In this document: positions 1-64,000 of the stretch, in pieces
How the letters are laid out: the number at the start of each line of letters is the position of its first letter
How positions within the stretch are numbered: the stretch's first letter is position 1
Source: Candidatus Heimdallarchaeum aukensis
GTDB taxonomy: Archaea > Asgardarchaeota > Heimdallarchaeia > Heimdallarchaeales > Heimdallarchaeaceae
DNA length: 64,000 nucleotides
Reading direction: 5' to 3'
Assembly: GCA_021513695.1 (NCBI GenBank)
Contig: CP084166.1
Location: 2,656,001 to 2,720,000, forward strand
The notes under the pieces: generated by a model
Databases searched by the model: none
Seen by the model: the letters and a program-made list of their open reading frames with translations, nothing else
What the model was told of the DNA's origin: nothing
Made by a program: the position numbers and the translations under genes

Positions 1-2
1 TG

Positions 3-242
3 ACTGGCTGTCACTTTGGTGATTGTCACTATAAGACTGGTAATTACAAAGCATATAGACGTCTTTCGCTAGTCGCAAAGTTGTTAAAACAAGTTGGGGT
101 AAATCCTAAGAGATTTAGATTGACTTGGATATCAGCTACAGAAGCAGCAAAATTCGTAGAAGTGACTACAGAGATGGTAAATGATCTGAAAAAACTTCCT
201 CCTTACTGGAGAAATGGAAATGGAGGTAATACCAATGAATAA
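3..242 (+). CDS. mvhD: Partial CDS, 3' end only (gene starts upstream of the window). C-terminus of an MvhD-like hydrogenase iron-sulfur subunit (FlpD family).
   Basis: Frame 3 translates to ...TGCHFGDCHYKTGNYKAYRRLSLVAKLLKQVGVNPKRFRLTWISATEAAKFVEVTTEMVNDLKK..., ending at TAA 240-242. This matches the conserved MvhD C-terminal motif (GDCHY..GN, W.SA.E). It sits immediately upstream of the hydrogenase small subunit. Confidence 0.5.
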   Translation, partial: TGCHFGDCHYKTGNYKAYRRLSLVAKLLKQVGVNPKRFRLTWISATEAAKFVEVTTEMVNDLKKLPPYWRNGNGGNTNE

Positions 243-1233
243 ATTAAAGGTTGCAGTGGCTCTTGGCGCAACTTGTGCAGGTTGTGACGTGGCTATCTTA
301 GATTTGAATGAAAAAATACTAGATGTTATAGAGATAGTAGATTTTGTTTTCTGGCCAACAGCTATGGATTTCAAGCTTGAAGATCTAAAGGCATTAAAAG
401 ATGGTGAAGTAGACGTAGGTTTATACCATGGAGCTATAGGTACAGAAGAAGATGAAGAAATAGCAAAAATATTAAGAAAGAAGTCGAAAGTAGTAGTGGC
501 CTTTGGAGCTTGTGCTAATTTTGGTGGGATACCAAGTCTAACAAATATGCCTTATGAATCAAAAATATTCGATGTGGTTTATAAGGAAAGTCCATCTACT
601 TCAAATCCTGAAGGAACTGTACCTCTAAAAGAAACAGAGGTAGAAGGAACAAAGTTGACTTTACCTGGAATTAGAAAAAGAGCAGATTCTTTGAATAGTG
701 TTATCGATGTAGATTATTACGTTCCAGGCTGTCCTCCTATGGTTCCTTTGATAGAACAAGTGGTAGACATTTTGAGAGTTTTTGTTGAAAAAGGAACTTT
801 ACCTCCTAAAGGAGCTGTTATCGCTGGGCAAGATACACTATGTAAGGAATGCGGAAGAACTAAACCAGAAACCATCTCTTACACAGAGTTTCTCTCTCCA
901 CAAGAAGTGAAAGAGATTGACCCTGACCTTTGTCTTCTATCACAAGGAATTTTGTGTTTAGGACCAGCAACACGTTCTGGTTGTGGAGGATTATGCACAA
1001 GCATGAATGTTGGTTGTAGAGGATGTTTAGGACCAACAGATAAAGTTGATGATCATGGTCTAAAAATGATTTCAGCTCTAACATCACTTTTGGACGTAGA
1101 GCATGAAGAAGAGTATACAGAAGAGGAACTAGATAAATTAATAGAAAAAATCCCAGACCCATTAGGAACATTTTATCGATTTACTTATGGAGTCTCCATG
1201 ATCTCTAAATTACATCCTGATATGGAGGAATAA
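214..1233 (+). CDS. mvhG: [NiFe] hydrogenase small subunit, MvhG-like. The true start is probably the ATG at 235 (MNKLKVAVALG...), which overlaps the upstream stop.
   Basis: N-terminal CAGCDVAILDL motif of hydrogenase small subunits. Proximal-cluster GACANFGGIP. C-terminal Cys-rich Fe-S cluster region (CLGPATRSGCGGLCTSMNVGCRGCLGP). Confidence 0.8.
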   Translation: MEMEVIPMNKLKVAVALGATCAGCDVAILDLNEKILDVIEIVDFVFWPTAMDFKLEDLKALKDGEVDVGLYHGAIGTEEDEEIAKILRKKSKVVVAFGACANFGGIPSLTNMPYESKIFDVVYKESPSTSNPEGTVPLKETEVEGTKLTLPGIRKRADSLNSVIDVDYYVPGCPPMVPLIEQVVDILRVFVEKGTLPPKGAVIAGQDTLCKECGRTKPETISYTEFLSPQEVKEIDPDLCLLSQGILCLGPATRSGCGGLCTSMNVGCRGCLGPTDKVDDHGLKMISALTSLLDVEHEEEYTEEELDKLIEKIPDPLGTFYRFTYGVSMISKLHPDMEE

Positions 1234-1235
1234 AA

Positions 1236-2723
1236 ATGAATCAAAAATTAAATCCAAATATCGTGACTATTGAGCCAGTCACAAGATTAGAAGGATTAGC
1301 AAAAATAACAGTACTTCTTAATGATGAAGGAAATGTAAAAGATGCTTTTTATCAAGTAGTAGAACTCAGAGGTTTTGAGCGTTTTGTTCAAGGAAGACCA
1401 ATTGAGGAAGTATTGAGAATCACACCAAGAATATGTGGTGTATGCCCCATACCTCATCATCTTGCACCAGCAAAAGCAGCAGATAGGGTATATGGGGTCG
1501 ACCCTCCTAAAACTGCAAAATTATTAAGAGAAATGCTAGCTTTGGGACATATTGTTCATAGCCATATTTTGCATTTCTATGCTTTTGCTCTTCCTGATTT
1601 TGTACTAGGAGAAAAGAAAGAACCAGGAACGCATAACATAATTGGTATAGCAAAAGCATTTCCTGATGTGGCGAAAGCTGCCATTAAAGCAAGAGGAGAT
1701 GCCCAAAAAATACAAGCAATGATTGGTGCAAAAGCAACTCATCCTGTTACTGTAATTCCAGGAGGAATAAGTAAAGGAGTAACGAAGGAAGATACAGAAA
1801 AGATATTAGAAATGAGCAAGAATATCGTTGAATTCGGTAAACTGGGTCTTAAGGTCTTTGAAGATTTAGTAGTTAAAAATAAAGATCAAATGGATCTTAT
1901 AAACAGTGACGCCTATCAGATGGATACCTATTATATGTCAATTGTAGGCCCCGATAATACGCTCGATTTCTATAATAGTCAAACAGTTAGAGTAATTGAC
2001 AGTAAAGGAAAAGAATTTGCAAAATTTGAAGCAGAAGATTATTTAGACCATTTAGATGAACATGTTGAACCATGGACATATCTCAAGTTCCCCTATTTGA
2101 AAAAGGTAGGTTGGAAGGGACTTGTTGATGGACCGGATAGTGGTATGTATAGAGTAAATGCTTTAGCACGATTGAACGTTATAGATAAGATAACAACACC
2201 TCTCGCCCAAGAAGCAATGGAAATTATGTATGAAGGTCTAGGTGGAAAACCTGCTCATCACACTTTAGGTTTTAACTGGGCTAGGTTAGTGGAAATACTA
2301 TACAGCGGTGAGAGAATGGTTGAACTAGCTGAAGATCCTGACTTTTATGGTACAAAGTTCAGAGAACAGCTAACCAAGGATATGATTACAGGTGAAGGGG
2401 TGGGAGCCATAGAAGCACCAAGAGGAACTTTATATCATCACTATAAGACTGATAAAGAAGGAAAAGTAACCAAAGCTAATATCATAGTAGCAACCACCAA
2501 CAATAATGCTGCGATTTGTTTAAGTGTGAAAAAAGCCGCTCAAGAAATGATTAAAAACGGTCAGTATAATGAGGATGGCTTAAATAAAATAGAGATGGCT
2601 TTTAGAGCTTATGACCCTTGTTTAGCATGTGCTACCCACGCCATGGTTGGACAAATGCCACTGAAAGTAGAAATATATGATTCTAAGAAAAATAAGATTA
2701 GAGAGTTGACACGTAAACTATGA
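1236..2723 (+). CDS. mvhA: [NiFe] hydrogenase large subunit, MvhA-like.
   Basis: N-terminal RLEG and RICGVCPIPHH Ni-binding motif. C-terminal DPCLACATH motif followed by a cleavable tail. A GGAGG Shine-Dalgarno-like motif lies 8 nt upstream. The small subunit stop is 2 nt away. Confidence 0.9.
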   Translation: MNQKLNPNIVTIEPVTRLEGLAKITVLLNDEGNVKDAFYQVVELRGFERFVQGRPIEEVLRITPRICGVCPIPHHLAPAKAADRVYGVDPPKTAKLLREMLALGHIVHSHILHFYAFALPDFVLGEKKEPGTHNIIGIAKAFPDVAKAAIKARGDAQKIQAMIGAKATHPVTVIPGGISKGVTKEDTEKILEMSKNIVEFGKLGLKVFEDLVVKNKDQMDLINSDAYQMDTYYMSIVGPDNTLDFYNSQTVRVIDSKGKEFAKFEAEDYLDHLDEHVEPWTYLKFPYLKKVGWKGLVDGPDSGMYRVNALARLNVIDKITTPLAQEAMEIMYEGLGGKPAHHTLGFNWARLVEILYSGERMVELAEDPDFYGTKFREQLTKDMITGEGVGAIEAPRGTLYHHYKTDKEGKVTKANIIVATTNNNAAICLSVKKAAQEMIKNGQYNEDGLNKIEMAFRAYDPCLACATHAMVGQMPLKVEIYDSKKNKIRELTRKL

Positions 2724-3226
2724 AAATAGCAATTATCGGCCTGGGAAACCCCATTGTTGGGGATGATGCTGTCGGAATAAGAGTCTTAGATTACATAAAA
2801 GAGAATAAGACTCTTCCTTCCTTTGTAGACATAATGGTCGATGTAAGCCTTTCTGGAATAGGTTTAGTTGAACTATTCAGAGGATATGACAAAGTGATAA
2901 TAATTGATTCTATGCAATCTAATCAATTTGAACCAGGTACAGTTCTAAGACTCAACCCTGACCAATTTGTAAGTGCATTACACGTTTCAGATTATCATAA
3001 TATGGACTTTTTTACTGCTTACGAATTCGGTAAAGAGATATATGATGATTTACCACCAAATGAACAAATTGTTATCCTCGGAATTGAGATTAATTATATT
3101 ACTGAATTTAGCGATCAGCTATCTCCAGAAATAAAGTCAAAATTTGATGATATTGTAAATGATGTTTATCAATTTATTAAAAAAGAAATAAATCAAGAGA
3201 AGGAGATTATACGCAATGTCCTTTGA
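2720..3226 (+). CDS. Hydrogenase maturation endopeptidase (HycI/HoxW/FrhD family).
   Basis: MKIAIIGLGNPIVGDDAVGIRV... is the typical N-terminus of hydrogenase maturation proteases. Size is 168 aa. Its start overlaps the large-subunit stop (ATGA). Confidence 0.75.
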   Translation: MKIAIIGLGNPIVGDDAVGIRVLDYIKENKTLPSFVDIMVDVSLSGIGLVELFRGYDKVIIIDSMQSNQFEPGTVLRLNPDQFVSALHVSDYHNMDFFTAYEFGKEIYDDLPPNEQIVILGIEINYITEFSDQLSPEIKSKFDDIVNDVYQFIKKEINQEKEIIRNVL

Positions 3227-3629
3227 ATATATAAAAATAGGAAAAGAAGAAAAAGAATTCATTAGTAAAATAGAAGATATCAGCGGACAGAATCTATATG
3301 CATGTTATCAATGTGGAAAATGTACCGCTGGATGTTCTTTTAGTAATCAGATGGATCTTACAGTAAACCAAGTTATTCATAGATTACAACTTGGGCAAAA
3401 AGAAAAAGTGCTGAGTGCAAAGAGTCCTTGGGTATGTGCGAGTTGTTTGACTTGTACAGTTAGATGCCCACGAGATATTGACGTAGCTGCAATAATGGAG
3501 TCAGTAAGAGAATACATTCTACGTTATGAACCTGAGAGAATAGAAAGAATGAAAGTTACAGGAGAAAAAGCTAAAAACTTGCCTAACATTGCCCTCGTAG
3601 GTAGTTTTAGGAAGAATACTGAATTATAA
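3216..3629 (+). CDS. HdrC-like protein with two 4Fe-4S cluster motifs.
   Basis: Two CxxCxxCxxxC(P) motifs (CYQCGKCTAGCS; CASCLTCTVRCP) in a 137-aa protein. It lies upstream of an HdrB-like gene. Confidence 0.6.
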   Translation: MSFEYIKIGKEEKEFISKIEDISGQNLYACYQCGKCTAGCSFSNQMDLTVNQVIHRLQLGQKEKVLSAKSPWVCASCLTCTVRCPRDIDVAAIMESVREYILRYEPERIERMKVTGEKAKNLPNIALVGSFRKNTEL

Positions 3630-3641
3630 TAGGTGAATTAA

Positions 3642-4532
3642 ATGAAATATTCATATTTTCCAGGATGTAATCTCAAAACAAATGCAAAGGAATATGAACA
3701 TACAGCTGTTGAAGTTTCTAAAATATTAGATGCTGAACTTGTAGAAATGCCAGTGTTTAATTGCTGTGGGACAGTTCATAGTATGGCTTCAGATAATACT
3801 ATGAGGAGAATCGCCCCTGTACGTATTCTTTCAAGATCAGAAGAGCACCAAAAAGAGTTGGAAGATACAAATAACACAGTTGTAACTCTATGTTCCATGT
3901 GTAGTTCAACACTTAAAGTAGTAAATGAAGAAGTAAAAGAAGATGAAGAAATGCTACAGAAAATAAACTGGCAGCTAGAAAGAGATAACTTAAAATATTC
4001 TGGCCATTCGGAAGTCAAACACTATTTAGAAATACTTAGAGATGAAGTTGGTTTTGAAGAAATTGTTAAAAAGGTTAAAAAACAACTTAAAGGAATGAAA
4101 GTTGCTTCTTATTACGGTTGCATGCTGTTACACCCAGATAAAGCTAAAATTGATGACAGCGAAACACCAACAGTGATGGAAACCCTTACCCTTGCACTCG
4201 GAGCAGAAGTAGTTGATTGGCCTTATTTTAAAACTTGTTGCGGTTCTTACCATGTAGTAGACAAAGAAGATATCGTAAACAATCAAATTCTAAAAATAAC
4301 GGAGGGTGCTAAAAAAAGAGGAGCTAATGCTATAATTACTGCTTGTCCTTTATGTGCCTATAATCTTGATAGTCAGCAAGTATTTTTACAGAAAAAAGGA
4401 ATAATAAAAGAAACTATACCTATCTTCTACTTTACTCAACTTATGGCAATAGCTCTAGGAATAAAATTAGAAAATTTTGAAGATCATCATGTAGATCCTA
4501 AACCTTTACTAAAAAGTCTAGGATTAATTTAA
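3642..4532 (+). CDS. HdrB-like protein with two CCG (Cys-rich) domains.
   Basis: Two CCG-domain signatures (FNCCGTVHS...CSMCSS; KTCCGSYH...CPLCAYN), as in heterodisulfide reductase B / SdhE / TfrB C-terminal domains. Confidence 0.7.
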   Translation: MKYSYFPGCNLKTNAKEYEHTAVEVSKILDAELVEMPVFNCCGTVHSMASDNTMRRIAPVRILSRSEEHQKELEDTNNTVVTLCSMCSSTLKVVNEEVKEDEEMLQKINWQLERDNLKYSGHSEVKHYLEILRDEVGFEEIVKKVKKQLKGMKVASYYGCMLLHPDKAKIDDSETPTVMETLTLALGAEVVDWPYFKTCCGSYHVVDKEDIVNNQILKITEGAKKRGANAIITACPLCAYNLDSQQVFLQKKGIIKETIPIFYFTQLMAIALGIKLENFEDHHVDPKPLLKSLGLI

Positions 4533-4549
4533 AAAAAAGAGGAATAAAA

Positions 4550-5272
4550 ATGGCAAAAGCAATATCAATGAGAGAAAAAAAGGAAAAACTTGACACAGTA
4601 ACCATATATATTATGGGTCAAGGATACAAAGTTCCTTCTTCTTTAACCATAATGAAAGCAATGGAATATGCTGGTTTTAAACTTAAAAGAGGAGTCGGTT
4701 GTCGTGCAGGTTTTTGTGGAGCATGTGCAACCGTTTATAGAAAATTAGGTGATTACAAAATATATGCTAACTTAGCATGTCAAACTAAAGTCGAAGATGG
4801 GATGTATCTCACACAATTACCTTTTGTTCCTGCTAATAAAGCAGAATACAATCTTGACGAGATTAAACCTTCAGCTTCAACAATGCTCCGTTTCTATCCA
4901 GAAATAGCAAGATGCTTAAGCTGTAATGCTTGTTCAAGAGTGTGCCCACAAGATATACAAGTAATGGACTATGTTCAATACAGCTTGCAAGGGCAAATAG
5001 AAAAAGCAGCAGAACTAGCTTTTGATTGTATTCAATGCGGTCTTTGCGCAATTCGTTGCCCAGCAGAGATTCCTCAATATCATGTGGCGACATTGGCACG
5101 AAGATTACATGGTAAATATCATATGATTGCTCCTGATACTCTAGAACAAAGAGTAAAGGAAATAGAAGAAGGAAAATACGAAAAAGGATTTGAAGAGTTG
5201 ATGTCTCTATCTGAAGAAGAATTGAAGAAACGATACGTTGCAAGAGACTTTATTGATCAGAAAAAGGCGTGA
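4550..5272 (+). CDS. Fumarate reductase / succinate dehydrogenase iron-sulfur subunit-like protein (FrdB/SdhB/TfrB N-terminal type).
   Basis: 2Fe-2S motif CRAGFCGACA, plus CLSCNACSRVCP and CIQCGLCAIRCP cluster motifs. A GAGG Shine-Dalgarno-like motif lies upstream. Confidence 0.7.
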   Translation: MAKAISMREKKEKLDTVTIYIMGQGYKVPSSLTIMKAMEYAGFKLKRGVGCRAGFCGACATVYRKLGDYKIYANLACQTKVEDGMYLTQLPFVPANKAEYNLDEIKPSASTMLRFYPEIARCLSCNACSRVCPQDIQVMDYVQYSLQGQIEKAAELAFDCIQCGLCAIRCPAEIPQYHVATLARRLHGKYHMIAPDTLEQRVKEIEEGKYEKGFEELMSLSEEELKKRYVARDFIDQKKA

Positions 5273-6936
5273 GAAAAATGATTAGAGGATATCCAGAAAG
5301 TATGAGAAAAAGTATTGACAAAGTCAATAAAACAAGAGATAAGAGAATCGACCAAATTATGAAAGATTTGACTCTTGAAGAACGTGAGAAAGTATTAAAG
5401 GAATTTCACCCTGATTATAATCCAGCATATAAAAGAACTATAAGTTGGGGACAAAATAAAGGCGATTATGTTCCTAATGAAGTCGCAGATATACTGGAAT
5501 CATACCCAATCTATGATCCAGATGAGATAGATTTAAGTCAAATAGATTACGATGTTGGAATATTAATTATTGGTGCAGGAGGAGCTGGAACAGCTGCTGC
5601 TTTATGGTCTGTTTATTCTGGAGTGCCAAATGATAAGATCCTTCTAACAACTAAATTAAGGCTGGGAGACTGTAATACAGTTATGGCACAAGGAGGGATA
5701 CAAGCTGCTGATAGACCAGAAGATTCACCTTTAATTCATTATTTAGATGCTATGGGTGGAGGACACTTCAAAAATAAACCAGAGTTAGTAAAAGCACTTG
5801 TTTCAGATGGTCCCAAAATAATCAAATGGCATAAAGAACTAGGTTTAATGTACGATCAGAATGAAGATGGAAGTTTTGTAGAAAATGCTGGAGGAGGAAC
5901 ATCTAGAAACAGAATGCACTGCGCAAAAGATTATACAGGAATGGAAATTTTCAGAAATCTAAAAGATGAAGTTATTAACAATGAGATACCTTTATTGGAA
6001 TTTTCACCTGCAGTAGAATTGCTAAAAGATGAAAATGGAAGAGTAGCTGGTGCATTGTTATATAATCTAGAAACAAAAGAATATTCCGTCGTAAGAGCAA
6101 AAACAACCATTTTAACAACAGGAGGTTTTGGAAGATTACACATCGCAGGATTTGCAACAACAAATCACTATGGGGCAACAGGAGACGGAATAGTTATGGC
6201 TTATAGAGCAGGAGCTAAACTAAGAGATTTAGACTCAACACAGTTCCACCCAACAGGAGCAGCTTTCCCTGAACAAATAGTAGGTCTGTTAATTACTGAA
6301 AAAGTAAGAAGTTTAGGAGCACAAGTTTTAGGAAAGAATGGAGAACAAATCTGCTATCCACTAGAACCAAGAGATGTAGAGGCTGCTTCAATAATAAGAG
6401 TAACAAAAAGTACAGATAATTATGTTGAAACTCCAACAGGAATGAGAGGAGTCTGGTTAGATAGTCCATTAATTGAAGAAATCAGAGGAAAGGGAACAAT
6501 TGATAAGAATCTTGCTGCAATGAAAAGAATGTTTGCAAGGTTTGATATTGACATGACAGAAGATCCCATACTTGTTCATCCAACCCTTCATTATCAGAAT
6601 GGAGGAGTGGAACTCGATGAAAATGGATATACTTCTGTACCAGGTTTACTAGGCGCAGGTGAAATAAGCGGAGGAGTACATGGAAAGAATCGTCTTATGG
6701 GTAACTCTCTGCTTGAGGTCAATGTTTTCGGTAGACGAGCAGGTATAACTGCTGCTAAAGAATATAAACGAGGTAAAAAACCAGGCAAACTTACTTTATC
6801 ACATGTAAAGAAAACTATTGAGCAATTAGATGCTCTAAACATTAAGAAAAAACGCTTTTCACCTATCATTCTTCCAGAATATCGTAGTGAAGCAGTAAGA
6901 GACAGATTAATTCAACTATTTGAATCTAGTCTCTAA
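5269..6936 (+). CDS. Fumarate reductase / succinate dehydrogenase flavoprotein subunit-like protein (FrdA/SdhA/TfrA family), apparently soluble.
   Basis: Rossmann dinucleotide motif GILIIGAGGAGTAAAL. Catalytic QFHPTG (HPT) motif and a C-terminal capping region. The position of the covalent-FAD histidine is occupied by Cys (RLGDCNTV), suggesting non-covalent FAD. There is an N-terminal extension of about 100 aa. Its start overlaps the previous stop. Confidence 0.8.
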   Translation: MRKMIRGYPESMRKSIDKVNKTRDKRIDQIMKDLTLEEREKVLKEFHPDYNPAYKRTISWGQNKGDYVPNEVADILESYPIYDPDEIDLSQIDYDVGILIIGAGGAGTAAALWSVYSGVPNDKILLTTKLRLGDCNTVMAQGGIQAADRPEDSPLIHYLDAMGGGHFKNKPELVKALVSDGPKIIKWHKELGLMYDQNEDGSFVENAGGGTSRNRMHCAKDYTGMEIFRNLKDEVINNEIPLLEFSPAVELLKDENGRVAGALLYNLETKEYSVVRAKTTILTTGGFGRLHIAGFATTNHYGATGDGIVMAYRAGAKLRDLDSTQFHPTGAAFPEQIVGLLITEKVRSLGAQVLGKNGEQICYPLEPRDVEAASIIRVTKSTDNYVETPTGMRGVWLDSPLIEEIRGKGTIDKNLAAMKRMFARFDIDMTEDPILVHPTLHYQNGGVELDENGYTSVPGLLGAGEISGGVHGKNRLMGNSLLEVNVFGRRAGITAAKEYKRGKKPGKLTLSHVKKTIEQLDALNIKKKRFSPIILPEYRSEAVRDRLIQLFESSL

Positions 6937-7642
6937 AGTCTTTAACGACTATTTTCTTTTTTTCCATCTCTTTTTCTAATAATCTTATTGGAAATATTTT
7001 TCCATGTGAAGGATAAAGCCATTTTACACCTTCATCTATTAGTTTTTTCCAACTTTCGTATATCTTTTCCTTTTTATTTGCGACTATAGGAAAATAGCTT
7101 CTTCCTGAAAGCAAAGGAAACTTCATAACTATGTCTCCTACAAAAGCATGTTTTTGTTTAAAAATTAATGAAATTGAACCATCAGTATGACCTAATGTAT
7201 GAATTATCTTAGCATCAAATCCATATTCTTTTAGGGAAAATTCATCACTTACTTTAATATCAACAGAAAAAGGAGCTATCTCACGCTTTGTAGAAGAAAA
7301 AATCTTCTTAAGCAATTTATTAGTTAAAACTGCTTCTGGTGTATCTCCCTTTTCCACTAATTCAGCCTCTATTTTGTGCATTAAGACTTTTGCTCCTGTA
7401 ATCTCTTTTATCTCTTTTACAGAACCAATATGGTCTATATGTGCATGTGTAATGATAATTAGCTTGATATTTTCTGGTTGAATAGAATTTTTTTGTAAAA
7501 AATGAACTATCTTTTTATGACTTTTTGGCATTCCTGTATCAACTAAAATACAATTATTATTCTCTTTTATTAGAAAACTATTGACATAACCCAATTTTAT
7601 TCTATGGATAGAAACCATACTTACCAAAGAAAGTTCTTGCAT
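6926..7642 (-). CDS. Metallo-beta-lactamase-fold hydrolase.
   Basis: HxHxDH motif (THAHIDHIG) and downstream HTLGHTDGS. The C-terminal 11 nt overlap the convergent frdA-like gene. Confidence 0.7.
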   Translation of the reverse strand: MQELSLVSMVSIHRIKLGYVNSFLIKENNNCILVDTGMPKSHKKIVHFLQKNSIQPENIKLIIITHAHIDHIGSVKEIKEITGAKVLMHKIEAELVEKGDTPEAVLTNKLLKKIFSSTKREIAPFSVDIKVSDEFSLKEYGFDAKIIHTLGHTDGSISLIFKQKHAFVGDIVMKFPLLSGRSYFPIVANKKEKIYESWKKLIDEGVKWLYPSHGKIFPIRLLEKEMEKKKIVVKDFRD

Positions 7643-7892
7643 AATAATATATCTTTTTCGAGTATTAGGAACATTTACATTTTCTAATTATCGATATCCT
7701 CTACTTTAGAGTTTCTTATTAGACAAAAAACGGTTAAAGATGATTTTAGACTTTTAATTTTCTTTAGTTCTATATATAAAAACCATTTTTATTTTTTATT
7801 TCACGTCTATAATTTTCTAAACTATTAACACTTACCTTATTCTCTAATTTTTTCTCGCTCTAATATGTAATTATTGTTTTTTCCGAGTTAGG

Positions 7893-7898
7893 TTTATA
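7893..7898 (+). promoter_or_regulatory. TATA-box-like element (TTTATA) upstream of gdhA.
   Basis: TTTATA lies about 60 nt upstream of the probable ATG (7958) in a 300-nt AT-rich divergent intergenic region. I only eyeballed this. Confidence 0.2.
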
Positions 7899-7924
7899 GT
7901 GTAAGCTTTTTAAGGACACTTTAA

Positions 7925-9310
<1,386 letters not shown>

Positions 9311-9394
9311 ATTCTTTAATTTCTTTTTTCTCTTTTTTAAAAATATCAAAAATGCTTTTTTATTATAATCAAATTATTATAATCAAAAAGAAGA
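9311..9394. terminator. T-rich convergent terminator region between gdhA and top6A.
   Basis: Oligo-T runs (tttcttttttctcttttttaaaaa) sit immediately after the gdhA stop. A short direct repeat attataatcaa x2 follows. Archaeal termination typically uses oligo-T tracts. Confidence 0.3.
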
Positions 9395-10801
9395 TTAGAT
9401 AAAATCTCCCGTTTCTATTTTCTGTGGGAGGTAGAAGTTTGTAATAAATTGTGGGTCACGTGCATTTAATGCTTGTATTTCTGCTTTATAACCTGTATTT
9501 ATTAGGATTTCAAGTTGTTCTTGCCATTTTGGTTTTCTCTTTACGAACTCTTCTTCAAGCATTAACTTTGATCTTCTTATGTCTTTTTGAGTCATTTTGA
9601 TTAGTGCTTCTCTAGGAATATCAAATCCACTTTCAGGTTTTAGATCACTTGGGAGCAAACCTAACCATTTAATATTTGGCACTGCAAGATGGGTTGATTC
9701 GAAACTAAGAGCTTTACTTCCAACGCTATATACTCTCATGATTTCGAATCCGTAAGGGTCAGCATCCATAATGGCAAGAATAGGTAATTGTAAGTCATCA
9801 TTTATTTTCTTTAGAAACTGTCTTGTTGCCATGTCAGGTTGACCTTTAGCTGTAACTAAAATGCTTGGTACATAATCGTAAAAATGGTCTTCTGCTAACC
9901 TGTTAAAAATAGCATCTTTTTCAATAACTAAACAAAATTCAGCATCACTTTCTAAATCTTCGATGTCATCTATATTTGGTGAAATAGCTTTTCCTGAACC
10001 GATAGCTCTACAATCTATAAGATCACCCTTTTCCTTGAATTGTAACTTTCCTACAACAATACCTTTAGACGATGCACTAACATTTAGTGAAGTCCTCGTA
10101 GCTTGTATCATTGCTCCTAAATCTTCAATAAGAGAGTCTGATACTGCTTGTTTCTTAAACGCATTCACATTCATGTAGAAAATATCTCTTTTTGTACTGT
10201 GAATATCACGTGATAGTATGTCATGAAGAAGTCTCATTAATATTGACATTTGTTCAATCGTGCTTACAGAGGATAAACTCCTAAATTGGCGTTCTATCAT
10301 TTGTCTACCAATAAGTACTAATTCTTGTTCTTCATCAAAACCAATATTTCTCTTTCCTCTTGAAGGAATTTTAAAACTAGCTTCATCAGGTTTGTTAAGT
10401 GCTTCATTCAAAAATAATAATGCTGCTTCAACAATTTTATTTTTAGCTTTTTCCGAAGACATTGTTTCTACATTAGTTACACCATAAGGTAACTCATAAT
10501 CCTGCAATAAAGTAAGTTCGTTTCTAAGTTTCCTTATTTTATCAACTGGAACTTTTCTTTTTATTTCAATTCTCATTAATTCTTTCTTAAGAGGATAATT
10601 ACCTAAGGTTTTACCTTTCTCTAGAGGATACCACTTCTTTCCGCTTCTCAAAAAGAGTACAAAAGATCCTTTTTTAAGTTCAAATTCTTCTTGTAATATT
10701 TGAAATAATTCATTTATCTGAATACTGTTATCAAAACTCATTTTTACTTCAGTTGAAGGCAATATTGTTGCATTTTTTACTAAAAAATTATAGTTTACCA
10801 T
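9395..10801 (-). CDS. top6A: DNA topoisomerase VI subunit A (Spo11 homologue) with an N-terminal extension of roughly 80-90 aa.
   Basis: CAP/winged-helix region with the catalytic tyrosine motif TKRDIFYMN. Toprim domain: LVIEKDAIFNRL...VTAKGQPDMATRQFLKKI...ILAIMDADPYGFEIM. The gene lies 10 nt downstream of the top6B stop (canonical top6B-top6A operon). Confidence 0.85.
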   Translation of the reverse strand: MVNYNFLVKNATILPSTEVKMSFDNSIQINELFQILQEEFELKKGSFVLFLRSGKKWYPLEKGKTLGNYPLKKELMRIEIKRKVPVDKIRKLRNELTLLQDYELPYGVTNVETMSSEKAKNKIVEAALLFLNEALNKPDEASFKIPSRGKRNIGFDEEQELVLIGRQMIERQFRSLSSVSTIEQMSILMRLLHDILSRDIHSTKRDIFYMNVNAFKKQAVSDSLIEDLGAMIQATRTSLNVSASSKGIVVGKLQFKEKGDLIDCRAIGSGKAISPNIDDIEDLESDAEFCLVIEKDAIFNRLAEDHFYDYVPSILVTAKGQPDMATRQFLKKINDDLQLPILAIMDADPYGFEIMRVYSVGSKALSFESTHLAVPNIKWLGLLPSDLKPESGFDIPREALIKMTQKDIRRSKLMLEEEFVKRKPKWQEQLEILINTGYKAEIQALNARDPQFITNFYLPQKIETGDFI

Positions 10802-10810
10802 TTTTCCACC

Positions 10811-13800
10811 TCATTTTGTACTCCTTTTTTTGGTTTCAATTTTTGTATCAGCTGAAATTTCATCTAAAGTTGTTTGTTTTGTTCGCTTTGAAGTTGTTGT
10901 TTTCTTTGTTGTTGTACTTGGTCTCTTTGTTTTAGTAGTCGTTGTTTTCTTTGTTGTTGTACTTGGTCTCTTTGTTTTAGTAGTCGTTGTTTTCTTTGTT
11001 GTTGTACTTGGTCTCTTTGCTTTGGTAGTCGTTGTTTTTACAAAAGGAATTGTCTGTTTGATCTTCTTTATATCATTATAAGTCATCTCTAGCTTTCCTT
11101 CAAGCTGAGATGTCGGATAAGCAATAAATTCTCCAATTGTATTAATTCCAAGTGAGTTCAACTTATTTCGTATTTGCTGTTTAACATCTAATTTTTCTAT
11201 TGGCTCTTCTATTAACTTTAGTAATTTTTGAACATTTTTGTTTTTGAAAATATCTTTTCTCTTCGTACGATTATCAGCAAATATCAACTCTTCAAACGAA
11301 GATATCCCTATTTCTTTTAATTTTGATATAATCTCACTGCTCATAAATGGTGTACTTTTCACTATTTGCGTTTTACCCTTCTTTGCAATTTTTAGAGATT
11401 GAGGAGTTAAAGTTGCAAAATAGTTTCTTAACTGCCTTTCTGTTATATTAGTAATTTCAGTCAGTTCGTTAATTTTTGTATTAAAAACATCCCAGAGAGA
11501 ATACTTCTGTTTATGGTATAATTTAAAGATACTGTTTGGTTTATCCTGCATTAGTGCATAGAATGAGTAAATTGGGTATGAAAGAAGTTCTTTTAATGTG
11601 GATATCTGTCTGATTGATAACTCTGTTTGTTCTTTAATTCTCTTATCAGAAACTGATAAATGTATAATGTGGGAATACCCACCGTTTTCCAATATGGATT
11701 TTTCAGTATCTGAAAATAGACCTAAATCTTTAATCCTATAGCTATTTAGTTCTAATTGCTCTTTCACTTTAGTCATGTTAAGAGAGTTAAGAAGTTCAGT
11801 AAATTCTGCACGTTGTTTTTCTGTAAATTTAATCTGTAAATCATCTATATTTTGTAGGAAGAAAAGATCATAAACTTGTTCATAACCTCTTTTTGCTAGT
11901 TGAAAAAGTATATTCTTTTGACGTATAAATAATGCTAATGATGCTCTAAAACAAGAAAGAACATCTTTTACTTTCATGGATAAGTCGCTGATATTTTTCT
12001 CTTCAAACAAAGCAATTAGTTCACCTAATGAATTTATATCATTTTCATTTAGCTCGTTAATTATTTCTTTATCGTTTACAAAATCTATAAGTTTAGAATT
12101 GCTTTGAGATGCTAATGAATCTAGATCATGGAACGGAATTTGAGATAAAAGGTTTTTAAGGACAGTTATGTTTGAAGATTTATTTAATAATAGTAAATCA
12201 TAAACTGTTTTTGTATTACTTTTTAGTAGAAGCCTAAATGTTTCCTTACTCTCAAAGACAAGTGGAAGAGAGTAAATTTTTTGTTCAATTCTTAAACGGA
12301 GTTTTTCCGTGATCTTCCATCTCTTTGAAGTTTTTGATTTTGATACAATATTAAACACGTAAGCCTCTTCTATAGAGAAAATGTGACCTTGACTTAAAAC
12401 ATCTAATTCAGTTTTATCCAAAATTGTTTCAGGAATGGGGGTTAACTTAGATGCTAGAGTACGTAATGTTTCTAGTGATAGATTTCGAATCTGACGTATT
12501 AGTCTATTATCGTCGATTATCTGACTTAACTGGTATCTAGGTTTTAAAATTAAATCTCCTATTGTTAAGTTGCCATATTGTTTGAATTTCTCTTTATTTT
12601 CAAAACTTTCATTGACTAGCAAAATAACATGCCTATTTAGAAATTGTAAGTATTCATTAAAGTGTAAAGTTATGGTCTCTGGGAAAGAACTTGTAATTTT
12701 GTCAAATTGCTTTTTATCATATTTCTCCAAGAGAAGTAAGGATTCAAGGGTATATTGGACTTTTAGTTCATCTTTTTCAGGAAGATTCAACTTTTCTTCG
12801 AATTTGGTTGGTTTTGAGAAAATAAATGAGTAAATATCAAGTAGTCTCTTGGATACTTGAGAATTTACTTTTAGAGAATCATGATGTATATTGAAGAAAA
12901 CTAATTGTTGAAAACTTAAGTCTGGGAGTTTTTCGTCAAAATATCGCGAAGAGAGTTTTTGTAAAAGTCCAATTTTTGTTCTTAATGAAGGTGAAAGGTT
13001 AGAAACAACATCAGTGTTTTCAAAGAGATCAAGATAATTCTTAATACCATTTTCTCTCAATTCAGCAATATCAAAATCTTGTAGAACAATGTTTGTTTTT
13101 AGAGCAGGGGGGTTGCTTATTCTAGAAATAGTAATCTTACTAAGAAAAGTGTCAACTTCACTAATGTTTGTGCTTATAATTTTTGCAAGAGCTGGCTTAG
13201 ATAACAAAAGCATTTCTTGTAGAGTACTTACTTTGGATAAAAGTTTTAACCAATTTTCGAGAGGAAGTTGTGGGAAAGAAATCAGATAAATAGATTTGTT
13301 TAATATCTTTTGAACATTATTTCGTAATTTACTTCTCAATTTACAGTGTTTTTTTGATAAATCATAAACCAAATCGTCAATAACTGTATAATATTTCAGT
13401 AATTTTTTCTTTGTTTCACTATCAAACAGCATAATATTGGAAAGTTGAACTCTTTTATCTCTCAATTTTTTAATTGTTTTAACATTCAAAGTTGAGAGAA
13501 CATGATTAACTTTCTCAAGTTGTTTTTCTGATAAGAATGAAGAATATGAAATAGGTTTAATTAGTAAATCCTTTAGTGTTTCGATTTTATGTTCATTCAG
13601 TTTTTCTACTTCTTTTTCAGTGAAATCTGTTATTATAGAGACAGAACTGTTAAGGAGGTTTAGAATCTCTAATCCTGTTTTAGTAAGAAACTCTTTGTTC
13701 ATGTATAAAACAGAAATAAAATCAATGATATTTGAGATCTCTGGAATTTCAATGTTTTTGCTGAATAAGTTTTTTGAATTAATAGTACCAAGAAAATCTT

Positions 13801-16800
13801 TTGTCTTTAACGTAAGAGATAATGTTTTCTTTTTATCTTTAATCAGATTACTAATTATGGTGTTATAATCACCAAAGCTGACTAGTTGATCGTTTTTAAC
13901 AAGATCTCTGATGGTGAAAAGATTGTTGTCAAAGTATTTTGTTTCAATCTCTTCAAATTTTAAGGAGTTAATAGAGCTTAAGAATAGGATTGATGTATCT
14001 AAAATTTGTTTTATTTTTGTTCTTATTTTTTCTATCTTTTTAATATCATAAAGCCAGTTGTATATTGAATTCTCTTCTAAATCTGAAAAACTATAGAATC
14101 CATAAGATAACAAAGTAGATTTTTCTTTTTCACTAAGAAATGGTAAATCTACAAAATGATTTGGCTTATCTTTTTCAATTGTTTTCTTGATTTTATCAAT
14201 CTTTATTGATGAGCGTAGTTTCAATATTTGATCAAGTTTAATCCTTGATTCTTTTGCGACTGTTTTATACGGAATAAGCAGTAGATCTGCGATAGTGTAT
14301 GTTCCACCTTTTTTAAGGTTAGTTTCTATTTTCTCTTCTAGTCCTAAATATCGAATATTGGCTAGTAAATATGGGCTAATTTCTGCAAATATGCTCTTAT
14401 CTTTTAGATTAACATCTCCAAGTAATTCTTGATAAGATAAGTACCCAAGTTTCATTGCTTTTTCTTCATATGAACCTAAAGGAGGAATAAAACTTTCAAG
14501 ATGTAGATTTTTTAACATTGATAGACTTGATAAAATTTCATCAACCATTGCATCATCTAGATTTTGGATAGAGGAAATAACATCTATAATGTAAACTAAC
14601 TTCTTGTTATAACAAGATTTTATTGTATCTAATGTCAATATAGGTAGATTGTTTATGTTTCTACTTAATTTCATTCTAATATCTTTAATTTCTTCAATGT
14701 ATGAATCTGGTAGGCTTAAGAAAAACTCTTCAGGGAAGTAATATAGATATTCAATTGAGAAAACTCCCAAACTGTATAGCTTTTGAACTAATGACTTATT
14801 TAACTTTAAGTTTGCAATATCAAGAGTAGAGAATTGAAGGGAAGATAGATTCCTAATGAAAAGAGAATTGTTCTCTTTTATGGCTTTATCCAATTTTGGG
14901 AGAAGGGTTTCCCACAGGTGAATAGGAATATGAAGGTAGTCATAATATGTTTTTTTATTTTTTAAAGATTCATTAATATTTTTTGTTGAAATCCCGAGTA
15001 TACGCTCAATTGTCTTTATTGGTGTAAAGAGAATAGGTATATTCACTATCAACTTTTCTTTTTCATCTTTGTTTATTTCTAATTGATCTACATCATGATA
15101 AAATAGTTGAATTAAAGAGTAAATCTCATTTTCATTAAGATATTCGATTGTAGAAACCTCGGGTTTTTTGATTGTTTTTGGACTAGTACCTTCTTTAGCT
15201 TCACGTTTTTTAATAAGTGGAAGTTTACCCTCTTTTGTTAGTTCTTTTTCAGTTAAGGATGGTAAAAGGTTTAAGTCGATTCCATAGAGTTTAAGTTCAG
15301 AAACAATATTTCTTTTACTAATCTGTAATTTAATAGTGTTTATCTCTTTATACTCTATTTCAAATAATTTACCCAAAGAAACTGATGGAATAGATAAAAA
15401 TTCAAGTATAGTGTTAATCTTATTTTCAAAGAGAATAGAGTTTTGTTGCAATGAAAGTGAACTTAAGAAGGAAATTGGAGTTGTTCCAAACAATGAGAGA
15501 GTCTTTTTTATTGATGATAAATTCTTATCTTCTGAACTGTAATCCTGTAAACAAAGAAGTTGATCTAAATACTCAATATTAATCTTTTTTAGATATAGCT
15601 TCTGTTGTTTGGACAAAAATTTTACATCACGTAACTTAATTGCCCATTTAGGTATTTGAAAATCAGATAAAGAACTTACTACATATTCTGCTAGTTCTAT
15701 GTCAATATTGTCTGGAGGAAGAAGTAATAAATCAAGAATAAGTTTTTTATCTTCCTTCATCAAATTTCTCAAAAACTCAAGCTGATCTATTTGAGAAAAT
15801 TTATCTAACCAAATAATTGGATATTTTACCATACTTGTAAGAGAATTAGAATTACTAAAGAGAATTTGAGAACTTATGACAAATGGTTGAGGAAGCAGAT
15901 CTAGTAGATTAATAACATCGGGAGAGGTCTTAATGTCTAGTTTATCACTTTTATTTGATAGAATGTCCAGATGATCTTTGGGAATTAAGTTAACTAATTT
16001 TTCTTTAGAAAATTCTTTTACAAAACGGATAATCTCACTTCTAGCATTTGATGGAATAGTTCTCTTTTCTTCAGAGCTAAGAGTAAGAAGTTCAATAATA
16101 TTTTTAACTCCATTTTTCCATAAATCAAGTTTGACGTCTAAACTCATGTCTGAGATAGAAAAAATATTTAGACATAAACCATAGATTAGTTCTTCAAGTT
16201 TAGCAATACTACTCGCTTTTTCTATTTTTTCACTTTCTGAGAATATAAGCAAGTATTCTGGTACCAACCCAAAGATATCTTCAAATGATGCTTTTGAAAG
16301 GTTGAATTTAAAGTCTGTGAGTGTACTTATTAATTCTTTATCTTCTTCAAGAATAGGTATGCCTGAACTAAGGCTTATGTTTCCCTTTCTTTTATCTTTT
16401 AACTCTTCAGGAATGGAATTGAATATCTTCTTAAGATCTTTTTCTCTAACTATAAAGAGGTCAATAACTCGTAGAATGCGGTTTTTTGCAAGACTACGTT
16501 TAATAAAGCGTGAAAGGTTTGAAATTCTGAAGACTGAAGAGTTACAAAGAGAGAGAAAATTATCAATATTTTCCTTAAATTCTTCAGAAAATGATTTTAT
16601 TTGATAACAAAGACCATAAAGATCTTGAACTGTGTCCTTATTCAGTTTTTGTAAGCTAAGAAGATTTCTCTTTGACAATAACGCAAGAGATTCAAGTTTT
16701 ATTCCTTTTTCTTCAACTTCATTTAGTATTTTTTTAACTGAAATATTTTCTTTTATTTTGATAATTTCAGTTTCAGGTATGTCTAAAATTAATGATATCG

Positions 16801-19800
16801 TAGTGATGTCTTCTGTTAAGAAGGTGAGTATATCCCCGACGCCAGAATAAACAAGTTTTAACATTTGTTCTAACTCTAAATCCAAGAAGAATACAGATGA
16901 GAGATACAACTTTGCTTCTTTAAATACATTCATGTTCACTAGATATGGGTATGATTTTCTGATTTCAGACATTCTAGAAATGAAGTCTTGAATTGAATAA
17001 ATCCCTAATTCATGTAATTTTTCTACATATTCACTTGTTATTGATGGACAATTTTCTAGAGGAATTGCAAAACGAAGTCTTTTCTCTTTTAATTCATCTA
17101 AAGATAACAAGTCAAATATATGAAATTCATCATAAATAGGATTGTTTAGAATTTGTGATAATTGTCCTTTTTCAAAAAGAGACAAATCGATTACTGAGTG
17201 AATATCCTGTAATTCTAGTTTCTTTATTTCTTCAAAAGACAAGAAACTAAGAAAAGTTATTGAACCTGATAATATTTCTTTAAATTCTCTATATTTCTCT
17301 TGCTTTAAGATACTGGATGCACCCATTCTTACTCCAGCATAGTACAAAGTTTCTATGTCTGATATTCCTATATCTCGTAATTTAGAAATTTCAGTTTCCG
17401 TGATGAGAGAAGAAGGCATAATAGGGTGAGATCTTGCTTTGTGTAATTCAACAATTTCACTATAAGATAGATTTTCCTTTATTTCATTAATCCTTTTTTG
17501 TGTTTCATTAGATATTTCAGAAAGTTTTTTGGTTGGTGTTGAATAAAAGTCTATTAATGTTGTAATTGAAGATCTGCTAAGAGGAAGAGCAAGATTAACG
17601 TCCAAGTTTAGTGAAGAAATAGGAATAGACAAATCACCTATAAGTTTATCTAAACTATTTTCTTCACCTAGTTTGTTTTTAATTTCCAAGAGAGGAGAGT
17701 TCTCCTCGAATTCAAGTTCAAATAAGCTCCCTAAAGTAATTATAAAGTATTTATTCCTCATATCTTCACTTAAAAGATTGAGAAAAGGTGTAATTCCAAG
17801 TGGTAATTCAAAAACTGAACGAATAAGTGTAATGTTACATTTTTCAAAAGCTAATTGTCTTTCAAATTCGCTGAGGGTTTTTATCAAATCTGTGCTGGAA
17901 ATAACATCAAGTAATGTTAACTCTTCAATATCTTCCAGAATAGTAGAAAAGAAGTCTTTATTGTAAGCAGTTGCAGAAAGAAAATCAAAGTAGTGATAAG
18001 CTCTCAAGTCAATTAATTTAGAAGAATAGTCTGAAACAGTTCTAAATAGCGTTCTATCCGTTAAATCGCTATCTAATATGAATATTAAATGGTAAAGGTG
18101 GGTTATTTGGTTTTGATTAAAAATAGTCAAAGAATAATCTGAAATCTCCTGAAAAATCCGTAAAGGAAGTGATAATATTTTCTTTAATGTGAAAACTTTT
18201 CTCCAGATTGATGAGTTTCTGTCGATGAAAACTTCATCGGGACAGTAGAAAAGTTCTTGAATTGATTGAAATCCTTCATAACTGTAAATTGTTTCTCTAC
18301 TTAGCGTTCTTTGTTCATTTTTGTCAAAAAGTCTAGTTTCATATGCATAGATTGCTCGCGCCTCATATTCTTCTCTTATTCTCTGTGATGTTAAAATGTC
18401 AATTATTTCCTTTGTTTCTTTTGTTGTAATGTTTAGGATATTACTGAGTTTAACAGATGAAGTAGAAACGAAATCAACTATAGTTAATATACCCGCTTTT
18501 CTCAATTCTTCAGTTTGTGAAAAAGAGATATTTGGTAAGAAATAAACAGGGAGACTGAAAAAGTAAAAAATTTCACCAAGATCTAGACTTCTCTTAATAT
18601 TATCAAAACGTTCGTCGGGAATCCCTGTTCTTTCCATTAGAACTTTAGATGACGTAAGTAGAAAACCTAACAATGTATTTATTTTGTTTTTCTTTAAGAG
18701 CTTAATTATATCTGGATCTAACATGTCTGACAAGTGCTTAAATCGTAAATTTAGCACATTTTTTAAATTCTGAACTATCTCCCATGGAATTGTTCTTATT
18801 GCCCATTTTTCTTGCTGAGTAGAAAAGTATAGGTCCTCAATGGTAAAGATGTTGTTAGTTTCTAAAATTTCTACTATCGATGGTCTAAAGATATCAAGTT
18901 CAGAAATATCTGTTCCAGTTTCACTAATCCTGATATTTTTCTTGTATTTTTTAGCTTCTTCTAAATCAATTTTTAAAATAGAAGCGATTGTTTCATCACT
19001 AACAAGGAAAAAGTCAATGATTCTTCTGATTCCAGTTTTTCTTAGAGCATTCAGCTGTTCATGGGATAAGCTTGTTATTTCAATTTCTTCAATTTCTTCC
19101 TCTTGTTTTGTTTCTTCATTTAATATCTTCTTCTTTGTGGTTTTTTCCCAAGTAACTAGCGTCAGGGGAGAACGCAATAGTTTCTTGAATTTTTCAATTA
19201 CACCCCATTTTATTATGGGAGCACCAAAAGTGTAAGGGTGTGTTAAATAAAATAGCTGGTCTATAGAATTGTAACCAATAACAAGTAAAGAACGGATTTC
19301 TTCAGGTGAAAAACGTTCTGAATTTTCAAAATCAAAGGAGATTATTGATTCATACTTACCACTAGATACTTTCTCGTAGAATGGTTGTCCATCTCTATTT
19401 ACATCAAAATTGTTTATTAACTCATCAAAATTCTTCTTTGAAAAATTAAGTATCGTGCTTAATTCATCAAAACTGTAATTTAAAAATTGGTGCAGAGAGT
19501 AAATCTTTTTTGAAGCTAATACTTCATAATCTTTAAGTTTCAAGCTTTTTATACGAGTGATTGGTAATTGCAAAAACTGATAGAAATCAATTATTTCGTG
19601 AGATAACAAAACTTTTTCTGCAAACTCATCAGTATCTTTAAGATTTTTACTATTTATATTGTCGTAGAGTTCAAGTAAAATTTTTTTGTCTTTATTTTTT
19701 GAAATTTCTGTCTCAATAAATACAGGTGTAAGTTGAAGGAAATCTCTTATTGTATTTACATCCTTGGTTTTGAGCTTAAGAAGAGCATCATTCAATGACT

Positions 19801-21732
19801 TTGCTTTAGATTTTGTTGGGGCTAACTTTGCTAAAAATATTAGATCTTCATTCATGAATTCTCTAAAGTTATTCATCTTAGTTAAAAGATCTGAAATCGA
19901 CGGAAGTTCTTCTTCAATATAAAAGTAAAACAACTCTTGTATTGTTGTTTGTTGTTCATTGAATTGCTTAACCAATCTTGGAAAGTGTTTTTTTATTATT
20001 TTTAAATTTCCTTTGTATCTTTCTTTATTTTTTGTAATCTTGTTAGCAGATATACTTTGTTTTAGACGTATAATTTCTTGTTCGTTAAGGTTTAATACCA
20101 AAGAGAGTTCTTTATTACTCCATATTAGAAACCTGCCTATACAGTTTACTCCAATTTCATTCAAAACGTTAATTTTCTCGTTTAGTTCAGGAAAAGCAAA
20201 AATCAAGGGAGTTCGTAATAGTAAGTAATCTGAAACATATTGTTTCTTTGTTTGTTCATCTTTAAATTCAAAATTCTCTGGTTGAGAATATAGAATGTCC
20301 TCTACTGTATAAATTTCATATTTACTTGCTTTGTTCTTCAAAGATAGAAAGTTAGGAATGGGCGTACCTATCTTTTTCTTTATTCTTGCAATCTCGCTTT
20401 TTAATAAACCCATTTCGCGTAATTTTTTCGATGGTGTAATCAAGAATGATGTGGAAGTAAATATCTTGTTTTCTAGCAATTTTTCTTCAGCTTTTTCACT
20501 AATCACTTTTAAGTGTGATAGGTCAAGGTCTTTATTTACTTCATTAAGATGAGAAAGAATGCGAAACTTTGATTCTTCTAATAGACTATCAACAAAAACA
20601 CTTAGTTCTTTTTTCATTAACGTTCTTAATTTAGCGTTTGCATATTGTGCTAAGGTTTCTATATTCGCTGATTTAAGACTGTCTAGTATGTTTTTTCTTA
20701 TATTGTCATCTATGGTTGATATTAGTCCTAGTTTGTTAAGAGGGATAGATCTCTCGCTGTTAGCTAGAATAGTGAAAAATCTAGTATAAATAGAACGCTC
20801 TAATTCTTTGATTTCTAAAAGGTCTTTAGTTGGCGTTTTAAGAAAATTATCTATTGTCTCTATCTTTCTTCTATGAAAAGCATTTTTAGAATATCCATCT
20901 ATCCAATCAGGTTTCATTTTTGTAATGTTGACCTTTAGAAAATCAGGAAACTTTTCTGAAACATGTGAAAATACCTTTTTAACGTAATCAATCAACATTT
21001 CTGTTAAATCATTATCATATTTAAACGAAAAAGGCTCATTGAACTTATAAATAAAATCCTCTAACCCCTTAAACTTATTTGAAAAGTTGGGATAACTTGT
21101 TTTTATATAATTGAAATCTGGATACAGAAATTCTTCTTTTAACTCTGAATAATCAGACATAGTTTCTAAATTAAATTTAAATTCTTCGATAAAGATCGAC
21201 AACTCTACTGTTTCTTGGCCATCTTGAGATTTTGTAACTTCGTTAATTAGCTTAAATTTGTTATCTTCTATTAGACGTTCTACTAAACCTTCAACTAAAC
21301 GCAATTGTGTAGCTTCTGTAGCTAAATAATGATAGCTATTTTGAATCCATCTTTGATATAATGCTTCATTGAAACTACTACTAGTTCCTTGACGTGCAAA
21401 CCTCTTATCTATCATTTTATTTGTTAATGCTTTTAGTGGGAGTTCAGGGCTCAACTTAGACCTGTCTAGTTCATAAATTGTTCTTTGTTTTATTCTTGAA
21501 ACTTCTTTTTTTGAAAGATTCAAAATAGGAGCTAGTTCTGAAACAGGTATGGAAAGAAACTTTCCAATTGTTAAAATATCACTTTTAGCACAACTTTTCT
21601 TGTATTTATCAGGGCACCACACATTAAGTTCAAAAATGGGTGTCCCTAAAGGAACAAAATTTCTAATTTTCTTTTTTGCTCCGTGAGCTAGAGCTGCTGC
21701 AACTTTATATTTTTCTTTATTTATGTTTGTAT
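10811..21732 (-). other. C-terminal extension of the giant protein. A tandem array of degenerate helix-hairpin-helix (HhH)-like DNA-binding motifs (I can see more than 20 by eye). It resembles RNAP alpha-CTD / Topo V style (HhH)2 units.
   Basis: The pattern L..[LIV]G[IVLF].[ST][IV].[DE][LF]......EL..I.GI....A..I recurs. Examples: LRKAGILTIVDFVSTSSVKLSNILNITTKETKEIIDIL; KLHELGIYSIQDFISRMSEIRK; LRDIGISDIETLYYAGVRMGASSIL; LYSLGVFSIEYLYYFPEEFF; LRENGIKNYLDLFENTDVVSNLSPSLRTKIG; LKEIGISSFEELIFAD; LNSLGINTIGEFIAYPTSQLEG. There are no long exact DNA repeats, so the array is ancient and diverged. Confidence 0.55.
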
Positions 21733-23365
21733 AAACTATTTTTTCATTCTCTAAAATTCTTGCGAGGTTATCAATTACAACAGGTGCTGATCGTACAAAA
21801 CGGGATAATCGTGCATGTTCTCTTTTCCTTCTTTTTGCTCTACTAAGGAATGTTTTAAGTCTTCTACCAAGTTGTTGTAAAGCTAACCTAATCTCTTCTT
21901 CAATTTCTGGGACGGTTGAGATATACTCCTTACTCGTTTCAGGAAAAGGTATTTTTGTACTTACAATTGATACTGCAATCGCGAGAGGATCTGATTGTCT
22001 TGTAAGACCGTATTCACTCCAATTAAGCGAAGAAACTACTTTTGTAATAACGTCATTTCCCGCACCAAAAATTAAAGGAATTCTATTTGCATATCGATAA
22101 ATTATTTTGTTGTCGACTGACGTGCTTCCTTTTTGTTGAGCATATTTTGATACTCCCCCCCCATAACCTATTGCTGCTTCAACGATAAAAGGATGACCAG
22201 AATAAGCTTTTGGAGGACGAGAAATCGCTTCTACAAACTCTGGTTCAAGTTCTTTTTCTAAACCTTTTCTTAATCTTGCTGCTCCTAAAGGAGAAAGAGC
22301 ATCACCTTGTGGAGCATCAAATCTAAAGATTCTATCTCTTTTTCTTTTTATTTCTTTAGCCTCTTGGTAGGCTTTGATAAATCCTTCATGAACTATTCTT
22401 CTAATTTCTTTAGAAGTAAGGTCGCTAGGCTTTTTATTAGGGTCAATTTCTAAAATCTGAAAGAACTCTTCAGCTACTTCTTTTCTTACTCCCATAAAAT
22501 CTTTTGACAGAAAATCAACTAGATTTTCTGCAGAAGTAGCAGCAATTTTTGCTTTAAACTGAGTGATATCACATCCAAATGGGTGTAACTGAATTACTTT
22601 AGGAGGGTCGGGCATATCATCTACTACTTTTTGGAAAACTAATGTTTCACTTGTTCCTTCTTCATCTCCTGGAAGAACTACAGTAAAACTTGCATAGGGA
22701 GTAATTATAGCTAATTGTTTAAAATACTCCTTAATACTGTTCTTTGCTAGATTCCAAGCTCCAGTAAAAGTTATACTTATCTCAGTACCGCTAGTGTGCA
22801 AATATCCTGGGTCATCTGGATTATATTCGTGTTGTTCCATAATAACAGGTTCATTTTTTTCCAAGTTGATCATTAAATGAACTTCTGTAGTCATTTCTTC
22901 CATGAAGTATCTGCTCTTTATCCTTGCAGGAAGATCTACAGATGACATAGAATGTAGTAGACACATCTTGGCTCCTAAACCAAATCTGCCTCTAGTTTGA
23001 ATTACTCCATATTTTGTTCCTGTTAATACTCTACCAAAAAGATTTGGAATCTCATGACCAGGAACACCTACACCGTTATCTCTACATGTTAACTGAAGAA
23101 AATCAAGATGTTTTTCTAACTGTTTATATCTGGTAATATCTAATAATTCATTAATTTCAGAACTTGATAACTTCCTTAATTCAATATATATTTCAGGGTT
23201 CACACCTAGTTTTTCTGCTGCATCTAAGCCATTCTCGACCAATTCTCTAACAGAGGTAAAAACAGCTCGCATCGAGTTGCCAAAACCTGCAATGGCCTTA
23301 TTTTCATTGAAGAAAGCAGCTGCACTCATTTTTCGTGTTTTATTTTCTTCAGCCACAAAATTCAC
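10811..23365 (-). CDS. top6B: Giant 4184-aa protein. An N-terminal complete topoisomerase VI subunit B module (GHKL ATPase, H2TH, transducer) is fused to a huge C-terminal extension of about 3640 aa. The extension is built of HhH-like repeats and ends in a basic K/T-rich tail.
   Basis: A single uninterrupted 12.5 kb ORF in a roughly 30% GC genome. N-terminal motifs: Bergerat N-box ELVENGLDAAE, G1 box CRDNGVGVP, G2 box TRGRFGLGAK, transducer motif IYRYANRIPLIFGAGNDV, and a long C-terminal helix of the transducer. All plus-strand ORFs inside are short antisense shadows. Confidence 0.85.
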   Translation of the reverse strand: MNFVAEENKTRKMSAAAFFNENKAIAGFGNSMRAVFTSVRELVENGLDAAEKLGVNPEIYIELRKLSSSEINELLDITRYKQLEKHLDFLQLTCRDNGVGVPGHEIPNLFGRVLTGTKYGVIQTRGRFGLGAKMCLLHSMSSVDLPARIKSRYFMEEMTTEVHLMINLEKNEPVIMEQHEYNPDDPGYLHTSGTEISITFTGAWNLAKNSIKEYFKQLAIITPYASFTVVLPGDEEGTSETLVFQKVVDDMPDPPKVIQLHPFGCDITQFKAKIAATSAENLVDFLSKDFMGVRKEVAEEFFQILEIDPNKKPSDLTSKEIRRIVHEGFIKAYQEAKEIKRKRDRIFRFDAPQGDALSPLGAARLRKGLEKELEPEFVEAISRPPKAYSGHPFIVEAAIGYGGGVSKYAQQKGSTSVDNKIIYRYANRIPLIFGAGNDVITKVVSSLNWSEYGLTRQSDPLAIAVSIVSTKIPFPETSKEYISTVPEIEEEIRLALQQLGRRLKTFLSRAKRRKREHARLSRFVRSAPVVIDNLARILENEKIVYTNINKEKYKVAAALAHGAKKKIRNFVPLGTPIFELNVWCPDKYKKSCAKSDILTIGKFLSIPVSELAPILNLSKKEVSRIKQRTIYELDRSKLSPELPLKALTNKMIDKRFARQGTSSSFNEALYQRWIQNSYHYLATEATQLRLVEGLVERLIEDNKFKLINEVTKSQDGQETVELSIFIEEFKFNLETMSDYSELKEEFLYPDFNYIKTSYPNFSNKFKGLEDFIYKFNEPFSFKYDNDLTEMLIDYVKKVFSHVSEKFPDFLKVNITKMKPDWIDGYSKNAFHRRKIETIDNFLKTPTKDLLEIKELERSIYTRFFTILANSERSIPLNKLGLISTIDDNIRKNILDSLKSANIETLAQYANAKLRTLMKKELSVFVDSLLEESKFRILSHLNEVNKDLDLSHLKVISEKAEEKLLENKIFTSTSFLITPSKKLREMGLLKSEIARIKKKIGTPIPNFLSLKNKASKYEIYTVEDILYSQPENFEFKDEQTKKQYVSDYLLLRTPLIFAFPELNEKINVLNEIGVNCIGRFLIWSNKELSLVLNLNEQEIIRLKQSISANKITKNKERYKGNLKIIKKHFPRLVKQFNEQQTTIQELFYFYIEEELPSISDLLTKMNNFREFMNEDLIFLAKLAPTKSKAKSLNDALLKLKTKDVNTIRDFLQLTPVFIETEISKNKDKKILLELYDNINSKNLKDTDEFAEKVLLSHEIIDFYQFLQLPITRIKSLKLKDYEVLASKKIYSLHQFLNYSFDELSTILNFSKKNFDELINNFDVNRDGQPFYEKVSSGKYESIISFDFENSERFSPEEIRSLLVIGYNSIDQLFYLTHPYTFGAPIIKWGVIEKFKKLLRSPLTLVTWEKTTKKKILNEETKQEEEIEEIEITSLSHEQLNALRKTGIRRIIDFFLVSDETIASILKIDLEEAKKYKKNIRISETGTDISELDIFRPSIVEILETNNIFTIEDLYFSTQQEKWAIRTIPWEIVQNLKNVLNLRFKHLSDMLDPDIIKLLKKNKINTLLGFLLTSSKVLMERTGIPDERFDNIKRSLDLGEIFYFFSLPVYFLPNISFSQTEELRKAGILTIVDFVSTSSVKLSNILNITTKETKEIIDILTSQRIREEYEARAIYAYETRLFDKNEQRTLSRETIYSYEGFQSIQELFYCPDEVFIDRNSSIWRKVFTLKKILSLPLRIFQEISDYSLTIFNQNQITHLYHLIFILDSDLTDRTLFRTVSDYSSKLIDLRAYHYFDFLSATAYNKDFFSTILEDIEELTLLDVISSTDLIKTLSEFERQLAFEKCNITLIRSVFELPLGITPFLNLLSEDMRNKYFIITLGSLFELEFEENSPLLEIKNKLGEENSLDKLIGDLSIPISSLNLDVNLALPLSRSSITTLIDFYSTPTKKLSEISNETQKRINEIKENLSYSEIVELHKARSHPIMPSSLITETEISKLRDIGISDIETLYYAGVRMGASSILKQEKYREFKEILSGSITFLSFLSFEEIKKLELQDIHSVIDLSLFEKGQLSQILNNPIYDEFHIFDLLSLDELKEKRLRFAIPLENCPSITSEYVEKLHELGIYSIQDFISRMSEIRKSYPYLVNMNVFKEAKLYLSSVFFLDLELEQMLKLVYSGVGDILTFLTEDITTISLILDIPETEIIKIKENISVKKILNEVEEKGIKLESLALLSKRNLLSLQKLNKDTVQDLYGLCYQIKSFSEEFKENIDNFLSLCNSSVFRISNLSRFIKRSLAKNRILRVIDLFIVREKDLKKIFNSIPEELKDKRKGNISLSSGIPILEEDKELISTLTDFKFNLSKASFEDIFGLVPEYLLIFSESEKIEKASSIAKLEELIYGLCLNIFSISDMSLDVKLDLWKNGVKNIIELLTLSSEEKRTIPSNARSEIIRFVKEFSKEKLVNLIPKDHLDILSNKSDKLDIKTSPDVINLLDLLPQPFVISSQILFSNSNSLTSMVKYPIIWLDKFSQIDQLEFLRNLMKEDKKLILDLLLLPPDNIDIELAEYVVSSLSDFQIPKWAIKLRDVKFLSKQQKLYLKKINIEYLDQLLCLQDYSSEDKNLSSIKKTLSLFGTTPISFLSSLSLQQNSILFENKINTILEFLSIPSVSLGKLFEIEYKEINTIKLQISKRNIVSELKLYGIDLNLLPSLTEKELTKEGKLPLIKKREAKEGTSPKTIKKPEVSTIEYLNENEIYSLIQLFYHDVDQLEINKDEKEKLIVNIPILFTPIKTIERILGISTKNINESLKNKKTYYDYLHIPIHLWETLLPKLDKAIKENNSLFIRNLSSLQFSTLDIANLKLNKSLVQKLYSLGVFSIEYLYYFPEEFFLSLPDSYIEEIKDIRMKLSRNINNLPILTLDTIKSCYNKKLVYIIDVISSIQNLDDAMVDEILSSLSMLKNLHLESFIPPLGSYEEKAMKLGYLSYQELLGDVNLKDKSIFAEISPYLLANIRYLGLEEKIETNLKKGGTYTIADLLLIPYKTVAKESRIKLDQILKLRSSIKIDKIKKTIEKDKPNHFVDLPFLSEKEKSTLLSYGFYSFSDLEENSIYNWLYDIKKIEKIRTKIKQILDTSILFLSSINSLKFEEIETKYFDNNLFTIRDLVKNDQLVSFGDYNTIISNLIKDKKKTLSLTLKTKDFLGTINSKNLFSKNIEIPEISNIIDFISVLYMNKEFLTKTGLEILNLLNSSVSIITDFTEKEVEKLNEHKIETLKDLLIKPISYSSFLSEKQLEKVNHVLSTLNVKTIKKLRDKRVQLSNIMLFDSETKKKLLKYYTVIDDLVYDLSKKHCKLRSKLRNNVQKILNKSIYLISFPQLPLENWLKLLSKVSTLQEMLLLSKPALAKIISTNISEVDTFLSKITISRISNPPALKTNIVLQDFDIAELRENGIKNYLDLFENTDVVSNLSPSLRTKIGLLQKLSSRYFDEKLPDLSFQQLVFFNIHHDSLKVNSQVSKRLLDIYSFIFSKPTKFEEKLNLPEKDELKVQYTLESLLLLEKYDKKQFDKITSSFPETITLHFNEYLQFLNRHVILLVNESFENKEKFKQYGNLTIGDLILKPRYQLSQIIDDNRLIRQIRNLSLETLRTLASKLTPIPETILDKTELDVLSQGHIFSIEEAYVFNIVSKSKTSKRWKITEKLRLRIEQKIYSLPLVFESKETFRLLLKSNTKTVYDLLLLNKSSNITVLKNLLSQIPFHDLDSLASQSNSKLIDFVNDKEIINELNENDINSLGELIALFEEKNISDLSMKVKDVLSCFRASLALFIRQKNILFQLAKRGYEQVYDLFFLQNIDDLQIKFTEKQRAEFTELLNSLNMTKVKEQLELNSYRIKDLGLFSDTEKSILENGGYSHIIHLSVSDKRIKEQTELSIRQISTLKELLSYPIYSFYALMQDKPNSIFKLYHKQKYSLWDVFNTKINELTEITNITERQLRNYFATLTPQSLKIAKKGKTQIVKSTPFMSSEIISKLKEIGISSFEELIFADNRTKRKDIFKNKNVQKLLKLIEEPIEKLDVKQQIRNKLNSLGINTIGEFIAYPTSQLEGKLEMTYNDIKKIKQTIPFVKTTTTKAKRPSTTTKKTTTTKTKRPSTTTKKTTTTKTKRPSTTTKKTTTSKRTKQTTLDEISADTKIETKKRSTK
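10896..11030 (-). repeat. Near-perfect 3 x 45-nt direct tandem DNA repeat. It encodes a KTKRPSTTTKKTTTT x3 basic Lys/Thr-rich C-terminal tail of the giant protein.
   Basis: Unit gttgttttctttgttgttgtacttggtctctttgttttagtagtc occurs at 10896-10940 and 10941-10985, and at 10986-11030 with 2 substitutions. A partial degenerate copy lies upstream. The unit is in-frame (15 aa). Confidence 0.9.
21733..23365 (-). other. TopoVI-B homologous region of the giant protein (aa 1 to about 545). Comprises the GHKL/Bergerat ATPase, H2TH domain and transducer.
   Basis: Motif positions counted in the translation: N-box at aa 41-50, G1 at about aa 95-102, G2 at about aa 124-133, transducer RYANRIPL at aa 424-431, and a C-terminal helix extending to about aa 545. 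Confidence 0.7.
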
Positions 23366-23503
23366 TCCTTATATTCCGAATTAATGTACAAACATACATT
23401 CTTTTTCTATTATTTAAAGATAAATTAACCGTTTTAATAATTTAGCGCTTTAGGATTGAAATACAAAAAGTGAAATAATAAAATAAAAAATAGAGAAAAT
23501 AGA

Positions 23504-26440
23504 TTATTTTTTCTTGCGGAACAATTGTTGTTTTACTGGTTCTGGATTAATTGTTAGAGAAGAAACAATTATACCAAGTGTTAGAATAAATAATGCTGCA
23601 AAAGCCCCTCCAGTTCTGTAAGAGTCAGCTCTTCCGATTATTGAGAGGAACTCATCTTCTATTTGTTTAGCAAGGTTATCTGTGGAATATAGGATATCTT
23701 CGAGCCAGAATAAGTTTGCCATGTCTGCAGTAAGTTTTGGATAAGTTTGATGCCATGTTCTGTATTTATATTGAATGTCTTCAGTATCTTCTACAACATC
23801 TTCATCAAGGAATGGATAGTACTCAATATATTGTCCTGCATAAGTGTTGTATTGTACTCTATCTCTTCGTTCAAGAATTGTACCAGTTGTTGGGTCAGTG
23901 AAGATCTGTTGGAAGTGGAATTCATCACGTATAGAACCTGGGAAGGTGTGAGTGATATAAATATCGTCATTCTTCCAATCGGTACCATGAATTTGGTTCC
24001 ATCTTCCTACATGGACGAAACTCTCGTTTAGGTAGTCTGCATACTCTTGCCAGTATAAATCGTATTGATCGACTTGTAGGTAAGGTTGTTGTGTATCTGC
24101 ATAATAAATGTAAGCATCTCTACCATACATGATTGTTTTATCTCTGGCTGAATCAAATATAAATGGACGATAGAAGTACTCAACCCATCTTTGTGTAAAT
24201 CCTCTTTCTGTGTTTGGAGGTAGGACATCTAATCCATAAGTTTCACTAAATGGTTCAAACTGTGTAGTCTTCATTGGCCAATTGTTTAATTGAACAAAAG
24301 AAGCTTTATCCCAAATTTCAACGAATGTTCTTAATTCGTCTCTATGTAAGACATCACTGAATGAACCTGAAGAATAGGTTATGTGTATTAATCCTTTTGA
24401 ACCATCTGCAAGGTAAATGTTTTCACCAGAAGCATAAATATCGTATGCTTCTCCGTCACTATCATAAGTTGCTAAACTTGTTAAGGAATTGACGTTAGAT
24501 GCATCAACTACAATCAAACCATTTTCTCCAGCAGTGAGATATAGCAGATCGTTGTTTTGGTATAGGTTGAAGAATCCACCAGAAACACCAAAGTCATATG
24601 TTCCTATTTGAGTTAAGGTGTTTCCACTAATGGAATAAACAACAAGTCCTAAGGTGTCATCAAGAACATACAGAGTTGTTCCATCTAATAATAACTGAGT
24701 TGCTCCAGTAAGAGAAACGTTTGCTAATGATTCTAATGTAACTGCATCAAAAACTTCTATTCCTCGTCCCTGTTCAACAGCATAGGCTTTTGTTCCATCA
24801 GTTACAACAGCTGTAACAGGAGATTCAGTCTCTTTAAGTGTGTTTAGTGATATGTCTCCTCCATTAGTAGTTGCTTTAGCTAATCCATATTGACCCATAG
24901 CGATGAGCATAAAAGTCTTTGTTGGATTATATTCAAGGTCTAAAGCGTTTATATCTCCTCCATTGGTCCAAACTGTAATTTGGTCAATTTCTGTAAGATC
25001 AGACATATCTAATGAAACTATTCCTTTTTCTCCTGCTGCTACGTATGCAAAATCGCCATATAAACTAGTTTCAAAAGCGATGTCTCTGAAGAAATAACCT
25101 TGTAATCTGTATCCACCAATACCCAAAAACAAGGGGCTGGATGTGTTTACTATTCTAAATCCTCTATTTCCTTCAATAACATAAGCGAATTCGTCATTCA
25201 TTTCAACCTTATAACTTTGAGATTCTTCGAAGGTTGGTATGTTGGCTATTCCAATGATTTCATCAACTTTTGTTATATTATCTCTTCCTGTTTTAACAGC
25301 GTATAATAGGTCTGTTGAAGGATCAACTGAGTCAACTGCAAATGACTGATTAACTAAGAAAGGATATTTTTTTCCGCCGAGGAGTGGATCTTCAACTCCT
25401 GTAACCCATTCTAAAGCTGTTCTTTCACATATGTATGATATCTTGTTTTCATATAACCAGTTTAAAGCAGGTGTACCAGTAAGATATCTGATGTATGCAG
25501 CAAAAGATTGAGCTTGTTCTAGTTCCTCTGGTGTATCGATGTCATAAATTTCTGCTAACTTTTGAGTTACATTAATTGTGAGGATTGAGGGGTCATAGCT
25601 TAACCCTTGGACTAAATCAAGGAAGTACTTCATAGAACCGGCTTCTCCAGTGAATAGAGAATAATCATGACCATCTGCAGTAATTGCATTAAAGAGAATT
25701 TTGTAGGCTGTAGCGCTATCAAAGTTAATATCAGTGTGGTCAGGACGTGAGTTGATCCACATGTGAGGGCTATATTTGATACTATAAATTAGGTCGTTAG
25801 TTTGAGCATATGCCTTATTTAGCACAAGTTTAGCAATCTCACTGTTGTTGTATCCTAAACCTTCTAACTCGCTTCGAATCATAAATCCTGCAACATAAGC
25901 TTGTAAACCATATTCTGAACCATTACCAAAATTTTTCACATAATATGGCCAGAGGTAGTTATAATTGATGATTTTCTCATTACCTGTTAATGTTGAAAGT
26001 GTTTTATTTAAAGTGTATTGTTTCCGTTCGGTGTAAACAACATAATCATTTTCTTCACTATAATCAATTACAAATTTCTTCACTTCTAAGTCAAATACTA
26101 GTTTTCCTGGAATACCTATGTAAGTAATTGGAGTGTTCTTGTACAAGTATGCGTTTCTATCACTTATGTTGTAAAATTCTATATACGTATGAGCGTAATA
26201 ATTACTATCATCAGAGTATTTAGCAACATACATCCAATCAGAGTAATTGTCGCTTCCTCCTTCATAAGGATCAAGATCGTCTTCTGTAATCATACCATAC
26301 TCATTTAGCTTCTCTTCTATTTGATTATTGATTTTAATAGTTTGAATTGGTAACATTACGCCAACTGCGATAGCTGATCCAGAAGTTAAAATTAAAATAA
26401 ATATTCCTAACATTACACGGAATTTTTTCTGCATAGTCAT
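23504..26440 (-). CDS. Large membrane-anchored surface protein with LVIVD/YVTN-type beta-propeller repeats.
   Basis: N-terminal signal/TM (MTMQKKFRVMLGIFILILTSGSAIA) and a C-terminal TM followed by a basic tail (FAALFILTLGIIVSSL...RKKK). Repeated motifs: YAYVAAGEKGIVSLD, LLYLTAGENGLIVVD, NIYLADGSKGLIHI, TLYVLDDTLGLVVY. Confidence 0.6.
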   Translation of the reverse strand: MTMQKKFRVMLGIFILILTSGSAIAVGVMLPIQTIKINNQIEEKLNEYGMITEDDLDPYEGGSDNYSDWMYVAKYSDDSNYYAHTYIEFYNISDRNAYLYKNTPITYIGIPGKLVFDLEVKKFVIDYSEENDYVVYTERKQYTLNKTLSTLTGNEKIINYNYLWPYYVKNFGNGSEYGLQAYVAGFMIRSELEGLGYNNSEIAKLVLNKAYAQTNDLIYSIKYSPHMWINSRPDHTDINFDSATAYKILFNAITADGHDYSLFTGEAGSMKYFLDLVQGLSYDPSILTINVTQKLAEIYDIDTPEELEQAQSFAAYIRYLTGTPALNWLYENKISYICERTALEWVTGVEDPLLGGKKYPFLVNQSFAVDSVDPSTDLLYAVKTGRDNITKVDEIIGIANIPTFEESQSYKVEMNDEFAYVIEGNRGFRIVNTSSPLFLGIGGYRLQGYFFRDIAFETSLYGDFAYVAAGEKGIVSLDMSDLTEIDQITVWTNGGDINALDLEYNPTKTFMLIAMGQYGLAKATTNGGDISLNTLKETESPVTAVVTDGTKAYAVEQGRGIEVFDAVTLESLANVSLTGATQLLLDGTTLYVLDDTLGLVVYSISGNTLTQIGTYDFGVSGGFFNLYQNNDLLYLTAGENGLIVVDASNVNSLTSLATYDSDGEAYDIYASGENIYLADGSKGLIHITYSSGSFSDVLHRDELRTFVEIWDKASFVQLNNWPMKTTQFEPFSETYGLDVLPPNTERGFTQRWVEYFYRPFIFDSARDKTIMYGRDAYIYYADTQQPYLQVDQYDLYWQEYADYLNESFVHVGRWNQIHGTDWKNDDIYITHTFPGSIRDEFHFQQIFTDPTTGTILERRDRVQYNTYAGQYIEYYPFLDEDVVEDTEDIQYKYRTWHQTYPKLTADMANLFWLEDILYSTDNLAKQIEDEFLSIIGRADSYRTGGAFAALFILTLGIIVSSLTINPEPVKQQLFRKKK

Positions 26441-26672
26441 TTTCCTCGCAACAATATCTGTTTATGCTTCCGTCTCTTATGTCTATTTAAATGTAATGAC
26501 ATAATCACTAGACATATTGGACTAGAGACATTATCAGTGCAACAGAGAAATAAACAATTATATATTTTGCGTATGTGTTCTTTTTAAGGAATCATATATC
26601 TAGAAGATTTTTATCCAAAAACAAGTTGATGAAAAAAAGTATGTAAAAAGAAGGTATGTATCCATAGAAAGA

Positions 26673-27938
26673 TTATCCACTTTTCTTCTCTTCTTCATCC
26701 TCTTTTGAGATGTTCTCTTCTATTAGATAGTATTCCTTCTCAAATAAACTATCACACGAAGATAAGATGGAAGCTCCAATAAGTTCGCCGTCAGAATTGT
26801 ACTCTTTGACGATTATATTGTTTAATATATTAAATGAATCAACAATTTCCTGGGGAATACTAACAAAAGAGAATATTCCTCTAATGATTGTTCCTCTTCT
26901 CTTATCACCGTTTATTGCAAAAAATACATCCTTATTTGAGTACTTTTGTCTAAAAACCTTATAATTTGCAACTGATAGACCTTCGTCTGTTGTTTGAATA
27001 CTAATAAAACCTCTTAAAGGAGGATTGTCGATTTCTATACTTGATGCTAAATTTTCAACTTTCAACAGAACTGTAAAATCATTAATTTGCTCATAAATGT
27101 CATAAGCAACCAAAGAACAAAGACCCTTTGCTTCCTGAAAAATATACAGAAAGTCTGACAAATCATAGGAATAAAAGTCATTCTTTGAGATAGAAGCTGT
27201 TGTAATATCAATTATTATATTCATTACTCTATCTCTAAATTTGTTTTTCAACTCAAGATAATCATTGGAAGGGTTGTTTTCTATTAATTTATTATGATCT
27301 AGTAGGATAAATGGAATTAAGGTATTTTCTAAATTTATTAAATATGAAATGAAACTCAAGAACGAAACTTCAGCATTTAAGTCCTGTTTTCTTAATGGCT
27401 TTTCAAGGATAACTATTGGAGTTTTTCCTTTCTTTTTAATGATGGGTAAGAGATCCATTAACAAACCAAACAGAAAACCATCATTTCCTGCGAAAATAAA
27501 GATAATTGAAGAATTTCCTGTAACATTTTCGATTTTCTGCAAGACCTCAAACTGATTTTCCCTAAACCACTTTTTTCCCAAAGAAAAAGTAGAATTTATG
27601 ATCTCTCTACTAGGTAATCGAATAGAATGATTCTTGTTTTCATATTTGTTCAATATCTCTTCATTAGCTAATAGTAGGGAATTGCATTTTTTTATTCTTC
27701 TTGTAAGAGAAGGATAGAATTCACAGCTTTCTTCTAAAAATAGAAACGCAAAGTCCTTTAGTTTTTCTTCTCCTTCAAAAAACAGGGTATCAGATAACTC
27801 TGAACCAAAAAAAGGTTTTTCATCATTTCTACTATCTGAAATTATTCCCTGAAAATCAAATTTGTATAAAGGATTGAATTTTTGTTTCCTTGTCCCTAGA
27901 ATTGTTTTTTTCCTTTTTAATATTCTTTTCAAACTCAT
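26673..27938 (-). CDS. Divergent FtsZ/tubulin-superfamily paralogue with a degenerate nucleotide-binding T4 loop (putative pseudo-GTPase).
   Basis: IIFIFAGNDGFLFGLLMDLLPIIKKKGKTPIVILEKP aligns with LIIASGGGTGSAGSMIISKIIKDITGESPTIIFIVPEKH of the neighbouring FtsZ-like protein, so GGGTGSAG is replaced by AGNDGFLF. IPFILLDHNKLIEN aligns with CPTILFDNEKLISVD (the FtsZ ...ipNdkLl motif). No N-terminal GxGxxG motif. Confidence 0.45.
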   Translation of the reverse strand: MSLKRILKRKKTILGTRKQKFNPLYKFDFQGIISDSRNDEKPFFGSELSDTLFFEGEEKLKDFAFLFLEESCEFYPSLTRRIKKCNSLLLANEEILNKYENKNHSIRLPSREIINSTFSLGKKWFRENQFEVLQKIENVTGNSSIIFIFAGNDGFLFGLLMDLLPIIKKKGKTPIVILEKPLRKQDLNAEVSFLSFISYLINLENTLIPFILLDHNKLIENNPSNDYLELKNKFRDRVMNIIIDITTASISKNDFYSYDLSDFLYIFQEAKGLCSLVAYDIYEQINDFTVLLKVENLASSIEIDNPPLRGFISIQTTDEGLSVANYKVFRQKYSNKDVFFAINGDKRRGTIIRGIFSFVSIPQEIVDSFNILNNIIVKEYNSDGELIGASILSSCDSLFEKEYYLIEENISKEDEEEKKSG

Positions 27939-28007
27939 TTTGCAACACTTAACGAAACTTCATTTTATATTTTATTTATTGCTTTTTATTTCTATCGAAA
28001 AGCAATT

Positions 28008-29420
28008 TTAATGTTTTCCCGCAAGTACTTCATTGGTGTTGAATACTTGGATTGTATTAGTTTTTCTTGGTATGCCTAAATAGCTTCCTCCTACTAATAC
28101 TACAGTGTCATCATCCTTCAAATGTTCCTCATTAATTAATCGTGAAATACAAGTGTAAACTAGTTGATCATAATCTGTTTCATATGTGTGGAAAATAGGC
28201 TTCACTCCCCAATAGAGTTGTACTCTTCTTAATGTCCTCTTTTCGGGTGTAGAGGCAAATATTGGTAAGTGCAATCTATATTTTGACACCATTTGCGAAC
28301 TATAACCTGTACGAGTAAGAGCAATTATAGCTTTAGCAGAAAGATTCTGAGCAATATCGACAGCTGCTTTTCCTATAGATTCTTCTATGTTTTTAGCTTT
28401 ATACCTTGGAATAAAAGTGAGATCGCTTTTTTCTGCTTCTCTAATAATTTGATCCATTACGTTGATTACAGTAATAGGATGAATTCCTGTAGCAGTTTCA
28501 GCGGACAACATCACTGCATCAGCACCATCAAAAACAGCATGGGCAACATCACTAGCCTCAGCACGAGTTGGGATAGGTTCAATTGTCATTGATTCGAGCA
28601 TCTGTGTAGCAACGATCACTGGTTTTCCAAGTTCCATTCCCATTTGAATATATTGTTTTTGTAAAACTGGCACTCTCTCAGGGCCTATTTCAATTCCTAG
28701 GTCTCCTCTTGCAACCATTAATCCATCACAATTCTTCATGATGGACTTAACGTTATTCACTGCATCAATATGCTCAATCTTTGCAATTATGGGAATATAT
28801 TGAGATGTTGAGGATTTTATTATCTCTTTTATCTTCTTAATGTCTTTGACATCTCTTACAAAACTTATGAAAAGATAATCGACTTCTAAATCACAAGCCT
28901 TTTCAATATCCTTTATGTCTTTTTTAGTTGGCACATGTAAAGTTAAATTTGAATCAGGAACATTCACTCCTTTTCTTGTTGATATTGTTCCGCCATCTCT
29001 AACTACGCATTTAATTAAACTCCCATCAATTTCTAAAACCTCTAGTTTTACTAAACCATCATTAATAAAAATAGGTGAACCCACTTTCACTTCTTTGTAT
29101 AAATCTTTGTAATTAACTGAAAAGTAATTTTTTGTACTTATTATTGATTCATCATTGGTTATTGTTACCTTTTCACCAATTTCTAGTGAAACTGCCTCTT
29201 TAAATTTTCCAATACGTATTTTGGGACCAGCTATATCAATTGCTATTGCAATATTAGGACAATTTTCTCTAATTCTATTAAAAATTGTTTCATGTTCGTT
29301 GTGAGTTCCATGAGAGAAATTTAATCTAGCTACATTCATTCCAGCTTTTTCCATCTTTTTCAGCATTTCTGCAGAATCAGATGATGGCCCAATAGTGCAA
29401 ACAATTTTAGTCATTCTCAA
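28008..29420 (-). CDS. pyk: Pyruvate kinase.
   Basis: MRMTKIVCTIGPSS...ARLNFSHG N-terminus. Conserved PK motifs MVARGDLG and GD....TA. Length 470 aa. Confidence 0.9.
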   Translation of the reverse strand: MRMTKIVCTIGPSSDSAEMLKKMEKAGMNVARLNFSHGTHNEHETIFNRIRENCPNIAIAIDIAGPKIRIGKFKEAVSLEIGEKVTITNDESIISTKNYFSVNYKDLYKEVKVGSPIFINDGLVKLEVLEIDGSLIKCVVRDGGTISTRKGVNVPDSNLTLHVPTKKDIKDIEKACDLEVDYLFISFVRDVKDIKKIKEIIKSSTSQYIPIIAKIEHIDAVNNVKSIMKNCDGLMVARGDLGIEIGPERVPVLQKQYIQMGMELGKPVIVATQMLESMTIEPIPTRAEASDVAHAVFDGADAVMLSAETATGIHPITVINVMDQIIREAEKSDLTFIPRYKAKNIEESIGKAAVDIAQNLSAKAIIALTRTGYSSQMVSKYRLHLPIFASTPEKRTLRRVQLYWGVKPIFHTYETDYDQLVYTCISRLINEEHLKDDDTVVLVGGSYLGIPRKTNTIQVFNTNEVLAGKH

Positions 29421-29637
29421 CTTTAATCGTCTAAGTATTCGTATTTTTACTTAAAAGATTATGCTTGTGTTCTTTCTCCAAATTTGAAAAAACAACCTTT
29501 TTTTGCAAGTGTAACTGTTTCAAAGAATTGATTTTCCTATCTAGAGGACCAATCAGTTATTTTTTTTTAAGAAATCCTAATTTGTTATTGTTTCTCTTGC
29601 GAAAGTTTAAAAATGTAAATTTGCTCTTTTCATTGAA

Positions 29638-30948
29638 ATGGAAGAAAATTCAAAAACTCTTGTTAGTGGGATTAAAGCAAATTTAGTATATCCAGAATCT
29701 AAAGTAAAACCAGTCTTTAATTTTGAAAATATGATAGTTGAACATTATAAACGATTTCCACGAACTGCAGTTTTAATCGAAAATCCAAAATATGCAAAAG
29801 CTCTAATGAACCCTCTAAAATCATTTTATCTAGTACCTATTGCCATTTTCAAAGTCAAATTTAATACTGTTCTCTCAATGAAATTTTGGAATTATATCGC
29901 TTTGTGGTTATACATCCTTATTGTTTCTATTCCTAACTCTGTTTTTATGTATATAACGTTTAGTAGCAACAAAATTTTGGGAGACATAACTTTTTCAGTT
30001 ATTATACCCATGTTGGTTTCATCCCTAGTAGCTCTTTGGTATTTGAAATTTACTCATGATGGTTTCTTTGGATTGATTATAGAGAAAAAAGTTGAATGGT
30101 TAGAAAAGCCTGTAAAAGAATATTATGATAAATATTATGATAAAAAATTTAGCTTAAATATTGTTTTAGTTGTTTTAAGTGTCTTAACATCATTAGGAGT
30201 GGGAATTCCTGTATTAATTTATGCTTCAAGTCAAGGTTTACAATCTGCAATTATATTTGGAGTTATAGGAATGATTTGTAATTTCGTAGTTTTTTATATT
30301 TTCTACTTATCTTTACAATATACTATATTAAACACCAAAATCTATTCTAAAGTATTAAACGCAATAAAAAGTAGAATTGATATCTATCTCAATGAGTATG
30401 GAACTTTGTTAAATAGTGAAAATTACGAAATTATTTGGGCTCTAGGAGATACCCCTGGAAGATCAATAAGGCAGCTTGAAAATATACCCGTGGCTGGAGT
30501 GTTATCTGCGTTAATAGTAACAATTGCCATGTTGATGGGAACAATTAATCAAGCAGTCCTTGGAGTAGTCAAAGGGAATATGCCAACAGTGAATGTATTC
30601 AATTCGCAAATGAGTCTTAACGCAATAATAGCTGCAATCTCCCTAGTTATAGCTATCATAATAGTACTAATTGTTGTTCTTCCATTGTATATCTTCAGTG
30701 GAAAAATGAAGAAATTCAAAATTAAAGCTTTAATAGAACTTGATAACTATATTTTTGCAAATGTAATGGAATTTGAACAACGCTATTCTGAACTTGCAAA
30801 GCAAGAAACAGTAACAATATTTGCTCTCAGAGAGTATATATCGGGTATGAGAACAATTCCTATTTCAGCAGCAAAGATTATCAAAAGTTTAACAGCTGTT
30901 GCAGTATGGTTTGTAAATGTCCGAAAAATAATTAGAGCGTTTAATTAA
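29638..30948 (+). CDS. Polytopic integral membrane protein of unknown function. Likely co-transcribed with the downstream ftsZ-like gene (10-nt gap).
   Basis: About 10 hydrophobic predicted TM segments. No recognisable catalytic motif. Confidence 0.5.
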   Translation: MEENSKTLVSGIKANLVYPESKVKPVFNFENMIVEHYKRFPRTAVLIENPKYAKALMNPLKSFYLVPIAIFKVKFNTVLSMKFWNYIALWLYILIVSIPNSVFMYITFSSNKILGDITFSVIIPMLVSSLVALWYLKFTHDGFFGLIIEKKVEWLEKPVKEYYDKYYDKKFSLNIVLVVLSVLTSLGVGIPVLIYASSQGLQSAIIFGVIGMICNFVVFYIFYLSLQYTILNTKIYSKVLNAIKSRIDIYLNEYGTLLNSENYEIIWALGDTPGRSIRQLENIPVAGVLSALIVTIAMLMGTINQAVLGVVKGNMPTVNVFNSQMSLNAIIAAISLVIAIIIVLIVVLPLYIFSGKMKKFKIKALIELDNYIFANVMEFEQRYSELAKQETVTIFALREYISGMRTIPISAAKIIKSLTAVAVWFVNVRKIIRAFN

Positions 30949-30958
30949 GTGAGGAAAA

Positions 30959-32098
30959 ATGTCGTTCTTAAAGAAACTTAGAAAAAAATCAATAGATATC
31001 GCAGTAATTGCTGTTGGTGACGCAGCTTGTATAATAGGTGCTAAATTTATCCAAAATTTAAAAGAAAATAAGATTAATGTCAAATCTCTGGCAGTGAACA
31101 CAAAGAACAACTTTGGTTCTAAGATTTCTGATCCTTATAATGACAAGTTTTGGTTTGCTGAGCAATATTCTTCTACAAATCGTAATTTAGAATTTGCAAG
31201 AAAGCTTTTAGAAGAAAGAAAAGAGGTTCTAACTGATAAATTGAGGAATGTTGTCTTTTATCGTTTAGATGATAAAAAACGTAAAGAGAAACTCGCTTTA
31301 CATCTTATAATTGCTAGTGGAGGAGGAACTGGTTCAGCAGGTTCAATGATAATAAGTAAAATAATCAAGGATATAACTGGCGAATCTCCAACAATAATAT
31401 TTATTGTTCCTGAAAAGCATGAACCTTCTATTGTTCAATATAACACAGCAACAGCTTTGTTCTATCTAGGATTTGATAGTCTAGGTCCTAATTGTCCTAC
31501 TATTCTTTTTGACAATGAAAAATTAATTTCAGTTGATGAAACTTTGGATATTAAAAAGGCATTGGACTATTGTAATAACTATCTAGCTGATACTCTCTCT
31601 ACTACTATTTTAGCAGCTCTGCAAGAATCATCTCATGAAGAATTTAATGCTGGTTTAAATGATTTCTTCAAATCTTTTAGTTCTGAAGCAAAAGGAATAG
31701 GTGTTATTATCTCTGTCGATAAAACTTTTGAATCGTTAGAAAAAGCACAAAATATTAGGTTTTCTGACATATTCTTCAAAGAATTAGAACTAACATCAAG
31801 TTTAACTGCAGACATTACTAAAGCAAGGTTGGGCTTCCTATCTATTATCGCTCCTCATTCTTATCAGACAACTTTTGAAACCAAAAAGATAGTAAAAAGA
31901 TTCGAAAAAGGGTCAATTAAAGTCTCATTAACAGCTTTAGAAGAGCCTATACTTTTAATACGCGGTGTAATAACGGGGTTGCATCCTGATTTCATTGAGA
32001 GATTTTGGGATATTTTTGAACGGGCTAGAGATTCGAGAAAAGAAATTCTAATCCTAGAAGAGCAAATAAGAAACATGAAATTAGTTTTTTCCAACTAA
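30959..32098 (+). CDS. Divergent FtsZ/tubulin-superfamily GTPase (FtsZ-like). It has intact GTP-binding motifs but a non-canonical C-terminal region.
   Basis: N-terminal glycine box DIAVIAVGDAACIIGAKF...AVNTKNN. T4 signature ASGGGTGSAGS. PTIIFIVPEKHEP (the FtsZ TkPF.fEG region). PTILFDNEKLISVD (the FtsZ ipNdkLl motif). The C-terminal 150 aa is unlike FtsZ. Confidence 0.7.
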   Translation: MSFLKKLRKKSIDIAVIAVGDAACIIGAKFIQNLKENKINVKSLAVNTKNNFGSKISDPYNDKFWFAEQYSSTNRNLEFARKLLEERKEVLTDKLRNVVFYRLDDKKRKEKLALHLIIASGGGTGSAGSMIISKIIKDITGESPTIIFIVPEKHEPSIVQYNTATALFYLGFDSLGPNCPTILFDNEKLISVDETLDIKKALDYCNNYLADTLSTTILAALQESSHEEFNAGLNDFFKSFSSEAKGIGVIISVDKTFESLEKAQNIRFSDIFFKELELTSSLTADITKARLGFLSIIAPHSYQTTFETKKIVKRFEKGSIKVSLTALEEPILLIRGVITGLHPDFIERFWDIFERARDSRKEILILEEQIRNMKLVFSN

Positions 32099-32152
32099 TT
32101 TCTTATTTGTGACCGTGATAAACCTTATTAATTTAATGCAAGTTTTTCATTA

Positions 32153-35125
32153 ATGAATAGTCTAAATCCAAAGAAGGTAGGTAAAAAGCTCCAAAGGAGA
32201 ATTAAAGGAAAAGTAGTTTGGGACAAAGTTTCTAGATACTTGTATTCCACCGATGCTAGTATCTATAAACTTATGCCCTTGATTGTTGCTCAACCTAAAT
32301 GCACAGAAGATGTCCAAGAAATAGTAAAATTCTGTAATAAACACAAACTTTCTATTCATCCTCGAGGTGCAGGAACAGGGTTGGGAGGACAAGCTTTAGG
32401 AGAGGGCGTGGTAATAGATTTTGCAAGATTTATGCGTAACATAATCGAAATTAACCTTGAAGAAGACTATGTCTGGACTGAGGTAGGAATAAAGGGTGCC
32501 CCCTTACAAAAAAGATTAGGGGAATATAATAAATACATTCCTCCAGATCCAAGTAGTCAAGATTATGCTACCTTGGGTGGAATGATTGCAAATAATGCTT
32601 CTGGCTCTCATTCTGTGAAATATGGTGATTGTGATAAATGGGTAGAAGAATTGGAAGTTGTTCTTGCAGACGGAAATGTAATTCATACTAAAGAATACGA
32701 TATTGAGAGTGAAGAGTTTAAAAGAATATTAGAAAAGGATACACTAGAATCATACATATATAAAAACCTGTTAGAACTTTGGAAAAAGAATGAAGAAAAA
32801 ATAAAGAAAGCTTATCCTCCTGTCCCACATAATGCTACAGGATATGAACTTAGAAAACTGATTTACGACGGAAAAATAAATCTTACAAGGTTATTTGTTG
32901 GTTCTGAAGGTACATTTGGGGTTATAACAAAAGCAAAAATGAGAATCAAGACCAAACCAAAATACAAAGTTCTTTCAACAGTCTATTTTGATGATTTAGT
33001 AAAAGCAGGAAAGGCAATTCAATATATTTTAGAACAAGATCCAGCAGCCATTGAATTACTAGGTAAAAAACTTCTAAATATGGCAAGAGAACGATATCCT
33101 TCTCTAGATAAGAAACTACCTAAAGAATTAGATACGATGCTTTTAGTTGAATTTGAAGGAGATGACTTAGAAGAATGCAAAAAGCTAACTGAAATTACAA
33201 AAAAGAAAGTTACTCAAACTGAAAAACTAGCTTTTGAATTTCTCTCGGCAGAAGATCCTGAAGAACAAGCTAATCTATGGGAAGCAAGAAAGTCTGCTGT
33301 GCCACTTTTGTATAAAATTAAAGGAGATAAGAAAATAATTGCATTAATTGAAGATGCAGTAGTTCCTCCAGAGCATCTAGCAAGATATGTAACAGAATTG
33401 GAGAAAGCTTGTAAAGATCTGGGAGTTGAATTTATTGCATATGGACATGCAGCAAAAGGATTACTACACAATCGCCCTCTAATAGATATGAAAAACCCTG
33501 AAGATATAAAGAAAATGCAAAAGTTAGCAGATAAAAGCTTTGAACTAGTTAAGGAGCTTGGGGGCGCAATAAGCGGTGAGCATTCAGATGGAAGGATAAG
33601 GGCGAAGTATATAAAACCACAATATGGAGAAGAAGTTTTTAATATTTTTAGAGAAGTAAAAAGAACCTTTGACCCTGAAAACATGTTCAATCCTGATATT
33701 AAAGTAATGGCTAAAGAAGATGTTCAAATTAGTAATTTGAAATTTGGAGAAAAATACAAGCCCAAAGCTCATAACACAATTCTAAACCTTGGTTCAGAAG
33801 AATATCAAAGAATCATTGAGACATGTATTGGTTGCGGAAAGTGTGGTATCGACGAACCAATTCTAGTTATGTGCCCAGTATATAAAGGTAAGCCTTACGA
33901 GCACACTTTAACTAGAGGAAAGAATAACATACTCAGAGGATATATTGAAGGAGAATTTACTCTTAAAGAATTACTAGAAAACGATGTCTTTGAGTTTATT
34001 ATTTACAATTGTGTGAATTGTCAGCAATGTATGTATGATTGTCCAAGCGAGGTAGACACAGCTATTTTGATGACAGAAATGAAAATACAATACATGGAAT
34101 ACCATAAACCTACATTGAAAAACCTATTTTCAACAATCAAATTACACAGAACTTTCCATTGGACTTATCAATATTTACGTAATTTTTCACTTGCTAAAAT
34201 AGATCTTATAGGGAAATTGGCATCGATATTTTCTCCTTTCTCTAATTGGATGACTAGTTTTATACTTACTAGATTCGGAATGCATTTGACAATAGGTATC
34301 GATTATAGGAGAAAGATGCCAGCTTTCCAAAGAAAGACATTCGTTAAATGGTGGAAGAAGCATCAAAAAACAGCTAATGCTGAAGAACCAAAGAAAGAAA
34401 AACTAAAAGTCGTTTATTTCCATGGTTGTTCAGCAAATACGATTACACCTGAAGTAGGAAAATCAACTGTTGAATTGTTAGAAAAACTAGGTGTAGAAGT
34501 TGTTGTACCTCCACAAAAATGCTGTGGAAGTCCAGCTTATTCTTATGGTGCTAAGAGTGTTCTAGATAAAAATGTTAAATTCAATTTAGATAGCTTAAGT
34601 CAATATTTAGATGATGGTTGTGATGCAATTGTTACTAGTTGTACTAGTTGTTCTCTTGCTCTTAAAAGTGAATATAAACATATAACTAACAATGAGAAAG
34701 CATTGAAGGTTTCTGAAAAAACCTTTCTTACTACTGAATTTGTTGATAAACTATTAAAAGAAAATAAGCTGGATGTTGAATTCAAGCCAGTTAAAGCTAA
34801 AGTACTCTATCATACATCATGCCACTTAAAAGCACAAAGAGAAATTACAACTATTTCTTTTGATCTCCTCAATAAAATACCAGAACTCGAAGTGGAAAAA
34901 GGTCCAAATACTTGCTGTGGTGTTTCTGGAAGTTGGGGAATGAAAAAAGAAAATTACTACGCTTCAATGAAAATCGGACATTGGCTTTTTGATTCTGTAA
35001 AACAAGAAGATATTGATGTTGCTGTCACAGATTGCCCAACTTGTAAAATGCAAATTGAGCATGGAACATCTAAAGAAGTTGATCATCCAGTGATTCTTCT
35101 TTACAAGTCAATAACTGTTAAATAA
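32153..35125 (+). CDS. FAD-linked oxidase (GlcD/D-lactate dehydrogenase-like). Fused to a C-terminal 2x[4Fe-4S] ferredoxin domain plus two CCG domains (GlcF/GlpC/HdrD-like).
   Basis: FAD_binding_4-type motif HPRGAGTGLGGQALG. CIGCGKCGIDEP...CP and CVNCQQCMYDCP cluster motifs. CCG motifs KCCGSPAY and NTCCGVSGSWG. Length 990 aa. Confidence 0.75.
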   Translation: MNSLNPKKVGKKLQRRIKGKVVWDKVSRYLYSTDASIYKLMPLIVAQPKCTEDVQEIVKFCNKHKLSIHPRGAGTGLGGQALGEGVVIDFARFMRNIIEINLEEDYVWTEVGIKGAPLQKRLGEYNKYIPPDPSSQDYATLGGMIANNASGSHSVKYGDCDKWVEELEVVLADGNVIHTKEYDIESEEFKRILEKDTLESYIYKNLLELWKKNEEKIKKAYPPVPHNATGYELRKLIYDGKINLTRLFVGSEGTFGVITKAKMRIKTKPKYKVLSTVYFDDLVKAGKAIQYILEQDPAAIELLGKKLLNMARERYPSLDKKLPKELDTMLLVEFEGDDLEECKKLTEITKKKVTQTEKLAFEFLSAEDPEEQANLWEARKSAVPLLYKIKGDKKIIALIEDAVVPPEHLARYVTELEKACKDLGVEFIAYGHAAKGLLHNRPLIDMKNPEDIKKMQKLADKSFELVKELGGAISGEHSDGRIRAKYIKPQYGEEVFNIFREVKRTFDPENMFNPDIKVMAKEDVQISNLKFGEKYKPKAHNTILNLGSEEYQRIIETCIGCGKCGIDEPILVMCPVYKGKPYEHTLTRGKNNILRGYIEGEFTLKELLENDVFEFIIYNCVNCQQCMYDCPSEVDTAILMTEMKIQYMEYHKPTLKNLFSTIKLHRTFHWTYQYLRNFSLAKIDLIGKLASIFSPFSNWMTSFILTRFGMHLTIGIDYRRKMPAFQRKTFVKWWKKHQKTANAEEPKKEKLKVVYFHGCSANTITPEVGKSTVELLEKLGVEVVVPPQKCCGSPAYSYGAKSVLDKNVKFNLDSLSQYLDDGCDAIVTSCTSCSLALKSEYKHITNNEKALKVSEKTFLTTEFVDKLLKENKLDVEFKPVKAKVLYHTSCHLKAQREITTISFDLLNKIPELEVEKGPNTCCGVSGSWGMKKENYYASMKIGHWLFDSVKQEDIDVAVTDCPTCKMQIEHGTSKEVDHPVILLYKSITVK

Positions 35126-35202
35126 TAAAATACAGCAAATCTGATTTTTTCTTTTTCATTTTTTTTCAAATAGCAAAGAATTTATAGTTCAATCTGAACA
35201 TA
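35126..35202. terminator. Oligo-T-rich intergenic region after the FAD oxidase-CCG gene.
   Basis: tgattttttctttttcattttttttcaaa lies directly after the TAA stop. Confidence 0.25.
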
Positions 35203-36180
35203 TTGTTGTTAAACATGAGCGAAACAGAACCTTGTCCTTATTGTTTTAGAGAAATTAAAAAAGGGGTAAATTTTTGTAAATATTGTGGCTCTGCAATAAA
35301 ATATTGTCCAGAATGTAATTCTGCAAATAAAGCTGAAAGCCTTTTCTGTAGTTCTTGTGGAAAAGATATTAGAGATATCATCGCGAAAAAGAGAGAGACA
35401 GAGCCTCCAATCTCTCATCGCGTTGTTGGTCCAACTGCAAGTCAAAAAATAGTTATGTGGCCTCCTCCAGGCCAATTTTTTCCAACACAACCAAAATATA
35501 GACCTTATCAAACACCAGAGGAACAATTATTTGGAACAGCAGATAAACAAGAGTCTTTTCAACCAAAAATCGTTTATCCTTATTCGAAGGTAGCAATACT
35601 CGGGTTCTTGAGAGGTCCAATCTCAACTTCAAAAGTTTTTTCTTCTGTTATTGAAGCATTTGCTTATGGACTGTCTCTCATTGCCGCAGGAGTGTTAATC
35701 ATAAGTTTAAGTTTTCTTTTTCTCCAAACTTTGATCTTACCAATAATAGGATTGCTGTGGGGAGGAACTTTAATTCTATCTGCTCCTTTTTTCGGTATGT
35801 ATTTTGTTACTTCAAGCTGGTTATATAAAGCATTTAAAATTAAAAAACCTGTTAGCGATATGACTATATTGTGGAACTATCTGTTTAGTATAATTTTCTT
35901 TTCCTTTATTTCGCTCATTTTATTACCTTTGCTCGCAACAAACACTCTATTTGCTACAATTTTTGGGATAATAGCTTTAATTGTTATCTTTGCTGTATTA
36001 ATTGTGATCCCACTAAAAGCTTTTCTTATTGACTTAGCCTACGTAAAAGCAGCTGTAATGGAACGAGAGAGTCAAAAAGATAAAGAAGAAACTTCAGATG
36101 AAGATAAAACTCAAAACGATAAAGAGGAAGTTGAAGAAACAAAAAAAGAAGCTTATAAAATAGAAAAAAAGGAAAGTTAA
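35203..36180 (+). CDS. Membrane protein with an N-terminal double zinc-ribbon and an acidic/lysine-rich C-terminal tail.
   Basis: CPYC...CKYCGS and CPEC...CSSCG zinc-ribbon pairs. About four hydrophobic TM helices. C-terminal ESQKDKEETSDEDKTQNDKEEVEE. Confidence 0.45.
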   Translation: MLLNMSETEPCPYCFREIKKGVNFCKYCGSAIKYCPECNSANKAESLFCSSCGKDIRDIIAKKRETEPPISHRVVGPTASQKIVMWPPPGQFFPTQPKYRPYQTPEEQLFGTADKQESFQPKIVYPYSKVAILGFLRGPISTSKVFSSVIEAFAYGLSLIAAGVLIISLSFLFLQTLILPIIGLLWGGTLILSAPFFGMYFVTSSWLYKAFKIKKPVSDMTILWNYLFSIIFFSFISLILLPLLATNTLFATIFGIIALIVIFAVLIVIPLKAFLIDLAYVKAAVMERESQKDKEETSDEDKTQNDKEEVEETKKEAYKIEKKES

Positions 36181-36758
36181 ACTAATCTTTGAACCAATTT
36201 TACTGTCTTATTATCTTCAGCAATATCCACTATTCCATTATTCCTCAAGTCATAAAGAGCTTTCATAACTGCTGCAGGAGTTATTCCCGTTGTTTTTACT
36301 ATCTCATCTCTTGTCCATTCTTCTTTATCTGTGCCTTGCAATAATAACAGAATTTTGGTGTGAGGATTCGCTGCAAAGACATTTTCAAATAGTATAGAAT
36401 AAATTGCAAGTAGCTCTTCAATATCCATTTCTTTAGCTTTTTCAGCAGCTAACTCTTCATACAATGTTCTAAATTTTGACATAGATTCTTCAAGATTATT
36501 TAACTTTTCTTCATATTCTTTGTTTTTTTGCTCTAATTCATTGACTTTCTCAAGTTTTTCTTTAGTCTCAATGGCTAATTTTTCAAGTTCAGCTTCCTTC
36601 TCTTTTAACTCTTTAGAGTATCTTTTATTTGCTTTCTCTAAATTTTCTGCATATTCAATTAGACCAAGTAAAAGGACGGGTAATTGCTCAAAGTTATCTT
36701 TAATAGAAAAATAAAGTTCTTTAAATTCCTTTAAAGTATTTGAATCTAAGTTTGTCAT
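36177..36758 (-). CDS. Coiled-coil protein with a C-terminal winged-helix-like domain.
   Basis: Heptad-rich central region (KELKEKEAELEKLAIETKEKLEKVNELEQKNKEYEEKLNNLEE). C-terminal TRDEIVKTTGITPAAVMKALYDLRNNGIV resembles a wHTH. Confidence 0.4.
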   Translation of the reverse strand: MTNLDSNTLKEFKELYFSIKDNFEQLPVLLLGLIEYAENLEKANKRYSKELKEKEAELEKLAIETKEKLEKVNELEQKNKEYEEKLNNLEESMSKFRTLYEELAAEKAKEMDIEELLAIYSILFENVFAANPHTKILLLLQGTDKEEWTRDEIVKTTGITPAAVMKALYDLRNNGIVDIAEDNKTVKLVQRLV

Positions 36759-37016
36759 AATACTTTAACTATAATAATTATAGTATTTATTTGTTTTGTA
36801 AAATTATTAGCTAATATTAAATTTAAAGATTTAAACAAGTTATTCATCCTGTTTTCAAATAGAGAGGTGTTTAACTTTCTCTTTTATCTTAATTGACTTG
36901 ATTTTTGTGCAAAGTGGTTGTACGCCAATCTTGTTATCGGGAAAGTTCTATGAATGGTAATGTCTTAATACACAAAACCAAGAACCGGATTAATGTAAAA
37001 AAGCAATTATGAAAAA

Positions 37017-37451
37017 TCAAGTTGATGAGATAATTTCAATTTTATCTCCTACAGATATAATGCCTGGTCTAACGACTTTTGCGAAAATTCCTTCTTCTAT
37101 CATAGCTTTCTTTTTCTCATATTCTTCTGGACTAAATTGCTCTTTTGGTTTTCCTATCTGAACGATTTCTAAAACAACCTTATTTATTTTTATTTTAGTA
37201 CCTATTGGTTTATTATTGAGTTCAATTCCGTCGATTGTTAGATTTTCAAAAAGATCTCCATAACTTAGTTTATCTGGGTTTTTCATAAGTTTTTGAATAC
37301 TCTTTATACTTAATAATGAAACTTGTTTATCCCAATTTCCTGAATGAGAATCTCCTTTTAAACCCAAATTAGTTACTTCTACGGTATTAATGTTCTTTTT
37401 TGGCAATTCTCTCTTTGGGCTAATGTTTACAGCTAAAACTGTACCAATCAT
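37017..37451 (-). CDS. MOSC-domain protein (YiiM/YcbX-like).
   Basis: LGLKGDSHSGNWDKQVSLL matches the MOSC beta-barrel GDxH...RQVSL signature. Size is about 140 aa. Confidence 0.5.
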   Translation of the reverse strand: MIGTVLAVNISPKRELPKKNINTVEVTNLGLKGDSHSGNWDKQVSLLSIKSIQKLMKNPDKLSYGDLFENLTIDGIELNNKPIGTKIKINKVVLEIVQIGKPKEQFSPEEYEKKKAMIEEGIFAKVVRPGIISVGDKIEIISST

Positions 37452-37520
37452 AAGAGAAAAAAAATAAATGAAAAGTTAAATTTTTCGTAATTTATGAAGA
37501 ATGGAATTACTGAAAAATCA

Positions 37521-37760
37521 TTATCCTCCTCCAATAGGTGGAAACAGTGAGATAGTACAATTGTCTTCTAACAGTTCGCTTTTAGATACTTTTTTCCCGT
37601 TTAAGAGAATAAGATGAATTTCTTCAGGTTTAAAATCTAGTTTTTTTATTACATCTTCAACAGTAGCATTTTCATCAACATCTAATTCTAAAGGATTTAA
37701 ATCGTTAACATGTGGATATTTTTGTCTTAGGTAAGCAAATACTTTGACATAAATTTTCAA
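37521..37760 (-). CDS. MoaD/ThiS-family small sulfur-carrier protein.
   Basis: 79 aa with a beta-grasp-like pattern and a C-terminal GGG (…SLFPPIGGG). Confidence 0.6.
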   Translation of the reverse strand: MKIYVKVFAYLRQKYPHVNDLNPLELDVDENATVEDVIKKLDFKPEEIHLILLNGKKVSKSELLEDNCTISLFPPIGGG

Positions 37761-37806
37761 CTAATTAATCACCTTTGTTGAGTAATAGAAAAAAAAATAA
37801 AAGAGG

Positions 37807-39651
37807 TTATATTTCAAGTTCTAATTCTTTAATTTTTTCGGGTGTAGGAATACCATCTTCCCATCCACGTAGCTTATAATACTCTTGTTTCATTTGTTCT
37901 AATTCAACAATTTGTCCTTCTGATGCTCCTTCTGGCATCTTTTCCTCAAGTAGTCGTTTAGGTAATGTGTCATCTTTTCCAGATATTCCTAACTTATTTA
38001 GGATCATCCTTTCTAAATTAGTTATTCTTTCACCTGTCTTCAATAGTTCATCGGTTGTTACGTCCCAACCAGTTACTGGGCCTATCATTTCAGCATACTC
38101 ATCTAAACCAAGAGCAAAAGTTAAGAATAAACAATTAACGCTTGAATTTACTACACTAGTGAAATCTTGGAACGTTTTAGTTAGTTCAGCTTTTCCTTCT
38201 ATTGTGAATCTATCAACATCTCCTAGAACTTCTGCAGCAATAGTATAACCTGTGACATGGCAACCTCCTCGATTAGCTGTAGCATAATTTAATCCAATGC
38301 CTTTTGCTCCTCGTGGGTCATATGCTGGCATTTCTAAACCTTTTACTGACATCGATAATTCAGGAGCTCCATAATGTTCACACATTTTACGTGATCCTTC
38401 TCCAATCCAATAACCTAAACCTTGTCTAAAGGCAGCCATCCATGTGAGTTCTACAATAGCATCAGGGTTTCCAAATTCTACTTTTAATCCTTGTAAATCT
38501 TCTTCAGGTATTAACCCTTTTTCATTTAATTCCATCGCTGCAGCAATTGTGGAGCCAATAGATATCGGATCCATACCAAAGATGTCACAATAGTGGTTAG
38601 CTCGAATAACAGCTCCCATATTGTTGACATTTGTTGTACCTCCTAGTGCCCAAATTGCTTCATATTCAGGACCTTCTGTAAATGAAATCTTATAAGGGCC
38701 AAGTTCAACCTTTGTTTTTCTTCCACAAGCAACAACACAACCCCAACATGGGTGTTTGGAAATCAAATATTTCTCTGTCAAAGTCTCTCCTGAAATATTT
38801 TCTGCTTCTTTATCTACTCCTGTTTGCCAATTTTTAGTCGGGAAAAGACCATTTTGATTGATTATATTAACTAATACTGCAGTTCCATAAGTAGGTAAAC
38901 CTTCTCCTGTGACTCCATTTTCTTTTAGTTTTTCAACATGTTCTTTTACTTTTGTTTCAAATTCCTCTTGTTTAGCAATTTGTGGCTTAGCATTTCCATC
39001 TACAATTATGGCTTTTAACTTCTTTGAACCCATTATAGCTCCTAAACCTGTTCTACCGGCTGCTCTGTGTATTTCATTCATAATTACGGCACAAGGAACA
39101 AGATTTTCTCCTGCTGGGCCTATGCAACTAACTCCTGCTCTTTTTCTTTCGTGTTTTGATTGTAACCACTTTGTAGTGTCTATAGTATTTTTACCCCATA
39201 TTTCGCTAGCATCATGTAATTCTGGTTTTCCATCAATAATAGACAAGTAAACGGGTGTATCACTCTTTCCTTCAATAACAATTCCATCGTATCCTGCAAA
39301 TTTAAGCTTTGCACCCCAAGTACCACCAGTATTTCCAGAACCAATAGATCCTGTGAGAGGAGATTTCAAAGCCATTACATGATGTCTACCACTATTTGGA
39401 GAACGTGTTCCTGTAACTGGGCCTGTAGAAAAGAATAAAACGTTGTCAGGTGATAAAGCATCCATCTCTTTTAAATCTACACCTTTTTTTTCTAATTCTT
39501 TTGCATAATTCCAAAGATAGTAAACAGCTAAACCTTTTCCTCCAATAAATTTGCGTAGTATATCTTCTGGGAAATCAAAATCAGACATTTCTTTTGAACT
39601 TAGATTAACTTTTAACCATTTTCCCATATATCCATAATTCATTTTGCTCAC
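37807..39651 (-). CDS. aor: Tungsten-containing aldehyde:ferredoxin oxidoreductase (AOR family).
   Basis: N-terminal GKWLKVNLS...FIGGKGLAVYYLW. 614 aa. Conserved AOR cluster and pterin-binding regions (CWGCVVACGR, GLDPISIG, DGNLVPC). Confidence 0.9.
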   Translation of the reverse strand: MSKMNYGYMGKWLKVNLSSKEMSDFDFPEDILRKFIGGKGLAVYYLWNYAKELEKKGVDLKEMDALSPDNVLFFSTGPVTGTRSPNSGRHHVMALKSPLTGSIGSGNTGGTWGAKLKFAGYDGIVIEGKSDTPVYLSIIDGKPELHDASEIWGKNTIDTTKWLQSKHERKRAGVSCIGPAGENLVPCAVIMNEIHRAAGRTGLGAIMGSKKLKAIIVDGNAKPQIAKQEEFETKVKEHVEKLKENGVTGEGLPTYGTAVLVNIINQNGLFPTKNWQTGVDKEAENISGETLTEKYLISKHPCWGCVVACGRKTKVELGPYKISFTEGPEYEAIWALGGTTNVNNMGAVIRANHYCDIFGMDPISIGSTIAAAMELNEKGLIPEEDLQGLKVEFGNPDAIVELTWMAAFRQGLGYWIGEGSRKMCEHYGAPELSMSVKGLEMPAYDPRGAKGIGLNYATANRGGCHVTGYTIAAEVLGDVDRFTIEGKAELTKTFQDFTSVVNSSVNCLFLTFALGLDEYAEMIGPVTGWDVTTDELLKTGERITNLERMILNKLGISGKDDTLPKRLLEEKMPEGASEGQIVELEQMKQEYYKLRGWEDGIPTPEKIKELELEI

Positions 39652-39741
39652 CTCACGTGAACTACTGAAGTAAACTCTTTCACATATAAAAGATTTTTTG
39701 AAAATTACGAACTTTTTTAAATAGAACAGTTAAAAAAACTC

Positions 39742-41073
39742 TTGATATACTTGTCTAATTTCCCAGAAATAATACAAATTGAACCAACAAATTCATGTAA
39801 TTTCTCTTGCTCTATGTGTTTGTTGTCTTTATGGAAAAATGAGAAAAGAAACTCGATTTCTCTCTCTCTTTTTGAGCATATTGCGCAAGAAACATTTCCT
39901 CATATCTCGCGAGTAGTATTGTATGGAATGGGAGAACCTCTTACACATGAGAAATTTCTTGATCTACTCAGAATAGCAAGAAAATATCTGCAACCTGAAG
40001 GAACAATTGCATTTACGACAAATGGTTCATTATTTAATAACAATATGATTGATGAAGTTCTTGAAAACAATCTTGCAAATGAGATTGTTTTTTCATGTGA
40101 TACTTTTGAAGAAGAAGAGGAGTCATTAGGTCATTCTATGGCAGTAACCACAGTAAGAAAAAATCTGGATTATCTCTTAAAACATGAAAAACGAGGTAGA
40201 ATCAAAGTAGGAATCGAAATTGTTGTGATGAAGAGAAATTATAAATCTCTTGAAAAATCGATACAAATGTTCTGCGATAAGAAAGTGGATTTCATTACAG
40301 TTAGTCATATGTACCCATACAAAGAACATGTCCAAAATGAGACAATGTATACGATGCTTACAGAAGAAGCACTAGATATTTTTGAAGGGTCAGGAGAGAA
40401 ATGGGATGAGCTTATACTTGGTGTAACACGAGAAAAATTCGCAGAATCTATGCAGTTACAATATAGAGAATTATACAAATACAAAGACAGATTAGTAAAA
40501 AAGGAAAGGCCGTATTCAGAAAGATATAATGAATTATTATCTAAAGCAAAAAAGAAAAATGTTCTTTTAAACACTTCATTATACTTGAAAGAAAAAGAAA
40601 AATTAGAACGTTTAAGAGAACTTGAAACAATTTTCAAAAAAATTATTCAAATATCAAAAAAATCAGGGGTAAAAGTTTTTCTTCCTGATATTATCCCATC
40701 TTTTAAACGCAGAGAATGCCCCTATCAATCAAATAATGCTGTAGTTATAAGGTCAGATGGAGAAGTCGTTCCTTGTTTTAAATATCTTTATGATCATCCC
40801 TCATATTTGGATTATCATAGTAGAGAGTCTTCATTCTTTTCTTTTGGGAATGTGAAAAACAATTCTTTTTCAGAGATTTGGAATAGTGCTGATTTTACTT
40901 CTTTTAGAAACAAACTTAAAGATATGAATAAAAATGTTCCATACTGCGGAAACTGCAGTTTCTCGACAAATAATTGTTTTTATGTTACAGAAGGACAAAG
41001 TGATTGTTGGGGAAATGAACCTTTTTGTTCAGAATGTCCATATAGTTTGAATCTTACGAAATGTTTGCTTTAG
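39742..41073 (+). CDS. Radical SAM enzyme with a C-terminal SPASM/twitch Cys-rich domain. Possibly a cofactor-modifying (Cmo-like) partner of AOR.
   Basis: CNFSCSMC (CxxxCxxC) radical SAM motif near the N-terminus. C-terminal Cys clusters CPYQ...PCF and CGNCSFSTNNCFYV...CWGNEPFCSECPY. Confidence 0.75.
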   Translation: MIYLSNFPEIIQIEPTNSCNFSCSMCLLSLWKNEKRNSISLSLFEHIAQETFPHISRVVLYGMGEPLTHEKFLDLLRIARKYLQPEGTIAFTTNGSLFNNNMIDEVLENNLANEIVFSCDTFEEEEESLGHSMAVTTVRKNLDYLLKHEKRGRIKVGIEIVVMKRNYKSLEKSIQMFCDKKVDFITVSHMYPYKEHVQNETMYTMLTEEALDIFEGSGEKWDELILGVTREKFAESMQLQYRELYKYKDRLVKKERPYSERYNELLSKAKKKNVLLNTSLYLKEKEKLERLRELETIFKKIIQISKKSGVKVFLPDIIPSFKRRECPYQSNNAVVIRSDGEVVPCFKYLYDHPSYLDYHSRESSFFSFGNVKNNSFSEIWNSADFTSFRNKLKDMNKNVPYCGNCSFSTNNCFYVTEGQSDCWGNEPFCSECPYSLNLTKCLL

Positions 41074-41204
41074 AGTTTGTTACAAGAATAAGAATGTTAC
41101 TAAAAACAAAAAAGTTCTTTACTTTGAATTATCACTTTATCTTTCGAATTCTATATTGAAAATTTCGTCTACTTTAAGTTTTTTATTTTGCAAAGAATTT
41201 TTAA

Positions 41205-41927
41205 ATGATTACTTTTTCAAAATCTTCGATGGAAGCTATAATTCTTTGTGGGGGATTAGGAACAAGAATTAGAACTATTACTCAAGATTCTATTCCTAAA
41301 GCAATGGTGAAAATTAAAGGTAAAACTATTTTAGAATGGGAAATAGAATGGTTGAATAAATATGGAATTGATCATGTTATTTTAGCAGTAAGACATTTGG
41401 CAGATTACATACAAAAAAACCTTGGTAATAGCTATCAAACTGAAATAGGTAAAGTAAAAATTACTTATAGTAAAGAACCAGAAAAACTTGGTTCAGGAGG
41501 AGCTGTTCGATTTGCTCAAAAACATGTTTCAGATGAGCAAGTTATTATTATGAATGGAGATGTTTTAACAAATTTTAACCTTAAAGAAATGATCGACGAA
41601 CATTTAAAAGGAAATTTAACAGGTACAATAGGCGTTTCAATGATGCGTAGTCCCTACGGGATAGTCGAATTTGATGATAACTTAGTAATATCAGAATTTA
41701 AAGAAAAACCTCTGCTTAATCATTGGATTCACTCTGGTGTTGACATCTTCCAAAAAAAGGTTTTACTTTCTTTTCCTGAAAAAGGTCAGATGGAGGACAC
41801 TATATTTGTAGAACTTGCAAAGAAAAAAGAACTTGCGGTGTTTAAAATAGAACCTAAATATTATTGGAGAAGTATCGATACAACAAAAGATTTCCAAGAA
41901 GCAGAAAAAGATTGGACAGGAATATAA
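41205..41927 (+). CDS. Sugar-phosphate nucleotidyltransferase. Probable true start at ATG 41229 (MEAIILCGG...).
   Basis: AIILCGGLGTRIR glycine-rich NTP-transferase motif. KPEKLGSGGAV. About 230 aa. Confidence 0.75.
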   Translation: MITFSKSSMEAIILCGGLGTRIRTITQDSIPKAMVKIKGKTILEWEIEWLNKYGIDHVILAVRHLADYIQKNLGNSYQTEIGKVKITYSKEPEKLGSGGAVRFAQKHVSDEQVIIMNGDVLTNFNLKEMIDEHLKGNLTGTIGVSMMRSPYGIVEFDDNLVISEFKEKPLLNHWIHSGVDIFQKKVLLSFPEKGQMEDTIFVELAKKKELAVFKIEPKYYWRSIDTTKDFQEAEKDWTGI

Positions 41928-41930
41928 TTC

Positions 41931-42728
41931 TCAAAAAGTTGGATTCCACTCAAATCTTCTTTGAATATATATTTGTTCAAATCCGAGACTATAATATAAT
42001 TGTTCTGCCTTACTGTTTAATACAGTTTGAAGGCAAAATTCTAAATCTTTGTCTTCAATCAATTTTTCTGAAATGAAGTTCGATAACATAGCTTTAGCAT
42101 AACCCCTTCTTTGAAAACGTTTTTTAGTTCCAACTCCATAAATTCCAATGAGTTCTTCAGTCTTTATACTGCAAAAACATGATATGTCCTTTCCTGAAAC
42201 AACTCCTACATAAAAAGAAATGTTATTCTTCATTTGAAGAAGAACCATGTCCGAAATATATTTCTTTAAACTTCTTGGATATTGAAAAGCATCAAAAAAA
42301 ACATTAACCCATCTGTTGTAATTTTTTTCTGTTAATTCATCAATTTGTAAGGCATTATTTCTGAAATAATTAATTTTATCAAATTTTGTAAGAGACATTA
42401 CATCTACATCAGTTAGAGACCTAAGAAAACCTTTTTCTCTAAGAACTTTTGCGTTGTAATTATAATTGGAATCCTGTGGAATTTTTACTGTAAAATACTT
42501 TTTTCCATTATCAAAAAAAGAGAAACATTGTTCAAGAAACAGATCAAATTCAGAAGACCCCAAATGTGTTGGAGTAATATAACTGTAGGTGTCGATTGTA
42601 TTATTTTTTAAAAAATAGCCATATTTATTGTGAAAAACTTCTGAATTGGGCATAAAACTATAAAATAAATACTCGTTAAAATCATATTTCTTTCTTATAT
42701 CAATTTTTGATTGAGACATTAGATTCAA
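41931..42728 (-). CDS. GNAT-family N-acetyltransferase with an N-terminal uncharacterised domain.
   Basis: C-terminal acetyl-CoA-binding motif QRRGYAKAML and YYSLGFE. Confidence 0.55.
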   Translation of the reverse strand: MNLMSQSKIDIRKKYDFNEYLFYSFMPNSEVFHNKYGYFLKNNTIDTYSYITPTHLGSSEFDLFLEQCFSFFDNGKKYFTVKIPQDSNYNYNAKVLREKGFLRSLTDVDVMSLTKFDKINYFRNNALQIDELTEKNYNRWVNVFFDAFQYPRSLKKYISDMVLLQMKNNISFYVGVVSGKDISCFCSIKTEELIGIYGVGTKKRFQRRGYAKAMLSNFISEKLIEDKDLEFCLQTVLNSKAEQLYYSLGFEQIYIQRRFEWNPTF

Positions 42729-42849
42729 CAGAACTTATTTCGATTAAGAGCTTATTATAGTTTCCTTTTCTTAATTAAGATACTAGCTCAAATTTAATAA
42801 ATTAGCAAAAGATTTTAAAGCACTCTTTTTTTTGCAAATATGAAATATA

Positions 42850-43128
42850 ATGAGCACAAAAACAGAAAGAAGTTTCGCTAAAGAAGTAGGGAGAGCAATT
42901 ATTGGAGCTCTAGTTCTAATAGTCTTACTAGTTATATGGTTACTTTGGGATAAAATATATCATGTTTTCTACAATGATTTGTTCCCTAACGCACCTAAAG
43001 GAACGCTTTTGATTTATTGGTTGTTGTTCTTGTTTCCAATAACTTTTGGAGGAATCTCTTTACTGATCGATGGAGGATACAAAGCTTATAAAATAGCCGT
43101 TCCTGAAAAAGAAGAAGAGGAAGAATAA
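42850..43128 (+). CDS. Small two-TM membrane protein.
   Basis: Two hydrophobic helices. 92 aa. Acidic C-terminus. Confidence 0.35.
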   Translation: MSTKTERSFAKEVGRAIIGALVLIVLLVIWLLWDKIYHVFYNDLFPNAPKGTLLIYWLLFLFPITFGGISLLIDGGYKAYKIAVPEKEEEEE

Positions 43129-43201
43129 TCTAAACAAAATATTTTTTTAGTTTTTCTACATTATTTCACTAAAAGGTTCAACTCTTTATTTTGGTGAAGC
43201 A

Positions 43202-44233
43202 ATGTTTGAAATTGATCTAAGAATTCAAAAGGTAATAAAGAAAGTACTAAAAAACAATTTAGCATTACAAGACGGTGAAAAGTTTCTAATAGCTACTGAT
43301 TATCCATCTACCTTAGATTTAAAGTACAAGGAACCAGAAATTCTTCAGAGAATTTTTGCAAGAAATTTTCTTGCTCGATTTATCCAAAAAATCGCAAAGG
43401 ATAAGTTTCCTAATGTAAAAACTGATTTTATTGCTTATCAATGTCCTTGGGTACATTACCCTGAAAAGATAGATGATTTAGTTGATAAGGTTAAAAATTA
43501 TGATGTATGTTATATTCTTTCAGAGTTTTCTGTCTGGAATATTTTTAGATCTAAAGATTCAAAATTAATAACTAAAACTAGATTTGCTTTTTCTCCAAGT
43601 TGTGATGAAACCATTTTTCGCCCACATGGCCCTTTAGATATCGATAGTAACAAACTTGAAAGAAATGTAATGAATACTTATGCAAAGATCAATAAAGGAA
43701 AAAATGTAAGAATATGGAATCATATAGGCACAAATTTAGAAATAAATTTAACAGAATATAAATCTAGAATTGCCTATGAATCAGGTATCATAAATTATCC
43801 TGGGAAAAAGTCCAATCTTCCTGCTGGCGAAGTACTTATTATGAACCCTGATATTAACGGCACTTATGTAGTTCCTGCTGGTTGGATAGAAGAACTAAAA
43901 TCTAATCTTGTTATTGAGATTAGGAATAGTGAAATAACAAAGATCTACCAGCAGGGAGAAGGAAATTGGATAGAAAATAATTATTTTCTAGTTAAATATC
44001 CTAACAAAATCTCATTTTTCTCTATTGGTCATAACTATCAAGCCAACAACCCTTTTCTAATAATTGAGATGCTAAAAATGAGAGGATTGGCTTCAATAAA
44101 GATTAACAATCGAGGGCTAAGACAACTAGATATTCTGAACACTAAAGTTTTCACAGGTCATTTTCCCTCTCCAAATATTTATCTTGAGGTAGACGGGGAA
44201 GAAATATTCCGTAATGGACAATTCATGCTATAG
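43202..44233 (+). CDS. Hypothetical protein. Weak resemblance to M29 (AmpS/PepS-like) aminopeptidases.
   Basis: SNLPAGEVLIMNPDINGTYVV resembles the aminopeptidase T metal-site region. Otherwise unassigned. Confidence 0.3.
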   Translation: MFEIDLRIQKVIKKVLKNNLALQDGEKFLIATDYPSTLDLKYKEPEILQRIFARNFLARFIQKIAKDKFPNVKTDFIAYQCPWVHYPEKIDDLVDKVKNYDVCYILSEFSVWNIFRSKDSKLITKTRFAFSPSCDETIFRPHGPLDIDSNKLERNVMNTYAKINKGKNVRIWNHIGTNLEINLTEYKSRIAYESGIINYPGKKSNLPAGEVLIMNPDINGTYVVPAGWIEELKSNLVIEIRNSEITKIYQQGEGNWIENNYFLVKYPNKISFFSIGHNYQANNPFLIIEMLKMRGLASIKINNRGLRQLDILNTKVFTGHFPSPNIYLEVDGEEIFRNGQFML

Positions 44234-44320
44234 CATATTTTAATTAACAGAACTCAAGTTTTATCATATAAAAGAAAATTGAAAAAATAAACGAAAATAA
44301 ATGAAATAAAATTTTAAATT

Positions 44321-44554
44321 TTATTGCTCAACACATATCATTGTCATCGTTGAACGAACATTATCTAATGCACGAAGATTTTCAGTAACAATCTTTTTCA
44401 AAGATTCTGTGTCTTCTGCTTCAATTTTTGCAATTAGATCATATACTCCGTATACTACGTGAGCTTCTTTCACATTAGGAAGTTCTAATAACTGCTCCAT
44501 TACGTTATTTTCCTCCCCAATTTCGCTATTTATTAAAATAAAAGCTGTTGCCAT
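44321..44554 (-). CDS. Stand-alone Lrp/AsnC-type RAM (ligand-binding) domain protein.
   Basis: 77 aa. MATAFILINSEIGEENNV...VVYGVYDLIAKIEAEDTESLKKIV... matches the AsnC C-terminal beta-alpha-beta-beta-alpha-beta fold pattern. No HTH. Confidence 0.55.
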   Translation of the reverse strand: MATAFILINSEIGEENNVMEQLLELPNVKEAHVVYGVYDLIAKIEAEDTESLKKIVTENLRALDNVRSTMTMICVEQ

Positions 44555-44806
44555 TCTTTCATCACCAATATTAGTTCTATATGTATGTATATTTTAATAT
44601 TAATAAACTTTATTCCTAAAATATACTTTCTACTCATTTATTGGTAATAGGATACGGGTATTTTATACATATCTTATATTTTTAATTAACTAGTGATGTT
44701 ATTTATTAAAGAACTTTTATTTTCAAAACTAGTCAAAGTGGTGAAAAAATTTAGTCTATTGAGAAAATAAAGAAAAGAATTTAAGTTAGAGAGAAAAGGA
44801 AAAAAT

Positions 44807-45244
44807 ATGGAAGACATATCAAAGTTAAATGAAAACTGTTTTGCTTGTGGAAAAAACAATCCTATAGGCCCTAAATTACAGTTTCGTATTAATTCTGAAA
44901 ATCAAGTAGAAACAAGTTTTACTCCCCCACAAGAATGGAGCGGTTGGGGAGAAATAGTTCACGGGGGATTACAGACTGTGATTCTAGATGAAATTTCAGC
45001 TTGGGCAATTGTTCTTCTAACAAAAAAATTTACTCTGACGATAAAAGCAAACGTTGAATTTTTAAGGCCTGTGTATGTTAATGAAAGCCTAACAGCTACA
45101 GCAAAAATTGAAAAAATTGAAGATGACATTATCTATGTATCTAGTGTAATTTTAAATGAAAAAGAGAAAATATGTACAAAAGGTCGATTTATTTTTAAAG
45201 AAGTTTCAGAAGAAAAACTTGCAAGCGTAGCCGTTAAAAGATAA
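44807..45244 (+). CDS. Hotdog-fold thioesterase (PaaI/YbgC-like) with an N-terminal CxxC element.
   Basis: CFACGKNNPIGPKLQF...GWGEIVHGG...DEISAWA matches the PaaI-type thioesterase core. 145 aa. Confidence 0.55.
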   Translation: MEDISKLNENCFACGKNNPIGPKLQFRINSENQVETSFTPPQEWSGWGEIVHGGLQTVILDEISAWAIVLLTKKFTLTIKANVEFLRPVYVNESLTATAKIEKIEDDIIYVSSVILNEKEKICTKGRFIFKEVSEEKLASVAVKR

Positions 45245-45382
45245 AAGATTCTTCATATTTCTCTTGTTTTTTCGTTTTTTGTAAAAATTTTTTACAATTA
45301 CGAATATTTATGAAAAATATTTATAGAAGGAATATTTTTGAATATTACTGATATGGGGATTGAGAATATATGGGGAAAATAA

Positions 45383-46810
45383 ATGAAAAATGAACATAGG
45401 CTACTACGTAAATTTGAAGAAATGGAAAAAGAACAAAAAATAGCTGAAATTGTTGAAAGTTCTGTAGATAAAAAGGAAGATAATTTAACAGATTTTGAAT
45501 TCTATAGTATTTTATACATTAAAGCTAGAGCTAATTTTATTCTTAGGAATTTTGAAGAAGCAAAAAAGTTTCTCTCTCAAATAGAAAAGTGGGCGATAGA
45601 TCATAATATTGAGTTATTTGTAAAAAGTAAAGTGTTAGAAGCTAATTGCTGTACTATTACAGGACAGTTGGTTGAAGCACAGAAAATTTTCGAAGAAATT
45701 TTCACGAAATATCCTGAAATAAAAGAATACCCTTTTTACACAAACATAATTATTAACTACGGACACACTTTTTTCTATCAAGGTAAGATTATTGATGCAA
45801 ATAATCAATATATAAAGGCTTTAACTATAGCTAAAGAACGAAATCTCCGTCAGGATAAAATAAAAAATAATCTTGCTCTAACATATACTCAATTAGGTAA
45901 TTATGAGAAGGCTATAGAATTATTAGAAGAAGTCATCAAAGAAAAAGAAAGAATGAATGATTTTCAAGGATGGACTATTGCCAAAGTTAACTTAGGTTCG
46001 ATATGTAGCTACCATGGTGATTTTCAAAGAGCTAATGAAAATATTGACATTGCAATAAAATTTGCTGAAGAAAAATTGTTCATAAGAGAGCTAGCAGGAG
46101 CTCATTCAGCTAAAGGTTTGGTTTTGCTTAAAGAAAAGAAGGTGTTAAAAGCCCAACAACATTTAGAAAAAGCAAAATCCATACTTGAACAGATTAATGT
46201 TAAAGATATTCTTCCTGAAGTGCTAGTAAGGCTAGGCTTCATATATTTTCTACTTGGTGAATATGAAAGAGTTGAACCTATTATCGACACTATTGAAAAA
46301 TTTGCTGAGGAACAAAAAAGTACTCTTTTCTTAGTCTGGGGTATCTGTTTGGAAACAATGGTGAGATTCGAAAAAAATCAAGACAAAAATGCCTTAAGGC
46401 AGATTGAAAATGTTCTTGATATTTCATTAGAGTTTAATATTATTCCTGCTTTCATTCAAGCATCAGTTTTAGCTCTCTATATCTATGCTGCAATTGAAGA
46501 TGTTGAACAGGTAAATGAAATATCAATTCGTGCTCTAAAAGTAGTTGAAGAGAAAGAGATAAAACTTGTCCAAATCCAACTTTACATCATTTTATGTTTT
46601 GTAAATTTGATTCTAAATAATAATAAGGCACTTATGAAGTATTTCAATAAATTATCAAAATTAAACAAAGAAAATTTATACCCTGATGATATTAAAAAAT
46701 TAAACTATTTTGTTGAAAATAGAAGAAAAACAAACAATTCTGATAATATAGACAATGAAATTCGTAATGTACTTATCGATTTTCTTCAAAGAATAAGTCC
46801 TTGGTTTTAA
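45383..46810 (+). CDS. TPR-repeat protein.
   Basis: Multiple 34-aa TPR-like helices (W-LG-Y-A-F-A-P pattern, e.g. ALTYTQLGNYEKAIELLEEVI). Confidence 0.55.
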   Translation: MKNEHRLLRKFEEMEKEQKIAEIVESSVDKKEDNLTDFEFYSILYIKARANFILRNFEEAKKFLSQIEKWAIDHNIELFVKSKVLEANCCTITGQLVEAQKIFEEIFTKYPEIKEYPFYTNIIINYGHTFFYQGKIIDANNQYIKALTIAKERNLRQDKIKNNLALTYTQLGNYEKAIELLEEVIKEKERMNDFQGWTIAKVNLGSICSYHGDFQRANENIDIAIKFAEEKLFIRELAGAHSAKGLVLLKEKKVLKAQQHLEKAKSILEQINVKDILPEVLVRLGFIYFLLGEYERVEPIIDTIEKFAEEQKSTLFLVWGICLETMVRFEKNQDKNALRQIENVLDISLEFNIIPAFIQASVLALYIYAAIEDVEQVNEISIRALKVVEEKEIKLVQIQLYIILCFVNLILNNNKALMKYFNKLSKLNKENLYPDDIKKLNYFVENRRKTNNSDNIDNEIRNVLIDFLQRISPWF

Positions 46811-46984
46811 CTTATTCCACTGTTTTATTTTTTTACTTATTCTCGCGTTTTATACCTAAGAAGTTGTTTTTCACAATGTAATTTTTTTATTAGTAACATT
46901 TATATCAAATAAAGACAATTTCATAATGTTACACTTTTGAGTATAAATTTTATCCTCATTTTGTAACTTAAAAGGTGAGATAAT

Positions 46985-47404
46985 ATGTTTGATACTGTTG
47001 GCGAATGGCTAGATAAAATGGAATTGAAATATCAAAAAAATGAAGAAAAAAGAACTTTTGTTCTTCCTTATGACATTAACAATGTGAAATTTATGGTTAT
47101 TATCCTTGTTTTTCCTGAAAAATGGATAAAAATAGGAGCACTAATAATGAAGGCAGAAAAAGTCGTGGAAGAAATGTATTTAGCTCTACTTCAAGAAAAT
47201 TGGAACTTGTTTGAAGTTACATATTCTGTTGACGAACAAGGAAATATTTTTTCAGAAAATGATATACCCCATACATCCAATTATGAAAACTTTGTGTCTG
47301 AATTTCAAGCTGTTATTTTTGGTGTGATAAACTTTTTCGATAAAATTGCACCTAAATTCCAAGCTAAAGCGGTAGACACTTACAACTCAGAAGCATGGGT
47401 TTAG
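46985..47404 (+). CDS. Hypothetical protein (YbjN-like fold possible).
   Basis: ORF only. No motif recognised. Confidence 0.3.
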   Translation: MFDTVGEWLDKMELKYQKNEEKRTFVLPYDINNVKFMVIILVFPEKWIKIGALIMKAEKVVEEMYLALLQENWNLFEVTYSVDEQGNIFSENDIPHTSNYENFVSEFQAVIFGVINFFDKIAPKFQAKAVDTYNSEAWV

Positions 47405-47435
47405 TTCTAATTTTGTTTCTATCTTTTTTATCCAT

Positions 47436-48671
47436 TTATTTTGGTTTTTTTATTAGAAGATAACCAAGAGAACTGATAAATCTTCCAACTGTTATTACAG
47501 TCAATAAGAAAACAATCGCTTTCCATTTTCCCAAAGAACTAAACATTATCTCTGCAATTAAACCAAATATTAAAGAACCTAAGAATGTTGATACCCCAAG
47601 AAAAAGGTTGTAGATTCCAGTATATGTCCCTTTTTCTTCAGTAGCCGCACAATCAAGAATAAAACTATTTTGCCCTACAATAAAGATCGCGTTACTCATT
47701 CCTGAAACAGCTGAACCGATAGCTATTATCCACCAATAAGGCCACCAGAGAACAGTAAAAATAAGGTTTAGAGGGATGTAAAACATAAAAACTCTACCAA
47801 AGAAAAGCAATGTTTTTCTGGGGATTATATTTATTATTTTGCTTAATATGAGTAGGGTCAATATTTGTGTTACACTAAAAGCTGCCCAAATAAACGTGTT
47901 TTCTTGAGCAGTAGCGTACTCAGCTCTAACAAAACTAAAAATAGGCCAGCCTGCAGCCATAAAGAAAAACATAATTGAGTTTACGTAAACGAATCTTCTA
48001 AATTCTTTATTCTTTTTAACTGGTGCTAATGAAAAAACAGTTTTTTCTTGAAGTTTCTTTACTGGAGGGTCAAAAATAAATAGACTTACACAAGCACTTA
48101 ATAAAAATAATAAAGCAGTGACACGCAAAATAATCGAGTATTGTTTAAAAGTTGTGTCTCCTAAGCTTCCTAGCTGTCCAATAATTAAAAGAGAAGAAAG
48201 AGTTGCTATCGCTCCAACTATAGTAATCATACTGATTAGACCTGCTCTATTAGCTCTATTTGTCAAATCACCTTGTAAGGCAGTAAAAGCTGGATAGTAA
48301 ATAGCATAACCAAATGAAAAAATAATTACGGCTATTAAAAGAACCCAACCTTTTGAAATAAAAGGAAAGGTAAAAAGAGCTAGCCCGGAAAATAGAAAAC
48401 CAAAAATTAACATGATTTTTCTACCAATTCTATCAGATATTCTTCCAAATGTTGATTGAAAAATTTGCTGAATCAGGTTTCTACTTGAAGTAATTAGGGA
48501 AATTATGGCCGGAGACGAACCGATTATAACAGCAAAGAGTTCAATAAAAAGCCTAGCAATAAAACTAGCAGCTGTTCCAAAGCCTGTAATAAGGTAAAGA
48601 ACTGTTTTACTGAAATTTGAAGAAGAATAGAATGTTCTGTATCTAGCATAAATTTTTTTGAAATCAGTCAT
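47436..48671 (-). CDS. MFS transporter.
   Basis: 12 predicted TM helices. MFS motif A-like GRISDRIGRK between TM2 and TM3. Confidence 0.7.
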   Translation of the reverse strand: MTDFKKIYARYRTFYSSSNFSKTVLYLITGFGTAASFIARLFIELFAVIIGSSPAIISLITSSRNLIQQIFQSTFGRISDRIGRKIMLIFGFLFSGLALFTFPFISKGWVLLIAVIIFSFGYAIYYPAFTALQGDLTNRANRAGLISMITIVGAIATLSSLLIIGQLGSLGDTTFKQYSIILRVTALLFLLSACVSLFIFDPPVKKLQEKTVFSLAPVKKNKEFRRFVYVNSIMFFFMAAGWPIFSFVRAEYATAQENTFIWAAFSVTQILTLLILSKIINIIPRKTLLFFGRVFMFYIPLNLIFTVLWWPYWWIIAIGSAVSGMSNAIFIVGQNSFILDCAATEEKGTYTGIYNLFLGVSTFLGSLIFGLIAEIMFSSLGKWKAIVFLLTVITVGRFISSLGYLLIKKPK

Positions 48672-48778
48672 TATTCCATAAATAAGAAAATTGTTTTTAA
48701 ATTTAAGTTTTCACAACTTATTAATCAACGATTTAAAAGTTCCTGTTGTTAAACCTATAAGTATTTATTCAATTCTTT

Positions 48779-49927
48779 CTATTTATCCTTTTTCTTTTCA
48801 ATATAGGAATAGAAGATTGTATCTATTTCATTTAGTATTATTAGAATTTTTTCTAAGTTAACTTTCATTAAGGAATTGTCAGGCATATTTACTTCAGTTT
48901 CAAAAATTAATACTTGAATAGGATTTCGTAGCCCATCAATAAGAGTTTCTAAATAATCATAACTGTTCTCTAGAAAAGAAAACATTTTGTTACTTTTATC
49001 TTTTTCAACTTCTATTTCCTTATTTCTAGATCTTAACTTACTCTTAATATTAAGTACTCTTAAGGTAAAATATGAAATTATTATAGTTGCAAATCCCAAA
49101 AAAATTTTTATGAATAGAATTAAGTAGTTTTCTTCAGTCTCGAAATAGTTTCTTAAACAATCGTAGTATGATGAATCTTTATCTTGTTTAAGTTCAGAGA
49201 GATAGTGATCTATTGTTCCAAGTAAATAATACTTATTTAAATTATCTTTTCCTGAAGAAAATTTCAAACTAAGAGGGTTAAAAATTATATCTAGCTCTCT
49301 AACTTTTGTGTTTTTCAATTTATAATTATAAAATAAGTTATTTACAACTCCTGCATCTAACTTGTGCTTATCTTCTAAATCTTCAATTAAGTCATCGTAA
49401 TTTTGATACTCTATAAAGGAGCTTTCTATTTTGTATTCATTGAGCAAGTTCTTAATTCCATTATTACTTTTATACATAGGATCATCAACTACAACTCCTA
49501 TTCTTTTATGATGAAGATCAAAAATTGTGTGTATTTCAGAACTAGTTGTTACTACTACTCCCATAGTTGATATAACTGTTTCATTGTTAAATTCTAGACT
49601 ATTATATGTATCAAAAGAGTAGTCAACTGCTAGAATAATGTCAATCTCATTACGAATTGTTTTATTATACACATCAGAAAAAGTTCCAAAATAATAATTG
49701 ATTTTCCAATTTACTTTTAAACCAATATATTCGATTAGATCAATAAAAATCCCTTTTATTGCATCATCTTCTTTAAATGAAAAGGGAGGATTATTGTAAA
49801 TACCTATAGAAACTTCTGTTTGATTGACATCAAAATTGATTGAGGATACATTAATGTAACCTATAGGAAATATAAAGAAACAAACAATAAGAAAAAAAAT
49901 AAAAGGTTTTTTTTTGTATAAATTCAT
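48779..49927 (-). CDS. Membrane-anchored solute-binding-domain protein with a short cytoplasmic HisKA-like helix but no ATPase domain.
   Basis: N-terminal signal/TM. An extracytoplasmic domain of about 250 aa (SBP-like). TM helix LILFIKIFLGFATIIISYF. Cytoplasmic ...ETLIDGLRNPIQVL resembles the HisKA H-box (sHELRTPL) with Asp in place of His. Confidence 0.4.
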   Translation of the reverse strand: MNLYKKKPFIFFLIVCFFIFPIGYINVSSINFDVNQTEVSIGIYNNPPFSFKEDDAIKGIFIDLIEYIGLKVNWKINYYFGTFSDVYNKTIRNEIDIILAVDYSFDTYNSLEFNNETVISTMGVVVTTSSEIHTIFDLHHKRIGVVVDDPMYKSNNGIKNLLNEYKIESSFIEYQNYDDLIEDLEDKHKLDAGVVNNLFYNYKLKNTKVRELDIIFNPLSLKFSSGKDNLNKYYLLGTIDHYLSELKQDKDSSYYDCLRNYFETEENYLILFIKIFLGFATIIISYFTLRVLNIKSKLRSRNKEIEVEKDKSNKMFSFLENSYDYLETLIDGLRNPIQVLIFETEVNMPDNSLMKVNLEKILIILNEIDTIFYSYIEKKKDK

Positions 49928-50316
49928 TTTTCTAACACAATACAGAAAATATTATTATAGTATTCTAAGTATTTCATCTTAATAAAAATTATGATGTGCT
50001 AATTTTTGAACTTTAAACATAAAAAAGTTCTTTACTAAAATGATTCAAATTATTTGTTAAATTAAATTAAGGTACAAGATATTTGGAAATCAAAACATAT
50101 GCAAATGATTTATTTAATAAAGAAATAATTTATCCTAATACATTATATTAGTTACTGCTGTAACAACGATCTCTGTTAATAACTTTTTTTTTCATAATTT
50201 GCAATTAAACTCTTTATGTAATTCTTTTAATGTCAACTATATTACCACTTAAAAACAAAATTTGTCAAATAATAATATTTATTTTTTTCAGTATTATAAA
50301 TTTTAATAGATAATAA

Positions 50317-50676
50317 ATGAAAATTTTAATCGTGGACGATGATGAAAATATTCGATTTATTTTTTCTAAAGTGTTACAAGGTTATTGTATTAAAACAGCA
50401 ATTAATGGTTTAGAAGCTGTTGAAACTTCGATATCTTGGAATCCTGATTTAATACTAATGGATATTCGTATGCCTATAATGGATGGTATTGAAGCAGCAA
50501 TAAAAATTAAAAATATTAACGAAAATCAGAAAATTATTGGAATTTCAGCTTATAGTGAAATAGAATCTGAACATTTGGAAAACAATCCATTTACTTCTTT
50601 TTTACGAAAACCAATTTCAATTAATCAATTACGTGAAGAAGTGGAAAAGTATTTACAACATAATAAATTTTTGTAG
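50317..50676 (+). CDS. Single-domain response regulator (CheY-like receiver).
   Basis: MKILIVDDDENIRF...DLILMDIRMPIMDGIEA...KIIGISAY has the receiver-domain Asp pocket and phospho-acceptor Asp. Confidence 0.85.
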   Translation: MKILIVDDDENIRFIFSKVLQGYCIKTAINGLEAVETSISWNPDLILMDIRMPIMDGIEAAIKIKNINENQKIIGISAYSEIESEHLENNPFTSFLRKPISINQLREEVEKYLQHNKFL

Positions 50677-50863
50677 TTAAATTTTTATCTAATTTTCTTA
50701 ACAAACTTGGTTTTTTATTGAAAGAATAGTAATTAATCTTTATAAGATGCGATTAGCTCAGTATTACTATTCATTTAAACTATAAAATATATTGATACGA
50801 AGTGTATCTTAATCTTTATTAATGAGAAAGAGAAAAGTATACACTTAACAAAGAGGGAAACAA

Positions 50864-51625
50864 TTGGAATTGCTAGGTATAAACTCTTTACCTTCAATTG
50901 AAATATCCTTGAAAAGAAAAGAAAGAATCAAAGAAAGTAAAAGTCAACTAGTTTTAGGCTATCATGATGAAAAGTGGAATATTATAACTTCCACCGATCG
51001 AAGAGAAGAAATAGAAAATTTAAAGACTTACAAAGGAACTACAGTTATCTCCTCATTGGTAAATAAAGGTAAGATAGTAAGTGAAGATACATTAAGAAAA
51101 CAGCTGTTCCAAAAATACTGGTTTTTCAGTATGAAAGGAGATGTAAATATTATAAAGTTGGTCGATGATATTTATAACCGTAGCTTTCCCATTTTTTTAG
51201 AAAATTTTGTTCCTAATTCTGATTCTGAAGAAGAGTTAATTTTTTCAATCATTCTAGAAGGTATTTCTAAAATCAGATATAATATTCATGAAGAAAAAAT
51301 AGCTCTTAAACTTAAAGAAATACTTAGTTGGATTGAACCTTATGGAAAAATATGTTTTTTGCTCTCTGATGGAAATTCTATGTTTGCATATAGATCTGCT
51401 CCTGCTCTATACTATAACCAAGTAGAAAAACCTCTGTTCTCTAGTATTTCTGTTTCTCTTGACATGTATGAACTAAATTTACATACTAAAAATCTGAAAA
51501 AATTAGTTCTCATATCTTCGTCCCCGAAAGAGAGAGAAAATTGGTCTTTGATGGAAAGAGGAAAAGTTTACTGCTTTTGTGGTGGAGAAGATATAAGCAA
51601 TAAAGAGAAAGTCTATTGGAGATAA
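50864..51625 (+). CDS. Hypothetical protein.
   Basis: ORF only. Its start may be later than shown. Confidence 0.3.
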   Translation: MELLGINSLPSIEISLKRKERIKESKSQLVLGYHDEKWNIITSTDRREEIENLKTYKGTTVISSLVNKGKIVSEDTLRKQLFQKYWFFSMKGDVNIIKLVDDIYNRSFPIFLENFVPNSDSEEELIFSIILEGISKIRYNIHEEKIALKLKEILSWIEPYGKICFLLSDGNSMFAYRSAPALYYNQVEKPLFSSISVSLDMYELNLHTKNLKKLVLISSSPKERENWSLMERGKVYCFCGGEDISNKEKVYWR

Positions 51626-51719
51626 TAGAATTATTTCTCCTAGATTTATTCTCGAAATAAAAGTTCTAATTATTAATGTCCTAAATAAAAAGTAAAAAAG
51701 AAAAAAAAAGAATTTGATG

Positions 51720-52844
51720 TTACCAGATGTAGAACAATGCTGTGTTTCCATCAAATTCCTGAGGAGCATCTACTCCATGATTTTTTGGATAGTTAGCAAA
51801 AGCATAATCAAAGACATCTTCCATTGGAGTAGTAACATCTCCATTAAAGTGTCCGATTAGGGTGTATTCAAGGAAATAGTATGTCCACATTCCATTTTGA
51901 TGTTCAGAGTCATCATAACCGTATCCTCTCTCTGTACAGGTAGTAGTAAGATAAACATGTTCACTATTTGGCATGTTCATCAAATCATCTCCAAACCCTC
52001 CAGAGTAGCAATGGTCTAAAAAGACGAAAATTCTATCTGCAACAGCATTATCTAAAATTGCTGCTAACTCTGTATCATAGAGATTTCCATCTTCTCCGTT
52101 TTCTCCTGAACTGCAGTCCCACATACATAAGTAGGAAGACCCTCTTCCATTACCCGAACCATGACCACTACTGATAAATGCAATTACATCATCACTATCA
52201 GCCGAAGCAACCATGTCTTGTAAGGCTTGCTTTACATTATATTCTGTAGCTAGGCCATCATATTTTGGGTAATTATCGGTATGTCCATCACCGAGAACAA
52301 CTATGTGCTCATATCCAATTCCATTCAAATAATTATACCAATCGGTTGCATCTTCGTCACAATAAGAGAGATCACTTATTGCTTTGTAGTCGCTAATGCC
52401 AACTAAAACTGCCCAATGCTCTACTTCAGTAGAGGGTGGTGGAGTAGCATCATTTGCAACTGTTACAGAAATGGTGTCAGAACCAGTTTGTCCACCACTA
52501 TCAGTAGCTGTTGCTTCAATTGTGTGAGAACCATCAGCATAAGCTGTTGTATCCCAATCATATTGATTTGCATGAACAATGAATACACCGTCTATATAGA
52601 TATCTGCTATGAGATCTCCATCTTCTTTATCAGTAGCTGAAACTAAAATAGTAACAACTCCACTAACTGTATCTCCATTAGATGGAGAATCAATGGAAAC
52701 TGTAGGAGCTTTATTTAGACCAGGTGGGACAAGAGGTTTTGCTCTCACATTAGCCTGAGTTTGTAATGGTATCATAGTAATAAGAAAAGCTCCAATCACC
52801 AAAACTGTAAATATTGTTATCTTTTTTTTCATTTTTTTCACCAA
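51720..52844 (-). CDS. Secreted caspase-fold (clan CD) cysteine peptidase with an N-terminal Ig-like domain.
   Basis: Signal peptide. Ig-like region SIDSPSNGDTVSGVVTILVSATD...SHTIEATATDSGG. WAVLVGISDY start of the peptidase domain. His in FISSGHGSG. Cys in FVFLDHCYSGGF. Confidence 0.6.
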   Translation of the reverse strand: MVKKMKKKITIFTVLVIGAFLITMIPLQTQANVRAKPLVPPGLNKAPTVSIDSPSNGDTVSGVVTILVSATDKEDGDLIADIYIDGVFIVHANQYDWDTTAYADGSHTIEATATDSGGQTGSDTISVTVANDATPPPSTEVEHWAVLVGISDYKAISDLSYCDEDATDWYNYLNGIGYEHIVVLGDGHTDNYPKYDGLATEYNVKQALQDMVASADSDDVIAFISSGHGSGNGRGSSYLCMWDCSSGENGEDGNLYDTELAAILDNAVADRIFVFLDHCYSGGFGDDLMNMPNSEHVYLTTTCTERGYGYDDSEHQNGMWTYYFLEYTLIGHFNGDVTTPMEDVFDYAFANYPKNHGVDAPQEFDGNTALFYIW

Positions 52845-53028
52845 ATAAACTTGGTTGATTGAAATTATTTAAACAATTATTTAAATACTATGTTAAAATT
52901 ATTTCACTTTTTTATTAACTAGTAATGCATAAAAGTAAAAAATAGCATAAAAGGCAAAAAAAATGACCTGACACCAAATATGAAGCAAAGAACATAATAT
53001 TTTGTTTTTTAAAAAAAAGAAAAAAGAG

Positions 53029-54048
53029 TTATGGAGCTTGAATTAGACCATAACCAAATTCTGGATCCCAACCAGGTTCACCAAGATCTAAAGCATTGTT
53101 GATTAACCAATCTTTAACTGCAGCAGGATCTCTTTGTCCACCCATTGCTAGATAGAGAGCAACTAAACCACTTACATGTGGGCAAGCCATGGATGTACCA
53201 GAGAGTGTATCATAACCTCCGTTTTTGTAGGTGGAATAAATACTTACTCCAGGAGCAGCAAAATCTAGAAATGGACCAGAGTTTGAGAAACTGGCAATTG
53301 TGTCGTCTTTGTCCGTTGCTCCAACAGCTATAACTTCATCGTATGCTGCTGGCCAACTGTATTCGTCAGTTGTTGGATCACCATCTCCTTCATTTCCTGC
53401 AGCTGCTACAATAGTAATTCCAGCGTTATAAGCATCGATAATTGCATTGTGAACTTCTTCACCAGGGTCTCCAGAAGCGCCTAGAGACATGCTAATAACA
53501 TCAGCATCGTCTTCTGTACCAACAACACCATCAGGCCCTTCCATTGCAAGATATATTCCTGTGATTAAATCATCCCAATCTCCACGACCGCCAGCTCCTA
53601 GAACCTTTATGGCATAGATTTGGACATTAGCATACATACCTACTACTCCATTGTTGTCTCGAATAGCTCCTATTGTTCCAGCTACGTGAGTTCCATGACC
53701 ATTTTTATCATCAGGATCTCCTCCTCCTGTAGCGTCAACAGCCCAAGCAATATTTGGCATTAAGTCTGGATGATCTAAATCGATACCAGAATCCAGAATA
53801 GCTACTTGAACTGCAGTTGTATATTGGTCACCATAATAAGCACCATTAAAAACTCGTTCGATACCCCAAGGAGTCTCTGGATCATCATCTTGCCAATCAT
53901 AAGTTGTATCATCTCCTCCTCCAAATAGCCAATCAGGAGGACCAGCAAGTGCGAAGGATTGTTTAGCGTAACTTGAAATGGGTACAGCGATTAGACCTAG
54001 TATTAGGGTTGCTAGTAATATACTTTTTATGCTTTTCATTTTTATCAC
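53029..54048 (-). CDS. Secreted subtilisin-like serine protease (S8).
   Basis: Catalytic triad motifs VAILDSGID (Asp), HGTHVAGTIGA (His), GTSMACPHVSGLVAL (Ser). N-terminal signal peptide. Confidence 0.85.
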   Translation of the reverse strand: MIKMKSIKSILLATLILGLIAVPISSYAKQSFALAGPPDWLFGGGDDTTYDWQDDDPETPWGIERVFNGAYYGDQYTTAVQVAILDSGIDLDHPDLMPNIAWAVDATGGGDPDDKNGHGTHVAGTIGAIRDNNGVVGMYANVQIYAIKVLGAGGRGDWDDLITGIYLAMEGPDGVVGTEDDADVISMSLGASGDPGEEVHNAIIDAYNAGITIVAAAGNEGDGDPTTDEYSWPAAYDEVIAVGATDKDDTIASFSNSGPFLDFAAPGVSIYSTYKNGGYDTLSGTSMACPHVSGLVALYLAMGGQRDPAAVKDWLINNALDLGEPGWDPEFGYGLIQAP

Positions 54049-54292
54049 TTTTTATATGGTTGTGTTCAACCAAAAGAAAGTTCATATTATCTTATAAAAA
54101 CATTGTGTCAAATTTTTATAAGTAAATACTTATTTGAAAAAACGGCGCACTTGCTTGCCTTAGTTTAACAAATTGTTTGCCTTACAAGTTTCTGAAAAAA
54201 GGAGTTTAATTGCGGGGTAACAGTTGTTTTTTGATACCTACAAAAAAGTTGGTTGAGACAAAGGGATAAAAATATAAATGTTAATTTGAAAT

Positions 54293-54793
54293 ATGTCTCT
54301 GAGTAACATGCAATTGAAAAAGAAATTGTTATTATTAATTATTGGTTTCATAGTATTTAGTTCTTTAGTGAGAGCGCTTCCTCAAGATGATTCAGTTTCA
54401 ACTAACTCTACAGATAATTTGTTGAGACTATCACTTTATGATGCTTCTTATAACGATTTTGATGATGATGGAAGAATGGATGATGTTGAGTGTTTTCTTG
54501 ATATCATGATTTCAGATGACTTGAACAGGAAAAATTTTATCTGTGATATATCAATTTATCTGCCTAATGGAGATAGTTATGAATATAGTATCTTAGTATC
54601 TATGAAGTATGATAGCATAACACTCAGAATCGTTTTCATGAATCATGCATATGTTTCTGGAGATTATAGAATCAAAGTGGAAATAAATTTATTTACATCT
54701 GGTTTCTACTATGATGAAACAGAAATAGTTTTTGATCCACCAAGTGAAGAAATTCCTGATGATGAACCATTTATAACTTACTCCACAGTATAA
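54293..54793 (+). CDS. Small secreted protein of unknown function.
   Basis: N-terminal signal/TM (LLLLIIGFIVFSSLVRA). Asp-rich. 166 aa. Confidence 0.35.
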   Translation: MSLSNMQLKKKLLLLIIGFIVFSSLVRALPQDDSVSTNSTDNLLRLSLYDASYNDFDDDGRMDDVECFLDIMISDDLNRKNFICDISIYLPNGDSYEYSILVSMKYDSITLRIVFMNHAYVSGDYRIKVEINLFTSGFYYDETEIVFDPPSEEIPDDEPFITYSTV

Positions 54794-54844
54794 TTATAAT
54801 TTAAAGAATATATTTTAAAAAATTCTGAAAGCAGTTGCTAGAGG

Positions 54845-55969
54845 GTGCCTATTGGATTGATTACAAAAACAGACTACCAATTACTAATCTTATTGCAATC
54901 TAAGCCTACAATTAGCTATTCTGATATTGCACGCATTTTTAATATAAGTTCAGCAACTGCAAAAAGAAAAATTGTTGAATTAAGAAATAAAGGATTATAT
55001 TCTGGTAAGTATGCACAATTTTATCCTACAGCTTTAGGGCTGAATAAATTTATAGTGGTTTCTTTTGTTAAGAGTATTAAGCAAATTTTAATGCTTGAAA
55101 AAGCTCTACGAGAACACCCTTATACAATTCACAGATCAAGGATTTATTCGCCTAAACTAGGTATCTACTCTGAATTTAATTTTCCAATGGAGAATACAAG
55201 TTTTTTAGAAGAGTTTTTTGACAATCTAAAAAATGAAAAGGTGATTGACTCTTTCACCATTTTTGAATCAACCCATATTGAGAAAACGTTACCATTAAAT
55301 CTCAATAAAGTTAGTTTAGATACTCTTAGTTGGGAATATGATTGGAATACCTTAAAAGAATCCTTAGACAAAACAGAAAAAGCTGTTATTCCTGTTCCTC
55401 CCCGAAATATGCTTAAATCTATGAAAGAACTTGATTTTAAGATCTTAAGCATTCTTACCGTTAATGCAGATTATTCTCAGAGAGAGATAAGTCGGATGTT
55501 AAAAAGAGATAGAACTGAAGTTTGGAGAAGATTCAAGTTTCTTGAAGAGAATATTATATCTGGATATCGTTCCAAAATTAATCGTCAAAAATTTAACATC
55601 ACAAGCAATAAAATCATTTTCTTAAGGTTTGAAGATGAGTTGGAACTCTGGCAATATTTTTCTCTTCTTTCTGACGAACAACTGCGCCCTCCTTTTCGAT
55701 ATAGAATAGAAATATTAAAAGAAAAAAATTCTATGAAGAAAATCTTTCAAATTTATATTTCACTTCCTCAAAATCATGAGGCCCAGTTATTTTACTTTAT
55801 TGCAGATAATACGGATTTTGAGAGTTATAATATTGATACAGTAGGTACTCATGGTGTAAGATATTCCTTTTATGAACCTAATTTTGATTATAATGATTGG
55901 GAATGGAAAATAAACAGAAAATATGTTGTAACTGACCCTATTAGAAATATTATACCTAAAAAAATCTGA
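54845..55969 (+). CDS. Putative transcriptional regulator with two AsnC/Lrp-type HTH modules.
   Basis: Two HTH_AsnC-like N-terminal segments (LLQSKPTISYSDIARIFNISSATAKRKIVELRNKGLY; ILSILTVNADYSQREISRMLKRDRTEVWRRFKFLEENIISGY). Confidence 0.45.
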   Translation: MPIGLITKTDYQLLILLQSKPTISYSDIARIFNISSATAKRKIVELRNKGLYSGKYAQFYPTALGLNKFIVVSFVKSIKQILMLEKALREHPYTIHRSRIYSPKLGIYSEFNFPMENTSFLEEFFDNLKNEKVIDSFTIFESTHIEKTLPLNLNKVSLDTLSWEYDWNTLKESLDKTEKAVIPVPPRNMLKSMKELDFKILSILTVNADYSQREISRMLKRDRTEVWRRFKFLEENIISGYRSKINRQKFNITSNKIIFLRFEDELELWQYFSLLSDEQLRPPFRYRIEILKEKNSMKKIFQIYISLPQNHEAQLFYFIADNTDFESYNIDTVGTHGVRYSFYEPNFDYNDWEWKINRKYVVTDPIRNIIPKKI

Positions 55970-56098
55970 TTTGATTCCTGAATTATCAATTAAAGCTAAA
56001 TTATTGGAAAACATTTCTAATTTTTCTTTTTCTGTCACAAAGTCTTAAAGAAATATATTTAAAGAAATTAGATAGTCTTTGAATTAGAGGAAAGAAAA

Positions 56099-57409
56099 AT
56101 GAATATAATGAATGACATTAATGATTCTGACCCTATAGTAGCTGATACAATTTTAAAAGAACTAAAGCGTCAAGAGGAAGGAATCGAACTTATTCCTTCT
56201 GAGAACTACACCTCAAGAGCTGTGTTGCAAGCAATTGGAAGTGTATTTACTAACAAATACTCTGAAGGTTATCCTAAAAAGAGATACTATGGTGGAAATG
56301 AAATTGTTGATGAAGTTGAACAGATAGCCATTGACAGAGCAAAAGAACTATTTGGTTGTGAGCATGTTAATGTACAACCTTATTCTGGTTCTCCTGCAAA
56401 TCAAGCAGTTTTTTTTGCTCTTTTAGAACTGGGAGATAAGTTTTTAGGCTTAAATCTCACTTCTGGTGGACACCTTACACACGGAAGCCATGTGAATTTT
56501 TCAGGTAAAAACTATACTTGTGTGAGCTATGATGTCGATAAAGAAACAGAAATGTTAGATATGGACTCAATTAGAAAACTTGCAATAGAAGAGAAACCCA
56601 AAATGATTATTTCTGGATTAACTGCTTATCCACGAGAAATTGACTTTAAAGCTTTTCAAGAGATTGCTGAAGAAGTAGACGCTTATCACTTTGCTGATAT
56701 CTCTCATATTGCAGGATTAGTCGCAGGAGGGGTTCATCCAAGTCCTGTTCCACATGCTGATGTGGTAACAACAACAACTCATAAAAGCTTGAGAGGTCCT
56801 AGAGGAGCTATTATAATGACCAAAATTGAAGATCGGTTACATGACAAATATCATTCAAATACGAAGAAGAACCTTGCTCAACTTATCGATTCTGCTGTTT
56901 TTCCAGGTCTCCAAGGAGGGCCTCATGATAATACAACAGCTGCGAAAGCAGTAGCTTTTGGAGAGGCACTTAAACCTGAGTTCAAAGAATACGCCTCGCA
57001 GATAGTAAAAAATGCTAAAACTCTTGCAGATGAACTAATGTCACTTGGAATTAAGTTGGTTACTAACGGAACAGATAATCATTTAATATTGATAGATCTC
57101 CGTCCAGAAGGATTAACTGGTCAAGGTAAACTAATTCAAAATGCTTTAGATGCAGCAGGAATAACAGTAAACAAGAATACAGTACCATATGAACCATCAA
57201 CACCATTCAACCCGTCAGGAATAAGGTTAGGTACACCTGCAGTAACTACAAGAGGAATGAAAGAGTCAGAAATGAAAGTTATTGCAGAAGGTTTAGCTAA
57301 AGTTATAAAAGCTAAAGGAGATCCTGAAGTTAGTGCTAAAGTTAAGAAGGATATCTTAGAACTTACAAAACAATTCCCATTATACCCTGGGATGAAAATA
57401 CTGCAATAA
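56099..57409 (+). CDS. glyA: Serine hydroxymethyltransferase.
   Basis: PLP-Lys region TTTTHKSLRGPRGA. Conserved LIPSENYTS. GSPANQAV. Length 436 aa. Confidence 0.9.
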   Translation: MNIMNDINDSDPIVADTILKELKRQEEGIELIPSENYTSRAVLQAIGSVFTNKYSEGYPKKRYYGGNEIVDEVEQIAIDRAKELFGCEHVNVQPYSGSPANQAVFFALLELGDKFLGLNLTSGGHLTHGSHVNFSGKNYTCVSYDVDKETEMLDMDSIRKLAIEEKPKMIISGLTAYPREIDFKAFQEIAEEVDAYHFADISHIAGLVAGGVHPSPVPHADVVTTTTHKSLRGPRGAIIMTKIEDRLHDKYHSNTKKNLAQLIDSAVFPGLQGGPHDNTTAAKAVAFGEALKPEFKEYASQIVKNAKTLADELMSLGIKLVTNGTDNHLILIDLRPEGLTGQGKLIQNALDAAGITVNKNTVPYEPSTPFNPSGIRLGTPAVTTRGMKESEMKVIAEGLAKVIKAKGDPEVSAKVKKDILELTKQFPLYPGMKILQ

Positions 57410-57442
57410 ATTTCCTTCTTTCTTTTTTTATAGATTATAAAA

Positions 57443-57720
57443 TTAAACTCTTTTTCCTGAAAGGTTTAATTTATAGGTTCGAATTGTTTCTGGTTGAATA
57501 ATTTTACCTGTTGGAGTTATAAATGATAAAGCATCGAAGGGACATTGAACAATGCAAGTTCCACATTTTATACAATCTATTGAATTGACTATTTTCACTT
57601 TTTTTTCCTCTTCATCCATTGAATAGCAGTTACGATGACAGACATCTATACAAATTCCTGTTCCTTTACATTTTTCTTTATCTAAAAGTATTTTGTACTT
57701 GCTTTCTTCAATAATGTCAT
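57443..57720 (-). pseudogene. Ferredoxin-like coding remnant. The C-terminal part carries an intact CxxCxxCxxxCP motif, with a possible GTG start at 57598 giving 52 aa. The upstream Cys-rich part is in another frame, interrupted by an in-frame TAG and a frameshift at a 7-T homopolymer.
   Basis: Minus-strand frame B gives (GTG)KIVNSIDCIKCGTCIVQCPFDALSFITPTGKII...GKRV*. Frame A gives MTLLKKASTKYF*IKKNVKETGICIDVCHRNCYSMDEEEKK*, which ends at the T7 run at 57599-57605. It is not in the ORF track (below 60 aa). Confidence 0.3.
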
Positions 57721-57761
57721 TTTTATATAACTTTGATGAAGATAAAAAGATTTACAATTTT

Positions 57762-58262
57762 TTAATACTCTGGTGTTGCGTCTTCCCAAAGAAAATCCCA
57801 CATTTCTGAAGTGTAAAGAGTTTCTTTTTCTACAATTACTCTCATAAGTCTTTTTAGAAGAGCATGATGTCGAATTTCATCCTGATAGATAGCCCGAATT
57901 ACAAATCGCTCTTTTTCACTTTCTAGTTTTTCAAGGAGTTCCTTGTAAGTTTTAATAGCAGATGATTCAAGTTCAATATGTTGCTGAATTGCATCACTAA
58001 TAATATCAGATTGTTTTTCACCTATAAAAGGAGTGGTTTCACCAATTAATGCAATTAAGGCATTTAGCATACTTTTATGTTTTTGAGAATCTATAGCAAT
58101 AGCTAAGACAAGCTCTTTAATTAAACTATTTTTTATTTTTTCCACAGATTCTTTTGCCTTTTCAATTATTTTTTCTTCAAGTTTTACTTGTTTTTTATAA
58201 AAATCCAGTTTTTCTTCTTGATTCATTGTTACCAATTGTACATAAAAGTTGTTTTTATACAA
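57762..58262 (-). CDS. Ferritin-like/rubrerythrin-superfamily four-helix-bundle protein (tentative).
   Basis: Helical. ExxH-like QDEIRHH and E-rich pairs. No rubredoxin Cys. Confidence 0.3.
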   Translation of the reverse strand: MYKNNFYVQLVTMNQEEKLDFYKKQVKLEEKIIEKAKESVEKIKNSLIKELVLAIAIDSQKHKSMLNALIALIGETTPFIGEKQSDIISDAIQQHIELESSAIKTYKELLEKLESEKERFVIRAIYQDEIRHHALLKRLMRVIVEKETLYTSEMWDFLWEDATPEY

Positions 58263-58369
58263 GAACTTTTTTATCGGAGAATCTCAATTTGTATATTGAT
58301 AGTAAAATAACACTTCAAGCGAATAGTTTTTAAATTAACATCAAACTCGAGAAATAAGTGAGATAGATA

Positions 58370-58648
58370 ATGTCCTCAGAAAGAAGAGTTGTTAGAAAGA
58401 AGAAGAAATTTGGTCTAGTTCTTGAATTTGTACCTGTTGTTAGAGATCTATTTCCTGATGATGAAGTTAAAGAAAAGATACAAGGAGAAATAAAAAGAGC
58501 AAATGGACTTACTCCTCAATTTCTTGCAGATAAATATAATGTACGAATTAGTACCATCAAGAAAATGCTCAGAGAAGCAGAAGCGAATGGTATTATAGAA
58601 TGTGTTGCAAGTAATAAACGTACAAGAGTTTATAAAGCAAAACAATAA
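58370..58648 (+). CDS. rps25e: Ribosomal protein eS25.
   Basis: Basic N-terminus. C-terminal wHTH LTPQFLADKYNVRISTIKKMLREAEANGIIECVASNKRTRVYKAK, typical of S25e. Confidence 0.6.
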   Translation: MSSERRVVRKKKKFGLVLEFVPVVRDLFPDDEVKEKIQGEIKRANGLTPQFLADKYNVRISTIKKMLREAEANGIIECVASNKRTRVYKAKQ

Positions 58649-58715
58649 GAAGATTAGTTTGTTTTTACAACTACTAATTTATTATTTTAACTATTTTTAG
58701 AACCTTAAATAATTT

Positions 58716-59690
58716 TTAGTAAAATTCAAGACTAGCTGGTGAAGTATCAGAAATTCCCTGTTCAGTAACATAAAATAGAATCTCTCTATCAGGAAAACGA
58801 GAACTGTCAAATAATCTAGCAATTCTTGCACTTCCTCTACTTTTTCGAAGGAAAATCCTTTGTTGAGGACGATGAGCCCAAGCAAAGCCTAGGGCTGGTT
58901 CTTCTCCACTTCCATAGAGAAATTGATCTATAGCAGCAATTATTTGGTTAGTAACAACTATAGCAACATCATAATCTACAGCTATTTCTACAAGTTTTTC
59001 AGCCAAACTCATAATCTTTTGTTGTCTCTCAACTAGTCTATCTTTTCCAATAAATTCTGCTCGAAAGTGTGCAGCAAGAGAATCAATAATTACAAGTTTA
59101 ATATTCTCTTCAGGAATAATTTTTTCTAATTGATTTATGTATGCAAGCATTATATCTGTGTTGGAAGTAGGGGCGACTAGTATATTGTCTAAAACCTTTT
59201 TCGTATTCTTTACCTTGTAAGAAGCAATTTCCTCTATTCTTTGGGGAGAAAAAGTTCTTTCTGTATCAATGAAAAAAGCTTTTCCTTCAAGTCCGCCAAG
59301 ATCTTTAGGCAGTTGTACATTAATGCATAGTTGAAAACAAAGTTGAGTTTTCCCGCTGCTGAAAGAACCAACTAATTCTGTTATTTCTCCTGTCCAAATA
59401 CCACCATTAAGCATACTATCAAATTCTTCTGAACTTGTAGTTATTCGTCCTCTATTACGTTCAATTTCCAAAAACTCTGTAGCAGTATAAGGGTGAATAC
59501 CTAACTGATCTTGCGCTTTTTGAATAATTAAAGCAGATAGTTCTTCTTCTATTTCTAAGTCTTCAGCAAGTTCTTTTTCACTCATAAGAGATAATTGACC
59601 TAAAGAATAATTTTTCTGTTCCAATTTTTTTATTATCTCTTTTTCAATTCCTTCAAGTTGTGTCATAGTTGTCTGTTCAACGTTGAACAT
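58716..59690 (-). CDS. radA: DNA repair and recombination protein RadA.
   Basis: N-terminal HhH domain. Walker A GSFSSGKTQLCFQLC. Walker B KLVIIDSLAAHFRAEF. 324 aa. Confidence 0.9.
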   Translation of the reverse strand: MFNVEQTTMTQLEGIEKEIIKKLEQKNYSLGQLSLMSEKELAEDLEIEEELSALIIQKAQDQLGIHPYTATEFLEIERNRGRITTSSEEFDSMLNGGIWTGEITELVGSFSSGKTQLCFQLCINVQLPKDLGGLEGKAFFIDTERTFSPQRIEEIASYKVKNTKKVLDNILVAPTSNTDIMLAYINQLEKIIPEENIKLVIIDSLAAHFRAEFIGKDRLVERQQKIMSLAEKLVEIAVDYDVAIVVTNQIIAAIDQFLYGSGEEPALGFAWAHRPQQRIFLRKSRGSARIARLFDSSRFPDREILFYVTEQGISDTSPASLEFY

Positions 59691-59852
59691 TTAGATATAT
59701 AAAACTATTACCAGAGAAAAGAGAAATCATCAATAAATGAAAATCAATGATTTTAAAAGCTATATTGGATTATTCTAGATTTCAAGTTTTACAACACTTT
59801 TTTTAAAAAATAAATACTTATATATAAAGAATGTAATACACATACGATAAAA

Positions 59853-60074
59853 ATGAGTTACGATATAAAAAATGAATACGTAACGCCGAAAAAAATCGAA
59901 AAAGAACTAAAAGCAATATTATACGATATGGAAAGTAAAAATACAGCTATAATTGAAGATGCATGTTATAAATGGGTTAAACTGGAGGAAAGATTTGCTA
60001 AGTATATTCCTGAAGAAAAAAGAAAAGAATTAGCGAAAAGAATAAGTAAACTTAAGCATTATAATGATAGTTAG
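59853..60074 (+). CDS. Small hypothetical protein.
   Basis: ORF only. Confidence 0.25.
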   Translation: MSYDIKNEYVTPKKIEKELKAILYDMESKNTAIIEDACYKWVKLEERFAKYIPEEKRKELAKRISKLKHYNDS

Positions 60075-60321
60075 AAATGGCTAAAAATTGATTGCAAAAA
60101 TTAATTTAAATTCAACTTCGATTTTGTATTTGTGTTCTTTTTAGAGACTTAAAATCATTATTTTATTAAAAGTTGACTGACCGTTAATTTTATATATCAG
60201 TCTAAGTCGAATTTTTACGGAAATTGTTTCTCATGCTAAAAAAGACAAACAAAAAAGCTAGTTAAAAATCACTTGGTAAAAAAAATTAACAAAATTGATT
60301 GAATACAAAAAACCAAGATGA

Positions 60322-61968
60322 ATGAGAAATAAAATAAAAAAGGTGAATGAAATGTACGGACAACCAATATATATTTTGAAAGAAGGAACAGAAAGAACAA
60401 CAGGAAAAGACGCACAAAGAAATAATATTTCAGCTGCTAAGGCAGTAGCAGAAGCAGTAAGAACAGCTCTTGGTCCAAAAGGAATGGACAAAATGCTTGT
60501 AGATGGATTTAGTGATGCAACAGTAACAAACGATGGAGTAACTATTCTTAAAGAAATTGAAGTTCAGCATCCTGCTGCAAAATTTGTTATCGACCTAGCT
60601 AAGACCCAAGACCAAGAGACTGGAGACGGAACTACTACTGTTGTTGTTATTGCTGGAGAACTTCTTAAACAAGCTGAAGAGCTTTTAGATATTAATATTC
60701 ATCCAAGTTTAATTATTGAAGGTTACAAACTTGCTATGGAAGAAGTAAAGAATATTCTTGAAAAAATTGCTATACCTGTTCCATTTGATGATGCTGAAAT
60801 GATGAAGAATATTTCAATGACTTCCATGAGCAGCAAAATTATCGCTAGCGAGAAAGAATTTATGTCAGATATCGTTGTTGAAGCCGTTAGATCCGTTACA
60901 GAGGATCGTGATGGCAAAAAATTTGCTGATATTGACAACATTCTAATTCAAAAGAAACGTGGTGGAAGCATTAGAGATACAGAATTAATCAAAGGTTTAT
61001 TGATTGATAAAGAGTTTGTTCATCCAGATATGCCTAAAAAAGTAACAGATGCTAAGATTCTTCTTTTAGACAAAGGACTAGAACTTTCCAAGACTGAAAT
61101 TGATGCTAAATTACAAATTAGCACTCCAGATCAAGTACAGGCATTTCTAGATAATGAACACCAAATGCTTAAAGACATGGCAGAAAAGATTATTGCTTCT
61201 GGAGCAAATGTAGTGCTTTGTCAAAAAGGAATCGATGATATTGTTCAACACTATCTAGCAAAATCTGGTATTGCAGCTGTAAGACGAATTAAGAAATCTG
61301 ATATGAAGAAACTAGCTCGTGCTACTGGAGCTAAGATCACAACCAGTCTTGAAGATTTATCCAATTATCTTGGAACAGCTGGTTTAGTTGAAGAGGTCGC
61401 CATTGGAGACGACCACATGATAAAAATCACAGACTGCAAAGATCCAAAAGCTGTTTCCATTCTCATTCGTGGTGGAACTGAAATGGTTGTTAATGAAGCT
61501 GAACGTGCTATTCATGATGCTCTATGCGTAGTCCGACAGATCATTCACGATGAAAAAGCAGTTGCTGGTGGTGGAGCTCCTGAAATTGAGATAGCTTATC
61601 GTTTAGCTGAATTCGCAAAAGGTCAACCAAGTAAAATACAAAAGGCCGTTGAACAATTCGCTAAAGCCATGGAAATTATCCCCAGAACCCTTGCTGAAAA
61701 TGCAGGATTAGACCCCATTGATATTCTCAGCGATTTATACAGTAAACATGCCAAAAATGGTACAACTTTTGGTGTAGATCCTTTCAGTGGCTCTGTTGCT
61801 GATATGAAAAAACTCAATGTTATTGAACCTATTTCAGTTAAGAAACAAGCTATTAGCAGTGCCTCTGAAGCTGCAATGATGATACTCAGAATTGATGATG
61901 TCATCGCTGCAAAAGAACTTGGAGAAGGTCCTAATCCACCAGGTCCAGGTGGAGAAGACTTCGATTAG
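60322..61968 (+). CDS. ths: Thermosome subunit (group II chaperonin). The likely true start is ATG 60352 ([12 protein letters not shown]...).
   Basis: [25 protein letters not shown]-terminus. Conserved ATP-binding [17 protein letters not shown]-terminal GPGGEDFD-type tail. Confidence 0.9.
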
Positions 61969-62056
61969 TTTTTTCTTTTTCCTTATCTTTTCTTTTGTAT
62001 AATTTTCTTTATTTTGTTATAGAAAACTTCTTTAGTTTTCTCCTCAATTCCACTAT

Positions 62057-62863
62057 ATGAAAGCAAAACGTGCTATTATAGGTGGTTCAGGAGTTTATGA
62101 AATATTTGAAGAATCTGAACCTATTAATGTAAATGCTTTTGGTCGTGATGTCACGCTCTATAAACTCGAAAGAGAAGGAAGAGAAGTTTTCTTTTTACCT
62201 CGACATGGTAAAGATCATAGTGTTCCACCGCATAAAATTGACTATTTAGGAAATATTTATGCGCTTTATTCTCTTGGTGTTAGTGAGATTATTGCAACAA
62301 ATGCCGTTGGATCAATTGTTCCTGAAGTTAAACCAGGAGAATTTGTTCTTCCAGACCAGTTTATTGATAACACCCGTAATCGTACTCTCACATTCTTTAG
62401 TGGAGAGAAAATTAACGGTTGGGAACCAAAGATTAAGTTAGGCGATGGAACTGTTAGAGAAGGTGTTGTCCATTTAGATTATACAGAACCCTATTGTCCT
62501 CGCCTTAGAAATCTATTAGGAACTATAACGGAAAATCTTGGAGAAAAAGTTCATCATTCTGGTGTTTATGTATGCTCAGAAGGTCCTCGCTTTGAGACCC
62601 CAGCAGAAGTTGAAATGTATCGTCATTTTGGTGGGACAATTGCAGGAATGACTACTATTCCTGAAGCTGTTCTTGCTAGAGAAGCAAACATGTGTTATGC
62701 TACAATATGTTTAGTTACCAATTTTGGTGCTGGTATGCAAAAAAAGGTGACACATGAAGAAGTTATTGAACTGTTCAATGAAAAAACACAAATTGTAAGG
62801 AAAATTATTGAAACAGCTGTTTTCTCTGATGTTGAAAATACAACTTGTAATTGCAGGGTATAA
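62057..62863 (+). CDS. mtnP: 5'-methylthioadenosine / purine nucleoside phosphorylase (PNP/MTAP family).
   Basis: IIGGSGVYEI N-terminus. FLPRHG. GMTTIPEA. NFGAG. 268 aa. Confidence 0.8.
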   Translation: MKAKRAIIGGSGVYEIFEESEPINVNAFGRDVTLYKLEREGREVFFLPRHGKDHSVPPHKIDYLGNIYALYSLGVSEIIATNAVGSIVPEVKPGEFVLPDQFIDNTRNRTLTFFSGEKINGWEPKIKLGDGTVREGVVHLDYTEPYCPRLRNLLGTITENLGEKVHHSGVYVCSEGPRFETPAEVEMYRHFGGTIAGMTTIPEAVLAREANMCYATICLVTNFGAGMQKKVTHEEVIELFNEKTQIVRKIIETAVFSDVENTTCNCRV

Positions 62864-62887
62864 TTTCCTTTATTTTTTAGTTTTTTT

Positions 62888-63664
62888 CTAAAAGAACCTG
62901 CTAAATTTCTCAAGCTTTTCAGAAAAATATCCTCTTTTAGATTGCTCAATTGCTTCTTTATAATATCTTAAAGCTGCATTCTTATTTCCTGCTAAAAGAT
63001 GAGATTGAATGAGATCAATTCTTAAAGTAAATAAGATCCTTTCTGATTTTCCACTCTTGTAATAATTATACGCTTGTTCAAGATATTTTAGAGAATCAGC
63101 ATATTTTTCTAATGATATCAAAAATTCTCCCAATTCTAAGGATGTTACTGCCATTTTTTCTTTAACATTAACTGATTGAAAGAGTTTAAGGGCATTAGTA
63201 AAATTAGATATTATTTCTTCTTTTTTCTCAACAAACTTTCTAGGATTTTTTATTCTTGCAATTGCCAAAGCTCTTAGAGCATCTGCTTGTTTTTCTAAAT
63301 TGTTAACAAATTCAAATGAATTTATTGCTCTAGTTAAATATTCTTTAGCTTTTGAAATGTTGTTTTTGTTGTCTCTATAGATCAAACCTAGAAGATATTC
63401 ACAAGTCCCTTTTTTTGAAGTATTTTTCCCCTCAAATTTGAAAATGGCTTCTTCATAAGCTTTAATCCCTTTATCTAATTGTCCTAATTTAATATATGAG
63501 TTTGCTATATAAATTAAACATTCTCCTTCCAATTCCTTATCGTTTAAAGCAGCAAATAATTGTTCTGCGTATGTTAAGCTTCTGATACAAGCAATATATT
63601 TTCTTTCTTTATATTCTTGCTTGCCTAGTTCAAGATACTTCTTTGCTTCGTCTTTTTCTTTCAT
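62888..63664 (-). CDS. TPR-repeat protein.
   Basis: Tandem TPR helices (AEQLFAALNDKELEGECLIYIANSYIKLGQLDKGIKAYEEAI etc.). Confidence 0.55.
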   Translation of the reverse strand: MKEKDEAKKYLELGKQEYKERKYIACIRSLTYAEQLFAALNDKELEGECLIYIANSYIKLGQLDKGIKAYEEAIFKFEGKNTSKKGTCEYLLGLIYRDNKNNISKAKEYLTRAINSFEFVNNLEKQADALRALAIARIKNPRKFVEKKEEIISNFTNALKLFQSVNVKEKMAVTSLELGEFLISLEKYADSLKYLEQAYNYYKSGKSERILFTLRIDLIQSHLLAGNKNAALRYYKEAIEQSKRGYFSEKLEKFSRFF

Positions 63665-63813
63665 AGTTTGTATTCACCGAGCTGACATATGACATGATCA
63701 ATTTTGTCGGTCAGATAATAAATTTATCCAAACAAATTTTTATTGTGTAAAATTAAAATCTATCATTTAAATAAAAGGGAAAAATTAGTTTAGGTGATTG
63801 TTCTGAAAAAATC

Positions 63814-64000
63814 CTACTTCTTTGAGAAAAATAGCTTTTCTTGTTCATAATTGGTAGAAACTTTATTCCAATCGATATCCTGTGAAATAATTCTTTTTCC
63901 TGCATCTTCCAAGGTAGTCACATCTCTTGAGTTGATAATACTTAGTAATTCTCTGGCTTTTCTAATTATAGTCCTTCGTTTGTAGATTTGTTTTTGTTTT
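63814..64000 (-). CDS. Partial CDS (3' end) of a gene extending beyond the window. Function unknown.
   Basis: The open frame from the window edge, ...RKARELLSIINSRDVTTLEDAGKRIISQDIDWNKVSTNYEQEKLFFSKK*, ends at TAG (plus 63814-63816). Confidence 0.3.
   Translation of the reverse strand, partial: KQKQIYKRRTIIRKARELLSIINSRDVTTLEDAGKRIISQDIDWNKVSTNYEQEKLFFSKK

Follow-up and report, generated by a model that had tools for sequence, protein, structure and literature searches.

The HdrABC-MvhADG complex of hydrogenotrophic methanogens, known from Methanothermococcus (PDB 5ODC, 8RVU and 9SFI), and the soluble fumarate reductase TfrAB of Methanothermobacter, which combines an FrdA-like flavoprotein with FrdB-like iron-sulfur and CCG (HdrB-type) domains, the latter two being fused in TfrB, are among the closest described counterparts of the locus studied here. 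A flavoprotein and an iron-sulfur subunit are likewise found with a CCG-domain partner in the non-classical, type-E succinate:quinone reductase (SQR, SdhABEF) and in the MFR (SdhABE) of Campylobacterota. Similar arrangements have been remarked on in bacteria, including the 'succinate operon' of Pseudoclostridium thermosuccinogenes (fumarase, Flx-Hdr and fumarate reductase, FR; PMC7282089), the korABCD-tfrAB-flxABCD-hdrABC clusters of tubeworm symbionts and Thioflavicoccus (PMC6315080) and the Mvh-Hdr-TFR-OGOR-fumarase-SCS cluster of Ca. Celaenobacter (PMC8542988). Compared by published gene content, not by FR sequence, these clusters share with our locus an FR, hdrABC, an Flx or Mvh input and a 2-oxoglutarate:ferredoxin oxidoreductase, together with a proposed bifurcation to fumarate and ferredoxin; they are bacterial and were proposed from genomes, whereas the present case is from an Asgard archaeon. 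PMC13147460 also describes, after Miura et al. 2008, a five-subunit soluble NADH:fumarate reductase in the reductive TCA branch of Hydrogenobacter thermophilus. By that description, on which our comparison is based, it is likewise a soluble multi-subunit fumarate reductase, but with dispersed genes and NADH as the donor (PMC13147460).

Gene content and operon structure

The window analyzed here is a stretch of 64,000 nucleotides from Ca. Heimdallarchaeum aukensis. Its positions 1-6936 hold eight closely spaced open reading frames, all on the + strand, with domains matched using Pfam and NCBIfam, as follows.

1..242, + strand: 3' part of mvhD, [2Fe-2S] MvhD/FlpD subunit (frame-3 translation; NCBIfam VhuD / HdrA2 C-terminus)
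214..1233, + strand: mvhG, [NiFe]-hydrogenase small subunit, 339 aa (PF01058; best NCBIfam match VhuG, 179 bits); start at 220 in the database gene call
1236..2723, + strand: mvhA, [NiFe]-hydrogenase large subunit (PF00374; best NCBIfam match VhuA, 400 bits)
2720..3226, + strand: hydrogenase maturation endopeptidase (PF01750; TIGR00072, 95 bits, exceeding the cut-off)
3216..3629, + strand: short hdrC, 137 aa (NCBIfam HdrC / QmoC; two CxxCxxCxxxCP motifs)
3642..4532, + strand: hdrB, two CCG domains (PF02754 twice)
4550..5272, + strand: FrdB-like iron-sulfur subunit (Pfam Fer2 / Fer4; NCBIfam TfrB N-terminus, 43.6 bits)
5269 (GTG) or 5278 (ATG) to 6936, + strand: soluble fumarate-reductase-type flavoprotein (PF00890 only), 555 aa from the GTG or 552 aa from the ATG
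6957..6963, + strand: T7 run, candidate archaeal terminator of the operon

Positions, predicted domains and close spacing were as given in the initial annotation, and so was the presence of ribosome-binding sites, here of GGAGG/GGAGA/AGGTGA/GAGGA type ahead of mvhA, hdrC, hdrB and frdB. Neighbouring genes either overlapped, by 4-29 nt, or lay 2-17 nt apart, with no gap wider than 17 nt, and no oligo-T run was found between them on the + strand before the flavoprotein stop codon; the first such inter-gene run was the T7 run 21 nt past that stop. The hydrogenase and fumarate-reductase-like genes thus form one tight cluster, as had been proposed.

Upstream of the window, and in the same orientation, genes for a 2-oxoacid:ferredoxin oxidoreductase (αβγ) are followed by hdrA and mvhD. 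This gives a 12-gene order of oforA-oforB-oforG-hdrA-mvhD-mvhG-mvhA-protease-hdrC-hdrB-frdB-frdA, the last two being the genes for the FrdB-like subunit and the flavoprotein, with the 3' two-thirds of the operon falling inside the window. The co-oriented hdrA encodes 653 aa, matching the HdrA2 core with 819 bits, and directly after it begins the complete mvhD, of 154 aa. The initial annotation had named hdrA next to mvhD, with a terminator ahead of the sdh-like genes, as the arrangement that would speak against its reading; hdrA was indeed there, and the terminator was not found. The cluster is flanked by a GDH gene downstream and by the Kor-like oxidoreductase upstream.

Comparison with the methanogen complex

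The set and order of HdrA, MvhD, MvhG, MvhA, HdrC and HdrB were the same as in the methanogen HdrABC-MvhADG. Also alike were a whole-length HdrB with all CCG cysteines, both [4Fe-4S] motifs of HdrC and the [NiFe] ligand motifs of MvhA (RICGVCPIPH and DPCLACATH), which in addition has a C-terminal extension for proteolytic maturation. In family alignments all eight HdrC cluster cysteines were conserved (53-54/54), and ten HdrB cysteines, ligands of two noncubane [4Fe-4S] clusters, were invariant (60/60). Methanogen HdrB structures aligned with HdrB end to end, and residues 10-102 of HdrC with PDB HdrC. Because hdrA lies just upstream and HdrB aligns over its full length, HdrC and HdrB are, as judged from sequence, subunits C and B of a complete HdrABC–MvhADG with no more than two genes added to it, and not parts of a Tfr split into four open reading frames behind the hydrogenase, as first suggested. 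The two added subunits, FrdB-like and flavoprotein, follow hdrB. Further differences are that HdrC is about 47 residues shorter than methanogen HdrC and that the NCBIfam scores all fall under the methanogen equivalog cut-offs. CoM-S-S-CoB is an unlikely acceptor, because no methanogen cofactor context was seen within the window. A thiol/disulfide intermediate may still occur, since no ligand of the noncubane clusters that reduce disulfides is missing from HdrB.

The top NCBIfam match of the HdrB-like protein was the MFR subunit SdhE, at 151.7 bits and far under the cut-off of 500. As in the type-E SQR and MFR, the second CxxCxxCxxxCP motif of the iron-sulfur subunit is complete; unlike them, the present system lacks a quinone or membrane context and includes HdrA, HdrC and a hydrogenase, and its flavoprotein has neither the covalent-FAD histidine nor the C-terminal domain.

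The FrdB-like subunit and the flavoprotein

The FrdB-like subunit has an N-terminal [2Fe-2S] motif (C51, C56, C59 and C77) and two CxxCxxCxxxCP motifs, with all 12 cluster cysteines conserved (70-71/71) in the family alignment. Inspection of its domains and motifs revealed no CCG domain, so that, in contrast to TfrB with its fused iron-sulfur and CCG parts, the sole CCG protein here is a genuine HdrB.

The initial annotation had read the cysteine in the RLGDCNTV motif of the flavoprotein as the replacement of the covalent-FAD histidine of SdhA/FrdA. Residue mapping from PDB alignments placed Asn136, not Cys135, at that position; Asn136 is invariant across the family, while position 135 varies between C, A and S. 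The expected non-covalent FAD thereby holds as a sequence-based assignment, with Asn136 in place of the histidine. Residues H327, T343, E344, R347, R368, H441 and R475 correspond to H232, T244, E245, R248, R287, H355 and R390 of FrdA, so the predicted catalytic residue set for fumarate/succinate is kept in full. These residues alone do not prove the substrate, because they are common to L-aspartate oxidase.

TfrA was the best NCBIfam match of the flavoprotein and the best-scoring named model, but at 309 bits against a cut-off of 718, and over positions 7-425 of 546 only; NadB models came second (261 bits, under the cut-off of 452.75). Compared with TfrA, the protein lacks the C-terminal ~120 residues and has a conserved N-terminal extension of 95 residues. 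It has no Sdh C-terminal domain. Its AF2 model (pLDDT 83) had E. coli FrdA and M. smegmatis SdhA as best structural matches, with NadB at about the 50th place. In a neighbor-joining tree, the family and other short N-extended sisters separated from the clade of verified NadB, a separation with a bootstrap value of 97/100; the NadB clade itself had 99/100. The flavoprotein is thus placed by sequence in a distinct clade separate from NadB, TfrA and SdhA, and not with L-aspartate oxidase, a grouping that the initial annotation had named as speaking against its reading. This clade is highly conserved, with 57–80% identity across archaea and bacteria in at least 594 species genomes.

Distribution and gene neighbourhoods

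We examined 80 loci from other species or genomes, with counts of Hdr genes restricted to the 52 loci having at least 8 kb upstream. The flavoprotein and FrdB-like genes were adjacent in 75/75 loci, and HdrB was directly upstream of the latter in 40/69. Hdr genes were present at 47 of the 52 well-covered loci (HdrA 46, MvhD 42, MvhA 22), leaving five (about 10%) where none was seen within 10 kb of the pair, so that the two genes need not be linked to Hdr and their products may draw electrons from a different donor, e.g. ferredoxin. The input module varied: in other Heimdallarchaeota and in bacteria, Mvh gives way to an NAD(P)H module of sulfhydrogenase-beta-gamma / Flx-like type, with no change in HdrACB-FrdB-Flav. 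Despite such changes, the order HdrC-HdrB-FrdB-Flav was the same throughout Asgard, Thermoplasmatota, Methanofastidiosum, Bathyarchaeia, Thermotogae, Chloroflexota, WOR-3 and Bipolaricaulota.

Genes that recurred near the 80 loci encode 2-oxoacid:ferredoxin oxidoreductase alpha/beta/gamma/delta (about 35 loci), fumarase alpha/beta (12/10), succinyl-CoA synthetase (SucCD, 11/8), malic enzyme (11) and PEPCK. These neighbours support fumarate/succinate as the substrate. Neither nadA/nadC nor a candidate disulfide carrier gene recurred in the 80 neighbourhoods.

Proposed function and alternative readings

On the basis of these sequence comparisons, we give about an even chance to the operon encoding a cytoplasmic, H2-driven, flavin-based electron-bifurcating fumarate and ferredoxin reductase, and not the plain H2:fumarate reductase of the initial annotation, which was right as to the single cluster and the type of flavoprotein. 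H2 would be oxidized by MvhAG and MvhD would hand the electrons to the FAD of HdrA, where they would be split. Ferredoxin would take the low-potential electron. The high-potential electron would first enter HdrC with its 2x[4Fe-4S], then cross the two noncubane clusters of HdrB and the 2x[4Fe-4S] and [2Fe-2S] centres of the FrdB-like subunit, and so reach the flavoprotein, which would reduce fumarate to succinate at its non-covalent FAD. The net reaction would be 2 H2 + fumarate + Fd(ox) -> succinate + Fd(red, 2e-) + 2 H+. The physical complex, the bifurcation, the direction and the role of HdrB (wire versus thiol/disulfide turnover) we infer, and it is gene adjacency that points to a complex of HdrB/HdrC with the FrdB-like subunit.

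The potentials are -414 mV for H2, +33 mV for fumarate and about -500 mV for ferredoxin. As calculated from textbook potentials, the forward reaction yields about -70 kJ per reaction and is exergonic still at 10 Pa H2, making H2 uptake the only plausible direction. The same function was proposed from genomes for related clusters (PMC6315080, PMC8542988, PMC7282089, PMC13147460), with the counterpoint that Asgard Mvh-Hdr complexes were interpreted as H2-evolving (PMC9723677).

The foremost alternative, to which we give a clearly minor though appreciable probability, is that two enzymes are merely co-transcribed: a conventional HdrABC-MvhADG reducing some small or protein disulfide together with ferredoxin, and a separate soluble two-subunit FrdB-like/flavoprotein fumarate reductase, with reduced ferredoxin or another carrier as donor and with metabolic, not physical, coupling. 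It would account for the five well-covered loci without Hdr, for the 29/69 loci where the immediate upstream neighbour is not HdrB and for the presence of all disulfide-site ligands in HdrB; the FrdB-like subunit, resembling a polyferredoxin-type 2x[4Fe-4S] domain, could moreover dock ferredoxin. It fits poorly, however, with a gene order that is constant across phyla while input modules change and with the lack of a recurrent disulfide carrier gene, and uncoupled electron flow from ferredoxin to fumarate would waste the energy that Hdr invested.

Improbable in our view is a simple, non-bifurcating H2:fumarate oxidoreductase in which HdrC, HdrB, the FrdB-like subunit and the flavoprotein make up a four-piece Tfr fed by MvhADG. 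HdrA is the bifurcating flavoprotein, and MvhD its docking partner, in known complexes, and hdrA is immediately upstream here and present in nearly all well-covered loci. The genes do adjoin within the window and the top NCBIfam matches are TfrA and the TfrB N-terminus, but the former match is partial and both are far under their cut-offs (43.6 against 385 for TfrB), Tfr has no HdrC, and HdrB is a full-length HdrB homologue.

About as improbable is the reverse, a confurcating H2-evolving succinate dehydrogenase (succinate + reduced ferredoxin -> fumarate + 2 H2) that would serve amino-acid fermentation or syntrophy in Ca. Heimdallarchaeum aukensis. H2 evolution was proposed for Asgard Mvh-Hdr (PMC9723677), a thermophilic succinate-to-H2 idea was raised for Culexarchaeia (PMC9723716), and the flanking GDH and Kor-like oxidoreductase could work in the oxidative direction, taking glutamate to succinate. 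However, the mean donor potential of about -235 mV is too high against the -414 mV of H+/H2 (about -300 mV at 10 Pa H2), so the reverse is, by the same textbook calculation, endergonic at any realistic H2 pressure, and variants of the NAD(P)H type would be even less capable of running backward. We regard as very unlikely a flavoprotein that works as a NadB-like L-aspartate oxidase/dehydrogenase, or on some other substrate, with the FrdB-like subunit and Hdr as electron acceptor. NadB models rank second, the catalytic residues are common to both and NadB-like sequences also show Asn at the histidine position, but the score, tree and structural matches given above, the obligate iron-sulfur partner and the recurrent gene neighbours listed above, among which nadA/nadC do not figure, all stand against it.

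In the favoured bifurcating reading, the reduced ferredoxin could drive the co-transcribed Kor-like oxidoreductase in converting succinyl-CoA and CO2 to 2-oxoglutarate, from which the product of the downstream GDH gene would form glutamate; succinate and reduced ferredoxin would be made in a 1:1 ratio, as succinyl-CoA carboxylation requires. Membrane energy conservation could be a further sink. We found no description of the Asgard case, or of a family as broad as this one (at least 594 species), in the literature searched. By its gene content the arrangement is widespread, in hundreds of anaerobes, and not peculiar to Ca. Heimdallarchaeum aukensis, and the findings suggest that, outside methanogens, these complexes reduce fumarate and not a disulfide.

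Results

The eight open reading frames (ORFs) that the initial annotation had assigned to a single operon at the start of the window could all be found, all on the plus strand, and searches against Pfam and NCBIfam gave them the predicted identities; apart from one residue assignment in the flavoprotein, corrected below, the initial observation holds.

Features of the operon within the window
Window start, + strand: C-terminus of MvhD (Pfam/NCBIfam)
Next gene, + strand: [NiFe]-hydrogenase small subunit (PF01058)
1236-2723, + strand: [NiFe]-hydrogenase large subunit, with motifs RICGVCPIPH and DPCLACATH (PF00374)
Next gene, + strand: maturation protease (Pfam/NCBIfam)
Next gene, + strand: HdrC-like protein, 137 aa, 2x[4Fe-4S] (Pfam/NCBIfam)
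Next gene, + strand: HdrB-like protein, 296 aa, 2xCCG (Pfam/NCBIfam)
4550-5272, + strand: FrdB-like protein, 240 aa, [2Fe-2S] plus 2x[4Fe-4S] (Pfam/NCBIfam)
5269-6936, + strand: fumarate-reductase-type flavoprotein, 555 aa (PF00890)

The genes overlapped or were separated by gaps of no more than 17 nt, with Shine-Dalgarno-like sites at most of the junctions. Inspection of the plus strand for oligo-T revealed none between the operon genes, the first being a T7 at 6957-6963, past the stop codon of the flavoprotein; a scan with bacterial promoter and terminator models, uninformative in an archaeon, gave counts that did not differ from those of shuffled sequences. A convergent gene for a metallo-beta-lactamase-fold protein (6926-7642, minus strand) overlapped the flavoprotein stop by 11 nt and was again found downstream in four other Asgard loci (L004, L006, L010 and L013; L numbers denote loci carrying flavoprotein homologues), and a glutamate dehydrogenase gene (7949-9310, plus strand) was located 1 kb 3' of the operon.

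The genes preceding the window were obtained from a contig encoding an identical flavoprotein (L001), which reached 4.7 kb upstream of the window start and contained, in one orientation, genes for the alpha, beta and gamma subunits of a 2-oxoacid:ferredoxin oxidoreductase, hdrA (653 aa) and the complete mvhD, followed by the genes of the window. The alpha subunit scored 572 bits, over the NCBIfam cut-off, giving a Kor/Oor-type placement, and the top NCBIfam match of the beta subunit was 2-oxoglutarate:ferredoxin oxidoreductase beta, with just 100 bits obtained for the PorA model. HdrA scored 819 bits against the HdrA2 core (NCBIfam). Because the upstream genes include hdrA, the HdrC-like and HdrB-like proteins complete an HdrABC-MvhADG set as its C and B subunits, with the FrdB-like protein and the flavoprotein as the sole two additions. 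The initial annotation had thus misread HdrB and HdrC as fragments of a split thiol:fumarate reductase (Tfr).

The large hydrogenase subunit carried both the N-terminal RxCGxCxxxH and the C-terminal DPCxxCxxH ligand motifs of group 3c [NiFe]-hydrogenases, and its gene setting was also that of group 3c, with the small subunit and, immediately upstream, MvhD/FlpD and HdrA. VhuA was its top NCBIfam match (400 bits, cut-off 800), and the small subunit and MvhD likewise stayed below the equivalog cut-offs of VhuG (179 of 450 bits) and VhuD (120 of 215 bits); judged by these scores, the Mvh subunits are homologues, not equivalogs, of the methanogen enzymes. HdrB (148 of 345 bits) and HdrC (66 of 160 bits) were also under their NCBIfam equivalog cut-offs. 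HdrB aligned end to end with solved methanogen HdrB chains in the PDB, and HdrC, about 47 aa shorter than its PDB counterpart, aligned to residues 10-102 of that protein, including both cluster motifs. Conservation of the cluster cysteines was scored over 54-71 homologues from the loci, depending on the subunit. The 10 cysteines of HdrB, belonging to two CCG motifs and two noncubane [4Fe-4S] clusters, were kept in all 60 of its homologues, and the 8 cluster cysteines of HdrC were conserved, as were all 12 of the FrdB-like protein (C-x4-C-x2-C-x17-C plus two CxxCxxCxxxCP motifs).

No CCG domain was detected in the FrdB-like protein with Pfam. It differs in this respect from TfrB, a single polypeptide fusing [2Fe-2S]/[4Fe-4S] motifs to two CCG domains, and would thus have no thiol-oxidising site of its own; its score against the TfrB model NF004898 was 43.6 bits, with a cut-off of 385. 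Matches in a PDB sequence search were limited to generic 2x[4Fe-4S] ferredoxin domains, and that search gave no close solved relative of the [2Fe-2S] part.

We then considered the identity of the flavoprotein. Its closest relatives, 57-80% identical, form a family found in Asgard archaea, Thermoplasmatota, Theionarchaea, Methanofastidiosum, Bathyarchaeia, Thermoproteota, Bipolaricaulota, WOR-3, Aerophobetes, Aminicenantes, Thermotogae, Chloroflexota and Spirochaetota, among others; its motifs, F[PA]TTNHYG and HGKNRLMG, were matched in at least 594 species genomes. Among representatives at 50% identity the whole family was one cluster (61%), the next relatives, also having an N-terminal extension, were 39-45% identical, and TfrA-, SdhA- and NadB-like proteins were further off at 33-40%. 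A neighbour-joining tree (trimmed MAFFT alignment, 100 bootstraps, clades named from about 20 NCBIfam-classified representatives), which suffices to exclude NadB and leaves the deeper branching unresolved, gave bootstrap values of 100 for the family and 97 for the family together with its short sisters.

The possibility that the flavoprotein is an L-aspartate oxidase (NadB), against which the initial annotation had asked its reading to be checked, was rejected on the basis of the TIGR00551 score (261 bits, below 452.75), the structural matches, the gene context and the tree, where the family stood apart from the clade holding the sampled members that pass the NadB cut-off (bootstrap 99). Membership in the type-E Sdh/MFR group was ruled out by scores and architecture, as was membership in TfrAB: TfrA (NF004900) was the closest named model, with 309 bits (cut-off 718) and a match to only profile positions 7-425 of 546, and the clade was separate from TfrA-like sequences in the tree. 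PF00890 was the sole Pfam match, with no PF02910 C-terminal helical domain detected, the alignment to SdhA stopped near SdhA residue 465, and the operon ORFs included no membrane anchor gene. An N-terminal extension of 95 residues was conserved between phyla, and an AF2 model (pLDDT 83, pTM 0.86) gave it high confidence; the structures nearest to this model were FrdA of E. coli and SdhA of M. smegmatis, with NadB at about the 50th place.

The flavoprotein has the full complex II set of residues for catalysis and binding of fumarate/succinate (H327, T343, E344, R347, R368, H441 and R475); none of the seven varied among 52 family members, and they lined up with those of the Sdh, Tfr and NadB representatives. 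The histidine carrying the covalent 8-alpha-N3-histidyl-FAD in SdhA/FrdA was absent; the aligned residue is the family-invariant Asn136 and not, as had been claimed, the neighbouring Cys135, a position occupied by C, A or S within the family.

To evaluate how far the linkage of Hdr and Frd-like genes is conserved, homologues of nine operon proteins were mapped in 80 loci of other species, with all neighbouring ORFs clustered and the clusters named by NCBIfam and Pfam. The FrdB-like gene adjoined that of the flavoprotein in all 75 loci where this was visible, and HdrB was directly upstream of the pair in 40 of 69. Where at least 8 kb of upstream sequence was available (52 loci), Hdr genes were present in 47 (HdrA in 46, HdrB in 45), MvhD in 42 and MvhA in 22. 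Near-exact copies of the 12-gene order were seen in a Promethearchaeota genome (L008) and two Thermoplasmatota genomes (L036 and L044). The order HdrA-HdrC-HdrB-FrdB-Flav was retained in further Heimdallarchaeota (L003-L007, L011) and in several bacteria, with MvhGA swapped for MvhD, an FeS protein and sulfhydrogenase-beta/gamma-like NAD(P)H-binding subunits, a composition corresponding to that of FlxABCD. As Hdr was kept while the input modules varied, the constant core consists of Hdr and the two Frd-like subunits, the input module being exchangeable.

Two further variations were noted. In the NAD(P)H-type variants (L003-L007, L011, L016, L019, L025, L031, L037, L049 and L081) mvhD was followed by an FeS protein family of about 343-362 aa having two CxxCxxCxxxCP motifs, generic Fer4 matches in Pfam and no NCBIfam match, which may be a FlxB/C-like subunit. 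Three loci of Heimdallarchaeota or Thorarchaeota (L010, L012 and L013) had a second hdrA between mvhA and the protease gene (HdrA-MvhD-MvhG-MvhA-HdrA'-protease-HdrC-HdrB-FrdB-Flav), the cluster of the window organism having one.

Recurring neighbours were the oxidoreductase subunits (about 35 loci), class-I fumarase alpha/beta, succinyl-CoA synthetase and malic enzyme, with PEPCK seen once, thereby placing the system metabolically in the branch from C4-dicarboxylates to 2-oxoglutarate.

Several other genes of the window were also recorded. A 990-aa fusion (32153-35125, plus strand) of a GlcD/D-lactate-dehydrogenase-type FAD oxidase (PF01565 and PF02913) with an HdrD/GlpC-like part, made up of a 4Fe-4S dicluster and two CCG domains, is a second CCG-domain redox enzyme of the window. 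An aldehyde:ferredoxin oxidoreductase (37807-39651, minus strand) and a pyruvate kinase (28008-29420, minus strand), taken together with the 2-oxoacid oxidoreductase and glutamate dehydrogenase, suggest a ferredoxin-centred fermentative metabolism. A 379-aa protein (30959-32098, plus strand) with a weak match to the Tubulin/FtsZ GTPase domain (31.3 bits, Pfam cut-off 33) may be a divergent member of the tubulin superfamily. Directly downstream of a Topo VI-A/Spo11-like gene (9395-10801, minus strand), a single ORF of 4184 aa (10811-23365, minus strand) resembled the Topo VI-B GHKL ATPase at its N-terminus, the other approximately 3500 residues being repetitive and rich in Lys, Ile and Leu, with three 'TTKKTTTTKTKRPS' repeats at the C-terminus; a Topo VI-B of that size would be extraordinary.

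Discussion

The most economical reading of the operon is that of a bifurcating, flavin-based enzyme with fumarate in place of the heterodisulfide. H2 would be oxidised by MvhAG, with MvhD relaying the electrons to the FAD of HdrA, from where one branch would lead to ferredoxin and the other through HdrC, HdrB and the FrdB-like protein to the FAD of the flavoprotein and on to fumarate. Reduced ferredoxin and succinate, formed 1:1, would match what the co-transcribed oxidoreductase needs to carboxylate succinyl-CoA reductively. The initial annotation had proposed an H2-dependent fumarate reductase, and its link between H2 oxidation and fumarate reduction is retained here, with HdrA, ferredoxin and the oxidoreductase, which it had missed, now included. 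With potentials of -414 mV for H2, +33 mV for fumarate/succinate and about -500 mV for ferredoxin, the overall reaction was calculated from these textbook values at approximately -70 kJ and was exergonic even at 10 Pa H2, making the reverse, H2-evolving direction implausible. Complex formation, bifurcation and its direction are inferred, and HdrB could serve as a wire or could itself still turn over a thiol/disulfide.

The main rival explanation is that the Frd-like pair forms a free-standing reductase, for instance a ferredoxin-dependent one, merely co-regulated with Hdr-Mvh. In favour of this, about 10% of the loci had no Hdr genes nearby; the neighbours in those loci (M42 peptidase, HTH regulator, PEPCK, GlcD-like oxidase and TPR protein) included no recurring dedicated alternative redox partner.

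Bifurcation to fumarate has been proposed for comparable clusters in bacteria. A Mvh-Hdr-TFR-OGOR-fumarase-SCS cluster led to the same idea from the genome of Ca. Celaenobacter (PMC8542988), and in tubeworm symbionts and Thioflavicoccus korABCD-tfrAB is interspersed with flxABCD-hdrABC (PMC6315080), an idea that a 2026 survey took up again, adding evidence of co-expression (PMC13147460). The transcriptionally co-regulated 'succinate operon' of Pseudoclostridium thermosuccinogenes encodes fumarase, Flx-Hdr and a fumarate reductase, the enzyme being termed a novel fumarate reductase with a possible role in bifurcation (PMC7282089); the best 120 matches of a homologue search seeded with a Eubacteriales family member included no named protein of P. 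thermosuccinogenes. The operon of the window resembles these clusters by gene content, combining both fumarate reductase genes with hdrABC, an input module and genes for 2-oxoacid:ferredoxin oxidoreductase or the TCA branch, and an Hdr-linked fumarate reductase cluster so defined was seen in this operon and in 47 of 52 well-covered loci of other species. The literature searched contained no biochemical proof, including of fumarate-dependent ferredoxin reduction, and described neither the Asgard case nor how widely the flavoprotein clade extends. The locus adds a new, Asgard member to a type of gene cluster proposed, and never characterised, in bacteria, and is not unique or unprecedented. An earlier Asgard study treated Tfr and Hdr-Mvh as separate enzymes joined by free CoM/CoB and assumed H2 evolution (PMC9723677).

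As a broader and still tentative proposal, which we hold to be rather less probable than its alternatives, HdrABC-type bifurcating complexes in this Asgard archaeon and in hundreds of other non-methanogenic anaerobes could have fumarate, and not a disulfide, as the high-potential acceptor that has long been sought. The noncubane clusters of HdrB would then serve purely as an electron wire into a dedicated, N-terminally extended, non-covalent-FAD clade of fumarate reductases, within a Mvh(or Flx)-Hdr-Frd supercomplex whose products, succinate and reduced ferredoxin at 1:1, would directly prime 2-oxoglutarate synthesis.

The clade that these analyses define for the flavoprotein is large, well delimited and as yet uncharacterised, its members being annotated at present only as 'FAD-binding protein'. 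Archaea and bacteria making no coenzymes M and B commonly have HdrABC-MvhADG genes, and the disulfide substrate of Hdr in such organisms has repeatedly been called unknown (e.g. PMC9723716). A hard-wired fumarate reductase module, if true, would give a concrete and testable answer on the Hdr acceptor for a large share of such organisms, and fumarate would join the short list of acceptors driving flavin-based bifurcation. The Asgard Mvh-Hdr would in that case consume H2, or recycle it internally, to yield succinate and reduced ferredoxin instead of evolving H2, a direction that would bear on the syntrophy models in eukaryogenesis scenarios.

Follow-up and report, generated by a model that had tools for sequence, protein, structure and literature searches.

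A giant topoisomerase VI subunit B with a C-terminal array of (HhH)2 domains in Candidatus Heimdallarchaeum aukensis

Introduction

The locus described here raises the question of whether a single archaeal gene can encode an intact topoisomerase VI subunit B (Top6B) together with a C-terminal extension several times longer, and what such an extension could do. Among type II topoisomerases, Topo VI counts as the simplest, with about 210 kDa and two gates, and it is the ancestor of the meiotic Spo11 complex. Heimdallarchaeia are the archaeal group most often placed beside eukaryotes, and reconstructions of the eukaryotic ancestor draw on their DNA machinery. The gene lies in the analysed window, a stretch of 64,000 nt of contig CP084166.1, and a preliminary description had recognized it as a giant Top6B with a DNA-binding appendage unlike that of any described Top6B. 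In the searchable literature, no description of a Top6B with a helix-hairpin-helix (HhH) array was found, in agreement with that statement. Such proteins are present in databases as plain "Top6B" across Heimdall-group Asgard archaea; the label "DNA topoisomerase VI subunit B" hides the array, and phylogenetic and structural surveys of Top6B trim or ignore this region.

Giant top6B gene and adjacent top6A

10811..23365, minus strand: giant top6B ORF, 4184 codons from the first GTG in one stop-free frame (ORF list and translation)
23356, minus strand: second GTG, probable start of top6B, giving a product of 4181 aa and about 485 kDa
10802..10810, minus strand: spacer ggtggaaaa of 9 nt between the top6B TGA and the top6A ATG, Shine-Dalgarno-like
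9395..10801, minus strand: top6A, 468 aa, with TP6A_N and Toprim domains

The ORF at 10811-23365 is, as first described, a single frame of 4184 aa with a GTG start and a translation without internal stop. A GGAG motif is located 8 nt before the second GTG, which is the likelier start than the first one. The 4181-aa product is 100% identical to UJG40514.1 (GenBank, "DNA topoisomerase VI subunit B", Candidatus Heimdallarchaeum aukensis), a protein that begins 3 codons after the first GTG of the ORF and originates from a circularised genome based on Nanopore and Illumina reads. That an open frame of 12.5 kb is not due to chance at about 30% G+C was confirmed by arithmetic from composition, as the stop frequency of about 0.08 per codon gives a probability near 1e-150 for 4184 stop-free codons. 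The genes neighbouring top6B and top6A are unrelated housekeeping genes without a functional hint, and an Rfam scan of the window gave no match.

Top6A keeps the catalytic Tyr (RDIFY), the Toprim E (VIEKDA), and the DxD motif (DADPYG), all of which align to 2zbk_A, and carries about 110 additional aa at its N-terminus. By its position, the giant top6B is predicted to be co-transcribed with this intact top6A. The operon coupling proposed earlier thus stands as to adjacency and an intact top6A, but the spacer is 9 nt long and not 10. The order of top6B module, array, and top6A is retained even in genomes where the gene is split. An A2B2 enzyme with the giant B subunit would have a computed mass of about 1.08 MDa and two array arms.

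Top6B module

21716..23347, minus strand: canonical Top6B module, aa 7-550, with GHKL ATPase, H2TH, and transducer (Pfam, NCBIfam, and 2zbk_B alignment)

The module represents about 13% of the giant protein, and profile matches covering aa 7-550 agree with the N-terminal share given in the preliminary description. In the profile search suggested there, the NCBIfam equivalogs NF003218 (470.8 bits, cut-off 274) and TIGR01052 (400.6 bits, cut-off 380.7) both scored above their cut-offs over aa 7-550, and Topo-VIb_trans of Pfam matched aa 352-518 with E 3.5e-57. Top6B of S. shibatae (2zbk_B) was aligned over residues 8-540 of the giant protein with E 3e-88. VRELVENGLDA, DNGVGVP, and TRGRFGLGAK pair with VRELIENSLDA, DNGIGIP, and TRGMYGLGVK of S. 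shibatae (N box, G1, and G2), and in the transducer RYANRIPL pairs with RYANKIPL, so that all four Bergerat motifs listed earlier (ELVENGLDA, DNGVG, GRFGLGAK, and RYANRIPL) are present. Also in the transducer, STKIPFPETSKE pairs with STKIPYKSAGKE, and the final K of STKIPFPETSKE is presumably the switch lysine. The C-terminal helix of the module pairs with the C-terminal part of S. shibatae Top6B. Judged by these alignments, the giant protein is a genuine, intact Top6B with its catalytic motifs kept, and it is predicted to be the working Topo VI B subunit of Candidatus Heimdallarchaeum aukensis.

The giant protein could otherwise be a specialised paralogue that serves a side function while a normal-sized Top6B does the housekeeping, and extra, divergent Top6A/Top6B copies were reported in a few Asgard lineages (PMC12680538). 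However, every locus seen has top6A coupled to the giant gene. The Top6B module of its product, besides exceeding the equivalog cut-offs, is the most conserved part of the protein (76-84% identity among orthologs). Among the 120 best matches of the module, there was no other Heimdall-labelled Top6B. Normal-sized Heimdall Top6B matches were rejected as paralogues, since they are followed by overlapping-frame HhH ORFs and then top6A and so represent split copies of the fusion. On these loci and matches, a paralogue is highly improbable, and the earlier view of a bona fide Topo VI B is supported.

HhH array

11027..21640, minus strand: array with about 58 degenerate (HhH)2 units in tandem, each about 61 aa long, alpha-CTD/RAD51-NTD type, aa 576-4113 (unit HMM, Pfam, and PDB profile match)
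16721..19093, minus strand: central segment, best conserved and acidic, aa 1425-2215, modelled as 13 units
11966..14353, minus strand: distal segment, poorly conserved, aa 3005-3800, modelled as about 13 units with the same fold as in the centre

An iterated unit HMM, seeded from 16 hand-picked anchors, recognized 25 units at iE<0.01 and 37 at iE<1 on the giant Top6B, compared with 0-1 on shuffled controls; a single-unit phmmer seed recovered just three, because the units are too diverged. Thirty-six unit positions are supported across 14 orthologs. Pfam families RAD51D_N (summed E 8.8e-17), RNA_pol_A_CTD (E 2.3e-6, three stretches), and TfoX_C were matched in the array, with individual units mostly under the per-domain thresholds, and the unit profile found RNAP alpha CTD chains in the PDB at E 6.6e-4 to 6e-3.

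Two separate 13-unit segments were modelled in AF2 with pLDDT 82-87 and pTM 0.70-0.71. The predicted five-helix fold of the units superposes on solved (HhH)2/SAM-like members (PF03118, PF21794, and PF26169). Among the structural neighbours of the units are (HhH)2/SAM modules that bind DNA and others that bind protein only, such as NusA AR2, the structure of which was solved in complex with alpha-CTD. As the 13-unit stretches are modelled with fixed inter-unit packing, a semi-rigid solenoid is a more probable form of the array than a string of loose beads, with pTM as the sole measure from which arm rigidity and arm length are read. Recent duplication or collapsed DNA repeats were ruled out as the origin of the array, because self-BLASTP of the giant Top6B gave no off-diagonal match at E<1e-3, and TRF found no DNA-level repeats in the array, with the only tandem repeat in the tail. 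The array is one continuous structure of about 58 (HhH)2 domains in a single conserved frame with Top6B.

C-terminal tail and terminal peptide

10814..11035, minus strand: Lys/Thr-rich low-complexity basic tail, aa 4111-4184, net charge +19, pI 11.3
10856..10879, minus strand: conserved terminal peptide KQTTLDEI, aa 4163-4170 (C-termini of 77 homologs and consensus)

The tail, which differs in length among species, contains KRPSTTTKKTTTTKT three times, and the underlying DNA is a tandem repeat of 45 nt at 10892-11038. The terminal peptide has the form [KR]Q[TIM]TL[LFMV]D in orthologs. If the PIP box is taken as Qxx[LIM]xx[FY][FY], near the terminus after a disordered linker, QTTLDEIS of the giant Top6B has the Q and the L and lacks the aromatic pair, and orthologs have QTTL[LF]D[VM]x. 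In some Hodarchaeales-class proteins, the last residues are QKSLNAFQ, VDKFF, or VDQYF.

Conservation and distribution

Stop-free frames of 4174-4346 aa were found in 16 other species-level assemblies, and a second circular genome encodes an ortholog of 4304 aa. The ortholog of Ca. H. endolithica (CP084167.1) is 89.6% identical at the aa level and shows just one indel, of 1 aa, ahead of residue 4110. Fourteen orthologs with 41-48% identity have a collinear alignment; a block of 791 aa is invariant in length among those aligned, and the length is nearly unchanged over the 3550 extension residues. The dN/dS ratio is 0.215 in the extension and 0.14 in the Top6B module, and the extension is, on this estimate, under purifying selection. 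As to the question raised earlier of whether orthologous Top6B genes carry the extension, arrays of 2300-4340 aa were found throughout Heimdallarchaeia, and none was detected outside Heimdallarchaeia. NAFHRR, WIQN..H, and other motifs are, according to a motif search, specific to Heimdallarchaeaceae and not universal.

These data also bear on the possibility that a frameshift, a chimeric assembly, or a collapsed repeat joined a normal top6B to a downstream gene. In some MAGs, overlapping frame changes indeed break the fusion gene up, so that it appears as two or three ORFs. Against an artefact, however, are the complete identity (100%) to UJG40514.1 of the circular Nanopore and Illumina genome, the 16 independent intact frames, an array without DNA-level repeats and with an empty self-BLAST, and the purifying selection estimated for the extension. 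A frameshift or assembly collapse, named in the preliminary description among the findings that would refute its reading, was not found, as the sequence is identical in the Nanopore-based circular genome and the ortholog frames are intact. An artefact is effectively refuted as an explanation of the giant top6B.

Charge of the array and DNA binding

The preliminary description regarded the extension as a DNA-binding appendage, which in the form of a Topo V-like clamp would bind duplex DNA non-specifically along the whole HhH array, tether Topo VI to DNA, and raise processivity or salt tolerance. The shared architecture, in which tandem (HhH)2 domains follow a topoisomerase module, speaks for such a clamp, as do the basic proximal third, distal third, and tail, and one K/R position conserved in 78% of the array units. 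However, the array as a whole is neutral to acidic, which does not suit a DNA clamp. Its net charge over 3550 aa is just +4, and the 1000 aa with the strongest conservation are acidic, with about -40. Orthologs have the same charge zones, with a positive proximal part, a negative centre, a positive distal part, and +19 in the tail; within the extension, only its proximal and distal units and the tail of 74 aa are basic. Arrays of the sister lineages Kariarchaeaceae and Hodarchaeales are acidic almost throughout. The unit position aligned to an alpha-CTD arginine, which we take to be a DNA-contact residue, is K/R in only 25% of 1653 units and thus is not conserved. In the same units, the hairpin glycines are degenerate, with that of hairpin-1 kept in 51% and that of hairpin-2 in 35%, a pattern compatible with DNA binding that is degenerate or absent. 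Since the phosphate contacts of HhH motifs are made by backbone amides, charge is a crude proxy, and parts of the neutral array could still bind DNA. Of the DNA-binding appendage, the HhH-type fold and the basic ends and tail remain, and a clamp along the whole length is unlikely.

Alternatively, the SAM-like/(HhH)2 units might make contacts with proteins only, by associating with one another or by docking partners from chromatin, the replisome, or the cytoskeleton. Topo VI would in that case form a structural part of a large assembly that organises the chromosome. The acidic and conserved centre agrees with a pure scaffold or polymer of this kind, and so do the unit positions, which are individually orthologous and length-invariant as specific docking sites would be. 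The unrelated housekeeping neighbours do not point to any partner, however, and the basic tail and end zones suggest some contact with nucleic acid, which makes a protein-only scaffold rather unlikely.

Proposed role of the array

With a probability of roughly 0.55, we consider the array to be an architectural arm on a working Topo VI B subunit and not a uniform DNA clamp, its function being deduced from sequence and models. The core would perform ordinary ATP-driven strand passage. The array appears to leave the core about 35 residues past the last segment aligned to S. shibatae, which is taken as the Top6A-contacting end, and therefore would start near the DNA gate. The proximal units, which are mildly basic, could widen the DNA-binding surface beside the gate. 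The strongly conserved acidic centre may serve as a spacer and also as a platform on which basic partners, or other proteins, dock. DNA could be held at some distance by the distal units, mildly basic as well, and by the very basic tail, and the terminal peptide is a candidate site for recruiting a partner. As a net result, Topo VI would be expected to be localised or anchored on the chromosome, with a biased choice of DNA crossings.

A more far-reaching version of the architectural arm, which we consider improbable, is that Topo VI of Heimdallarchaeia is a megadalton machine with its two solenoid arms as a structural chromosome element (scaffold, axis, or replisome-tethered decatenase), recruited via the basic tail and the PIP-like peptide and docking histones or basic chromatin proteins at the acidic centre. 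The arms would then possibly be about 100 nm long, and the enzyme would foreshadow the scaffold role that topoisomerase II has in eukaryotes.

A selected, invariant array of about 58 domains that increases the mass of the enzyme five times implies a large additional layer of function, for which localisation, substrate selection, and chromosome architecture are candidates.

Comparison with known systems

The canonical archaeal Top6B proteins of S. shibatae (2ZBK) and M. mazei (2Q2E) have the full GHKL-H2TH-transducer module, the motifs, and an adjacent top6A, as in the giant gene. Canonical Top6B has about 60 kDa and forms A2B2 with Top6A of about 45 kDa (PMC7614492), whereas the Heimdallarchaeum B subunit has 485 kDa. 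The HhH array of about 3550 aa contrasts with the C-terminal additions known for Top6B, namely a short helix or an Ig-like domain with about 100 aa in gyrase-containing Euryarchaeota (PMC9348778).

In both Topo V and the giant Top6B, a topoisomerase domain has tandem (HhH)2 domains on its C-terminal side. Those of Topo V are thought to tether the enzyme to DNA and to raise processivity or salt tolerance. In Topo V of Methanopyrus kandleri, the topoisomerase domain is followed by 12 (HhH)2 domains (PMC7614492), and the array of the giant Top6B, with about 5 times more units, is by far the longest tandem (HhH)2 array met in this analysis; it is therefore a natural test case of whether such arrays serve DNA binding, protein binding, or as a rigid spacer. 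The catalytic classes are unrelated, as Topo V is type IC and ATP-independent and Topo VI is type IIB. Unlike those of Topo V, the units belong to the alpha-CTD/RAD51-NTD subtype and form a neutral-to-acidic array. No homology between the array and Topo V was found by sequence or by multi-domain structure, and the resemblance is most simply convergent.

RNAP alpha CTD, the N-terminal domain of RAD51/RadA/RAD51C, and the NusA acidic repeats (RNA_pol_A_CTD, RAD51D_N, and HHH_XRCC3_RpoA) occur once or twice per protein, compared with about 58 units here that are too diverged for any BLAST match between them. Non-catalytic additions to type II topoisomerases thought to tune substrate choice or localisation, as the array may do, are the C-terminal domains of GyrA/ParC and the plant Topo VI partners RHL1 and BIN4 (PMC7614492, PMC9665070). 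No homology of the array to any of them was found, and both folds and scale differ, the GyrA/ParC domains being beta-pinwheels and RHL1 and BIN4 unrelated plant proteins. Unlike all of these, the array of the giant Top6B is fused in cis to the ATPase subunit.

Gene, product and coupling to top6A

In the giant Top6B of Candidatus Heimdallarchaeum aukensis, an intact ATPase subunit of type IIB is joined to an array of an estimated ~58 (HhH)2 domains, which is under selection and invariant in length, and to a basic tail; the gene is coupled to top6A. Its main features (aa numbering from the first GTG) are as follows.

10811-23365 (-): giant top6B, module at aa 7-550, array at aa 576-4113, then basic tail
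9395-10801 (-): top6A, 468 aa, directly downstream of giant top6B
10892-11038 (-): 45-nt tandem repeat in the tail
10856-10879 (-): terminal peptide KQTTLDEI, aa 4163-4170

The stop-free frame reported in the preliminary description is a single ORF of 4184 codons counted from GTG, with no interruption. The window has ~30% GC and stops would make up ~8% of random codons, so the chance probability of such a frame is ~1e-150; in the other frames over the same 12.5 kb, no more than two ORFs reach 100 aa. The second GTG (23356) is the likelier start, since GGAG lies 8 nt 5' of it. The resulting product of 4181 aa is 100% identical over its full length to UJG40514.1 (UniRef100_A0A9Y1FL76), encoded on a record of 3,081,793 bp. 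The protein is thus already deposited and named, and its architecture is absent from that name. The spacer to top6A, previously given as 10 nt, is 9 nt long (ggtggaaaa).

Top6B module and Top6A partner

Residues 7-550 exceed the cut-offs of two NCBIfam Top6B equivalogs, NF003218 (470.8 bits, cut-off 274) and TIGR01052 (400.6 bits, cut-off 380.7), and the transducer domain is matched by Pfam (E 3.5e-57), so the HMM search proposed for the N-terminal module bore out its assignment. Sulfolobus shibatae Top6B (2zbk_B, 530 aa) aligns through its residues 5-488 with residues 8-540 of the giant protein (E 3e-88), and the N-box, G1 box, G2 box, RYANRIPL and the STKIPFPETSKE segment are kept. All four Bergerat-fold motifs quoted in the preliminary description are present in the translation. 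Judged from sequence, the module belongs to the Top6B family on every criterion applied. An insertion of ~17 aa relative to S. shibatae Top6B is located in the GHKL domain between N box and G1 box, within SSSEINELLDITRYKQLEKHLDF (aa 67-90, ~23096-23167, -), and is kept among Heimdallarchaeaceae orthologs.

Top6A retains the RDIFY tyrosine, the Toprim glutamate (VIEKDA) and DADPYG. About 110 extra residues at its N-terminus (aa 1-110 of the product of 9395-10801, -) have no counterpart in S. shibatae Top6A and fit the Asgard/eukaryote-type N-terminal helix region described earlier (PMC9665070).

Repeat units and fold of the array

Pfam matches on the extension were summed or weak, namely RAD51D_N (E 8.8e-17), RNA_pol_A_CTD (three stretches) and TfoX_C; precomputed matches on homologs add HHH_5 and PF26169 (HHH_XRCC3_RpoA). 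A unit HMM, seeded with 16 hand-picked anchors and iterated over 77 giant proteins, has the consensus LPPEEIKKLKKNGITTIIDFLLTPSEELAKILGLSEKEIEEIKK. It recognized 25 units in the giant Top6B at iE<0.01 and 37 at iE<1, against 0-1 in shuffled sequences. Matches projected from 14 orthologs support 36 unit positions at aa 595-4072, with spacings clustering at ~55-67 aa or multiples of this. With units of ~61 aa, the array (aa 576-4113) would comprise ~58 of them. When a 23-unit profile was compared with PDB sequences, bacterial RNA polymerase alpha C-terminal domains came first (best E 6.6e-4, 52/61 positions), followed weakly by RAD51/DMC1 N-terminal domains.

Two ~800-aa segments were modelled in AlphaFold2 with 12 orthologs as alignment, and the extension, for which such modelling had been suggested, appeared in both as tandem 4-5-helix units (pTM 0.70-0.71). 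The model of aa 1425-2215 has 13 repeats of the unit (pLDDT 82.3, pTM 0.70), and that of the poorly conserved aa 3005-3800 has ~13 (pLDDT 86.7, pTM 0.71).

Structural matches of the AlphaFold2 models (score; deviation, aligned length)
aa 1425-2215 to RAD51C NTD 8gj9_B: 7.8; 1.5 A, 60 aa
aa 1425-2215 to NusA AR2 2jzb_B: 6.7; 2.2 A, 59 aa
aa 1425-2215 to alpha-CTD 5vi8_T: 6.3; 2.3 A, 52 aa
aa 3005-3800 to alpha-CTD 1z3e_B: 8.7; 1.6 A, 60 aa
aa 3005-3800 to RAD51C NTD 8gj9_B: 7.0; 2.3 A, 59 aa

By structure and profile, the repeat unit belongs to the alpha-CTD/RAD51-NTD (HhH)2 fold. The high pTM over 13 units in the models suggests fixed packing between units, i.e. a solenoid.

Distribution

The full-protein search gave 76 matches, each longer than 2300 aa and each with the Top6B transducer. 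They form the following size classes.

~4160-4340 aa: Heimdallarchaeaceae
~3470-3690 aa: Kariarchaeaceae
~2310-2460 aa and 2940-3140 aa: Hodarchaeales and relatives

When 1.84 billion representative proteins were scanned exhaustively in HMMER with aa 1425-2215, only 34 matched, as far as checked giant Top6B proteins or fragments of them, and no other protein family sharing the array was detected. The comparison with other proteomes, recommended at the outset, places the array on Top6B orthologs. Between classes, collinearity covers the proximal extension, reaching ~aa 1150 with Hodarchaeales and ~1740-1960 with the others, and the distal extension is lineage-specific. Among Heimdallarchaeaceae, collinearity extends over the entire array (proteins of ~4180 aa align in 4395 columns), with identities of 76-84% in the module, 50-60% at aa 1300-2200 and 20-37% distally; one block of 791 aa has the same length in 14 of 14 orthologs. 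Among the matches listed, the nearest outside modules are of ordinary size (Njordarchaeia ~575 aa, Korarchaeota 814 aa; 39-40% identity), followed by other archaea and plants.

Integrity of the frame

An artefact, either a frameshift or an assembly collapse, is contradicted by the long-read circular genome, by 16 intact frames and by purifying selection. The identical gene is present in the Ca. H. aukensis genome circularised from Nanopore and Illumina reads (PMC8813620). In the complete genome of its sister species Ca. H. endolithica PR6 (CP084167.1), synteny is conserved and the frame measures 4304 aa; the two proteins are 89.6% identical with one 1-aa indel before residue 4110, and the 120-aa length gap is entirely in the low-complexity tail. 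Among 26 loci found in GTDB species representatives, 16 have contigs spanning the gene, the rest being cut by contig ends, and all 16 hold stop-free frames of 4174-4346 aa. The contiguity that the preliminary description asked to have confirmed holds here and in these other loci. Synteny is also kept around a MAG copy with 98% identity and around an ortholog of 4341 aa with 48%. Differences from the 98%-identical copy in the extension are 50 synonymous and 42 non-synonymous (dN/dS 0.215; module 0.14), and no indels were found in the gene outside the tail. Neither DNA-level tandem repeats in the array nor internal matches in self-BLASTP of the protein were found, so collapse or expansion during assembly is not an issue for the array.

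Normal-sized Heimdall Top6B matches (611 and 622 aa) might be taken for paralogues. They are followed by overlapping-frame HhH-array ORFs and then by top6A (611+617+1033 aa in locus L001, 1-9620; 622+2996 aa in locus L002, 4978-16846), and in one split locus homology runs straight across the frame change; a paralogue status of these copies was rejected, as they are split or frameshifted forms of the same gene. The split loci, from some Hodarchaeales and related MAGs, retain the order top6B module, array, top6A; sequencing errors that shift the frame, pseudogenes or genuine splits could each account for them. In L001, a Hodarchaeales locus, gyrA is immediately upstream and abuts top6B.

Tail and terminal peptide

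The last 74 residues are of low complexity, with net charge +19, pI 11.3 and KRPSTTTKKTTTTKT present three times. The 45-nt repeat that codes for this Lys/Thr-rich tail (3.3 copies, 97% match) is the sole DNA tandem repeat in the gene, and the tail is its only part of variable length. It is ~120 aa longer in Ca. H. endolithica (~18100-18646 of its locus); the 98%-identical MAG copy, truncated by a contig end, exceeds it by 17 aa in the part that could be aligned.

The peptide KQTTLDEI stands at the extreme C-terminus past the disordered basic tail. Orthologs have [KR]Q[TIM]TL[LFMV]D, and other size classes end in QKSLNAFQ, VDKFF, VDQYF or LDSYM (C-termini of giant homologs P0002-P0013, P0058-P0064 and P0075). 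It looks like a degenerate form of the PCNA-interacting (PIP) box; the H. aukensis peptide is without the aromatic pair, and the resemblance is therefore treated only as a lead. If it is a PIP box, Topo VI would be tied to the sliding clamp.

Charge and putative function of the array

With a net charge of +4 over 3550 aa (pI 7.8), the array is close to neutral, and its zones are kept among orthologs.

aa 561-1310: mildly basic, +15
aa 1311-2560: acidic, -40
aa 2561-4110: mildly basic, +29

In Kariarchaeaceae and Hodarchaeales, nearly the entire array is acidic and its C-terminal end is basic. Over 1653 units, the first hairpin Gly is retained in 51% and the second in 35%, K/R near the unit end is kept in 78%, and the position aligned to the DNA-contacting arginine of alpha-CTD has K/R in 25%. 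The DNA-binding signature of the unit, as read from these residues, is degenerate. Of the "DNA-binding appendage" proposed earlier, the HhH fold and the basic ends and tail agree with DNA binding, but the near-neutral array and its acidic centre do not, and the incomplete hairpin glycines would suit either degenerate DNA binding or none.

A clamp binding DNA along the whole array, as in Topo V, would use the same HhH fold, but is unlikely, since the best-conserved part of the array, its centre, is acidic. Rival readings are a pure protein scaffold or polymer and, much less probably, a specialised paralogue beside a normal-sized Top6B. The favoured reading is an architectural arm. The A2B2 holoenzyme would be ~1.08 MDa (2 x 484.7 + 2 x 53.6 kDa) with two arms, whereas canonical Topo VI is ~210 kDa (PMC7614492). 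The array begins ~35 residues past the last segment aligning to S. shibatae Top6B; taking this aligned end as Top6A-proximal, the arms would emerge near the Top6A interface and the DNA gate. Basic proximal units could enlarge the surface that binds DNA beside the gate, and the centre, being acidic, could serve as spacer or docking platform. DNA or chromatin could be held at a distance by the distal units and the tail, both basic, and the terminal peptide may recruit a partner. The enzyme would thereby be localised and its choice of resolved crossings biased. Such a bias would be relevant because Topo VI is described as preferentially a decatenase, and its specialisation through lineage-specific Top6B C-terminal additions has been proposed for gyrase-containing archaea, including Heimdallarchaeia (PMC9348778).

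Previous descriptions

No description of an HhH array on Top6B was found in the literature searched, whose coverage takes in few subscription-journal papers. For gyrase-encoding Asgard archaea, lineage-specific extensions at the C-terminus of Top6B are on record, with a globular domain described (PMC9348778), and Asgard TopoVIB is scored "CTD +" without detail (PMC9665070). An extended-data figure of Asgard proteins >3000 aa with CDD domains (PMC8813620) may include the giant Top6B; the word topoisomerase is absent from the text and supplements searched of that paper. The sequence is deposited and annotated, and its architecture is apparently unreported.

Neighbourhood

Other genes near top6B are as follows.

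7949-9310: glutamate dehydrogenase gene
23504-26440 (-): 978-aa LVIVD-repeat protein, directly upstream of top6B
26673-27938 (-): 421-aa ORF without Pfam match, also upstream
29638-30948 (+): 436-aa ORF without Pfam match, preceding the next
30959-32098 (+): 379-aa ORF, Tubulin/FtsZ GTPase match below cut-off (Pfam E 3.2e-7)

The 978-aa and 421-aa genes keep their position in the loci of three relatives (L003, L004 and L005, the last from Ca. H. endolithica). In L004, the locus of the 48%-identical relative, the next gene downstream of top6A, on the opposite strand, encodes the chromatin protein Alba (22514-22813); in the window this position is occupied by the glutamate dehydrogenase gene. 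Rfam recognized no family at gathering score over the 64-kb window. Local GC is 0.386 at 52001-54000, compared with ~0.30 elsewhere. The pair of 436-aa and 379-aa ORFs is syntenic in L004, where the tubulin match is on record.

Follow-up and report, generated by a model that had tools for sequence, protein, structure and literature searches.

A topoisomerase VI B subunit carrying a giant array of predicted helix-hairpin-helix domains in Asgard archaea

The giant top6B gene and its operon

The window, a 64,000-nucleotide stretch of the Candidatus Heimdallarchaeum aukensis genome, contains a single giant top6B ORF on the reverse strand (10811..23365), with a GTG start and 4,184 codons plus a stop. 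Its first 560 residues (21686..23365, reverse strand) were recognized with Pfam and NCBIfam profiles as a Topo VI subunit B core, consisting of a GHKL ATPase and a transducer domain (Pfam Topo-VIb_trans, 3.5e-57). Residues 7-550 pass two NCBIfam equivalogs, NF003218 (470.8 bits, cut-off 274) and TIGR01052 (400.6 bits, cut-off 380.7), and the ATP-binding boxes ELVENGLDA, DNGVG and GRFGLGAKM are present in the core translation. The core is 97.5% identical to that of L001 and 72-76% identical to those of distant orthologues. A preliminary description of this DNA had placed a long extension at 10811-21732, which corresponds to residues 545-4184 and the stop codon of the same ORF, and had assigned it to a type IIB enzyme; the Pfam and equivalog scores identify its carrier as a genuine Top6B.

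The gene for the Spo11-type subunit A, top6A (468 aa; 9395..10801, reverse strand), starts 9 nt downstream of the top6B stop and matches Pfam TOP6A-Spo11_Toprim (2.4e-59) and TP6A_N (3.6e-19). In all loci with downstream DNA, top6A follows the giant gene; the neighbors of the pair are housekeeping genes, and no tRNA is found nearby. As judged from sequence, these data identify the giant protein as subunit B, the ATPase, of an Asgard Topo VI, predicted to be co-transcribed with subunit A.

A long array of predicted (HhH)2 units

Beyond the core lies an array (aa ~583-4120; 11006..21619, reverse strand) in which HMM searches, hhalign and fold prediction delineated some 29-40 diverged (HhH)2 units; between some of these are segments where no unit was detected. 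More than 20 copies of a repeat pattern had been noted by eye, and all four peptides quoted as examples were found in the ORF translation. A loose regular expression of that pattern gave 15 sites in the protein. An HMM seeded on 14 regex sites and iterated on the protein itself found 28 units at a domain E-value of at most 0.01, compared with 5 in total, or 0.1 each, in 50 residue-shuffled extensions. A deeper HMM applied to 19 full-length orthologues yielded 49 positional clusters, 37 of them present in at least 10 orthologues. When windows of the ortholog alignment were compared with the unit alignment by hhalign, 29 units were recovered at a probability of at least 85% and approximately 10 more at 50-85%. 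These counts lie far above the shuffled background, and the estimate of more than 20 copies is therefore correct.

Unit spacing is 57-63 aa at residues 1430-1609 and comparable elsewhere in the array; the domains directly abut one another. Models were made of a single unit (aa 1429-1494; 18884..19081, reverse strand) and of three abutting units with the same 57-63 aa spacing (aa 1489-1660; 18386..18901, reverse strand), the latter with AF2 and Foldseek. By hhalign, about one third of the extension has no recognizable unit (for example, aa 646-820, 1770-1916 and 2468-2632), and the model is of low confidence there. A homology search with a 1,051-aa piece of the extension returned three fragments only.

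Several lines of evidence assign the units to the HhH family, as had been proposed. With the whole protein, the top Pfam match was RAD51D_N (PF21794; 8.8e-17, 61.5 bits, cut-off 27.3), and RNA_pol_A_CTD (PF03118) matched in four stretches (27.7 bits, cut-off 23.8). When 27 units were scanned one by one, RAD51D_N was found in seven and RNA_pol_A_CTD in six (best single-unit match 7.3e-6), while unrelated families appeared once each, as did TfoX_C and Topo-V_HhH_2_2nd. Against PDB sequences, the unit profile matched dozens of RNAP alpha-CTDs over profile positions 3-54, with E-values from 5.5e-4, as well as DinB, Brr2, RadA and DMC1; against 1.84 billion proteins, it recovered others with 4-12 strong RNA_pol_A_CTD domains in tandem PF03118 arrays. 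The AF2 model of aa 1489-1660 (pLDDT 70-88) contains three to five short helices per unit, and its local Foldseek matches were the RAD51C NTD, the RadA NTD, AF1548 and the RNAP alpha-CTD. An AlphaFold model of 752 aa built on a four-row alignment gave confident predictions only for its three leading units and for a few further along, with pLDDT below 50 at aa 1662-1945. The predicted unit consists of two helix-hairpin-helix motifs in a compact bundle of four to five helices. Profile matches and models together show the units to be (HhH)2 domains by prediction, of the RNA-polymerase-alpha-CTD/RAD51-N-terminal-domain type.

An assignment of the repeats to another alpha-helical class such as HEAT, ARM or TPR, with a superficial likeness to HhH, would suit the all-helical, Leu/Ile/Lys-rich composition and the third of the extension that has no assigned unit. 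Yet no HEAT, ARM, TPR or other helical-repeat family matched at E<=1, either with the whole protein or with the gap segments between units, whereas the HhH-clan matches were consistent by sequence, profile and structure. We regard this assignment as extremely improbable.

Conservation and distribution of the array

Colinear full-length orthologues of 4,140-4,341 aa number 18; they come from MAGs of Heimdallarchaeota and from the complete Ca. Heimdallarchaeum endolithica PR6 genome. Among distant orthologues the extension is 36-38% identical and still colinear over 4,441 alignment columns. The dN/dS ratio is 0.087 and ranges from 0.05 to 0.18 along the whole gene length. Paralogous units within the array are 5-31% identical to one another, and no DNA-level repeats were found in the array; the sole one in the gene is the 45-nt tail repeat described below. 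The earlier view that the copies are highly diverged at the DNA level, and that the array is old and selected, is thus borne out, and the comparison shows a fixed, position-specific and ancient chain under purifying selection.

The same data bear on whether the gene could be artefactual or junk, whether through ORFs fused by wrong assembly or gene calling, through recent expansion by slippage, or as a mobile-element giant gene like the aloposon giant genes described in Heimdallarchaeum. Giant genes of mobile elements do exist in these genomes (PMC8813620), and the exact protein, with either possible start, is absent from the gene-position index. Mis-assembly and ORF fusion are ruled out by the uninterrupted ORF in 18 independent assemblies, one of them a closed genome, and by the dN/dS values over the full length; slippage by the lack of DNA repeats in the array; and a mobile-element origin by the operon with top6A, the housekeeping neighbors and the absence of a nearby tRNA. 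We consider the artefact reading effectively refuted, its residual probability being very small.

The array is not confined to this form. By BLAST, Top6Bs of 2,300-3,900 aa from other lineages are colinear with it over the first ~2,000-2,300 aa, and arrays of other lengths are found on Top6B in proteins named Thorarchaeota and Kariarchaeaceae. In Hodarchaeales, the arrays are encoded by genes of their own that lie between top6B and top6A. The gene order at locus L031 (Hodarchaeales) is gyrA, top6B (611 aa), an HhH gene of 617 aa, an HhH gene of 1,033 aa and top6A, and at locus L030 it is top6B (622 aa), a 2,996-aa array gene and top6A. These gene orders show that the array is a separable module, encoded in some lineages by one or two distinct genes.

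The basic C-terminal tail

The protein ends in a basic low-complexity tail rich in T, K, R, P and S (aa 4121-4184; 10814..11005, reverse strand). Tail net charge is +19 in the window (last 74 aa) and +15 to +33 (last 90 aa) in all 19 sequences, while the tail sequence itself is unconserved; this K/T-rich tail is the only strongly basic part of the extension. A tandem DNA repeat (10892..11038, reverse strand; 45 nt x3.3; 97% matches, score 273 with Tandem Repeats Finder) encodes TTTKKTTTTKTKRPS tail copies.

A pattern search located a PIP-box-like motif, KQTTLDEI, within the tail (aa 4163-4170; 10856..10879, reverse strand). Sixteen of the 19 sequences contain the pattern [KR]Q.TL[LMD][DE][MILV] exactly once, 21-38 aa before the C-terminus; two of the three sequences without it are cut by contig ends. 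Distant arrays terminate in QKSLNAF, QKSLNEY or QKTLDAML. PIP boxes follow the terminal consensus Q-x-x-[LIM]-x-x-[FYW]-[FYWL] in a disordered basic context. Relative to this consensus, the window motif KQTTLDEIS retains the Q and the L, has an aliphatic residue at position 7 and does not have the canonical aromatic pair; QKSLNAF and QKSLNEY of the distant arrays carry an aromatic residue at position 7. No link between Topo VI and PCNA was found in a literature search. The tail, the PIP-like motif, the wide Asgard distribution and the split-gene forms were all absent from the preliminary description.

Charge and predicted DNA contacts

The net charge of the array body is about 0 in the window (-1 to +7) and ranges from -89 to +39 across orthologues, and in most distant giant Top6Bs the array is acidic, with a pI of 4.9-5.9. 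Unit charge is position-specific and partly conserved among orthologues (r=0.51), and both conserved basic and conserved acidic units exist. Compared with the canonical pattern h-x-x-h-x-G-h-G-x-x-x-A-x-x-h, the hydrophobic spacing is retained but the GhG glycines are mostly gone: Gly is found in 52% of units at hairpin 1, which has the longer loop of the alpha-CTD type, whereas in hairpin 2 the first of the two Gly positions keeps it in 18%, and the second is occupied by S, P, K or T. No basic residue is invariant across the unit alignment.

In the E. coli alpha subunit, the alpha-CTD binds UP-element DNA through the '265 determinant', which includes R265, N268 and other residues. This determinant is not preserved in the array units. 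The R265-equivalent position (L0-5) is D/E in 35% and K/R in 17%, and the N268 equivalent is E in 21%, K in 15% and N in 10%. Because the array is neutral to acidic, has lost hairpin glycines, contains no invariant basic residue and is more often acidic than basic at the R265 site, most units may make no contact with DNA.

The proposal that the extension acts as a DNA-sliding or clamping arm in the manner of Topo V therefore does not hold up well: the array is neutral to acidic, the GhG motif is mostly lost, and acidic residues outnumber basic ones two to one at the R265 equivalent. In addition, protein-binding (HhH)2 modules, such as the NusA acidic repeats and the RAD51-paralogue NTDs, are among the best fold matches. 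The array could be a protein-protein interaction scaffold or a rigid spacer, with the tail alone touching DNA. Its units, like those modules or SAM domains, would then recruit partners or form a superstructure, and the partners would be chromatin proteins such as histone tails, replisome components or segregation factors. However, the majority of the retrieved (HhH)2 relatives are DNA-binding modules of DNA enzymes, a subset of the units is conserved basic, the module sits on a DNA-transacting enzyme, and no partner is known. We view a pure scaffold as possible, though on balance doubtful.

Comparison with known systems

The closest parallel in layout is Topo V of Methanopyrus kandleri, a type IC enzyme with 12 tandem (HhH)2 domains that make a positively charged track around DNA (PMC9489208). 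In both proteins, a long series of abutting (HhH)2 domains extends C-terminally from a topoisomerase module; these domains have diverged, are constant in number and show no repetition at the DNA level. The resemblance in layout claimed previously stands, although the array does not form a positively charged track. Unlike the type IC swivel, the array sits on a type IIB ATPase subunit, comprises about 30-40 units in 3,600 aa compared with 12 units in ~600 aa, and carries a basic tail and a PIP-like motif. Its units are alpha-CTD/RAD51-NTD-like and only marginally similar to the Topo V repeats, and direct homology to these was rejected, Topo-V_HhH_2_2nd having appeared in one unit scan only.

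Another reading takes the array as a true functional analogue of the Topo V tail, its (HhH)2 units wrapped around a single duplex to form a processivity sleeve. Against it, the interior of the Topo V sleeve is positive (PMC9489208) and the array neutral or acidic, and the array is three to four times as long as wrapping a binding site would require. Topo VI, moreover, works with two gates and senses crossings, unlike a swivel, and sequence affinity to the Topo V repeats is negligible. Such a sleeve is quite improbable.

In sequence-profile comparisons, the unit comes closest to the RNAP alpha-CTD (PF03118); the match spans the full core of ~52 residues and includes the shared signature L-K-x-x-[GA]-I-x-[TY]-[IV]-x-D-L; the N-terminus is Top6B, unlike RNAP alpha with its N-terminal assembly domain. 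The N-terminal (HhH)2 domains of RAD51, RadA and the RAD51 paralogues (PF21794) provided the top Pfam match and the top structural matches. In that family the domain is single and accompanies a recombinase ATPase core, whereas here the domains are arrayed and that core is absent.

C-terminal domains have been described for other archaeal Top6Bs: an Ig-like domain in Methanosarcina mazei and 'globular' extensions in Asgard and DPANN archaea (Villain et al. 2022, PMC9348778), and a 'CTD +' class of Asgard Top6B (Brinkmeier et al. 2022, PMC9665070). As in those proteins, whose hosts mostly also encode gyrase, the appendage follows the transducer domain, and gyrA adjoins top6B in the Hodarchaeales locus. 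The known domains are single and of ~100 residues, in contrast to the 3,600 residues of (HhH)2 units found here. A giant array is also present in a protein named Thorarchaeota, and one of these papers reports that group to lack gyrase; this occurrence is relevant to the published proposal that the C-terminal extensions of Top6B arose in response to gyrase.

Proposed role

Topo VI, the decatenase of archaea, gave rise to the Spo11/TopoVIB-like machinery of meiosis, and little is understood of how the enzyme is directed to chromosomes. The explanation that we favor, with somewhat better than even confidence, is that the (HhH)2 chain of the Asgard Topo VI B subunit serves as a multivalent tether to the chromosome or replisome. 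This reading is based on the basic tail in all orthologues, the motif kept within an otherwise unconserved tail, and the partial conservation of unit charge. Each A2B2 enzyme would carry two very long multivalent arms holding the decatenase on the chromosome. Attachment would occur via the basic tail, the conserved basic subset of units would contact DNA backbones, and the putative terminal PIP-like motif could provide further attachment to PCNA. Conserved acidic units might be protein-contact or spacer modules. The arm would then be a device for localization and avidity rather than a positive sleeve of the Topo V type on one duplex.

A more speculative and rather unlikely proposal is that the array, whether fused or separate, is in effect a third Topo VI subunit, a defined scaffold of more than 100 nm associated with the chromosome that couples decatenation to the replisome through the predicted PCNA motif. 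In eukaryotic Topo II, the C-terminal region is a non-catalytic module that attaches the enzyme to chromatin. Were the third-subunit proposal true, the array would correspond, in a prokaryote, to the C-terminal regions and accessory factors that tether eukaryotic type II topoisomerases to chromatin, and would have arisen in the lineage closest to eukaryotes. The likeness to this region and to the accessory DNA-binding partners of plant Topo VI, RHL1 and BIN4, which are discussed in PMC9665070, is by analogy only; the array, likewise, can be a separate, operon-encoded polypeptide.

To our knowledge, no larger HhH array is known than this arm of ~40 (HhH)2 domains, which is present in several Asgard lineages and at times encoded by separate operon genes. 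A literature search found no paper describing a Top6B HhH-array architecture. The supplements of Wu 2022 do not mention topoisomerase; Extended Data Fig. 7b of that study presents Asgard proteins of more than 3,000 aa with their CDD domains and may include the giant Top6B. In databases, such proteins are annotated merely as 'DNA topoisomerase VI subunit B' or 'hypothetical protein'.

Gene structure and genomic setting

The HhH mega-array that a preliminary description had reported on Top6B, subunit B of topoisomerase VI, was confirmed, with 28 units detected by HMM beyond a complete Top6B core. The span in which it had been described, 10811-21732, corresponds to the 3' four-fifths of a single minus-strand ORF of 4,184 codons (10811-23365). 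Subunit B is complete within aa 1-560 of the encoded protein. Topo-VIb_trans (Pfam) matched the core at 3.5e-57, and two NCBIfam equivalog models aligned over aa 7-550 (NF003218, 470.8 bits with a cut-off of 274; TIGR01052, 400.6 bits with a cut-off of 380.7). The ATP-binding boxes can also be seen in the translation. The ORF opens with a GTG codon 12 codons upstream of the first ATG (23330-23365, minus strand; the ATG begins MSAAAFF…). This GTG looks like the real start, given that the 12 residues are also kept in Ca. Heimdallarchaeum endolithica and that alignment to the family models begins at residue 7-8.

The gene for subunit A, top6A (9395-10801, minus strand; TOP6A-Spo11_Toprim, 2.4e-59), lies 9 nt downstream of top6B. 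Curated Top6A models begin to align at about residue 110 of the 468-aa product, which therefore carries an N-terminal extension of roughly 110 residues. This agrees with the additional N-terminal helix that has been reported in the Top6A of Asgard archaea and eukaryotes (PMC9665070). Because the genes around the pair are ordinary metabolic ones (glutamate dehydrogenase, pyruvate kinase, aldehyde:ferredoxin oxidoreductase and a NiFe hydrogenase subunit) and no tRNA gene was found in the whole 64-kb window, the setting is chromosomal rather than a mobile element.

Identity and fold of the repeat unit

The repeat unit was confirmed to be an (HhH)2 domain of the alpha-CTD/RAD51-NTD kind, as four independent lines agree on the HhH assignment first proposed: Pfam, a profile search of PDB sequences, a large protein search and AlphaFold2/Foldseek. 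In Pfam, the whole protein matched RAD51D_N (8.8e-17) and RNA_pol_A_CTD (27.7 bits), both above the gathering score. When 27 units were scanned singly, RAD51D_N was found in seven and RNA_pol_A_CTD in six, while TfoX_C and Topo-V_HhH_2_2nd matched one unit each, as did each unrelated family. When all PDB sequences were searched with a profile built from the 27 units, dozens of RNA polymerase alpha-CTDs were retrieved over profile positions 3-54 (E from 5.5e-4), along with the HhH regions of DinB, Brr2-Sec63, RadA and DMC1. The sole match scoring above the alpha-CTDs was a designed repeat protein covering only half of the profile. Against 1.84 billion representative proteins, the same profile returned 285 proteins at E<=1e-3, and those checked that lacked a Top6B domain each contained between 4 and 12 strong PF03118 domains (E 1e-37 to 1e-139).

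The unit at aa 1429-1494 was modeled with AlphaFold2 from a 50-row alignment that combined paralogous with orthologous units, giving four short helices at a mean pLDDT of 80.5. In structural comparison, the HhH modules of Pol X, Dpo4, LigA, XPF/Hef, UvrC and endonuclease III ranked behind the best matches. Foldseek was in agreement, matching the NTDs of RadA/RAD51 at a probability of 0.97-1.0. The consensus of 668 instances, L-[ST]-x-x-x-h-x-x-L-k-k-n-G-I-x-T-[ILV]-x-D-[LF]-[LF]-…-L-x-x-I-x-g-[LI]-s-x-k-x-I-x-x-I-K, reproduces the first-hairpin signature of the alpha-CTD and keeps the HhH hydrophobic spacing in the second hairpin. Glycine is present in only 52% of the instances at hairpin 1 and in 18% at hairpin 2.

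Number and arrangement of units

An HMM seeded on 14 regex matches and iterated on the window protein alone converged on the 28 units, each with a core of ~52 residues. The same HMM found five units in total in 50 shuffled extensions, so the repeats are real, and all four peptides quoted in the preliminary description proved to be units. A deeper HMM to which 18 full-length orthologs were added resolved 49 positional clusters, and 37 of these recurred in 10 orthologs or more. Profile-profile comparison (hhalign) of ortholog-alignment windows with the unit alignment gave 29 units at a probability of at least 85% and about 10 more at 50-85%.

The hhalign scan left segments with no recognizable unit at aa 646-820, 1121-1190, 1770-1916, 2335-2402, 2468-2632, 2950-3004, 3178-3243, 3310-3363 and 3471-3582. 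A HEAT/TPR identity was rejected for these segments, since no Pfam family, HEAT and TPR included, was matched. The segment at aa 1770-1916, the only one of them within a 752-residue structural model, was modeled as helical at low confidence. As had been proposed, the copies are diverged at the DNA level. No DNA repeats were found in the array. The gene's sole DNA repeat, a 45-nt tandem repeat (10892-11038; 3.3 copies, 97% identity), encodes the TTTKKTTTTKTKRPS units of the tail.

Orthologs and selection

When 185,579 species genomes were scanned with a degenerate pattern, with aa 1489-1700 as the query, 29 loci were found, nearly all labeled Heimdallarchaeota. The closest locus, 94% identical across the query, lies in the closed genome of Ca. 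Heimdallarchaeum endolithica PR6. Wherever a locus holds the complete gene, there is a single ORF of 4,140-4,305 aa that encodes Top6B at its N-terminus and 23-30 HMM units, and top6A comes immediately after it. The 19 full-length sequences are colinear in 4,441 alignment columns. Distant orthologs share 72-76% identity over the core and 36-38% over the extension, whereas the paralogous units of the array share only 5-31% with one another; the units are thus individually conserved and not recently duplicated. Relative to PR6, dN/dS is 0.015 in the core. In the extension it is 0.087, with 500-codon bins at 0.05-0.18, so the entire arm is clearly under purifying selection.

At aa 3061-4060 (11186-14182, minus strand), the synonymous divergence of top6B from its Ca. 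H. endolithica counterpart is ~0.33, compared with ~0.7-0.9 elsewhere in the gene; dN/dS in this region is still low. The two lineages may have recombined recently within the 3' third of top6B.

Fused and split arrays in other Asgard archaea

The search of representative proteins also recovered other giant Top6Bs of 2,269-3,866 aa with 12-24 HMM-detected units, the named ones coming from Thorarchaeota (2,967 aa) and from Kariarchaeaceae (3,563 aa). All of these are colinear with the window protein over their first ~2,000-2,300 residues. The Top6B of Hodarchaeales and Njordarchaeales is 570-620 aa long. The operon of one Hodarchaeales contig (L031, 1-9620) encodes, in this order, gyrA, a 611-aa Top6B, two HhH proteins of 617 and 1,033 aa, and top6A. 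That of another MAG (L030, 4978-16846) encodes in order a 622-aa Top6B, a 2,996-aa array protein and top6A; the 28-nt overlap between its top6B and array gene may be a genuine boundary between two genes or the result of a frameshift. Array-only proteins of 1,528-1,956 aa were found in Hodarchaeales and 'Promethearchaeota'. Since split array genes lie within top6 operons, the array is a module of Asgard Topo VI that is linked to it by operon but separable, and that is fused to Top6B in the window lineage.

Among the retrieved proteins were unrelated metagenome proteins of 267-1,059 aa made of 4-12 tandem RNA_pol_A_CTD domains (P0023, P0033, P0037, P0040, P0042, P0047, P0050, P0054, P0079 and P0083), indicating that tandem alpha-CTD arrays form a wider protein class. 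One of these, which carries the annotation RNAP alpha subunit, additionally contains a sigma-70 region 4. To our knowledge, the class is unstudied.

Basic tail and array charge

The last 60-90 residues are basic in every ortholog (+15 to +33) and of low complexity (K/T/P/S/A), with no sequence conservation across orthologs except for one embedded motif. Orthologs carry other simple repeats (KPKA, KKTTP, TTAKK) at the place of the 45-nt repeat, so the tail turns over by slippage yet remains basic. In the window protein, whose tail peptide includes SKRTKQTTLDEISADTK, the motif is KQTTLDEI (10856-10879, minus strand; aa 4163-4170). The pattern [KR]Q.TL[LMD][DE][MILV] occurs once each in 16 of the 19 sequences, 21-38 residues before the end, and two of the remaining three are cut by contig ends. 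Distant array proteins terminate in QKSLNAF, QKSLNEY or QKTLDAML. The motif resembles a PIP box and may be a PCNA-binding site, although no link between Topo VI and PCNA was found in the literature.

The evidence for the array as a DNA binder is mixed, and on this point the analysis departs from the preliminary description. The window array body has a net charge of +7 over 3,560 residues, or about 0 (pI 8.0), and orthologous arrays range from -89 to +39. Most of the distant giants are acidic (pI 4.9-5.9; net charge -109 in Thorarchaeota), and the position equivalent to R265 of the alpha-CTD is acidic in 35% of the units and basic in 17%. Charge per unit runs from -8 to +8 and is position-specific, correlating between the window protein and 17 distant orthologs (r=0.51). 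Conserved basic units lie around aa 963, 1198, 2292, 3256 and 4069, and conserved acidic units around aa 1283, 1501, 1557, 1749, 2050 and 2117. Over longer spans, aa ~950-1120 form a conserved basic stretch, aa 1489-1665 a triple unit that is conserved acidic or neutral, and aa 4000-4184 comprise the last two units and the tail. The main rival explanation, less likely but plausible, is that the array is a purely protein-binding scaffold.

We consider chromosome attachment the most likely mechanism. Each A2B2 enzyme would bear two very long arms of ~40 small domains apiece, anchored to the chromosome by the basic tail, by the conserved basic units touching DNA backbones and possibly by PCNA. 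The acidic units would provide protein contacts or serve as spacers. The arms would thereby concentrate a weakly processive, crossing-sensing decatenase at dense or newly replicated DNA. The strict positional conservation of the units argues for a defined architecture and against an interchangeable polymer.

Comparison with topoisomerase V

The extension had also been likened to the (HhH)2 tail of Topo V. The analogy is fair for a convergent layout, as both enzymes have a catalytic module with abutting (HhH)2 domains. That the array works like the tail of Topo V is unsupported, because it is neutral to acidic and its units show no specific kinship to the Topo V repeats. The (HhH)2 domains of Topo V wrap DNA, forming a positively charged track (PMC9489208), whereas the electrostatics here are opposite. 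The window enzyme also belongs to a different enzyme class, and its array is 3-4 times larger.

In archaea that encode gyrase, Asgard among them, Top6B is known to carry C-terminal extensions that differ by lineage and have been described as a globular domain (PMC9348778), and Asgard Top6B has been listed with a CTD (PMC9665070). A multi-thousand-residue HhH array is described neither in these two papers nor in any other retrieved by full-text searching. Asgard proteins >3,000 aa are tabulated in an extended-data figure of Wu et al. 2022 (PMC8813620), which may include this one.

Other genes in the window

Directly upstream of top6B, a 978-aa ORF (23504-26440, minus strand) contains LVIVD repeats (9.7e-9) and matches the CD36 family below threshold; no link between it and Topo VI was found. 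A 379-aa ORF (30959-32098, plus strand) with a weak match to the Tubulin/FtsZ GTPase domain (E 3.2e-7; 31.3 bits, gathering score 33) could be a divergent Asgard protein of the tubulin superfamily.

Follow-up and report, generated by a model that had tools for sequence, protein, structure and literature searches.

Basic C-terminal tails and the giant Top6B

The C-terminal domain of eukaryotic topoisomerase II is dispensable for core catalysis and influences the association with DNA and chromatin, and its extreme C-terminus is functionally important. This domain is a long, poorly conserved, basic and S/T/K-rich unstructured region (cf. PMC4132749), and in these respects it resembles the tail of the giant topoisomerase VI B subunit (Top6B) described here. 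However, the two enzymes are of type IIA and type IIB, respectively, and are not homologous. The eukaryotic domain also has acidic stretches and NLSs. The Top6B tail belongs to the ATPase (B) subunit, where it follows ~3,550 aa of HhH modules.

Lysine-rich low-complexity C-terminal repeats have been described as modulating the DNA binding of M. smegmatis Ku and of Hlp (PMC3553676). Mycobacterial Hlp/MDP1 and M. smegmatis Ku (PAKKA/KAAK) share with our locus a repetitive, Lys-rich and acid-free C-terminal tail on a DNA binder; such tails occur in some lineages and vary in length among relatives. The present tail differs in belonging to an Asgard type IIB topoisomerase subunit, in its composition (T+S 56%, P+A 7%) and in being followed by a conserved terminal peptide, and its DNA binding is putative. 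Basic tails known to bind DNA are typically rich in K/A/P, and a Thr-rich composition is unusual among them; this counts against the reading that we favor below.

Two further systems are close in architecture. Methanopyrus kandleri topoisomerase V also has a catalytic part followed by a DNA-binding HhH array, which consists of 12 tandem (HhH)2 (PMC9489208, PMC4838376). It is a type IC enzyme, unlike the type IIB Top6B, and carries 24 HhH motifs versus ~30 degenerate modules here. To our knowledge, no K/T tail is known for topoisomerase V. Bacterial SSB combines a folded DNA-binding part, a variable low-complexity linker and a short conserved terminal peptide (PMC7145534), as does the end of Top6B. 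In SSB, an acidic tip follows a Gly/Gln/Pro-rich linker, whereas Top6B has a polycationic linker and an amphipathic peptide with basic residues behind it. In the searchable literature (topoisomerase VI, Asgard, HhH, PIP-box/PCNA), neither the giant HhH Top6B nor its tail was found to be described. Wu et al. 2022 give a giant protein list in Extended Data Fig. 7b, and the word 'topoisomerase' is absent from their supplements.

The window (the whole stretch of 64 kb that was analyzed) contains the giant top6B of 4,184 codons on the minus strand (10811..23365), as identified by its open reading frame, Pfam and homologues annotated as Top6B. Its product begins with a GHKL-like region and a transducer (~530 aa), which are followed by the HhH region, the tract and the terminal peptide. 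Pfam detected Topo-VIb_trans at residues 352-518 (E=3.5e-57). The HATPase_c match at residues 38-135 was weak and below the cutoff (E=4.8e-4, 21.0 bits versus a gathering cutoff of 26.4), and the GHKL boxes can be read in the translation (N-box ELVENGLDA, G1 DNGVGV, G2 GRFGLGAK). The HhH-type families RAD51D_N and RNA_pol_A_CTD also matched, and an iterative HMM on the protein resolved the roughly 30 degenerate HhH-type modules. The protein thus has the GHKL ATPase region, the transducer and the Top6A/Spo11-type partner of a Top6B.

This partner is encoded by top6A (468 aa; 9395..10801, minus strand; Pfam TP6A_N and Toprim), which lies downstream of top6B in the operon. The Shine-Dalgarno sequence of top6A, GGTGG (10806-10810), is immediately adjacent to the TGA stop codon of top6B (10811-10813), and the top6B-top6A order is kept in the orthologous loci whose contigs extend upstream of top6A. 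We considered the repeat array described below as a regulator of top6A translation and rejected this role; the array ends ~75 nt before the stop codon and Shine-Dalgarno sequence, and nothing favors such a role.

An exact look-up of the 4,184-aa Top6B matched no record. A word-indexed homology search with its last 800 aa returned 0 matches; its candidates were probably crowded out by the low-complexity tail. A full HMMER scan with the last 1,200 aa of Top6B yielded 24 relatives.

The polycationic tract, its 45-nt array and the terminal peptide

The complete polycationic K/T tract, delimited by translation and composition, comprises residues 4110-4163 (54 aa; 10877..11038, minus strand). It adjoins the last HhH-type module (NKLNSLGINTIGEFIAYPTSQL...TYNDIKKIKQTIPFV; 11039..11167, minus strand), which was located by the iterative HMM and the helices of an AF2 model. 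The tract contains 33% K+R, 56% T+S, 7% P+A and no D+E, and has a net charge of +18; the composition parse also took in the preceding F-V and covered 55 residues. Its lysines stand in pairs or triplets with 3-6 Thr/Ser/Ala/Pro residues between them. By its sequence (K+R 33%, D+E 0, 3.3 repeat units, position after an HhH array), the segment is a Lys-rich low-complexity C-terminal extension.

In the AF2 model, the last HhH domain is helical (block-mean pLDDT 60-86) and is followed by coil with no secondary structure (block-mean pLDDT 38-46). The model covers the last 260 aa, was built from a single sequence without alignment and has a mean pLDDT of 51.6, which makes it weak evidence for disorder. 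On this basis the K/T tract is predicted to be unstructured.

The earlier note had described the tail as histone-H1-like. The agreement is one of composition: the disordered, polycationic C-terminal domain of H1 is also built from K, S/T, P and A. The likeness does not extend to the linker-histone globular domain or the S/TPKK motif, which were sought by Pfam and a motif check. Linker_histone was not among the four Pfam families that matched the 4,184-aa Top6B at E<=0.01, and the protein was not classed as a linker histone H1, since it lacks a GH1 domain, its last 120 aa contain no [ST]PKK and P+A is 7%. Unlike H1, Top6B has no winged-helix globular domain by Pfam, Thr dominates over Ala/Pro, and the tail is attached to an enzyme rather than a chromatin architectural protein. 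An AT-hook was also rejected; the tail has no GRP core, and the nearest match is K-R-P-S.

The tract contains an in-frame tandem array of 3.3 x 45 nt (10889..11038, minus strand), which was established by TRF, by the register and identity of the copies and by a codon shuffle. TRF placed it at 10892..11038 with a period of 45, 3.3 copies, 97% matches, 0 indels and a score of 273, versus 56 for the second-best tandem repeat in the 64-kb window. It is also the longest tandem run in the window when all periods from 10 to 200 are compared. In the plus-strand register, the copies at 10896-10940 and 10941-10985 match each other throughout, and two substitutions set 10986-11030 apart from them. With a shift of 45, the sequence matches itself exactly over at most 79 nt, which corresponds to perfect periodicity over 10896-11019. 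When the codons of the tract were shuffled 5,000 times, no in-frame tandem run exceeded 30, as compared with the observed 79.

On the coding (minus) strand, the array starts with a partial unit KTTTT (11038..11024), which is followed by three units of 15 codons each: unit 1 (KAKRPSTTTKKTTTT; 11023..10979), unit 2 (KTKRPSTTTKKTTTT; 10978..10934) and unit 3 (KTKRPSTTTKKTTTS; 10933..10889). Every unit is itself a higher-order repeat of a 'KxKRPSTTT' element and a 'KKTTTT' element. Synonymous codons are copied exactly from unit to unit (AAA xCA AAG AGA CCA AGT ACA ACA ACA AAG AAA ACA ACG ACT ACT). TRF and the translation of the reading frame therefore agree with the earlier note on a 45-nt tandem repeat that lies in frame at the 3' end of the giant top6B, and direct comparison of the copies reproduced the two substitutions in the third copy and the identity of the first two. 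The antisense ORF at 10830..11081 (plus strand) was rightly called spurious, because it translates to V/F/L-rich nonsense and is a by-product of the repeat.

The K/T segment had been placed at the C-terminus of Top6B. It does lie near the 3' end of the gene, but it is not the terminus of the protein; the tract links the last HhH module to a conserved C-terminal peptide, KQTTLDEI (10856..10879, minus strand), which follows the tract in the window and in orthologues. A peptide of this type occurs a single time in the 64-kb window. The terminal peptide reads KRTKQTTLDEISADTKIETKKRSTK, and the translation closes with a short basic end, SADTKIETKKRSTK, and the TGA stop codon (10811..10855, minus strand). 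The last 36 aa of Top6B are 83% identical to those of Ca. H. endolithica PR6, and the family consensus of the peptide is [ST]KQ[TMI]TL[LMD][DE][MLIV]. KQTTLDEI is a candidate short linear interaction motif. A canonical PIP-box (Q-x-x-[LIM]-x-x-[FYW]-[FYWL]) was rejected: QTTLDEIS fits Q1 and L4, positions 7-8 are I and S, and the orthologues have QTTLLDM/L/V/I at this site, where the aromatic pair is absent.

Conserved position and variable arrays among relatives

A tract at the same position, about one third of it lysine and with hardly any acidic residues, is present in about 25 orthologous giant Top6Bs. The sequence, repeat unit and length (48-176 aa) of the tract differ among them. In the 21 parsable orthologues, the tract lies between '..LSYxAIKxxKxxLP', which is conserved within the last HhH module, and 'KQxTLxD', and has a K+R fraction of 0.22-0.40 and a D+E fraction of 0-0.04. 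T+S (0.17-0.56) trades off against P+A (0.07-0.35), and K+R stays stable. The pooled tracts (1,430 residues) consist of 31% K, 24% T, 12% A, 11% S and 10% P, with only 0.5% D+E versus 10.3% in the 300 aa upstream of the tracts. Judged by these comparisons, the tract is a module that keeps its position and has a constrained composition throughout the clade, and no peculiarity of the window genome.

The units are diverse. L003 and L006 have (KKKTTP)n, which includes a TPKK motif, and the tracts of L015 and L020-L025 are K/P/A-rich. L024 has (KKETAPAT)n and thus tolerates one Glu in each unit, an observation at odds with the reading favored below. The terminal peptide follows the tract in the window, in PR6, in the lineage L033/P0121 and in ~20 more orthologues, and is missing in L021 and the more distant L027-L029. 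Shorter Asgard Top6Bs (~1,110 aa) have an internal K/T/P tract followed by KD[QT][ST]IAE[FY]LG. This similarity suggests that the module of tract and peptide may predate the giant Top6B expansion.

Among close relatives the arrays are hypervariable. PR6, the sole genome of the window's genus returned by a GTDB scan, is 97% identical to the window in Top6A and 88.8% in Top6B. Its overall similarity to the window (~90% nt, 89% aa) is near the published ANI of 88% and AAI of 90%, and on this basis the window probably belongs to Ca. H. aukensis PM71. Its tract is 175 aa of KKTTATA/KKTTT/KKTTTA/KKPSTTA units (5-7 aa); this array comes from a Nanopore-based assembly, and its fine structure could hold errors. 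L033/P0121 differs from PR6 at 5% of 4-fold sites and is nearly conspecific with it, yet the two arrays are unlike: that of L033/P0121 has 17 copies of KKKPSTxTT (153 aa in total). The prediction that copy number would vary is thus borne out among relatives, with 54 aa in the window, 175 aa in PR6 and 153 aa in the PR6-like lineage, and with units that are all different. In congeneric groups whose Top6A is 95-98% identical, the tract measures 58, 63, 70 or 75 aa through (KKPx)n and 55, 68 or 99 aa through (KPKA)n. A non-repetitive tract has a constant 48 aa in three congeneric genomes.

The window and PR6 have diverged at 18-27% of their orthologous 4-fold sites. Given this divergence, the exact copying of synonymous codons indicates that the copies postdate the species split or have been homogenized, in support of the recent DNA-level duplication that the earlier note had proposed. 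By its sequence features (a unit that is a multiple of 3, near-identical copies, and arrays differing among close relatives), the array behaves like a coding minisatellite, and the repeat itself is an ordinary result of slippage in a low-complexity coding region. The 45-nt repeat is best read as a recent, lineage-specific, in-frame duplication within a fast-evolving low-complexity tract. Replication slippage or unequal recombination would gain, lose and homogenize short A/C-rich units, and unit identity and length turn over far faster than point substitutions build up. Mutational bias alone can maintain low-complexity tracts, a point to be set against the selective reading given below.

Possible roles of the tract and terminal peptide

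The reading that we consider fairly probable from these comparisons is that the tract serves as a disordered polycationic DNA-binding tail or leash, which is driven by slippage and selected for charge over sequence. Selection would act on bulk properties (about one third basic, essentially no acidic residues, hydrophilic, flexible) and not on sequence or exact length. The tract may add to the HhH array by binding DNA electrostatically and non-specifically, and may also be a flexible leash that offers the terminal peptide to a partner. The near-absence of Glu would argue for selection on charge, since Lys is converted to Glu by a single transition (AAR to GAR). As L021 and L027-L029 are without the terminal peptide, the role as a leash for this motif cannot be universal.

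The tract could instead be a purely entropic spacer that holds the terminal peptide at a flexible distance from partners such as Top6A, PCNA or a chromatin protein, with a charge that is incidental or keeps the leash near DNA. We regard this as unlikely, although it keeps some weight. The peptide is conserved and the tract is not, the tract varies 3.5-fold in length without loss of the peptide, and bacterial SSB is a well-known case of a disordered linker with a terminal peptide behind it (PMC7145534). However, a neutral spacer needs neither about one third Lys nor the near-total exclusion of Asp/Glu seen in 21 orthologues, and L021, L024 and L027-L029 have a basic tract and no such peptide.

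A more tentative proposal, which we think rather doubtful, is that the tract and the peptide [ST]KQxTL[LD][DE]h form a two-part recruitment module, in which the tract would grip DNA or chromatin non-specifically and the degenerate PIP-like peptide would dock the giant topoisomerase VI to a specific partner. The partner may be, for example, the sliding clamp, Top6A or an Asgard chromatin protein. If this is true, the module would correspond, in an archaeon, to the regulatory C-terminal domain, or chromatin-tether, of eukaryotic topoisomerase II, and the length of the tract would tune reach or avidity, under diversifying or relaxed selection.

It is quite improbable that the tract lacks a function and merely results from slippage, as an A/C-rich 3' sequence drifting neutrally outside the folded domains. 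Such drift would fit the extremely fast turnover of the arrays, their lineage-specific units and the base composition of the coding strand (59% A, 23% C), and the codons of T, K, A, P and S would be mutational neighbors. A single codon step would also lead to acidic residues, Asn, Gln and Ile, but they are nearly absent. The K+R fraction is stable while T+S and P+A trade off, and the tract is found at the same position in all giant orthologues examined, even in the non-repetitive 48-aa lineages.

There is very little to recommend the idea that the Thr/Ser-rich tract is mainly a modification substrate, for O-glycosylation, as the earlier note had suggested, or for Ser/Thr phosphorylation that tunes DNA affinity. 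The C-terminal domains of eukaryotic H1 and topoisomerase II are regulated by phosphorylation, and T+S makes up 56% of the window tract. In some orthologues, however, T+S is only 0.17-0.22 with Pro/Ala instead, so Thr is not the conserved property, and no kinase or glycosyltransferase gene was seen among the immediate neighbors. Archaeal O-glycosylation is known from secreted surface proteins, whereas Top6B is a cytoplasmic DNA enzyme, in which O-glycosylation of the tract would be unlikely.

Short-read assemblies do break at this site: contigs of L006, L019, L024 and L033 begin inside their arrays, and the probable source genome is a SPAdes assembly of PE150 reads. Over 10,925 nt, the window is matched at 100% identity by the independent Logan k=31 assembly of run SRR15988954. 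Its contig stops within the array after 30 nt (k-1) of repeat sequence; this break, at which exactly 30 shared nt precede the copy-3-specific base, implies at least two array copies in the reads. An assembly artefact, whether collapsed or duplicated, is scarcely credible, because the 124-nt periodic span is shorter than the reported read length of 150, the longest exact repeat of 79 nt is below the reported largest k-mer of 99, 2-3 substitutions tell the copies apart, and relatives have homologous arrays at the same site.

Since the arrays break contigs between top6B and top6A in short-read MAGs, almost all database entries are 'partial', and long reads are needed to read the top6B-top6A locus. 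The array could also be used as a strain-typing marker. In Heimdallarchaeaceae, the giant, HhH-laden topoisomerase VI has at its end a module of conserved position and composition, which consists of a polycationic tract, predicted to be disordered, and a short peptide. Eukaryotic type II topoisomerases likewise have regulatory basic C-terminal domains. If the module binds DNA or recruits a partner, it would provide a handle on the targeting of topoisomerase VI in the archaea closest to eukaryotes.

The array in top6B and its position in the protein

In the 64-kb window, Tandem Repeats Finder reported the array at 10892..11038 (period 45, 3.3 copies, 97% matches, no indels) with a score of 273, and the runner-up scored 56. 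On the + strand, 10896-10940 matches 10941-10985 exactly and 10986-11030 departs from them at two positions, so the 45-nt tandem repeat of an earlier note is real. The overlapping antisense ORF (10830-11081) that it called spurious was indeed translated into V/F/L-rich nonsense. The longest exact self-match at shift 45 is 79 nt, which makes 10896-11019 perfectly periodic, and this period gave the longest tandem run in the window when periods 10 to 200 were compared. Codon shuffles of the K/T-rich tract that holds the array (n=5,000) produced a longest in-frame tandem run of 30 versus 79 observed, so the array exceeds the expectation from biased composition alone. Its coding strand reads KTTTT, KAKRPSTTTKKTTTT, KTKRPSTTTKKTTTT and KTKRPSTTTKKTTTS. 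Synonymous codons are identical from one 15-aa unit to the next, which points to a recent DNA-level duplication or else homogenisation. In this unit, KxKRPSTTT and KKTTTT, element types found in relatives, seem to be combined into a higher-order repeat.

The array lies in frame near the end of Top6B, as the earlier note had it. However, it does not encode the protein terminus. It occupies the linker between the HhH array and a terminal KQTTLDEI (10856-10879, minus strand). The usual order in orthologues is the last HhH module (in most, with the signature '..LSYxAIKxxKxxLP'), a basic low-complexity tract, a conserved peptide (in most, [ST]KQ[TMI]TL[LMD][DE][MLIV]) and a short S/T/K-rich end. 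The peptide was also found in locus L002 (9924-9947) and at the C-termini of proteins P0122, P0123, P0124, P0126 and P0128. The last 260 aa were modelled with AF2; the model, weak since no alignment was used, showed a helical last HhH domain (block-mean pLDDT 60-86) and coil from the tract onward (38-46). Two deviant loci were without the KQTTL peptide: L024 (1-486, frame 3) carries 19 or more copies of KKETAPAT, each unit including a Glu, and L021 (about 9900-10001) has the very short tail KTKKTSTKKTSTKKKTSTKKTSKGGSK.

Composition and turnover of the tract

Orthologues were collected by scanning Top6A against one genome per GTDB species. The best match was Ca. Heimdallarchaeum endolithica PR6 (CP084167.1; 97% identity), and another 30 loci, from Heimdallarchaeota MAGs, matched at 62-87%. 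Between the window and PR6, Top6B is 88.8% identical across 3,126 aa and top6A 90% in nucleotides. Similar values have been published for PR6 against Ca. H. aukensis PM71 (ANI 88%, AAI 90%; PMC8813620), so the window probably comes from PM71 or something close to it.

The tract is conserved in composition and not in sequence. Across 21 parsable orthologues it spans 48-176 aa, with K+R of 0.22-0.40 (mostly about 0.33) and D+E of 0-0.04, and T+S (0.17-0.56) trades against P+A (0.07-0.35). The pooled tracts (1,430 residues) contain 31% K, 24% T, 12% A, 11% S, 10% P and 0.5% D+E, versus 10.3% D+E in the 300 aa preceding the tract. A single transition turns Lys into Glu, and one step likewise leads from the tract's codons to Asn, Gln or Ile. 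The near-absence of these four residues argues for selection on charge and flexibility, against pure mutational drift.

Three members of the genus share the same flanks (IPFVK ... KRTKQTTLDEI), and the array between them differs in each. The tract is 54 aa with 3.3 copies of the 15-aa unit in the window, 175 aa built from KKTTATA, KKTTT, KKTTTA and KKPSTTA in PR6, and 153 aa with 17 copies of KKKPSTxTT in L033/P0121, a PR6-like lineage. At 4-fold sites the window and PR6 differ by 18-27%, and PR6 and L033 differ in top6A at only 5%. Arrays thus turn over far faster than point substitutions accumulate. Among congeneric genomes with 95-98% identical Top6A, tract length varied by copy number of their own units: 58/63/70/75 aa for (KKPx)n and 55/68/99 aa for (KPKA)n. 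In contrast, a non-repetitive tract was exactly 48 aa in three genomes. Such a pattern is expected from slippage or unequal recombination, since instability scales with repetitiveness. The copy-number variation expected in the earlier note was thus seen both between species and between near-conspecifics. The array itself is an ordinary slippage product in a low-complexity coding region.

The array in short-read assemblies

The PM71 assembly used PE150 reads and SPAdes (k up to 99), with Nanopore reads for scaffolding. If the window is this assembly, the array should be resolvable, because the 79-nt exact repeat and the 124-nt periodic span are shorter than k (99) and the read length (150), respectively. 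A Logan contig (L001, k=31) of run SRR15988954 was 100% identical to the window across 10,925 nt. Its end lies within the array, where a stretch of exactly 30 nt of the repeat leads into a copy-3-specific base. This is a de Bruijn branch signature, which proves that at least two copies of the unit are present in the reads.

Like this contig (L001 1-30), short-read contigs from several MAGs and a JGI metagenome begin or terminate inside the tract (L006 1-297; L019 1-246; L024 1-486; L033 1-408). K/T arrays are a systematic assembly break that separates top6B from top6A. Nearly all database Top6Bs of the clade are annotated 'partial', in part because contigs break here.

The giant Top6B and the role of its tail

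The array belongs to a top6B ORF of 4,184 codons (10811..23365, minus strand). The product has a transducer domain (Pfam E=3.5e-57), a weak GHKL match (HATPase_c, under the Pfam cutoff) and HhH-type Pfam matches (RAD51D_N, RNA_pol_A_CTD). An iterative HMM from the protein itself found about 30 degenerate HhH-type modules (residues 594 to 4088), spanning about 3,550 aa beyond the GHKL/transducer core. The GGTGG ribosome-binding site of the next gene downstream, top6A (9395..10801, minus strand; 468 aa; TP6A_N and Toprim), directly adjoins the top6B TGA stop codon. The TP6A_N domain begins only at residue 182, behind a sizeable N-terminal region; a eukaryote-like signature insertion has been mentioned for conserved Asgard Top6A (PMC12680538).

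The ORF upstream of top6A was read in every orthologous locus and exceeded the 10-kb flank (>3,300 aa) in most loci with a long enough contig, so the giant Top6B is shared across the clade. When its last 1,200 aa were searched in full with HMMER against 1.84 billion representative proteins, only 24 relatives were found, including full-length proteins of 4,341 and 4,161 aa. Three of the relatives are 3,547-4,341 aa long, and one that is more distant has 3,569 aa. All named relatives of the N-terminal region and all orthologous loci are Asgard, mostly Heimdallarchaeota.

Directly upstream of top6B, a 978-aa ORF (23504-26440, minus strand) gave an LVIVD repeat as its sole signal (E=9.7e-9), and the nearby ORFs 26673-27938 and 29638-30948 had no Pfam match at E<=1e-5. 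A 379-aa ORF (30959-32098, + strand) weakly matched the Tubulin/FtsZ-family GTPases (Pfam E=3.2e-7; 31.3 bits, below the 33-bit cutoff) and may be a divergent Asgard tubulin/FtsZ/CetZ-like protein. Downstream of top6A, 1-7000 (L001 3990-11531) encodes glutamate dehydrogenase, a metallo-beta-lactamase-fold protein, NiFe-hydrogenase large and small subunits, HycI protease, an FlpD/MvhD-like protein and, in the same cluster, heterodisulfide-reductase-like proteins (CCG, 4Fe-4S, FAD). This is ordinary Asgard energy metabolism with no relation to the array.

On the best-supported reading of the sequences, the tail would be a disordered polycation with Lys pairs or triplets every 6-9 residues. It would supplement the HhH array by binding DNA electrostatically and non-specifically, and would also hold the terminal peptide on a flexible leash. 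The proposed likeness to histone H1 holds in composition only: Pfam found no linker-histone globular domain in the product, and neither an S/TPKK motif nor an AT-hook core occurs in the tail of the window's protein. Among systems studied by experiment, mycobacterial Ku and Hlp offer the closest analogues: their PAKKA-type C-terminal repeats are rich in lysine and modulate both DNA binding and end apposition (PMC3553676). The tract could conceivably be phosphorylated at Thr, but Thr is not its conserved property, given the T+S range across orthologues. O-glycosylation, also suggested in the earlier note, is unlikely for what we take to be a cytoplasmic DNA enzyme. The terminal peptide is PIP-box-like at Q1 and L4, and was rejected as a PIP-box without the aromatic pair.

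In Asgard Top6Bs of about 1,110 aa (P0019-P0045), an internal K/T/P tract precedes KD[QT][ST]IAE[FY]LGTKK, and the korarchaeal Top6B P0047 has a long K/T/E tract and then ends in ...TQLTLDDLSKKEKNK. A linker joined to a motif may therefore be an old module.

Lineage-specific Top6B C-terminal extensions, modelled as a globular domain, were described for archaea that encode gyrase, Asgard among them (Villain et al. 2022, PMC9348778), and a figure of Wu et al. 2022 lists giant Asgard proteins. The searchable literature yielded no account of a giant HhH Top6B or its basic tail. The tail adds a further case to the lysine-rich C-terminal extensions already known from DNA-binding proteins. Its novelty lies in the host, the B subunit of a type IIB topoisomerase in Heimdallarchaeaceae, and in the conserved terminal peptide with which it is paired. 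Taken as a whole, the giant Top6B is more remarkable than its repeat.
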